Assembly: GCA_027622665.1 (NCBI GenBank)
Contig: JAQBYT010000043.1
Coordinates: forward strand, 1-32,105
DNA length: 32,105 nt
From: Verrucomicrobiota bacterium
Lineage (GTDB): Bacteria; Verrucomicrobiota; Verrucomicrobiia; Opitutales; Seribacteraceae
Direction: 5' to 3'
Below the pieces are notes generated by a model. That model was given only the letters and a program-made list of their open reading frames with translations, ran no database searches and was not told the DNA's origin. The first letter of the stretch is position 1. Each line of letters starts with the position of its first letter. Made by a program: the position numbers and the translations under genes. This document shows, piece after piece, positions 1 to 32,105 of this stretch.

Positions 1-105
1 AAACTCCATTTGTTCATCAGAGGATTTATTTTTTAAACTTGGATTTTCTCTGTATATCTTTTCAGCGTGGGCTGGGTAAATTGAACTCAAAAATGCTATC
101 CTCAA
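1..105 (-). CDS. N-terminus of a gene running off the left edge, probably a glycosyltransferase
   Basis: TTG at 105 opens MRIAFLSSIYPAHAEKIYRENPSLKNKSSDEQMEF with no stop before base 1. 'MRIAF' is a typical GT-B glycosyltransferase start. Not in the ORF track. Confidence 0.6.
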   Translation of the reverse strand, partial: MRIAFLSSIYPAHAEKIYRENPSLKNKSSDEQMEF

Positions 106-120
106 AATATTATAAATTAT

Positions 121-509
121 GGGTCCTTGCCAAGATGTTGAGTAGGGTTCTCAATTATAATTGAAGCACATTCAATTTAGATCTTGTTTAGTTCAACCAC
201 TCTGTTCCAAAAAATTTATTTCTTATGAATATTCAACTCGGACTGAGTTGTTTAACAGGATATATCCTTGAGGAATAATCTTTTGGGATGCTATGATTAA
301 CTCTTTGAAAGTAGGCGTCCATCTACGGAAACCAGATGAAAAGAATGATTTAGGAGATTCCTTAACGATTGCCATTAGGGCGACTCGTCAATACCATCCT
401 TCTTTGTACTTAAAAGTTTTGCACTTATGTTCACCTTGAAGATTCTTTCTTAATTGTTATATTATTTTAAGAGTTTGAGTTATTTCACATCATTCTCAAT
501 TGTAACTAG
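121..509 (-). pseudogene. Heavily decayed paralog of the methyltransferase-like gene at 1002-1663
   Basis: Manual translation across stops and frameshifts gives LVTIENDVK*LKLLK*...GIDESP*WQSLRNLLNHSFHLVSVDGRLLSKS/LIIASQKIIPQGYILLNNSVRVEYS*EINFLEQSG*TKQDLN*MCFNYN*EPYSTSWQGP. This is collinear with LLSIEHESSWLEKLKQ...NVDDSPYLKRLRELPDNSF/LGSIDGRLRSQSLIISANKIMSGGHLLLDNSDRITYSEGMQYLDELGWYRETLNGLCFDYHWDSYSCIWKKP. Confidence 0.85.
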
Positions 510-712
510 CGATTGGCATCTGAGTACAAAAAATCGTGTACAGAAAGTTGATCTAATTGCCTATATGATGCTTTTTCTAATAAGAATTTAGTTGTCGTAT
601 GGTCTTGTTCCTCTACCAAAATAAAAGTAGGTCTATGCCTCGAAAAATCTATTCCGTCTAGAACCATGTTTTGTGAATTTTGGCAGTATACTATCATAAT
701 TTGGATGTTCAT
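506..712 (-). pseudogene. C-terminal remnant of an FkbM-family methyltransferase
   Basis: VLDGIDFSRHRPTFILVE...YRQLDQLSVHDFLY (from about 667 down) resembles the FkbM C-terminus. The SAM-binding N-terminal part and the 'KIDVEG' motif are absent. Confidence 0.6.
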
Positions 713-903
713 GTTTTATTTTGGGCAATGCATGTTCAGATGGAATATTTATCCATCCACAATTGCTAACAAATACTAGTAGTGATTTGTCTTTATTGCA
801 TATACTTAATGATTTAAACAAAAATAACTTAACAAAATGGATAAAAATACTTTTTAAGTTTGCATCCCAATCTGCGTAAGGATCTGTTGAATATATTTTT
901 GAC

Positions 904-1005
904 CTAATTCTTTTTTTTAAGTTCATTAGGAAGTTTTATAGATTTTAAATAACAATTCAGTTGAGTATTATTAGTATAAATTGATGTAATAAAAGCAACT
1001 TTCAT
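904..1005 (-). pseudogene. Truncated glycosyltransferase-like start (MKVAFITSIY...), paralog of the gene at 105
   Basis: ATG at 1005 overlaps the upstream TGA (ATGA). 33 codons are followed by TAG just after an A8 run (911-918). The start matches MRIAFLSSIY at 105. Decayed continuation may extend to about 675. Confidence 0.55.
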
Positions 1006-1663
1006 GGCTTTTTCCAGATACAAGAATATGAATCCCAATGGTAATCAAAGCATAATCCGTTTAGTGTCTCTCTGTACCAACCTAGTTCATCTAGGTATTG
1101 CATGCCTTCTGAGTATGTTATCCGATCTGAATTATCTAAAAGTAAATGGCCTCCACTCATTATCTTATTGGCACTGATAATAAGACTTTGAGACCTTAGC
1201 CTTCCGTCAATTGACCCTAGATGAAAGAATTATCAGGTAATTCCCTTAATCTTTTTAAGTACGGCGAATCATCCACATTATTATATTTACCCATTTGGAG
1301 ATTTCTATGAGAACATTTCCATTTCTTCGAATATTTCAACATTCGTCTGTCTTGCTTAAGTTTTTCTAACCACGAAGATTCATGTTCAATAGACAATAGA
1401 CTCTGAACTCTTTCTAAATAGAAAAGAGTTGAACCACCGCATCCAGTTTCAAAAACAATTTCATTTCCTTTTAATATATTGTTAAGGAAAAATATTGCAT
1501 TATAGGTCATCCACGGCAATCCAGCATTCAATGGACTACTATTAAGTACTTTGTCGTGAATCCATATTTTGTGAAATAGTAACCTTTTGAAATAAGTCGA
1601 TTCTGTTTTGCTTCTGAACAAGCAATTATTGTAGTCCTTAAATAATTTTACTGGAGAAATCAA
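1002..1663 (-). pseudogene. Class I SAM-methyltransferase-like gene with a 1-bp frameshift near 1220
   Basis: ORF 1217-1663 has LPWMTY and VFETGCGGSTLFY (SAM motif I-like) and stops at PDNSFI*. The adjacent frame continues (H)LGSIDGRLRSQ...GGHLLLDNSDR...WKKP* to TGA 1004-1002. Confidence 0.85.
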
Positions 1664-3009
1664 ATTTCTTTATATACAATTGCGAAGTCTGTTAGTATTT
1701 CACCGTTTCCCTCTTTTTGAACTCTTCCCGTCTCGTAGAAATCACCATTCACAACTTTTAATTGAATTGCGTTTGGCAACCAATCAATGGCTTTTTCTCC
1801 AACACCCAAAAAGGTTGTAACGAAGTAGTTACCCTCAGATAAGTTAAGCCTTTTGATTCTAACATCGATGGAGAAGTTATCTGCCGGTTCCATCTTGAAA
1901 TTAATCATTCTTGAATCAATAGTGGTTATTCTTTTACCAGAATTTGTGTCGATTCCAAATCGGAAGGAAGGTTTTTCGATGGTTACTTTGGTTCTTGTGA
2001 ATTTAAAATGGAAAATGGCTTCTTCACCGTTTTTAAGAAATGATAATTCTGCTCCATCTTTTGACTTTAACTTTATATCAACTAGTTTAAATTCTCCTGT
2101 CCCATTCCGATCTTTCCTGTCAATTATATTTTGTGAATTGGATTTCGAGGGTAATACAATGTCGTAATAATTCTGGATTACACTATCAGTGACACCTTGG
2201 GTTTTAATCTCTCCTTTGTTGAGTAAAATGCAACTTGAACATAAATTTTCGACCATTGGCATTTGGTGACTGACTAAGAGAATTGTTTTTCCCTCTGAAG
2301 AAATGTTTTTCATTTTTCCGATACATTTTTCTTGAAAGGAAACATCTCCAACTGCCAACACTTCATCCACAATGAGTATATCTGGATCTAGGTGAGCCGC
2401 TACTGCGAATCCTAATCGTACAGTCATACCGGAAGAATAGCGCTTTATAGGGGTGTCTATGAAGTCAGAAACACCAGCAAAATCTACAATCTCTTCGAAC
2501 TTTTTTGTTACCTCTTTTCGAGTCATTCCAAGAATTGCTCCGTTTACATATACATTTTCACGACCAGTCAATTCGGGGTGGAATCCAGTGCCGACTTCCA
2601 GCAATGACGCGACTCTTCCACGAACCTTAACCTCTCCTTTTGTTGGTTCTGTGATGCGGGAAAGGATTTTGAGTAGAGTGGACTTTCCAGAACCATTAGC
2701 TCCAATTAGACCTACCACATCTCCCTTTCTGATGGAAAAACGGAGATCTCGAAGAGCCCAAAACTCACTTTCATTTGTGAGTTGCGATTGGTTGATTGAT
2801 TGATCGGTATAATTCGTTGCTGGTGACTTCTGTTGCTTTTTCTTACGATTCCACCATCGGCTCAAGTCTTCGCGTAGGCTGGTCATTCCTATAGTGCCCA
2901 ATCTATATTTTTTCGATAAGTTGGTTACTTCTATTGAATGCTCGGTTTTCACATCGGTTGGTGAATGTACTTCTCTACTGATATCATTTTGAATCCTTGT
3001 GGCAGTCAA
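1660..3009 (-). CDS. wzt: Polysaccharide ABC exporter ATP-binding subunit with C-terminal carbohydrate-binding (Wzt_C) extension
   Basis: Walker A GANGSGKST, ASLLEVGTGFHPELTGREN, signature YSSGM, Walker B ILIVDE, H-loop VSH, and a roughly 170-aa beta-rich C-terminal extension. TTG start. Confidence 0.95.
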   Translation of the reverse strand: MTATRIQNDISREVHSPTDVKTEHSIEVTNLSKKYRLGTIGMTSLREDLSRWWNRKKKQQKSPATNYTDQSINQSQLTNESEFWALRDLRFSIRKGDVVGLIGANGSGKSTLLKILSRITEPTKGEVKVRGRVASLLEVGTGFHPELTGRENVYVNGAILGMTRKEVTKKFEEIVDFAGVSDFIDTPIKRYSSGMTVRLGFAVAAHLDPDILIVDEVLAVGDVSFQEKCIGKMKNISSEGKTILLVSHQMPMVENLCSSCILLNKGEIKTQGVTDSVIQNYYDIVLPSKSNSQNIIDRKDRNGTGEFKLVDIKLKSKDGAELSFLKNGEEAIFHFKFTRTKVTIEKPSFRFGIDTNSGKRITTIDSRMINFKMEPADNFSIDVRIKRLNLSEGNYFVTTFLGVGEKAIDWLPNAIQLKVVNGDFYETGRVQKEGNGEILTDFAIVYKEI

Positions 3010-3571
3010 TTATCAGAGATGTGTAACGATACGGTTTTTCCACAGTATTTCTCTCGTCGTTGTTAACTGACCGTCTAACCTTACCCCACTCTGCATTCCA
3101 TTCTTTTTTTTGGAAATTACCTTTCTTATCCCAATATTCTAGCGGGTTAATCCTTAATCCAGCCTTCTCGAAAACCTGTGAGAGGACCTCGATTGTGAAC
3201 AGGCACTTGTGGTCATCTGCTCCTGCACCATTTCCGTCTGGCTTTACATATTCTATATACGAAGGGTCTGGATGGTTTCCATCCGGTACTGCGATTCTAA
3301 CTCGTCCCCCATTTTGCAGAAAATTAAAACAATTTCGAGCTCCCTTCAAAGCGTCATCTTCTTCGAGGTGTTCCCATACATGTTCCGCAAAAAATGCTAA
3401 TTTGGATCCTTTTTTCCAATCCTTTCCACACTGTGTTTCAGACGTAATATCAATTTCAGGGAAGTCGGTGGACTTCCACCCATCTTGAAATGTATCAGAC
3501 GAGCCAATTATTATTTTCTTAGAATGACGTAATTGATACAGGTGTCTAAAATGGTAATAATTAGAGATCAA
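2984..3571 (-). CDS. SAM-dependent methyltransferase (type 11-like)
   Basis: AEHVWEHL...NCFNFLQNGGRVRIAVPD motif typical of glycan-locus methyltransferases. TTG start, overlapping the wzt start region. Confidence 0.85.
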   Translation of the reverse strand: MISNYYHFRHLYQLRHSKKIIIGSSDTFQDGWKSTDFPEIDITSETQCGKDWKKGSKLAFFAEHVWEHLEEDDALKGARNCFNFLQNGGRVRIAVPDGNHPDPSYIEYVKPDGNGAGADDHKCLFTIEVLSQVFEKAGLRINPLEYWDKKGNFQKKEWNAEWGKVRRSVNNDERNTVEKPYRYTSLIIDCHKDSK

Positions 3572-3605
3572 ATAACCTTTGATTTTTGTGAGGACTGTGA
3601 AACTC

Positions 3606-4460
3606 CTATAAATAGTCTACGACTCTTCTCTCCGTCCGTTTAAAAAGGTACATCCCGGAGAGCAACATGACAGCTGCGACGACGAATGAATAAAGAAGGA
3701 GAGAGGCTGAAAAGGAACCTTTACCCAACAAGCCGAAGCGGAAGGCTTCGACAACGGGTGCCATGGGGTTAAGGGATGCCCAGAAGCGATACTGCTCAGG
3801 GACCTCCGAAAGTGGATAGATGATGGGGGTAGCGTACATTAGAGCTTGAGCCAGAAAACCGGTGATTTGACAGAAGTCTCGATACTTGGCGGTGAGAACG
3901 GACATCCATAATCCAAGTCCCAACCCAAGGGCGGCAACCAAGGGAATGAGCAGTGGTAGTATGGCCAAGACCCAGGTAAACCCAAAAGGTTCGGCTACAG
4001 GTACGAAGAGCTTATAAATCAAAAAGTATCCGAAAAAAAAGATGACTTGGATGGAAAAGCCGAACAAACCGGAAATGCAATTAGCCAAGGGATTGATAAG
4101 CCTCGGGTAATACACTTTTTGGTAAATGCCTGCATTGGCGACGAAGGTTGAAGCATTTCCAGTGAAGCATCCCGAGAAATAACCCCAAATGATGAGTCCG
4201 GAATTGTAGAAGAGGAGGGGAGGGAGACCTTCGGTTGGTATTTTGGCGAAAGTTCCGAAGATTAGGGTGAAGACGATGGTAAGGAAAAGAGGTTGCAGGA
4301 CGAACCATGCTGGACCCAGGATTGTCTGCTTGTACTGTGCGACAAAGTCGCGACGAACGAGGAGGTAAAGGAGATCACGGTACTGCCAAATGCCAGCGAA
4401 ATCGAAACCCGTCCATCCGCTGGAGGGTTTGAGGGTGGTGATGTTGTCGCTTGAGGAAAT
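3606..4460 (-). CDS. wzm: Polysaccharide ABC exporter permease (ABC-2), about 284 aa, apparent ATT start
   Basis: The frame of ORF 3606-4115 stays open upstream and encodes the conserved Wzm N-terminus ITTLKPSSGW...IWQYRDLLYLLVRRDFVAQYKQTILGPAWFVLQPL...KVYYPRL. There is no in-frame ATG/GTG/TTG between the TAG near 4602 and 4115. ATT at 4460 gives (M)SSSDNITTLKP. The start position is inferred. Confidence 0.9.
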   Translation of the reverse strand: MSSSDNITTLKPSSGWTGFDFAGIWQYRDLLYLLVRRDFVAQYKQTILGPAWFVLQPLFLTIVFTLIFGTFAKIPTEGLPPLLFYNSGLIIWGYFSGCFTGNASTFVANAGIYQKVYYPRLINPLANCISGLFGFSIQVIFFFGYFLIYKLFVPVAEPFGFTWVLAILPLLIPLVAALGLGLGLWMSVLTAKYRDFCQITGFLAQALMYATPIIYPLSEVPEQYRFWASLNPMAPVVEAFRFGLLGKGSFSASLLLYSFVVAAVMLLSGMYLFKRTERRVVDYL

Positions 4461-4482
4461 GGGGAGAAGGAATGTGACGAGT

Positions 4483-5487
4483 TTAGCGACCGACGAGTTT
4501 ACGGCTAAGGTCGGAACTGGCTTGCTCCGTAGTCTTTGAGTGGACGTACCAGTCGATGGTTTTTTGTAGGCCTTCGGTGAAAATGGTTTGCGGAGACCAA
4601 CCTAATAATTCTTTTGCGAGAGCATTGCTGGCCACGCGGTTAAGCGGGCCGGTCGGTTTGTCGAGAAGTAACTTGATGGAGGCACCGGGGTTCAGGGTGT
4701 CGATGACCTGTTTGGCACAATCCTTAACCTTGATGCGTTCCATGGTGCCGAGGTTGACCGAGGTTCCGTCGTGGATCTTTTCGGCGGCGGCGATGGTGCC
4801 GGACACGATGTCGTCGACGTGGGTCCAATTGCGAATCTGCTCGCCGTTTCCCCAAACTTCAAATGGATCTAGCTTCAGGTATCCGCGGGCGATCATAGCC
4901 ATGACTGCATGGTTCTCCGTGCATCTTGGGCCATAAACAGTGAAGTAACGACAGGAAGTTGTCTGCAGACCGTGTTGCTGATGATAGGCCTTGAGCGTTA
5001 GCTCGGCCATCAATTTGGCCCAGCCATAGAGATCGTCGGCCTCGTAGGGCGGGGTAACCATGTCTTCGTGAAGAAAGACTTCCTTGGTGACGTCCATTTG
5101 GGCGGAGGTTGGGTAGACGCATCCGGAAGAGGCAAAGACGATCTTTTCAACACCATTGCGATGGGCGTAGCGAAACACTTGCCCGTCCAAGATCAAGTTG
5201 GTCGAACACTCGACTTGGTGGGCGTCGATGTAGCCGCGTCCGCCATGATCGGCGGCCAAGTGAAAGACGAGATCCATCCCTTTGGTCGAACGGTCGCAAA
5301 AAGCTGGCTCGAGGAGGTCGCCCTCGAAGACTTCGCAATCGAGGGATTCGAGATGTTTCCGTTCGCCGCTCGAGAAGTTGTCTGCCACTCGAACTTGGGC
5401 GTTCAAGGCCAAGAGTTGTTCAGTGAGATGAGAACCGATGAATGAGGCTCCGCCGGTGACGAGAACTTTTTTTGAGTTCCAATTCAT
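4483..5487 (-). CDS. NAD-dependent nucleotide-sugar epimerase, GDP-mannose 3,5-epimerase-like extended SDR
   Basis: VLVTGGASFIGSH, HLAADHGGRGYI (cf. LAADMGGMGFI of GME), ASSGCVYP, YGWAK (YxxxK), WGNGEQIRNWTHVDD. Confidence 0.9.
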   Translation of the reverse strand: MNWNSKKVLVTGGASFIGSHLTEQLLALNAQVRVADNFSSGERKHLESLDCEVFEGDLLEPAFCDRSTKGMDLVFHLAADHGGRGYIDAHQVECSTNLILDGQVFRYAHRNGVEKIVFASSGCVYPTSAQMDVTKEVFLHEDMVTPPYEADDLYGWAKLMAELTLKAYHQQHGLQTTSCRYFTVYGPRCTENHAVMAMIARGYLKLDPFEVWGNGEQIRNWTHVDDIVSGTIAAAEKIHDGTSVNLGTMERIKVKDCAKQVIDTLNPGASIKLLLDKPTGPLNRVASNALAKELLGWSPQTIFTEGLQKTIDWYVHSKTTEQASSDLSRKLVGR

Positions 5488-5503
5488 GATTGAGTAGTGT
5501 GCA

Positions 5504-6343
5504 CTAGGGTTTGATAGCTTCTACGTAAAGGGAGTCTGGTTTGCGGGGAATTCCCGTTTGAGTAAAATCCAGAAAAAAATCAGCCCAACCAGTAATGTCG
5601 CTTTGGTTTGCCGATTTAATTGAAATAGTGCGGAAACCAATTTGCTCTAGCAATTGTTCCAAGGAGAAGCGATCGTACATGTGTTTATGAACCTCTCCTG
5701 TATTCCCAAAACGACCTTCAGTAAGGGCTTGGTAATCTTCATTTCCTAAAAATTTCAAGCTTAACCAATTTTTCCAAAACGATCTTTGAAGTATTTTCTT
5801 TAAGCTCATCTTGATGCGGAGGTGTATCGGTATGGTGTTCGAAGGACTTTCTTTTGAGTTCGATTCTGAGGGAGCTTTTTCCAAGTGAGGGCTCACCTGT
5901 TGACCGCATCTTTCGATAATGAAATCTTTGTTCGGTGGGTTAGACCGTAAGAAATCAAGCATTCGTCCCCCTGACGTTTTCCTTGTGGTCTGGTCGTAAA
6001 GTTCGAGACGCATCCATTCTGCATCCATTTTGGCTGAATCATCGCCCTTATCTATGCGAGAGATGGCAGAAAGATAGGCTTTGCAGATGCCTTCCAAGTC
6101 TGGGACCACAACCCGTAGGATGCCTTTGGGTTTTAAAACGCGAAAACATTCCTCTACGAGGATTTGCCCGCCTTCTACGGCCAAGTGTTCGAGTAAATGA
6201 GAATGGTAAACGACGTCTACACTTCCCGATTTGAACGGAACCCCTTGTTTTGCTTCCCAATACTCGATGTCTTCGGACAAAGGATTGACATCGAGGTTTC
6301 TCCAAGACGAATGAACAGTCGATCCACAGCCAAGATTGAGCAA
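5504..6343 (-). CDS. SAM-dependent methyltransferase (type 11)
   Basis: LNLGCG motif I, SVDVVYHSHLLEHL, ECFRVLKPKGILRVVVPD, GEVHKHMYD, SLYVEAIK. TTG start. Confidence 0.92.
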   Translation of the reverse strand: MLNLGCGSTVHSSWRNLDVNPLSEDIEYWEAKQGVPFKSGSVDVVYHSHLLEHLAVEGGQILVEECFRVLKPKGILRVVVPDLEGICKAYLSAISRIDKGDDSAKMDAEWMRLELYDQTTRKTSGGRMLDFLRSNPPNKDFIIERCGQQVSPHLEKAPSESNSKESPSNTIPIHLRIKMSLKKILQRSFWKNWLSLKFLGNEDYQALTEGRFGNTGEVHKHMYDRFSLEQLLEQIGFRTISIKSANQSDITGWADFFLDFTQTGIPRKPDSLYVEAIKP

Positions 6344-6379
6344 AGTGAAGTTGTTTTTGATAGAAATTGATAGAAAACT

Positions 6380-7081
6380 TTAGATTTTCAATAACTCCTC
6401 GGCAATCATTCTAGCCAACTGAGTATGCCCACGAGCATTAAGGTGTACGCCGTCATCGAGGAGATGGTTTTTGGTGAATATTAAAGGATCCTTCCACCAT
6501 TTTCCAAGACTGTCCTGATCAGAAGCGATGCGTGGTTCGAGTATCTTGTTGTTATGGTAAATGGGATGTATCGGGAGAAACCAAACTGGGGTGTTTGGAT
6601 AGCGATTCTTAATGCGATTAATCAAGCCGACCTGCGATTTCATTGTTTCTTGCTCTGTTCGGCCCTCGAGCAAGTCATTGATGCCGGATTGAGCTATGAT
6701 GAGCCGCGGTGCTGCAATTTGGGAGTAATTATCCACCATGGATGAGATTTGCTGACTGTTTGCTCCTCGTTCGGCCAAAACTTTGTAATCGATGTCTTGA
6801 ATTGAACGCAGCTTGGTGATGAAACCGCGTGGGCGGTTTCCTTCATGCGTAATAGAGTCACCGACAAAAAGAATGTTGTCGGTTGAGGAGGGAGAAACGC
6901 CCATCATGTCGAAGTGAATGGAGTAGGAGTCCCAACGGAAATGAAGGAGAAAAAAGAGAGTTGTCCCCAGCATTAAGAGGAGAGCGGCAAAAATGCGCAA
7001 GGTCCGAGTCTTTCCGAGCCATGCAATTCCAAATGCTAAAAGAATGGGAAGTATGGTGAATGAAAATGGATGGATGGCCAT
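6380..7081 (-). CDS. Membrane-anchored SGNH/GDSL hydrolase-fold protein (candidate O-acetyltransferase or esterase)
   Basis: Blocks FVGDSIT, RGANS, SGINDL, DGVHLN. Two N-terminal hydrophobic helices. ATG 7081 lies 5 nt after the upstream stop, so the track start 7345 is over-extended. Confidence 0.85.
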   Translation of the reverse strand: MAIHPFSFTILPILLAFGIAWLGKTRTLRIFAALLLMLGTTLFFLLHFRWDSYSIHFDMMGVSPSSTDNILFVGDSITHEGNRPRGFITKLRSIQDIDYKVLAERGANSQQISSMVDNYSQIAAPRLIIAQSGINDLLEGRTEQETMKSQVGLINRIKNRYPNTPVWFLPIHPIYHNNKILEPRIASDQDSLGKWWKDPLIFTKNHLLDDGVHLNARGHTQLARMIAEELLKI

Positions 7082-7086
7082 GTGGA

Positions 7087-8166
7087 TTAGGAGTGAATCC
7101 CACATTTTCGCGCAAGAAAAGGAAAGCTCGACAATGCAATTGAGCGATAACTTCTTAAAGGGCGCTCGAAGGGAAATGAAAATGCATAGCAAAGTAAAAG
7201 TACAAGAATGATTGCCGTAGAAAGGCTCAGGTAGGGGAGATTTCCGGAAGCAGATAGGGCACTGATGAAAGCCATTAGGGGGAAGTGGATCACATAAAGA
7301 GAAAAAGAACATCCCGCTAGGTGTTTTAATAAGGATCCGAAGCAAGTCTTGCGATTATCACTTAGCTTGAGCCAACGGCTGCAACCGAAAATCAATAGAC
7401 CAAGGGCCATTGCGGTCGAATAGTCGTCGAAGTATTTGGCGGAATAAAAAAGGGGTGGGAAACCGAGACCTTGTATATCCCAAGGATGCCAATGGCTCCA
7501 ACGCTCGGTCATTCGATGAATAAGAAATCCAGCGCTTGGAATTATAAGTAGCAAAGATATTATGGTGTTTGTTCGCCAGTACTTACAAGCCTTGTAGGCG
7601 AATACTCCGACCAACCAACAAGGAAAAAGAAGAAGCACTTTAGGACCGGCGAGAAGAGAGGCGATGGTGCCCGCCAAAATCTTTTTTTTAAGGGTGGGTA
7701 GAAGCATAACCAGACCGAAAATTAAATAGTAGAAGAATTCGTAAGATAAGGACCAGAAGGGGCTGTTTGAACCAGGGCGAATACTGAGAAACCAGCTTTC
7801 GTTTAGAAAGGAAGCGGAAACAAGATATTTTACCAACATGTGGTCACCCCCGAAAATGGATTCGTAGGTGGTCGCATTCATGCTCCTACCCCAGTAGTCG
7901 AGGGCACATCCGATAGCTAAGGCGGGGATGACTACTGTCCAAAGTCGAGTAAGCCTTGCGAAAAGATACTGGTTGAAGTTCAAGTCCGGCTTGTTGTCGA
8001 CCGACCAACTAATCACGAAGCCGGAAAGTACGAAGAATACGATGACGTAATCTTGACCGTTCTGTGGTCCGATAGAGCTTGGGCCAAAAAACCAATGAAA
8101 ATTCGTGTGGCCAAGAAAAACGGCAAGAGTCGCTGTAATGCGCAATAGATCCAAGAATCCCCTCAT
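7087..8166 (-). CDS. Acyltransferase family 3 (OafA/YrhL-like) membrane protein
   Basis: LDLLR...VFLGH, VFFVLSGFVI, ARLTRLW, FWSLSYEFFYY, SFSLYVIHFP, FERP. Confidence 0.93.
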   Translation of the reverse strand: MRGFLDLLRITATLAVFLGHTNFHWFFGPSSIGPQNGQDYVIVFFVLSGFVISWSVDNKPDLNFNQYLFARLTRLWTVVIPALAIGCALDYWGRSMNATTYESIFGGDHMLVKYLVSASFLNESWFLSIRPGSNSPFWSLSYEFFYYLIFGLVMLLPTLKKKILAGTIASLLAGPKVLLLFPCWLVGVFAYKACKYWRTNTIISLLLIIPSAGFLIHRMTERWSHWHPWDIQGLGFPPLFYSAKYFDDYSTAMALGLLIFGCSRWLKLSDNRKTCFGSLLKHLAGCSFSLYVIHFPLMAFISALSASGNLPYLSLSTAIILVLLLCYAFSFPFERPLRSYRSIALSSFPFLARKCGIHS

Positions 8167-8256
8167 GGGCTATATTGCTCAATTGATGGAAGTATTACGA
8201 TACAGTACTTTTCGTCCTTGTAAATGCTTCGGATGGGGAAATCCAGTCCGCGCTTT

Positions 8257-9960
8257 TTAGGAATCATCTTGAAGGAATGACAATCGTTCTTTGACTTGAC
8301 GATGTAGCTTGGCGATGGATTCTTCAAGAGATTGTGCATTCGCTATACAGAGAGCGAGCATGGTGCCTCCGACATTGCGTCGTCCTTCTCTCGAGGCTTG
8401 AATTCTACCTCTGAAATCATACCCACTGGAGGGGAAGGATGGCATTTTGCCTTTAAAGTGCTTATTGGGCCAAAAGCATCTGAACACATGAAGCTTTTTA
8501 TTCCCTTGCGCGAATTCATAAGCTTCGAAAGGAATATGGTAGTTCTGGAGGGGTACGGAAATGGTTTTGGGACGTGTGCCGGGTGCAGGATCAATCTGAA
8601 CGAGTCCAGTAAGGGGGAGGCATGCGTCGGGAGAGTGGGTCGAGAGAATTGATGTGCATGCCCCTCCCGACTCCCAATGACATCGGAATCCTTGCCAATA
8701 TTCCGCTTCCTGATTGATAATTGACGAGCCGTCGTAAGGATTAGTTTTCGAGTGAGCCCGCTCTTGCCATTCTACGGATAGGGCGTCCTCATAATGAAGT
8801 TGCGCCTCGACCAAGGACGAAATGGGCTTTTGCTCAGTGACAATGCTTTGATCGGTGAAACTTGTAATTAGCCGGGGCAATTTTTCCATTGATGATTCTC
8901 TCCGATCATAATGTAGATTAGTTGCTGTAAAGATTAGTATAATCCATATGCAAGCACCCATTCCGAAACCTATCGGCGGAGACACCTTTAGGTTTTCCCA
9001 ATCATTGTGTTCTTCGTCTTCGGTATTACGATGGTTGTGGGTTCCAGCCATCCGGGCGAGTATGAACAGGACGATAAGAATACCCCCTGATTCAATCCAT
9101 CCCGCTAGGTCGTGCAAAGAAGGCGCATCTTGACCGAAGAGTGAGAAAAGGGGGTCGTGCAGGAGGTTTCCATGCCCCTTGATTTTGATGAAGGTGAGTG
9201 AGAAAGCCCGAAGAAGATTTAGGCTCAAGGCAACCACGGTACCGGCTAGGCAAAAGATTATTCTATGGATGATGCCCAAGCGATAGTAGAACCCAAGAAA
9301 CAGGCTGACTACGAGTGACGCCTGTAAACCGTGGATACCACTGCAGGCTTCGTCCACACCGACTTGACCGAAAACTCCAATGTCGATCACGTTGCCGAGA
9401 AGACGTACCTCGTGCCCCATGAATAAGAGGATGTTTACGATGAGCGAGGAAACGCGCCCTTGCAACCATTGGGTAAGCTGCAGATCAGTGGCCAAAGGCC
9501 AAGGTATTGCCACTAGAAAGAACAGGATGGGGAAGGCTAGCATTTTAGCCCGATTAAATCCGCCTTGATCATATAATAGGGCAAAGCTAAAGCTTGCTGC
9601 ACAAATGAAGAGTGCGACGTTCAGCATGCGCCAGTCCGAATTGGCTTCTCGAATGACCCAAAGAGGAAGTAAGGCGAGAAGGCAAGGGATTCCTAGATAA
9701 AGCCAAGCCCTTGATTGCGATGTTCGAGATGACTCTCTATCGTGTTCTTCTTTGCTTTTGCTTTTTAGAGCAAGATAAAGACAAAGTATCGGGACGATGA
9801 AGCCATGGCTGTATTGGTCGTTGAGTGACCAAGTCAGTTGCAGTTGATAGATGAGCATCCCCCAAACTCCGGCAAGAGATAAAATGCCTAGAATTAAGCG
9901 AATGTTTGCCTTCGACTTTGTTTCTGGAACGGGAGCGGTGAGTTCTACTGAATCGCTCAT
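8257..9960 (-). CDS. Exosortase (EpsH/Xrt family) with a fused C-terminal EpsI-like extracytoplasmic domain
   Basis: QYSHGFIVP, multiple TM helices, AIPWP, VDEACSGI (catalytic Cys), NLLR (Arg), HDLAG (His). The C-terminal soluble region has HSPDACLPLTG (EpsI-type HxPxxC). Confidence 0.88.
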   Translation of the reverse strand: MSDSVELTAPVPETKSKANIRLILGILSLAGVWGMLIYQLQLTWSLNDQYSHGFIVPILCLYLALKSKSKEEHDRESSRTSQSRAWLYLGIPCLLALLPLWVIREANSDWRMLNVALFICAASFSFALLYDQGGFNRAKMLAFPILFFLVAIPWPLATDLQLTQWLQGRVSSLIVNILLFMGHEVRLLGNVIDIGVFGQVGVDEACSGIHGLQASLVVSLFLGFYYRLGIIHRIIFCLAGTVVALSLNLLRAFSLTFIKIKGHGNLLHDPLFSLFGQDAPSLHDLAGWIESGGILIVLFILARMAGTHNHRNTEDEEHNDWENLKVSPPIGFGMGACIWIILIFTATNLHYDRRESSMEKLPRLITSFTDQSIVTEQKPISSLVEAQLHYEDALSVEWQERAHSKTNPYDGSSIINQEAEYWQGFRCHWESGGACTSILSTHSPDACLPLTGLVQIDPAPGTRPKTISVPLQNYHIPFEAYEFAQGNKKLHVFRCFWPNKHFKGKMPSFPSSGYDFRGRIQASREGRRNVGGTMLALCIANAQSLEESIAKLHRQVKERLSFLQDDS

Positions 9961-11750
9961 TGTGAACTGGTGAAGCTATCGGGGAAAAGTGAGGTAAGAG
10001 CCTTGCGTTCAGCTAGACCGATGCTGTCTTTGGTTATACTTGATTCGAGCCGAATAGCTGTTTGGGTGTCTTGATTCTGGCGAAGGACTTGGCTGCATAT
10101 CAATATCCACGCCGGTCGTGTTTCACGCCAAGTTCGCCAATCCGATATGTCGCCGAGGGAAACTAGGGCTTTGTCGGGTTCTTCGTTTCGTAAGTGAGCC
10201 AGCGCTGCAGTGATGCGGAAGCTGCGATCTTTGTTATCGATCAAGAGGCGATTTGTCTTATCGACGAGATCCAAAATTTTGTTTTTTGAAACTGATGGAT
10301 CAAGGAGTTCGAAATACCGTTCTGCGTTCTGCAGCTTGGAATCCTTGCCATGAATTTGTAGCAGTTTAGATATCCAGTAACGAATTTCGTGAAGTTCTGC
10401 CGAGGAGGCTCGATAGTGTAGAAGTTTTTCCAATGCGTATCGCCTTAACCCTGGCTCATCTGAAATATTCTCTAGGATGTGACAAAGGCTGCGGATATCT
10501 CCGCTAGCCTCTAGGTAACGGCAAGTGGCAAGTACTCGACGAGTATCCTTGCGGACTTCCTTCAGTAGTTGATCTAAATCTGCTGCTGCCTTGTCGAAAT
10601 CACCAGAGATAGAATGAAGGCGCACGGAAATTATGAGCTTCCACTGAGACGAAATGGCGGGTGCATTTGCCAACTCGTTTTTCATGTCATCTCGTCGGTC
10701 CAGTACTGCCAGTGCATTCATTCTAAGCTTGAATAGTTCCTCGTGTCGTCTTGCTCTGGCTGCAGGCAATTTCTTCAATAGAAGCGGGAAGGCTCGCAGG
10801 CGTCCTAGCCATCGGCAATATATTTCAAGCTGACTATTATCGTTTAGGTCGAAAACCTCGGCACATTCTTCGAGCACAGCTCTTTTATCATGTTCTTGAC
10901 TAGCGGAATCAAAACGGAGGGCATGAATGCGAAGAAAATCTATTGGTTTGCTATGTGGGTTGACTTTTAGTAGTTCGAGGCAACGCCCCAGACCTTGATT
11001 GGCAATTGGTAGGGTTGTATGGATCAGGGTCATGTGCCGAATTGCCTCGATGCCTGTTTCGTCTGGTCGCGGGGCAAACTTCGCAAGAAGTCTGCCCGCT
11101 TTCCCCAGATATTGGCTTTGACCTAGGTGTGCGGCAAGTTTTGCGTATAGAAATACTACCTCGGGCGAATTCTCTTTCTTTTGTTCGAGTAATTTACTGA
11201 CAATCTCTAGTGATTCGAGTGGTTTACCCGCTTCGGCCAGGAATTCTGCCTGTAAAAGCTTATGCTCGGAAAAGGATCGCCACTTAGCGTCTTTCTCTAA
11301 TGCTTCAATCTGTTTACTTGCGGCGAGCATGGCGAAATCCCTTGGGTTCCTCCCCAGATTTGCATCTCTGTCCCGAGCCACTTGAAGACAGTGGAGAACA
11401 AGCATTTCTCGGTCTTCAGCATTTGCTCCTTCGAGTTGCATTATTTTTTGCCATTCTAGAATGGCCTGCAATGGAGCAGTACGGGTTAACAATTCAACAT
11501 AGTTTCGCGCCACTTTTATGTCCTCGGGTAAAAGCAACATAGCTATCTTCGCTTTAAGAATGCCCGCATCAAGGAGACCAGTTGTATTTGCGAGGTTTTC
11601 GCTTTTAAACATTTCGCTGTCTTTTACCAGTGTTTCGGCCTTCCACTTGCGGATTATTGGCAAGTATAAAGGGGCTGAGAAAAAAGCGGTGGCGAAAGAC
11701 GCCAGCGTAAACATGACTATAATATATTTAATCGAGAGATTTCTCATCAA
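9957..11750 (-). CDS. Membrane-anchored all-alpha (TPR-like) protein
   Basis: 597-aa ORF with an N-terminal hydrophobic helix and A/L/E/R-rich helical repeats (GDFDKAAADL, ALAHLRNEEPDKAL). Stop overlaps the exosortase ATG. Start is TTG 11750 or ATG 11747. Confidence 0.75.
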   Translation of the reverse strand: MMRNLSIKYIIVMFTLASFATAFFSAPLYLPIIRKWKAETLVKDSEMFKSENLANTTGLLDAGILKAKIAMLLLPEDIKVARNYVELLTRTAPLQAILEWQKIMQLEGANAEDREMLVLHCLQVARDRDANLGRNPRDFAMLAASKQIEALEKDAKWRSFSEHKLLQAEFLAEAGKPLESLEIVSKLLEQKKENSPEVVFLYAKLAAHLGQSQYLGKAGRLLAKFAPRPDETGIEAIRHMTLIHTTLPIANQGLGRCLELLKVNPHSKPIDFLRIHALRFDSASQEHDKRAVLEECAEVFDLNDNSQLEIYCRWLGRLRAFPLLLKKLPAARARRHEELFKLRMNALAVLDRRDDMKNELANAPAISSQWKLIISVRLHSISGDFDKAAADLDQLLKEVRKDTRRVLATCRYLEASGDIRSLCHILENISDEPGLRRYALEKLLHYRASSAELHEIRYWISKLLQIHGKDSKLQNAERYFELLDPSVSKNKILDLVDKTNRLLIDNKDRSFRITAALAHLRNEEPDKALVSLGDISDWRTWRETRPAWILICSQVLRQNQDTQTAIRLESSITKDSIGLAERKALTSLFPDSFTSSQ

Positions 11751-11869
11751 TCGGCTGACTAAAGTTCGGAGTCCATCATTACTTCGACTAAACGATCAGA
11801 GGAAACGGTAGAGCACCAAACAAAGAGCGATATTTGGAACTATTCCACTTAAGTGCCAAAGTCTGATTT

Positions 11870-11998
11870 CTGGATTTCATGGTGCTACTTTAGGTACAAG
11901 TCCAGATACCCAGCAACATCCCTCTCGAAGTAGTTCTGCCAGATAGGGATTACGAATCGTTCTTACCCGGATATGCCGTTGATCAAAGCTTTGGTCAT
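11870..11998 (-). pseudogene. gmd: Relic of the 5' end of GDP-mannose 4,6-dehydratase
   Basis: ATG 11998 gives MTKALINGISG* (TAA where Gln is expected), then after a frameshift PYLAELLREGCCWVSGLV and SST. Compare the Gmd consensus [36 protein letters not shown]. Confidence 0.7.
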
Positions 11999-12028
11999 GC
12001 AATAATAAAGTGGAACTTGTCATTAAGT

Positions 12029-12069
12029 CAAGCTACCGCCCTTGGCTGCTTGCGGGTTTCCGCAAAGCC
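12029..12069 (-). promoter_or_regulatory. JUMPstart/ops element (RfaH loading site) with 5' hairpin
   Basis: Minus strand reads GGCT-TTGCGG-AAAC-CCGCAA-GC-AGCC-AAG-GGCGGTAGCTTG. The last 12 nt fit ops GGCGGTAGnnTG exactly, and AGCCAAGGGCGGTAGC matches the JUMPstart core. It lies about 60 nt after the RfaH-like gene, on the non-template strand of the glycan operon. Confidence 0.85.
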
Positions 12070-12102
12070 TTCCATATGAACCTGAATGCAATGAACTGTT
12101 GA

Positions 12103-12645
12103 TTAACTCACTCTCATTGGATGAACCTTAGGGAAATCCAATGAATTTTCGTCTATCTCGATTTCGGTAGGTCGACCAAGAAATTCTAAAAGTACTTTAA
12201 CTCGCTCCCGAGCAGGAATAAGACGAGTAACCATGCCGTTTCCACCTTGGAAAAGGCCTTCGATTATGGTTACCTCTGATCCTACATGATGGGGGCGATC
12301 AGGGATTTCAAGCAATCCGTCCACAGTGGTCGCGATTCTCAACTCCTTTATGATTCCGGAATCCACGGGGTCTGGTTTTAGGTTTCGACGAAGTACGTAT
12401 GCTACACCATGAGCAAAATGTACGGATCTCATGTTGAGTATAGGATCGAAACGTGCGAAAAGGTATCCTGGAAAGAGTGCTTGGGGAGACGCTGCATTTT
12501 TCTTTCGCTGAGAAATGGTTTTCGGAAAAAAAACATCAACTCCTTGTATTGCTTTAATCGATTGCGCTGCTGCATTCTCCGCTCGAGGTTTGGCTCTCAC
12601 GCAGTACCAATTAAGCTGCCAATCTCCAGTGAGCGCTGGATTCAT
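12103..12645 (-). CDS. rfaH: Transcription antitermination factor, RfaH-like NusG paralog
   Basis: NGN domain WYCVRAKPRAE...ALFPGYLFARFD. KOW domain GSEVTIIEGLFQG...ERVKVLLEFLGR. Adjacent ops and polysaccharide genes. Confidence 0.88.
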   Translation of the reverse strand: MNPALTGDWQLNWYCVRAKPRAENAAAQSIKAIQGVDVFFPKTISQRKKNAASPQALFPGYLFARFDPILNMRSVHFAHGVAYVLRRNLKPDPVDSGIIKELRIATTVDGLLEIPDRPHHVGSEVTIIEGLFQGGNGMVTRLIPARERVKVLLEFLGRPTEIEIDENSLDFPKVHPMRVS

Positions 12646-13079
12646 AGTTTTAGGAGTCCGGCCATTGCAGGTAATAGCCTTGAGCTAGCCTTGGTAAGGC
12701 GTTTTAGTTTCTCAATGCGGATTTGATAAAACTTCGCGTTTTGGGCTTCAATATTGCTGGAATCAATTAATTCTTCCATTCGTCGAATGCGTTCCTTGGC
12801 ACTTTCGAGATGGGGCATAATCTCGTCTTTCATGAAATTTGAGAATAGTCTGCGAAATTCTGATTCCGCTAGATAGTGGTCGCGGCGATCGCCCGCAACA
12901 TACATGGAACGAACGGCTTTAAGGGTTCGCAGGTTTTTTAAACCCTGGCTTGCGGAACCAATACTGATACCCAAACGAGAGGCGACTGCGTCCATCGGCA
13001 ATGGTTTCTCTGAAAAGTAAAGCAGTCCGTAGATCTCGCCGACCGAGCGCGGCAATCCCATCATGTTCATCAGTCGCAC
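12642..13079 (-). CDS. GbsR/MarR-family transcriptional regulator (true start possibly upstream, e.g. ATA 13154)
   Basis: GLPRSVGEIYGLLYFSEKPLPMDAVASRLGISIGSASQGLKNL...GDRRDHYLAE. Stop overlaps the rfaH ATG (ATGA). Confidence 0.88.
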   Translation of the reverse strand: MRLMNMMGLPRSVGEIYGLLYFSEKPLPMDAVASRLGISIGSASQGLKNLRTLKAVRSMYVAGDRRDHYLAESEFRRLFSNFMKDEIMPHLESAKERIRRMEELIDSSNIEAQNAKFYQIRIEKLKRLTKASSRLLPAMAGLLKL

Positions 13080-13354
13080 AAAAAAATCTATTCCCTCTAA
13101 CTCAAGCGAGCGAGTGGAGACTTTAGAAACTTTTTCTTGGATTTTGGCTTTTATTTTCGTGCGAGTTACTAAGTTTAACTTTTCATATGTTTCAAATAAA
13201 AATGAAATTAAGCAAGTTGATAATTTGTATTTGAGCTTTTGCTTGCTTGAATATCCTGCATGATGTCATTATTTAATAATTATTTAGTTACATGAATGTA
13301 TCGTTATTTTTGATTCGCACGCTTTAACTTTTCCTGAATGTCTTCCCTTTTAAT

Positions 13355-14770
13355 ATGAATAACAACAGGGTGCGCGGATTAGCCTCGCTTCACAATGCGG
13401 CTCTTTTGCTTACGGTTATCGCATGTTTTTGGATTATCCATTATTTTTGGAAATCCTCGGGGCACGAATTGATCAATTTGCCTTGGAGTTACGCACTGGC
13501 TGCTGTCCTTGGCGTGTTCTTGGCATCTTTTGGATCTTTCGACTCTTATGGTGCGTTTCTTCACTCTATCGGGTGGCGTCGCCTAGGCGCTTCCCTGATT
13601 AAGTCAAACTTTCAAGTGGCTCTCATTGCTTTTTTGGTCTTTGCCTTCTACTTCGCCACTAAAGACAAGGCAACCAGTAGGCTTTTCCTCGCTGTATTTA
13701 TTGGAGCTTGCTGGCCTGTTCTCGTTTTGGCGAATTTCAGCTTCCCAGTGCTTTTTCAGCGTTTTTCCACACCTTCTTCCAGCGATCGAAAGAGTGTGAT
13801 CATTGGAGACGGGGGTGCTCTCGACTCTTTGAGTCAATGGCTCGACCGGCATACTGCCCAAGGATTTTCTTTCGCCGGTGTTTTCTCAACTTCCCGTTGT
13901 GTTCCGGAAAAACTGTCCCTTCCGGATCTTGGGCATTACTCATTGCTCGATGAGTACCTTGAACACAACGAAATCCATCAAGTTGTCGTTGTGCCCGACG
14001 AGCACATTGACCGCTGGATCCCCCTTGTTGCGGAAAACTCAAATCGCCATGGTTGTCGGGTTCTCATCTACAATTCACTTTCCAGTTTGTTTGATTCGCG
14101 TCTAATTTTCGTAGAAGAATCGGGGCGCCAATTTTTCAGACTTCAGAACGAACCGCTCGAAAGCCCTTTCAATCGAATGGTGAAGCGTGTTTTCGATGTT
14201 GCTCTAAGTCTTCCCGCTCTCCTCTTGGCGTTGCCGCCAGCCATGATTTTTGTGTGGTTGTTTCAACGTATACAGTCTCCCGGCCCCCTTTTCTTTCGTC
14301 AAGAGAGGGTCGGGCTTGCAGGTCGTAAATTTGTTATCTGGAAGTTTCGTTCCATGGGGCATGATTTCTCAGGCAAAAGGAACGAAGCTGCACAGGCGAC
14401 TCGCGCCGACACAAGGATTTTCCCTGCGGGTCGGTTTATGCGTCGTTTTAGCATCGACGAAATTCCTCAATTTTTAAATGTACTAAAGGGCGAGATGAGC
14501 CTTGTTGGCCCACGTCCTTATCTTGCTCAGCACGATTACCTCTTTCAGCGTGACTATAAGGCTTATCGGGTTAGGCAATTCGTGAAGCCAGGAGTAACTG
14601 GTCCTGCTCAATGCCGTGGTCTACGAGGGGAATTTACCGATCCCGAACTTGTTCGTCGTCGTATCGAGATGGATTTCGATTATGTTGGCAACTGGTCAGT
14701 TTGGACGGATTGTGAGATTGTACTACGCACCGTGGTTCAAGTCGTCTTCCCTCCGCGTTCCGCTTACTGA
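13355..14770 (+). CDS. Polyprenyl-phosphate glycosylphosphotransferase (WcaJ/WbaP-type priming transferase)
   Basis: Four N-terminal TM helices, Rossmann-like linker (VIIGDG), KRVFDV, SPGPLFFRQERVG, KFRSM, SIDEIPQFLNVLKGEMSLVGPRP, VKPGVTGPAQ, YVGNWS. Confidence 0.95.
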   Translation: MNNNRVRGLASLHNAALLLTVIACFWIIHYFWKSSGHELINLPWSYALAAVLGVFLASFGSFDSYGAFLHSIGWRRLGASLIKSNFQVALIAFLVFAFYFATKDKATSRLFLAVFIGACWPVLVLANFSFPVLFQRFSTPSSSDRKSVIIGDGGALDSLSQWLDRHTAQGFSFAGVFSTSRCVPEKLSLPDLGHYSLLDEYLEHNEIHQVVVVPDEHIDRWIPLVAENSNRHGCRVLIYNSLSSLFDSRLIFVEESGRQFFRLQNEPLESPFNRMVKRVFDVALSLPALLLALPPAMIFVWLFQRIQSPGPLFFRQERVGLAGRKFVIWKFRSMGHDFSGKRNEAAQATRADTRIFPAGRFMRRFSIDEIPQFLNVLKGEMSLVGPRPYLAQHDYLFQRDYKAYRVRQFVKPGVTGPAQCRGLRGEFTDPELVRRRIEMDFDYVGNWSVWTDCEIVLRTVVQVVFPPRSAY

Positions 14771-14789
14771 GACGATTCTTACTGCTCTA

Positions 14790-15599
14790 GTGAGTTTCAA
14801 GACCGACGACTCCCTCCATTCACTTCCTGCTTTCCCGACTCGAACTGTTCTTGGAGTTAAGTTTTTTTCGGGTAGTTTGACAGAGGTTACTGATCATGCC
14901 TTGCTTGGCGGACTAGTAGTCGCCCCATCCGGTCCCGGACTGGCAAATGACCTTCCTCGGGATCCTGCCTATCGTGATGCCCTCGTTGCCGCCGATCTCG
15001 TTCTTCCCGACAGCGGGCTCATGGCTCTATGGTGGAATCGTTCCCATTCGAACAAAAAGGAAAAGTTGCCTCGGTTGTCCGGCCTGCTTTTCCTCAAGGA
15101 ACTCATCAAGCGGGAAGCCCAAGGAGTCCTGCGGGATTCTTTCTGGATTATGCCCGATGCCGGCCAAGATGCCGACAATCGAGGATGGCTCGCAGAAGAG
15201 GCTGGACTTGTCATCGAGACCAAGGACGTCTACATCGCACCAGTGTATGCCGGTGCGGGTCTTCTTGCCGACGAGTCCCTTCTTAAGCTTTTGGTCGAAC
15301 GGCGACCAAAACTAATAATGGTAAATCTTGGTGGTGGCGTGCAGGAACGCCTCGGTCACTATCTGCGGGATCATCTCGACTACCGCCCGATTATTGTCTG
15401 CACCGGGGCTGCACTTGCCTTTCTCTCGGGTCAGCAAGTGCGGATTCCCCACTGGGCTGACCGGCTATACCTCGGCTGGCTCCTTCGTTGTTTAGCCAAT
15501 CCCGTTCGTTTTATCCCTCGCTATTGGGCGGCTCGCAAACTGGTAGGACTCCTTAAACGATATGGCGCCGACTCGCCTCTCCCTCTAGAAACGGAGTAA
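14790..15599 (+). CDS. WecB/TagA/CpsF (WecG) family glycosyltransferase
   Basis: ADLVLPDSG, RLSG, VNLGGGVQE, GAALAFLSG...RIPHWADRLYLGWLLRCLANPVRFIPRY. GTG 14790 preferred to the track start 14616, which overlaps the upstream gene. Confidence 0.9.
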   Translation: MSFKTDDSLHSLPAFPTRTVLGVKFFSGSLTEVTDHALLGGLVVAPSGPGLANDLPRDPAYRDALVAADLVLPDSGLMALWWNRSHSNKKEKLPRLSGLLFLKELIKREAQGVLRDSFWIMPDAGQDADNRGWLAEEAGLVIETKDVYIAPVYAGAGLLADESLLKLLVERRPKLIMVNLGGGVQERLGHYLRDHLDYRPIIVCTGAALAFLSGQQVRIPHWADRLYLGWLLRCLANPVRFIPRYWAARKLVGLLKRYGADSPLPLETE

Positions 15600-15670
15600 A
15601 CTTAGTTTAAGCGTTTTGAAATAACCGGCTTGATTGCCTGGTTTTGATTCTACACCCTGTTCAACTTTTT

Positions 15671-16993
15671 ATGATTGCCGACCGACAGACCAAGCGTGCG
15701 TCCGTTCGAGCCCTAGGCTGTCGCCTTAACCAATACGAGGTTACCGCAATTGCCGATCGTCTTGCCGCTGCAGGCTACCAAGTTGTCCCCTTTGGCGAGC
15801 CTGCCGACCTCGGCGTCATCAACACCTGTACCGTGACCAACGAGGCCGATGCCAAGTCCCGCAACGTCATTCGCCGCTTCATCCGCGCGAATCCTCGGGC
15901 GGTAACGGTAGTGGTCGGGTGCTACTCTCAGGTCGGAGCTTCCTCGGTTGCTGAAATACAGGGGGTCGATTACGTCATCGGCAACCAAGACAAGATGAAC
16001 CTGCTTGAATACATCGGAGAGGAAAAAACCGATCGTCCGGTTGTCATCAGGGAAAAAATCGCAAGAGATGATTTCTCTCTCTCTATAAATGGTGACACCC
16101 CGTTTGAGTGGCGAGCGAATCTCAAGGTACAGGATGGTTGCGATTTCATGTGCGCCTTTTGCATCATACCCTTTGCTCGTGGCAGGGCGCGTTCACGGGC
16201 CTTCGACAACCTGATGGAAGAGGCTCGATCGCTCGCGGTCAGAGGTGTTCGGGAAGTTATTCTCACGGGCGTCAACGTCGGTACCTACCAATCGGAAGGT
16301 CACGATTTTCTCGCAATGGTCGAGGCCCTTGCCTCTGTTCCGGATTTGGCTCGCATTCGCATCAGCAGCATCGATCCCACCACCATTCCTGAAGAGCTTT
16401 TCCCGCTTATGGCTGATCCCTGTCATCCGCTTCTCCCATACCTTCACGTCCCACTTCAGGCGGGATGTGATCGGACGCTGGACGCCATGAAGCGTAAATA
16501 TCAACTGGACGAGATTACCGCTTTTATCCGCAAGGCAAACGATCTCGTCCCGAATTTATGCATTGGCACCGACCTCATGGCGGGTTTCCCCGGAGAGACC
16601 AATGATGATTTCGAGCAGACCTGCCGCACATTTCTGGAGCAGCCCTTTGCCTACTGCCACGTATTCACCTTTTCCGAACGTTCGGGAACCCCGGCCGCGA
16701 GAGCAGACGATCAGGTTCCCATGCAAGAGCGCCGCCGGCGCAGCGACCGTCTTCGTGTCCTGTCCGCATCAAAACGCCATGACTTTTACGAGGCCCAAGT
16801 CGGTCGCGAGGCTCGAATTCTAATAGAGGATCCGAAAAACGGTTGCTGGCCTGCCTACACGGAGAATTACGTTCGCGTCCTTGTGCGTTCGGATCGAACG
16901 GATCTTGCCAATCGTCTCGCTAGGGTGCGACTCGGTCGAGCCAGACCCGAATACGTCGAAGCCGAGCTTCTGGAAGTCCTCGACCAAACCTGA
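15671..16993 (+). CDS. mtaB: tRNA t6A37 methylthiotransferase (radical SAM)
   Basis: LGCRLNQYE, INTCTVT, VVGCY, LKVQDGCDFMCAFCIIP (CxxxCxxC), RIRISSIDP, HVPLQAG, FSERSGTPA, YTENY. Confidence 0.93.
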   Translation: MIADRQTKRASVRALGCRLNQYEVTAIADRLAAAGYQVVPFGEPADLGVINTCTVTNEADAKSRNVIRRFIRANPRAVTVVVGCYSQVGASSVAEIQGVDYVIGNQDKMNLLEYIGEEKTDRPVVIREKIARDDFSLSINGDTPFEWRANLKVQDGCDFMCAFCIIPFARGRARSRAFDNLMEEARSLAVRGVREVILTGVNVGTYQSEGHDFLAMVEALASVPDLARIRISSIDPTTIPEELFPLMADPCHPLLPYLHVPLQAGCDRTLDAMKRKYQLDEITAFIRKANDLVPNLCIGTDLMAGFPGETNDDFEQTCRTFLEQPFAYCHVFTFSERSGTPAARADDQVPMQERRRRSDRLRVLSASKRHDFYEAQVGREARILIEDPKNGCWPAYTENYVRVLVRSDRTDLANRLARVRLGRARPEYVEAELLEVLDQT

Positions 16994-17001
16994 GCCACGC
17001 C

Positions 17002-17679
17002 GTGCCTGCTCTTCTTCTTTGGGATCTCGACGAAACCTTAGTCACCACGGCCGGGGCAGGGGAGCGCTCGATCGTGCGATCGGCTCGCAAGCACTGGTCC
17101 GTGGCGGTCGACCTTTCGCTTATTCCTTACGCCGGTTGTACCGATCGCCGGATCGGCCACCTCATCCGCAAGCATTTCGGCATTGCCGAGGATGAATCTA
17201 CCCTGCGAGCCTACCTCGATGACTTCGTGAACTTCGTTTCCGAGGAACTCCCTGACTCCGGTGCCCGTATACTGCCCGGAATTTCGGAAGTCGTAGAAGC
17301 AGCCCACACTTCGCCAAATCATCAGCAAGGTCTCCTCACGGGTAACCTTCGGGCGGCTGCGGAGGCGAAGCTAGTCCCCTTTGGTCTATGGGATTATTTT
17401 TCTTTCGGAGCCTTCGCCGATGATGCGATCGAACGCTTGGATCTTGGGCCGGTCGCTCTAGCGCGGGCTTCTGAGTATTACGGAGTCACCTTTGCTCGAG
17501 AAGAAGTCACAGTCATAGGCGATACCCCTCACGATGTCGCTTGCGCCCGCGCCATCGGCGCTCGATCGCTTGCCGTGGCATCCGGTCGTTTTACCCCGGA
17601 GCAACTTGCCGAGTGTGAGCCGACCTGTCTCGTACGTTCACTCCAAGAGCCTGCTGCCCTTTCTTTTCTTTCCCTTTAG
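17002..17679 (+). CDS. HAD-superfamily hydrolase (phosphoglycolate phosphatase-like)
   Basis: WDLDETL (DxD), LLTGN, IGDTPHD. Confidence 0.9.
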   Translation: MPALLLWDLDETLVTTAGAGERSIVRSARKHWSVAVDLSLIPYAGCTDRRIGHLIRKHFGIAEDESTLRAYLDDFVNFVSEELPDSGARILPGISEVVEAAHTSPNHQQGLLTGNLRAAAEAKLVPFGLWDYFSFGAFADDAIERLDLGPVALARASEYYGVTFAREEVTVIGDTPHDVACARAIGARSLAVASGRFTPEQLAECEPTCLVRSLQEPAALSFLSL

Positions 17680-17719
17680 TCTTGCGGGCGGAGCCATCTC
17701 CCGTCTTTTCTCGGTTTGC

Positions 17720-18589
17720 ATGGCCAAGATTCTTTTATGCGATGGGCACAACCTTGCCTTCCGTGCCTTTTACGGCATCACCGAACTCTCTCGCTCGGAT
17801 GGTTTCCCCACCAACATGATTCACGGTTGGCTTCGAACCTTCTGGAGGCTGGAAGACTATGAAAAGCCCGATGTCGTGCGAGTCTACTTCGATAAAGGGG
17901 CTCCCGCTCGCCGTGTAAACTTGCTTCCCGAGTACAAGGCAAACCGCGGTGCATCTCCCGAAGATTTCCAGCAACAGCTTCCTTGGGTCAAGCAACTGAC
18001 CGTGGCCCTCGGCTATAGTTCCGAAGAGCGAGAAGGCTTGGAGGCGGATGACCTCATAGCCGCCGCCGCCGTCACTCTTGCCGAGCAGAATCAGGAAGTC
18101 TTAATTGTGAGCGCCGACAAGGATCTTTCCCAGCTTATCTGCCCTGGCGTTCGCCAGCTCTTGCCCCCTCCGACCGCGAACCCACGTATCGGTTGGAGAA
18201 CCTTGGACGTCGAGGGCGTTTGCGACAAGTTTGGCGTGCCTCCCGAGCGTATTCTCGATTACCTCGCTCTCATCGGCGATACTTCGGACAACATCCCGGG
18301 TCTCCCCGGCGTAGGTCCGAAGACCGCCGTCAAGTGGCTCTCAGAGCATGGCACCCTAGAGAACGTAATTGCAAACGCCGGACGTCTTACCCCCAAGCGC
18401 TTCTGCTCAATAGTCTATGAAAATCAAGAAATTCTTCGCCGAAACATTGAGCTGGTTCGCCTCGAGCACGATGTAGAAATCGATCTTTCCACTCCACCGC
18501 CTCCCAACCTCCAGGCCCTTCGCGAAATTCTCACTGAAATGGAAATGCATCGCTCCATCGAAGAGGCGGAACGCCGCTATGCACGCTGA
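17720..18589 (+). CDS. Stand-alone 5'-3' exonuclease / flap endonuclease (PolA N-terminal domain family)
   Basis: DGHNLAFRAFY, EYKANR, EADDLI, SADKDL, GDTSDNIPGLPGVGPKTA (H3TH). Ends at 289 aa with no polymerase domain. ATG 17720. Confidence 0.93.
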   Translation: MAKILLCDGHNLAFRAFYGITELSRSDGFPTNMIHGWLRTFWRLEDYEKPDVVRVYFDKGAPARRVNLLPEYKANRGASPEDFQQQLPWVKQLTVALGYSSEEREGLEADDLIAAAAVTLAEQNQEVLIVSADKDLSQLICPGVRQLLPPPTANPRIGWRTLDVEGVCDKFGVPPERILDYLALIGDTSDNIPGLPGVGPKTAVKWLSEHGTLENVIANAGRLTPKRFCSIVYENQEILRRNIELVRLEHDVEIDLSTPPPPNLQALREILTEMEMHRSIEEAERRYAR

Positions 18590-18731
18590 TACTGTCCGAT
18601 GGATTTCTTTCGTATCCTCTCCTGATGTGCTAGACGAGGCAGAACTTTTTTTCGGCCCCGATCCGATCTCAAATTCTTATTCCCTTGCGTCTGTGCGGAA
18701 AGGATACGTTTTAGCTATTCCTTTTCATTAG

Positions 18732-19607
18732 ATGAGCACTTTATTAAATTTTGGTTTGCCTAAGGGCAGTTTGGAGGAAGCGACGATCGATTTGTTCGCC
18801 AAGGCGGGTTTTCGCATTTCGAAGGGATCTCGTTCCTATAGACCTGCATGGGACGATCCCGAACTGGATGGCCGTTTTGTTCGTGCTCAGGAAATGAGCC
18901 GATATGTGGAGAATGGGTTCTTCGATTGCGGTCTGACTGGTCGTGATTGGGTCTTGGAGAATGGATCGGATGTGGTACAGGTTGCGGATTTGGTATACAG
19001 TCGGGCTTCCAATCGTATCTCCAAATGGGTGCTTGCTGTGCCCGAGGACTCGGACATTCGCTCGGTTAAGGATTTGGAGGGCAAGACGGTGGCCACCGAA
19101 TTGGTGAACTTTACTCGGGGGTATCTTGAGGAGCATGGCGTGAGTGCCGATGTGGAGTTTTCCTGGGGGGCTACGGAAGTGAAAGTGCCCGAGCTGGTAG
19201 ATGCTATCGTTGATCTTACCGAAACGGGGAACTCGATACGAGCCAATAGGTTGCGGATTGTCGACGTCTTGCTCGAGACGAACACAGTGCTGATTGCCAA
19301 CAATGCGAGTTGGGGAAATGAGGCGAAGCGAGCCAAGATGGAGAACATTGCTTTGCTCCTGCAGGCCGCTCTGGATGCTAAGGCGAAGGTCGGCCTGAAA
19401 TTGAATGTCCCAAAGGCGATTCTCGATCAAGTGTTGGAGGCTTTGCCCGCCCTCCGCAATCCAACAATTTCGAGTTTGAGCGATGAGAACTGGGTGGCCG
19501 TGGAGACCGTGATCGAGAAGAAGATTTCTCGGGAAATTATTCCCGCGCTCAAGCGACTCGGAGCAGAGGGCATCGTGGAGTATCCCCTGAACAAGCTCGT
19601 GCAATAG
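18732..19607 (+). CDS. hisG: ATP phosphoribosyltransferase, long form
   Basis: [40 protein letters not shown]-terminal regulatory domain PTISSL...LKRLGAEGI. Confidence 0.97.
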
Positions 19608-19853
19608 GTTGTCTTTGGACTACTGTCCGGCTAGTTTGCCTTTTCTCTATTAAGGCTTTCAAGTCGTTCTGTTTCATCATCTGTGTCCGCGATGTTTCCT
19701 TGGGTTTTGAGGAGTCGCGTTTTGGTGGAAATTTGACCTGCTTTATTCTTGCGTTGCTCACGGAAAAGGACCATTTACTTTCTCTTGCAGGAATTCATCG
19801 CAGTTAAATCCGCATCCTGCACTTTGTTCTTTTCACCACTTAATTCAAAACCT

Positions 19854-19920
19854 TTAACCCGACCGCTCTGAAGCAGCGTCAAGTTACGTTGCTTATCATA
19901 CGGATTTGCAGGTCGGTTAA
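19854..19920 (+). promoter_or_regulatory. Long imperfect hairpin in the rpsA 5' leader
   Basis: TTAACC(C)GACC 19854-19864 pairs with GGTCGGTTAA 19911-19920. TCTG pairs with CGGA. AAGCAGCGT 19871-19879 pairs with ACGTTGCTT 19886-19894. The hairpin ends 17 nt before the ATG. Confidence 0.5.
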
Positions 19921-19937
19921 CCAAGAAAGAAAGCCGC

Positions 19938-21599
19938 ATGAGCGCATTGATGGAAGAATTGCTCGCAGGGAGCAAAATCGAACAACTTAAAGAAGGTTCC
20001 GTTATTTCCGGAACCGTAATGGAAATCCGACCGACCGAGGTCGTTATCGATTTCGGAGGGAAGGCCGAGGGAACCGTGCAAGCCCACGAATTCGTAGATG
20101 TCGGCGAACTGGAAATCGGTTCCGACATAGAAGTTTTCCTGGAACGCCTTGAGGACAAGGACGGAAATCCCGTGCTGTCCTTCGATAAGGCTGAACAGAA
20201 GAAGAACTGGGAAAAAATCGTTAACACTTGCGAGGAAGGTTCGGTCATTACTGGGCGAGTCAAGACCAAGGTTAAAGGTGGATTGGTCGTCAACGTCGGG
20301 GTGGATGCCTTCTTGCCGTCATCCCAAGTGGATGTGCAGGCCCCCAAGAACTTAGATCAGTTCGTGGGACAAACTTTTGATTTCAAGGTTATCAAAATCA
20401 ATCGCGAGCGCCGGAACATCGTAGTTTCCCGCCGTGAACTTATTGAGGAACGCCGGCACAGCAAGAAGCGCGAAATCCTCGCGAGCATCAAGCCGGGCGA
20501 TACCCGCCGCGGAATGGTCAAGAACATCACCGATTACGGTGCTTTCATCGACTTGGACGGGCTCGATGGCCTTCTCCACATCACCGATATGAGCTGGGGT
20601 CGCGTTTCCCACCCAAGCGAAATGGTGAAGACGGGCGAAGAGATCACTGTCTCGATTATCGATGTGGACTTCGATCGCGATCGGGTTTCTCTTGGTCTCA
20701 AGCAACTTACTCCTAATCCTTGGGACGGTATTGAAAGAAAATTTCCGATTCAGTCCAAGGTGCGTGGCAAGGTGGTTAATCTTGTTCCATATGGCGCCTT
20801 CATCGAACTGGAAGCTGGCGTGGAAGGCTTAGTGCACGTTACGGAGATGTCTTGGACCAAGCGCATAACGAAACCCAGCGACGTATTGAGTGTGGGCGAC
20901 GAAGTGGACGCAGTCGTTCTCGGCATTCAGCAAGAGGAGCAGAAAATTTCTTTGGGTCTACGGCAATTGGACGCCAATCCTTGGGATATGGCGCCTCACA
21001 ATTATCCCTCGGGAGCTCGAGTTCGCGGCAAGGTTCGCAATCTTACATCCTACGGAGCCTTTATCGAACTTGAGGAAGGCATCGATGGAATGGTACACGT
21101 TTCCGACATGAGCTGGACTCGCAAGGTGAATCATCCTAGCGAAGTGGTCAATAAGGGCGACGAAGTGGATGCTATCGTCTTGGAAGTGGACATCGAGAAT
21201 CACCGCATCTCTCTCGGAATGAAGCAACTTAGCGTTGATCCCTGGGAAGATATCGATCGACTCTACAAGCTAGGCGAGATGGTGAAGGGCGAGGTCGCTC
21301 GAATTGCCGTGTATGGAGCATTTGTGAAACTCGATCACGACATCGACGGCTTGGTTCATGTGAGCCAGATCAGTGAGGCACGCATAGAAAAGGTACAGGA
21401 CGCACTCAAGGAGGGGCAGGAGGTGACCGCACGCGTTATCAAAATTGACCGAGAGGAACGTCGTATTGGCTTGAGTATCAAGGCCGCTGAATACAACGAG
21501 GACGATCTGGCCAAGGAAGTGGCGTCCTACGAGGAGAGCGGAGAAGACTTGACTACATCTTTGGGCGATCTTCTCGACAAAGCTACTAGCGAAGAATAG
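19938..21599 (+). CDS. rpsA: 30S ribosomal protein S1
   Basis: Six S1 domains (AFLPSSQVD, YGAFIDL.GLDGLLHITDMSW, GLVHVTEMSW, GMVHVSDMSW, GLVHVSQIS). Confidence 0.98.
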   Translation: MSALMEELLAGSKIEQLKEGSVISGTVMEIRPTEVVIDFGGKAEGTVQAHEFVDVGELEIGSDIEVFLERLEDKDGNPVLSFDKAEQKKNWEKIVNTCEEGSVITGRVKTKVKGGLVVNVGVDAFLPSSQVDVQAPKNLDQFVGQTFDFKVIKINRERRNIVVSRRELIEERRHSKKREILASIKPGDTRRGMVKNITDYGAFIDLDGLDGLLHITDMSWGRVSHPSEMVKTGEEITVSIIDVDFDRDRVSLGLKQLTPNPWDGIERKFPIQSKVRGKVVNLVPYGAFIELEAGVEGLVHVTEMSWTKRITKPSDVLSVGDEVDAVVLGIQQEEQKISLGLRQLDANPWDMAPHNYPSGARVRGKVRNLTSYGAFIELEEGIDGMVHVSDMSWTRKVNHPSEVVNKGDEVDAIVLEVDIENHRISLGMKQLSVDPWEDIDRLYKLGEMVKGEVARIAVYGAFVKLDHDIDGLVHVSQISEARIEKVQDALKEGQEVTARVIKIDREERRIGLSIKAAEYNEDDLAKEVASYEESGEDLTTSLGDLLDKATSEE

Positions 21600-21688
21600 T
21601 ACTGCCTATCTTTCGATAATGGCTGCTTTGACTAGGCGGCGGATCTGCGATTTATTATCGCATTTCCTTATATGTGAAGCCAATAGTC

Positions 21689-22182
21689 ATGAGTTCAAAG
21701 AGCCCAGCGACTGAAATCGTAACAATAGAACTCGCATCAGATCGTAGTCACCTGTTTGGCTATGCGCCGAGCGATGGACGGAAGGTCCTTATCACTACCA
21801 TTGTTTTCCCTTTAGGTTTAATCGCACTTTCCCTGCTCACTGGTCAACATTTCCGGTTCGTACCAATCGTACTATTTTTTATTTGTTGGCGGACTCAATC
21901 ATTACGTCCTGAAGTCTCGCCCGGTACCGCTCAAACTGCGACTGGATCCAAATGGTATCCGGATAGAAGCTCGGCAGGGAAACTATTCGGAAACATAAAT
22001 GGAGCGATGTACAAGAGGTTAAGGAGAACCGGCGACGAGGCCTTCAACGTATGGAACTCTATTTTAAAGACAATTCAGAACCACTCTACCTCTATGAAGG
22101 CGTCATGCTCTTAAACACCTGTAATAGCCAGTCGACCGATACTGCCGATACACTATTATCTGACCACTCCAAGAAACGATAA
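21689..22182 (+). pseudogene. Probable doubly frameshifted small membrane protein (2 TM + PH-like domain)
   Basis: After two hydrophobic segments, a shift in the T6 run (21875-21880) gives LFVGGLNHYVLKSRPVPLKLRLDPNGIRIE. A second shift near 21992 gives KWSDVQEVKENRRRGLQRMELYFKD...*, the 'GI...W.dV' pattern of bacterial PH/YcxB-like domains. Confidence 0.5.
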
Positions 22183-22419
22183 ACAAAGGCACCTGAGTCA
22201 CTTGCCGGCTTTCTTACGTTCTGGGACCGCCCCATGAAGTATGCCCGGGTCATTATGGAAAAGCATATTGAAAGCTTTAAAGCCTAAGAAGTAACAGGTT
22301 CGCTGCTTCGCCCGAAGGACTTCCGACTACATGTTGCTCCAAGGCGTACCATCGTATCGAAAACTATCACCGACTATAAAGGAAAGATCTTCTTCACACT
22401 CGGCATTGAACACAGGCTC

Positions 22420-23373
22420 CTAACGACCTGTACCTTGCTCCTGTTCGGTGGCGGTTAGGGTTTCTTCTTCGCCTTCGCGGCAATGAATTTCTCCTAGCAC
22501 GCGCATGCTCTCTTCCATTATTTTGGCCTCTTTTATTTCGTCGGCGGTTCGAGGGCGTTCCATGGACGTCATCTCCTTGCGGAGTTTGCGAATAGCAAGT
22601 TCCTGAAGTTGGCGGATCCGTTCGCGAGTCACCCCAATGCGCACGCCGACCTCCTCCAGCGTCAGCGGGTCGCGCCCCCCCAACCCGAACCGAAGTCTTA
22701 TGATGTCGGCTTCGCGTGGTTCTAGGCGATCCAGCACGATGTTGACGTCGCTTACAAGTGCCTTGCGTTGAAGGCGATCGTAGGGGTCGGCAGCTTTTTC
22801 GTCGCGTACAAGGTCTCCAAAGGTCGAACCTTCGGAATCTCCCACCGGGGTTTCCAATGAGGTGGGTTTGGAGGCGACTGCCCTGAGATGTGTGACTTTG
22901 GCCGCGGGAATTTTTATCTCTTCGGCAATTTCTTCTTCAGTAGGTGCACGACCCAGTTGCTCGGTAAGGAGTCCTTCCGCTCTCCTCATCTGTGTGACGC
23001 GATCGACCATATGCACGGGTAGGCGAATGGTTTTGCTTTGATTGGCGAGAGCTCGCTTTATTCCTTGTTTTATCCACCATGCGGCGTAGGTGCTTAGCTT
23101 TCCACCCTTGTTCGGGTCGAAACGCTCGACTGCTTTCATAAGACCAATGTTACCTTCAGAAATGAGGTCGAGCAGACTGAGACCAAGATTGGAGTAATTC
23201 TGCGCAATCTTAACAACGAGGCGAAGGTTGGCGGTAATCATTTGGTGGCGGGCTTTTTCGTCTCCGCCACGAATGAGTTCGGCCAACTCTCCTTCCTCTT
23301 TTATCGTGAGGAGGGGCACTTTGGCGATTTGCTCGAGGTAGATCTTAAGGGCTTCTTCTTCCTCTACGGGCAT
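22420..23373 (-). CDS. RNA polymerase sigma70-family factor (RpoD/RpoS-like, no region 1.1)
   Basis: YLEQIAKVPLLT (1.2), ANLRLVVKIA, DLISEGNIGLMKAVERFD, STYAAWWIKQ, TIRLPVH, TLEEVG...VTRERIRQ (4.2). Confidence 0.96.
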   Translation of the reverse strand: MPVEEEEALKIYLEQIAKVPLLTIKEEGELAELIRGGDEKARHQMITANLRLVVKIAQNYSNLGLSLLDLISEGNIGLMKAVERFDPNKGGKLSTYAAWWIKQGIKRALANQSKTIRLPVHMVDRVTQMRRAEGLLTEQLGRAPTEEEIAEEIKIPAAKVTHLRAVASKPTSLETPVGDSEGSTFGDLVRDEKAADPYDRLQRKALVSDVNIVLDRLEPREADIIRLRFGLGGRDPLTLEEVGVRIGVTRERIRQLQELAIRKLRKEMTSMERPRTADEIKEAKIMEESMRVLGEIHCREGEEETLTATEQEQGTGR

Positions 23374-23374
23374 A

Positions 23375-24865
23375 TCATTCTCCGGCTTGACATTCGGCGA
23401 GAGCTATCGCCTTTAGCATGCCCTTGGCTTTGTTGATCGTTTCTTGGTATTCCATTTCAGGTACTGAATCGGCCACGATGCCGGCTCCGGCTTGGAGCTG
23501 CAACATTCCGTCTACAAGCATGGCCGTACGTATGGCGATACAAGAGTCATGGTTCCCATCATATCCAAAATATCCTAGAGCACCTGCGTACACGTGTCGA
23601 CGAAGGTTTTCCGATTCCGAAATAATCTGCATGGCTCTCACCTTGGGCGCACCACTCACCGTACCGGCGGGAAAGGTGGCTCGCATCAGATCGAAGGCGT
23701 TTTTCCCCGGATCGAGCTTTCCTAGAACCTGGGACACGATGTGCATGACGTGCGAGTATCGTTCGATGGTCATGTATTCCGCGGCTTGAACAGTACCATG
23801 ACGGCAGACTCTGCCAATGTCGTTTCTCGCAAGATCGACGAGCATGAGGTGTTCGGCTCGCTCTTTTTCGTCGGCCAGAAGTTCTTTTTCCAGTGCTTGA
23901 TCCTCTTCCTCGTTCGCACCGCGCGGGCGAGTTCCCGCGATGGGGCGAATCAGAACTTCATCGTCGGTTAGCCTGACGTGGACCTCGGGCGAGGCTCCCA
24001 CGACAGAGAAATCTTCGCTTTCGAGAAGAAACATGTACGGCGAAGGATTGATGGCCCGAATCGCACGATACAAATCGATTGCGGAATGGGCGAATGGAAT
24101 CGCAAACCTTTGGGAAAGAACAACTTGAATGGCATCGCCTGATCGAATGTATTCCTTGGTCTTATCGACTAGGGCTTCGAATTCTTCTTTGCTGAAGTTC
24201 CCTTCGGGCGGGTTCGCTCCCTCCACCGAGTCGAGCTCGGCCGGTAGCAACGGTGAGGGAACGGAGAGCTGTTTCACCGTCTCGGCAATACGCGCCGCAG
24301 CTTCGGCATGGTCGGCTGCCGGATTTTCCCCGATGTATGCATTGGCGCAGATTGAAAGCGTTTGCCTCGCGTGATCAAAAATCAGGACTAGATCCGCGAT
24401 TAGGAAGTAAAGGGTCGGCAGGCCCAACTCGTCCTTCTCGGCGAGAGGCACGGTGGGTTCAATTCGAGAGGCATACTCATAACCGATGTATCCGACCGCG
24501 CCTCCGGCAAAACGAGGCAAGTCGTCGATGGCGGCGTAGCGAATACCGGCCATTTCTTGTTCCACAATGTCGAGAGGGTCAGCGGGCGTCGGGAAACTGT
24601 TGCGTTCGCCGTTGCGTTCGGTGACGACGGTTACGTCCTCGTGGCAGGCGATAACCTTTCTCGGATTGCAACCCACGAACGAATAACGACTTACCTGTTC
24701 GCCGCCTACTACTGATTCCAGTAGAAATGCGGGTTTTCGGGTAGACAGTTTTGCGTACGCAGAGAGCGGAGTTTCCGCATCGGCCGTGAACTCTGCCCGA
24801 ACAAGAACTACGTCTGCCTCTTCGGACAAACGTGCGAACTCTTCTAATTCAGGAGAAATTTTCAT
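23375..24865 (-). CDS. trpE: Anthranilate synthase component I
   Basis: FLLESV, GGAVGY, QVVLSQRF, NPSPYM, GASPE, PIAGTRPRG, AEHLMLVDLARND, YSHVMHIVS, PAGTVSGAPK, IAIRT, QAGAGIV. Confidence 0.95.
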   Translation of the reverse strand: MKISPELEEFARLSEEADVVLVRAEFTADAETPLSAYAKLSTRKPAFLLESVVGGEQVSRYSFVGCNPRKVIACHEDVTVVTERNGERNSFPTPADPLDIVEQEMAGIRYAAIDDLPRFAGGAVGYIGYEYASRIEPTVPLAEKDELGLPTLYFLIADLVLIFDHARQTLSICANAYIGENPAADHAEAAARIAETVKQLSVPSPLLPAELDSVEGANPPEGNFSKEEFEALVDKTKEYIRSGDAIQVVLSQRFAIPFAHSAIDLYRAIRAINPSPYMFLLESEDFSVVGASPEVHVRLTDDEVLIRPIAGTRPRGANEEEDQALEKELLADEKERAEHLMLVDLARNDIGRVCRHGTVQAAEYMTIERYSHVMHIVSQVLGKLDPGKNAFDLMRATFPAGTVSGAPKVRAMQIISESENLRRHVYAGALGYFGYDGNHDSCIAIRTAMLVDGMLQLQAGAGIVADSVPEMEYQETINKAKGMLKAIALAECQAGE

Positions 24866-25056
24866 TGTCGGTGGCTTGCTAAGTCGACGGTAGTGAAGCT
24901 TGAAAATCTCTTGGCAACATAGAAAAATGATGTGTAAATCATCGGGACGATGTCTCTTTCGCTTTTAAGTTGCCAAGGTGAGTTTGTCCGACAGACATGA
25001 GTCCATGCAGAACATTCTCAAATCCATTTTCGAGCAAGCCTAATTCAATAGAATAA

Positions 25057-26343
25057 ATGTCCGGGATAGTACATTGCGTAATCATGGGAGGCGGTCGGGG
25101 TACGCGATTGCACCCACTGACTCAGTTGCGATGCAAGCCTGCGGTGCCTCTCGCCGGTAAATATCGCTTGGTGGACGTACCTATTAGCAACTGCATTAAT
25201 TCCGGCTTCAATCGTATCTATTTGCTTAGCCAGTTCAATACGGCGTCCTTGCATCGTCATGTCCAGCACGCCTACAGGTTTGATCGTTTTGCCGGTGGTT
25301 TTGTAGAAATTCTTTCAGCCGAGCAAACAGAAGTCAGCGACACTTGGTACCAAGGTACGGCGGATGCAGTGCGTCGGAACTTGATTCATTTTCATGCTGA
25401 AGACGATGATATTTTCATCATCTTGTCGGGCGATCAACTCTTCCGAATGGACTTGGCCAAGATGGTCGAGGAGCATCGTGAAAGAGGGGCCGACGTTACG
25501 GTTGCAGCCAATCCGGTTTCTATCTCCGAAGCTCCGGGATTGGGTCTGATTCGTGTAGGCGATAACGCCGTAATCACCGAATTTGTGGAAAAACCGACCG
25601 ATCCCGAAGTCATCCGTCGCTTAGTGCCGCCCGAACTTGCCGGTGTGGACGGGGGCGAGGATCGATGCCTTGCATCAATGGGTATTTACGTTTTTGGGGC
25701 GAAGGAGTTGAAAGCAGCCCTGGCTACCGATTCCGCTGATTTCGGAAAGGAAATAATACCCGGTCTCGTGGGTCGCCGCGACCTGCGTTGCCATATCTTT
25801 GACGATTATTGGGAAGACATCGGTACGGTGCGTGCGTTCTTCGATGCCAACTTACAGCTTACGGATCCGGTTCCCGCATTCGATTTCTACGACGAGGAAA
25901 GCCCCATTTACAATTACCCCGACATTTTACCCACTGCAAAGCTCACTGAATCCCATATTGATCGAGCAATAGTCGCCAGTGGCGCTATGGTGGGCAGGGC
26001 GAACCTTACTCGTTGCGTATTGGGTGTGCGATCCATCGTTGCCGACGGGTGCAAACTCGAGAACGTCGTAATGATGGGGGCTGATCATTACGAAAGGGAT
26101 TCCGTCCGCGTGGGGAAGCGCGACCGTCTCGGCCTTCCTGCCCTTGGGGTAGGGGGAAACTCAACCGTGACCAACGCCATCATCGATAAGAATGCCCGCA
26201 TCGGCAAAGGTGTTCGCCTTTCTCCCGAAGGTTGCAAGGACGGTTGGGTCGACGAGTCGAAAGGGCTTTTTGTCAGGGACGGCGTACTCGTGGTGCTTAA
26301 GGATGCCGTCGTGCCCGATGGCACGGTTACCGGCGGCGAATAA
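25057..26343 (+). CDS. glgC: Glucose-1-phosphate adenylyltransferase
   Basis: GGGRGTRLHPLT..RCKPAVP, ISNCINS, WYQGTADAVR, LSGDQ, FVEKP, ASMGIYVF, DFGKEIIP, YWEDIGT, AIIDKNARIG. Confidence 0.97.
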   Translation: MSGIVHCVIMGGGRGTRLHPLTQLRCKPAVPLAGKYRLVDVPISNCINSGFNRIYLLSQFNTASLHRHVQHAYRFDRFAGGFVEILSAEQTEVSDTWYQGTADAVRRNLIHFHAEDDDIFIILSGDQLFRMDLAKMVEEHRERGADVTVAANPVSISEAPGLGLIRVGDNAVITEFVEKPTDPEVIRRLVPPELAGVDGGEDRCLASMGIYVFGAKELKAALATDSADFGKEIIPGLVGRRDLRCHIFDDYWEDIGTVRAFFDANLQLTDPVPAFDFYDEESPIYNYPDILPTAKLTESHIDRAIVASGAMVGRANLTRCVLGVRSIVADGCKLENVVMMGADHYERDSVRVGKRDRLGLPALGVGGNSTVTNAIIDKNARIGKGVRLSPEGCKDGWVDESKGLFVRDGVLVVLKDAVVPDGTVTGGE

Positions 26344-26396
26344 AAACGGTTTTGCCTTGAACGGTCGCCCATTGAATGGCTTTATCCGCTCTCGAT

Positions 26397-26777
26397 ATGA
26401 GCAATATTCCCGAAAATCTCAAGTACACCAAGGACCACGAATGGATTCGCCACGAATCCGACGGAACCTGTCTGGTCGGCATTACCGATCATGCCCAAGA
26501 TAGCTTGGGCGACGTCACTTTCGTTGAGCTTCCCGCCATCGGTGAATCTTTCGAGGAGGGTGCGACTTTCGGCGTCGTCGAGTCCGTAAAGGCGGCTTCC
26601 GACCTTTATTTTCCCCTTTCGGGTGAAATTACCGAGGTGAACGAAATTCTCGAGGACTCCCCCGAGAAGGTCAATGAGGACCCTTATGGTGATGGGTGGA
26701 TGGTGCGCATACGTCCCACTGATTCCTCCGCATCCGGAGGGCTTTTATCCCCCGAACAGTACAAGGAAATCCTCTAA
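26397..26777 (+). CDS. gcvH: Glycine cleavage system H protein
   Basis: YTKDHEW, VGITDHAQDSLGDV, VESVKAASD (lipoyl-Lys), VNEDPYGDGW. ATG 26397 preferred to 26376. Confidence 0.96.
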   Translation: MSNIPENLKYTKDHEWIRHESDGTCLVGITDHAQDSLGDVTFVELPAIGESFEEGATFGVVESVKAASDLYFPLSGEITEVNEILEDSPEKVNEDPYGDGWMVRIRPTDSSASGGLLSPEQYKEIL

Positions 26778-26939
26778 TTCGGATATTCTGTCTCCTTTGA
26801 TTTGGCCTAGCCGAATCGAGATTGTTAAATAAACCGCTTGCGCGTTCGGCAAACTCGGGCTTTATTTGTCTTAGTTTTCTCCCTTTTTTTGAAGCCCGTG
26901 TTCCCTCAATCTTATACTGAAACACTTTCTACCGCGCGT

Positions 26940-29900
26940 ATGCGTAGAAAACTTTCGTTTTTCAGGTTGGGATCGGCTCTCCAATTTCTTTGCCTGTTGG
27001 CCATTGGTTTGTCGCACACTGCAATGGCCAAGGTGTCGGCCACGATCATTCTGGCTTCCGTCGAGGGCGAATTGAAGGCCCTTTCGCTCGACGAGGATTT
27101 AGAACTTACCCTCGACGAATCATTCGTCGGCAAGAGCGTGGACGAAAACTTCATCCTCACTACCGGCAAAAACGGCAAGGCCGTCCTCCTCTTCTCCAAC
27201 GGCGTACTGGTCATACTCAAGCCCAACACTCGTCTCTACATACGCACGTTCGTACAAGAATCGTTTTCATCTAAGAATCTACCCCTACCCGGAGAACTGG
27301 AAGAGGAACCAAGTACTTCCCACCTCGAAATCCATTTGGACACTGGCGATTTGGTGGTGAAGGCTCCCAAACTCAAGAGGGGATCTTCCCTTATGCTCAC
27401 CAGCCCTCTCGGTACCGCACAGATTCGAGGCACAATGTTCCAGATCGTCGTTGCTCGCGATCCCGATACCGGCACGGTCTCCGGTGGCGTAAATCTCATC
27501 TCAGGAGACATAGATTTCACCGACGTCTCCGGCAACACCAGCATCTTGGCCTCCGGTCAGGGCTTGGAAGTTTCCACGGGTAAACTGGGAGAATCATCCG
27601 GTGGCGTCTCCGGCGAACTGCGTGATTTGTCCGCCAAGTTCGGTCCTGTCTTGGCCGGTACGGGAACGTTCCCGCCGATAGTGGCTCCTCCCAATACGGT
27701 ATCTCTTCCCCCTGAAGGCGTTGTAGCCCCGGAGGCTCCCGCTCCGACCGTCGGCTATTTGCCCCGAGAAAACGGTTGGGGGAGCATACACGATATCGCC
27801 ACCGCTACCTTCTTCGATATCGAGGAAGCCGAATTCTCGGTAAGCACAGTGACGTTCGATGCAATCGAATCATCCGTATCCGTGGATACGCCCACCCCCA
27901 TGCTTACCGCCCCCGCGGTTCCCGCTGCGATTTCAGGAGGCGACATGGCTCCCCCCGATCCATTCTTCGGCGGCGCGCCCAAGGTCGCCATCAAAGGCGA
28001 GGCAACTCTCATGTGGGAAATGGGCATCCCGTTCGTCGATCCCTTTGTTACCGCCACCGATTTCTCAGGAGCGGACATTGCTCCCTCGACCAAGCTCGTT
28101 AATTCTCCCGACGTTTTGACCCCCGGGACATACAAGCTCATTTACGCCACCAACGATTTCCGCGGCTTCGAAGGCTCGGCCACCCGTACCGTCAAGGTCG
28201 TTGTCACTCCTCCGACCATTACTTTGAAACCAGGAAAGGAGGCGTATCCGAAACTAAATTCGCAGAATCGACCATCTGAAATCGATCTCACCGGCAAAGT
28301 AGTTTACCACAGTGTCAAAAGCCGAAACCCGCTTTTCTCGGATTCCGGAACTTTTCAAGATCCCGGTTTCACCGCAGCTACTGCCTCCACCAGCAATCCC
28401 ATCTTTTCCGGTCAAAACCTCACGAATATGGTTCAATCGGCGGGTCTTTCCGCCGTAACTTTTGGCGATAAAGGGACCTTTTCCGTTACTTACACGGTTA
28501 ACGACCAAATTCATCGAAAGGCAACTCTTCCCGGCGGCATACCTGTTTCCACCACCGTGACCCGTGAGGTACGTATTGCCGATCTCACGCCTCCAAGAGT
28601 TTTTCTCAATGGTTCCCTATCCGTCCAAGTCGAGGCTGCAACTTCATACTCGGATGCCGGAGCTATTGCGCAGGACAACTATGACCCCCAAAGTGATCTG
28701 CTTCCTAAAATTCAAGTTTCCAGCACCGTCGATCTCATGGTAGAGGGCGACCACTCTGTGCACTATTACGTCACCGACGCCGCCGGTAACGTTTCCGACA
28801 CGGTTTCTCGATCAGTGACTGTCGTGGATACAACGCCTCCTGAAATTGCACTCTTCGGTTCCCCGATAATTTTCGTGGATTTCAATTCCACTTACAGGGA
28901 TCTTGGTGCTTACGCCACGGATACCCGAGCCAGGGACATTACGGACAAGATCGTCGTCGATGATCCCGTAGCCGCCATGTTTCCCGACCTCTCCGATCCG
29001 CTAAACCCGATTTATCCAGACCCCGACAATAAAAAAATTGGTACGTACACCGTTACTTATGAGGTTTCCGATGGCGCAAATACTCCCAACATCGTATCTA
29101 TCACCAGGGAGGTCATTGTGCTGGGGAATGATGGTCAAGGCCCGAAAATGAGACTCTATTACCTTCCTAAGGAAGAAAATGGAACGAAATCTTTGATCGT
29201 GAACGTCGGCGACACATACAACGATCCCGGAGCCTATGCATTCAAGGATCTCGGTACTGGTGGCGTGCAGCATTTCAAAGTAACGAGATTGAATGATCCC
29301 GACATGAGCAACTTGGGAGAGTACAACATTCAATTCTTATCTTACGACGATTTCGGAAATAAGATGACTATTTCGCGTACTGTTGAGGTGCAGGATACGA
29401 GCGCTCCCGTGGTATATCCCAACAAGTCCGATGGCCAAACCGATCTAGCTCTTGAAGCCGGCGTGTCCTATCGCGACGACGGTGCCTCCGCCATCGACAA
29501 TTACAAGGGAGACCTCACCGCCGAGATTCAAACCGATTTCTACAGGATTACCGGAGACGCCGCCGTACTTTTCGACATTGCCAATATGCAAACCGTTGGT
29601 TTCATCGATCCGGACCCAGCCACAGGCTATGCCGAATATCGGGTGGTCTACACCGTTTCCGATGGAAGTGAAAACAGTCCCGATGGTGATGCTAACCGCA
29701 CCCTGATGGTCTACGATACCACCGCGCCTGTCGGCGAAATGTTGGCTGTGACCTCTGAGAGTAGCTTTGTATTTGCTTCAGACGGCGACAAAACTTTCAA
29801 GGTCGTTGGCGACAATTCCAAAGTTGTTTTTCCCGAGGATCCGGATTGGGGATCTACGGGATCTAAAGTGGAGGCAAAACTTAAGGCGTCGGAATCTCCT

Positions 29901-32105
29901 GATTATGGTAGAACCGAAGTTGTTGTGCTTGGCTTTCGCTTGTTGAAGGACACTGGTGAATCATTTGATGATCCTGGAGTGAAATTTTCTGACAACGCAA
30001 AAGGGCTTGACGAGGACGCCATTACTGTAGAGCACACCGAACTCGCTCCCGATGCCGGCGTCGACAAACAGTATCGGATTACCTATAAAGCCGTAGACGC
30101 AATCGGCAACTTGAGCACGGTGTATGAAAGAATAATCAAAGTTCTTTCCGGACCAAGGGTAACTCTTCTCGGAGAATCCGAAATCGTTGTGGTTGCCGGG
30201 GGTACCGAACTATCCTCGCCCAAAACCTATTCTGCTGGTTACGTGGATTTGGGTGCCACGGCGAAGGATGCTCTTGGCGTAGATATCACGAATAGTACTT
30301 TCCTGAATTCAAGTGGGGATCCGGGGCATAATGGTCTTGCGATTTCTTACTATTATGATGCTCCGCCCCATGACAGCGCACTTTCTTTAAATGATGTTCC
30401 GGGCAGTTTTGCAGTGGCTCGAGACTCTTTGGGAGACACAGGCAAGATTAATCTCAAGATAACCGGAAAGTACGAAATCTTTTACATGGCTACGGATGAG
30501 AACTACAACAAGTCACCCGTTGATGAGCGAGAATTGCCCGAAATTTCTCGTATCGTCTATTCGATAGCCAATGACGATATCCACCCGAAAATTACCCCTT
30601 TGCGCAAGCTCGCTGACGACGGTTTCGTTCATTTGGAGGTAAACGCAACCGGTACGGGTACCTACGTCGAGCTAGGGGCTACCGCGGAAAAGACGCGCCA
30701 CGATGGTCTTGGGTCGCCTTATCAAGTAAAACAGGTCTGGGACGAGACGAACTCATCTTCCTTGGGAACGGTCGAGGTATCCTATCCCGCCGACTTTAAA
30801 TTCACTTTCGGGAAAGGTAGCGAGACCAAGGTTCGCGATACTCCGTATGAGATCACTTATTCAGTAAAGGACGAGTTCGGTAATGAAGCTGTAAACTCCG
30901 AGAGAATACTGAAGGTTTTGATCGAGGACAAGATTTCACCCACAATCGTAGCGGCACTATATCCGGGCGACGATATTGATCCGACCATCGAGGCCGGCGA
31001 GAATTACGTAGATCCCGGATTCACCGCTTCGGACAACTATGATTCCGACGACGTTTTGACTGCCACGGTCAAGTTTTTTGATAAGGATGGCACCGAAGTG
31101 CCTGGTGGTACGGTTGATCCCTACAATATTGGGCAGGACTTAGATACTAACGATACGGCAATATTTCCTCTCGGTAACCCAATTCCCACTTGGGATCTCG
31201 ATAAATTCAGCTCTTTCACGGTGATCTACACAGTTGCTGATGTTTCCGGAAATACCAAGGAGTACACTCGAAACGTCACCGTAACCGATACCACTGCACC
31301 CACCATTACTCTCAATCCCGTGCCCACTGGTTCATTGGGAAGCGGAGACTTGAGTCCAATTCGAGTTCTCCAAGACCTTTCTGCTGCTAACCCGGCTGGA
31401 GCAGCGAACGATTATATCGAGCACGGCATTACCGTAAGCGACAATTCATGGCAACCGGGGGATTCATTATCTTCTCCTGCATCTGCTTCTCTAAAAACTG
31501 GTTTAAGCGAAGTGACCGTGGCTATAGAGCACAACGTCGACATGCAAAAGCCTGGTCAATACAAGGTCACCTACACGGCTACTGATTCCAGCGGCAACGT
31601 CAGCACTCTGGAGCGTCTCGTGGATGTCTTGGATCGAGAAAAGCCCAATATCCTGGGAGACACCACACTTTCCGAGTCTTCTCCCCCATCTCTTTATGTC
31701 GTCGCCGAGGGTGGCGTTCAATACGACGATGATTCCGGGCAAACCGTGCAATTATGGGATGGAACGAACTTTGTTTTACCGCCACAAGCGCTAAGCCTAT
31801 ACGCCCAAGACGTTCAAGACGGTGCCATCACCGCAAAAATCAAGCGAACTATTTTTTATGATTCGTCCGGAGATGTAACCGAAGAGAGCGAAAACAAGGG
31901 ATTCATTCTAAACAATGACGTTGCTTCTGTTCCAAGCCTCATAAGTACCTCCATTGATCAAAACAATACCCAATACCTCATTAAATACGAGGTTACCGAT
32001 GAAGCTGATAATAATGCCACCTTCCAATACCGCCGGATAATCGTCAAGGACACCATGGCTCCCAGCATTCAGCCATCCAGTTCCGAAACCACGGTGCTCG
32101 TCGAT
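26940..32105 (+). CDS. Giant secreted/surface protein: signal peptide + FecR-like domain + Pro-rich linker + at least 12 DUF5011/HYR-like Ig repeats (3' partial)
   Basis: Read codon by codon from ATG 26940, there is no stop to the window end (1722 codons). MRRKLSF...HTAMA looks like a signal peptide. TGKNGKAVLLFSNG and SPLGTAQIRGTMF are FecR-like. The motif P.I.L...Y.DPGA.A.D...G.Y.VTY.V.D..GN....R.V.V.DTTAP is repeated. Confidence 0.92.
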   Translation, partial: MRRKLSFFRLGSALQFLCLLAIGLSHTAMAKVSATIILASVEGELKALSLDEDLELTLDESFVGKSVDENFILTTGKNGKAVLLFSNGVLVILKPNTRLYIRTFVQESFSSKNLPLPGELEEEPSTSHLEIHLDTGDLVVKAPKLKRGSSLMLTSPLGTAQIRGTMFQIVVARDPDTGTVSGGVNLISGDIDFTDVSGNTSILASGQGLEVSTGKLGESSGGVSGELRDLSAKFGPVLAGTGTFPPIVAPPNTVSLPPEGVVAPEAPAPTVGYLPRENGWGSIHDIATATFFDIEEAEFSVSTVTFDAIESSVSVDTPTPMLTAPAVPAAISGGDMAPPDPFFGGAPKVAIKGEATLMWEMGIPFVDPFVTATDFSGADIAPSTKLVNSPDVLTPGTYKLIYATNDFRGFEGSATRTVKVVVTPPTITLKPGKEAYPKLNSQNRPSEIDLTGKVVYHSVKSRNPLFSDSGTFQDPGFTAATASTSNPIFSGQNLTNMVQSAGLSAVTFGDKGTFSVTYTVNDQIHRKATLPGGIPVSTTVTREVRIADLTPPRVFLNGSLSVQVEAATSYSDAGAIAQDNYDPQSDLLPKIQVSSTVDLMVEGDHSVHYYVTDAAGNVSDTVSRSVTVVDTTPPEIALFGSPIIFVDFNSTYRDLGAYATDTRARDITDKIVVDDPVAAMFPDLSDPLNPIYPDPDNKKIGTYTVTYEVSDGANTPNIVSITREVIVLGNDGQGPKMRLYYLPKEENGTKSLIVNVGDTYNDPGAYAFKDLGTGGVQHFKVTRLNDPDMSNLGEYNIQFLSYDDFGNKMTISRTVEVQDTSAPVVYPNKSDGQTDLALEAGVSYRDDGASAIDNYKGDLTAEIQTDFYRITGDAAVLFDIANMQTVGFIDPDPATGYAEYRVVYTVSDGSENSPDGDANRTLMVYDTTAPVGEMLAVTSESSFVFASDGDKTFKVVGDNSKVVFPEDPDWGSTGSKVEAKLKASESPDYGRTEVVVLGFRLLKDTGESFDDPGVKFSDNAKGLDEDAITVEHTELAPDAGVDKQYRITYKAVDAIGNLSTVYERIIKVLSGPRVTLLGESEIVVVAGGTELSSPKTYSAGYVDLGATAKDALGVDITNSTFLNSSGDPGHNGLAISYYYDAPPHDSALSLNDVPGSFAVARDSLGDTGKINLKITGKYEIFYMATDENYNKSPVDERELPEISRIVYSIANDDIHPKITPLRKLADDGFVHLEVNATGTGTYVELGATAEKTRHDGLGSPYQVKQVWDETNSSSLGTVEVSYPADFKFTFGKGSETKVRDTPYEITYSVKDEFGNEAVNSERILKVLIEDKISPTIVAALYPGDDIDPTIEAGENYVDPGFTASDNYDSDDVLTATVKFFDKDGTEVPGGTVDPYNIGQDLDTNDTAIFPLGNPIPTWDLDKFSSFTVIYTVADVSGNTKEYTRNVTVTDTTAPTITLNPVPTGSLGSGDLSPIRVLQDLSAANPAGAANDYIEHGITVSDNSWQPGDSLSSPASASLKTGLSEVTVAIEHNVDMQKPGQYKVTYTATDSSGNVSTLERLVDVLDREKPNILGDTTLSESSPPSLYVVAEGGVQYDDDSGQTVQLWDGTNFVLPPQALSLYAQDVQDGAITAKIKRTIFYDSSGDVTEESENKGFILNNDVASVPSLISTSIDQNNTQYLIKYEVTDEADNNATFQYRRIIVKDTMAPSIQPSSSETTVLVD
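27978..32105 (+). repeat. Protein-level tandem Ig-like repeats, 12 complete plus the start of a 13th
   Basis: Approximate unit starts 27978, 28206, 28586, 28831, 29140, 29401, 29721, 30150, 30580, 30935, 31296, 31641, 32056. Units are divergent at DNA level and vary in length through loop insertions. Confidence 0.8.

Follow-up and report, generated by a model that had tools for sequence, protein, structure and literature searches.

The window, i.e. the whole stretch of 32,105 nucleotides that was analysed, is an entire contig. On its minus strand, a GbsR-like HTH gene is followed by an rfaH-like gene, a hairpin with an ops site, a broken gmd remnant, and glycan genes running off the contig. 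The features are the following:

12642..13079, minus strand: GbsR/CudC-like (MarR-type) HTH regulator (NF047500 CudC, E 1.3e-19, below cut-off)
12103..12645, minus strand: RfaH-type NusG paralog, 180 aa (PF02357; TIGR01955, 69.7 bits; tree)
12044..12069, minus strand: conserved hairpin (-14.5 kcal/mol, z -2.3; covariation)
12029..12040, minus strand: ops 12-mer GGCGGTAGCTTG (sequence; present at +59 to +65 in each of the 18 closest loci that could be evaluated)
11762..11998, minus strand: broken gmd remnant (GDP-mannose 4,6-dehydratase; tblastn with the Gmd of relatives)
9957..11750, minus strand: TPR-like protein, first intact gene after ops (weak TPR matches, E 0.003)
8257..9960, minus strand: exosortase-family protein (PF09721, E 1.8e-36)
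1660..8166, minus strand: glycan modification/export block (Pfam and NCBIfam)

The start codon of the HTH gene is uncertain, its frame being open to 13196, and its stop overlaps the start of the rfaH-like gene (ATGA). The minus strand then reads AGCCAAG followed by the exact ops 12-mer GGCGGTAGCTTG at 12040-12029, 62 nt 3′ of the rfaH-like stop (12103), which confirms the initial annotation of such a site about 60 nt behind an RfaH-like gene. The site agrees with the definition of ops in sequence (GGCGGTAGnnTG), in strand (non-template) and in position (operon leader). It had also been described as oriented towards a long glycan operon, and glycan ORFs are indeed found on the minus strand 3′ of ops down to ~1660, with two more unassigned ORFs beyond. 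The block at 1660..8166 encodes an acyltransferase, a GDSL esterase, a methyltransferase, a NAD-dependent epimerase, Wzm, one unassigned ORF and Wzt. Within the contig, the operon covers 12.0 kb from ops and 13.1 kb from the HTH gene; as the window is the entire contig, it may extend further. On the plus strand, a divergent pair made of a WcaJ-type priming glycosyltransferase gene and a WecG-family gene (13355-15599) is separated from the HTH gene by a short A+T-rich gap, and may supply the same glycan pathway. Further away on the same strand (26838-32105), an open frame of more than 1750 aa with FecR-like and repeated Ig-like domains is cut by the contig end.

The gmd remnant, whose ATG lies 30 nt 3′ of ops, consists of the N-terminal ~56 codons, interrupted by a stop and a frame change, joined to the C-terminal ~19 codons. 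It was detected by tblastn at 11948-11823 (E 2.7e-4), and by weak but collinear matches at 11998-11966 and 11818-11762. Four relatives (L010, L013, L016 and L017) have an intact gmd directly after ops, and a comparison of these sequences indicates that gmd was likely the former first gene after ops. Contigs from two seawater RNA runs cross the junction of the remnant without gap, so that an assembly error is unlikely. The remnant has an internal deletion, and intact gmd-like genes are present on contigs C21 and C25 of the same genome.

The 12-mer GGCGGTAGCTTG occurs once in the window (in shuffled sequences, the mean was 0.02, with one match in 2 shuffles of 100), and 6 times in the 4.5-Mb genome. 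The remaining exact 12-mers of the genome had at most 19.5 bits in a covariance-model search, or were absent from it, and were treated as chance. With 6 copies in the genome, the 12-mer alone proves little, and the case therefore rests on context and conservation. A promoter and terminator scan of the window remained at chance level, including a weak sigma70-like match starting at 12031 (4 found, 3.2 expected). No Rfam match was obtained in the window at the gathering threshold, nor any blastn match in E. coli genomes. Contigs from four seawater RNA runs cover the locus piecewise, and in two studies they span the rfaH-like 3′ end and ops; no ops variant is listed among the contigs covering the site. 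Co-transcription was rejected as a reading of these contigs, DNA carry-over being uncontrolled.

Conservation was examined in the best 80 of 534 confirmed related loci. The 19 closest of these 80 belonged mostly to Opitutales/Opitutia, the rest coming from other Verrucomicrobiota except two otherwise-labelled records. The closest relatives of the genome are marine Opitutales, and the verrucomicrobial origin initially suspected is thus correct. Ops was present at +59 to +65 in all 18 of the 19 closest loci that had downstream sequence, ten of them with the exact 12-mer and one with a C at position 6; conservation in orthologous loci had been named as a check in the initial annotation. Farther loci mostly read GGCGGCAGC. 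Within 300 nt of the stop, 34 of 76 loci had the core GCGGYAGC and 42 had no ops core; the opposite strand had it in 4 of 76, and control windows in 16 of 372. L079, among the 34, is probably a chance match. Among 78 evaluable related loci, an HTH gene was located upstream in 30 of the 34 bearing the element, but in only 3 of the 44 without it.

Some related loci had additional sites. In L086, an ops-type element is present on both sides of the rfaH-like gene (-971 and +264 from the stop), and L012 has a second ops-like site at ~+4156 from the stop, which is 4 kb into the operon region. Multi-copy, nearly identical stretches with a C6 ops-like core at their end were also seen (L154-L157 in G363 and G096, L159-L160 in G009 and G126, L163-L166 in G267), some of them at contig ends. 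They are possibly repeats or mobile elements with an ops-like site.

Across Verrucomicrobiota, the element consists of a covarying hairpin plus ops, together ~45 nt long. In the window, the hairpin ends 3 nt 5′ of ops (1 nt in the family consensus) and has lost two outer pairs; it is predicted to act as a pause hairpin of the nascent RNA. A z score below -1.5 was obtained for the hairpins of 25 of 37 elements, against 2 of the 41 motif matches lying in coding sequence, and for 12 of 17 non-marine elements. When RNAalifold was run on a sequence-only alignment, it returned no consensus hairpin and only two invariant pairs inside ops, because stem lengths vary. Imposed on that alignment, the proposed structure had 77.6% of cells paired, with a modest excess of compensatory changes over slid controls. 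In 40 unlinked copies, which were outside model building and whose alignment for pair counts was fitted to the structure, 90% of cells were paired, with 79 compensatory changes against 28 in shuffles. The inner stem covaries in both arms. Within ops, all 76 elements agree at positions 2, 4, 5, 7 and 9; C3 and G8 are kept in 75 and T11 in 73, and position 6 is a T in 28 and a C in 48.

The genome encodes two PF02357 proteins. The gene of one is beside rplK/rplA-like ORFs, and the other is the specialised paralog of the window, an NGN + KOW NusG-family protein distinct from the housekeeping NusG. Its ORF is intact, relatives being 81-88% identical, and among solved structures the closest in sequence is E. 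coli RfaH (E 5e-10); Foldseek, with NusG at rank 1 and RfaH at ranks 2-3, did not separate the two. The initial annotation had called the gene RfaH-like. RfaH is the top NCBIfam family for 21 of 21 proteins, all under cut-off; for the window protein the two curated RfaH models gave 69.7 bits (TIGR01955, cut-off 144.5) and 45.4 bits (NF006534, cut-off 124). TIGR01955 was built from five sequences, according to PMC7593976. The UpxY model (NF033644, cut-off 100) gave 40.3 bits with the window protein and 40-77 bits over the 21 proteins.

According to PMC5995543, the E. coli RfaH side chains reading G5 and T6 are K10, H20, R23 and R73. The corresponding residues here are K19, S29, A32 and H79. The initial annotation had considered that a lack of ops-contact residues would speak against it: K10 is kept and the three others are not, which is a partial loss, and relatives vary at these places. 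The RNAP-binding F56 is kept in the window protein, and 79 of the 80 proteins aligned have an F there. The loop by which NusG binds Rho (I-F-G, replaced by L-I-N in RfaH) reads F-L-G, an intermediate. As for the autoinhibition residues, E48 is changed to Q, I93 is kept and F130 is changed to V; an AlphaFold model made from a 35-row alignment has a beta C-terminal domain, with which fold switching remains compatible. A covariation of K10/R73 with T6 versus C6 was considered and rejected after 40 further loci. In the initial set, R73 was present in 17 of 19 T loci and 3 of 17 C loci; in the added loci, T sites were accompanied by H, R or T, and C sites by R, Q, K, P and others. The link of R73 with T6 had looked strong, but the T set was mostly one family.

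A first tree was built in quick mode with 68 rows, and a careful one with 40, leaving out 18 verrucomicrobial and 10 other, mostly long-branched, rows. In the careful tree, the verrucomicrobial proteins formed one clade (99/96), which joined alpha-, gamma- and Desulfotalea RfaH-type rows at 95/90, outside the gamma group (100/94). In this NusG-paralog phylogeny, as proposed initially, the proteins thus sat with RfaH-type rows, but the AU test did not reject a clade with UpxY-type rows (p 0.124), and LoaP was represented by a single row on a long branch. From these sequence comparisons, the verrucomicrobial proteins likely belong with RfaH. UpxY-like paralogs were noted in other genomes of the phylum (L271-L282), on separate branches, 2 of 201 being over cut-off; no convincing ops core was seen in the 8 UpxY-like loci checked. 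Rho is encoded in the genome, where two Rho-like genes were observed (G000:C47:126879-128039 and C55:427816-428934, 530.9 and 451.9 bits respectively).

To count elements, a covariance model, biased to Opitutales, was used, and hits of at least 30 bits were taken as strong elements. It replaced a plain 14-mer pattern scan (matches in 109 of 401 genomes), dropped as a measure of the element: among the 75 matches examined of 150 listed, 41 were classed as coding and only 3 were just after a paralog. The source genome has two strong elements but one specialised paralog. The second element is located as follows:

G000:C21:14371-15042 (L003), minus strand: second GbsR-like HTH gene and hairpin-ops, with an ATG 8 nt after ops

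It lies on contig C21, 3′ of this second GbsR-like gene and 5′ of wzz and nucleotide-sugar genes, with no rfaH. At this place, a polysaccharide-export SLBB gene is found upstream, and several small ORF pairs that look nucleotidyltransferase/HEPN-like by eye are interspersed.

Of 150 Opitutales genomes, 65 encode the paralog, as a single copy almost without exception, and 44 contain 72 elements of at least 30 bits, 31 linked to rfaH and 41 unlinked. The initial proposal of a self-contained cassette is therefore abandoned, given the C21 operon and these unlinked copies. The paralog was present in 43 of the 44 genomes with such an element, compared to 22 of the 106 without one, so that 22 of the 65 paralog-bearing genomes have no element at this threshold. 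In a phylum sample of 150 genomes, partly overlapping the Opitutales set, 24 of 27 element-bearing genomes have the paralog, against 41 of 150 overall (hand count); as the genomes are kin, these tallies overstate independence. An HTH gene precedes 32 of 40 unlinked elements. From a scan of 57 of the 74 ORFs downstream, 30 of the 40 precede glycan or sugar-phosphate genes (24 direct glycan families, 6 SIS/PfkB sugar-phosphate enzymes), 3 lie before sulfation genes and 7 have no assignment. Conversely, in 11 genomes with elements elsewhere, rfaH has no ops core in its next 500 nt, an arrangement like that of E. coli. This means that loading would not occur purely in cis.

The element, its fixed place before glycan genes, the covariation of its hairpin and its co-occurrence with the paralog are direct observations. 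By analogy with characterised systems, we consider it quite probable that the hairpin-ops is a conserved leader signal that pauses the polymerase, loads the RfaH-type protein, and spares the glycan operon from Rho termination. Transposed from E. coli RfaH, transcription would start upstream of the HTH gene, which likely sets initiation, and the polymerase would pause at ops position 11. There, a C3:G8 hairpin formed by non-template DNA would expose G5 and position 6, and the bound paralog would keep off NusG and Rho, and may aid ribosome loading. As described for Bacteroides opsX in PMC11685472, pausing would be prolonged by the RNA hairpin, located 12-14 nt from the 3′ end. This hairpin may offset a weak base reading, since position 6 is a T or a C and the contact residues vary. 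The single paralog would serve its own operon plus, in trans, one or two other HTH-ops operons. In E. coli, G4, G5 and A7 are needed for RfaH loading rather than pausing, according to PMC5995543; their invariance argues for base reading, and the unlinked sites for action in trans.

Could the element be a hairpin-stabilised pause only? A constitutively open paralog would then board without reading bases, either in cis while being translated or by way of the RNA hairpin, which has been suggested for monomorphic RfaH and LoaP. H20, R23 and R73 are unconserved and show no relation to T6/C6, some autoinhibition residues differ (E48 to Q, F130 to V), the modelled C-terminal domain is beta, and operon-adjacent monomorphic homologs are described as ops-independent in PMC13015549. 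However, G4, G5 and A7 would not be expected to be invariant in 76 of 76 elements if only pausing mattered, the E. coli results of PMC5995543 being a guide, and boarding in cis accounts poorly for 41 unlinked elements of 72 and for the 11 genomes with elements elsewhere and without an ops core in the 500 nt after rfaH. Besides, an AlphaFold model from a 35-row alignment does not exclude fold switching. We regard this explanation as unlikely. An HTH gene lies ahead of 32 of the 40 unlinked elements and of 30 of the 34 linked ones, the stem arms form an inverted repeat, and a sigma70-like match, weak and within chance, starts at 12031: the element might instead be an HTH operator or roadblock, or an RNA-processing or translation hairpin, the RfaH link being a by-product of shared operons. 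This is very unlikely in our opinion, as covariation of both arms of the inner stem is better explained by a structure than by an operator, what does not vary is an asymmetric ops core identical to that of E. coli, element and paralog occur together in 43 of 44 genomes, and the element is downstream of the HTH gene, not at its promoter.

One may finally imagine that the site is a relic in this genome, where the local system may be decaying since gmd was destroyed and contact residues were lost (R73 to H, H20 to S); the two missing outer pairs of the hairpin go in the same direction. We give hardly any credit to this idea: the rfaH-like ORF is intact with relatives 81-88% identical, a genome of the same genus (L238) has identical ops and residues, many relatives without gmd still have ops before the TPR-like gene, and the covering seawater contigs list no ops variant. 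We conclude that the locus, in high likelihood and by analogy, works like RfaH/ops, while, strictly, it falls outside the RfaH and JUMPstart families in their present models.

Deep conservation or transfer of the ops code had been suggested in the initial annotation. Deep conservation stands; there is no indication of a recent transfer from enterobacteria, since the clade of these proteins spans the phylum and lies outside the gamma-RfaH group. More tentatively, and without giving it the better chance, we propose that the ops code may be older than the split between the RfaH lineages of Verrucomicrobiota and Proteobacteria. Verrucomicrobiota would have retained an older bipartite site, pause hairpin plus GCGGYAGC. 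One paralog, lacking the T6 pocket of E. coli RfaH, would read it in cis as well as in trans, in a phylum-wide HTH-RfaH-ops regulon of surface glycans. If true, ops recognition would be early in RfaH evolution, not late as placed by Wang et al. 2020 (PMC7593976), and the system would bridge RfaH/ops and UpxY/opsX. Nearly all that is established on RfaH/ops comes from enterobacteria, and this locus is far outside them. The verrucomicrobial clade, with the same core, a natural T6/C6 variation, other contact residues and a conserved hairpin, offers ready-made variants. With them one can ask how recognition of a DNA signal arises in a NusG paralog, whether the hairpin of JUMPstart serves for pausing, and whether action in trans is possible for a paralog whose predicted fold is open. 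In a phylum that is abundant but hard to work with, the element is also a marker of surface-glycan operons.

How does this locus compare with known systems? A full-text search, which covers few subscription papers, found, among the papers listed, none on RfaH/ops or JUMPstart in Verrucomicrobiota. According to Wang et al. 2020 (PMC7593976), RfaH is found in 23 phyla, and ~95% of the set is proteobacterial; the main text of that study does not mention Verrucomicrobia. Linked rfaH-ops is already described there, in the Shewanella CL7 rfaH-ops-EPS operon, which resembles our locus in having rfaH beside its own ops and polysaccharide operon; the CL4 cluster has an HTH neighbour. Homologs with a predicted open fold have been tied to adjacent operons in PMC13015549, whose accessible text leaves Verrucomicrobia unmentioned. 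Outside the phylum, a hairpin and an ops-like site also follow the RfaH-type gene on a Mesorhizobium plasmid (L096, 3565-3576) and a Desulfotalea plasmid (L265, 2111-2122), on separate tree branches; these are single examples (1 of 6 alphaproteobacterial loci examined).

The JUMPstart label given initially holds for one half only. At three JUMPstart sites of E. coli K-12, the last 19 nt match at 16-17 of 19 positions, and a weak 5-bp stem is found in the same register 5′ of ops, in agreement with the stem-loop noted at JUMPstart in PMC2864571; the architecture is thus shared, a stem-loop being immediately 5′ of ops in the window as well. In contrast, only 3-5 of the first 20 nt are identical, the 5′ halves being unrelated, and RF01707 (39-nt consensus, with a 5′ GGTAGC repeat) gave no hit at the site at E<=10.

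In Bacteroides, the UpxY/opsX system as described in PMC11685472 also has a ~40-nt leader combining a pause hairpin and a non-template DNA hairpin, with the regulator gene heading the glycan operon. The verrucomicrobial core is of the E. coli type, GCGGYAGC rather than YGCGNAGCR, and there is one paralog per genome, not many; no UpxZ-like gene was seen after the window paralog. With E. coli RfaH/ops, the locus shares the 12-mer consensus, the position at the head of glycan operons, and the presumed use of one paralog for unlinked sites. The verrucomicrobial system differs from it by a longer hairpin of higher stability (most copies between about -8 and -21 kcal/mol), by T6 being often a C and H20, R23 and R73 not being kept, and by a paralog gene that is often in an operon behind a GbsR-like HTH gene.
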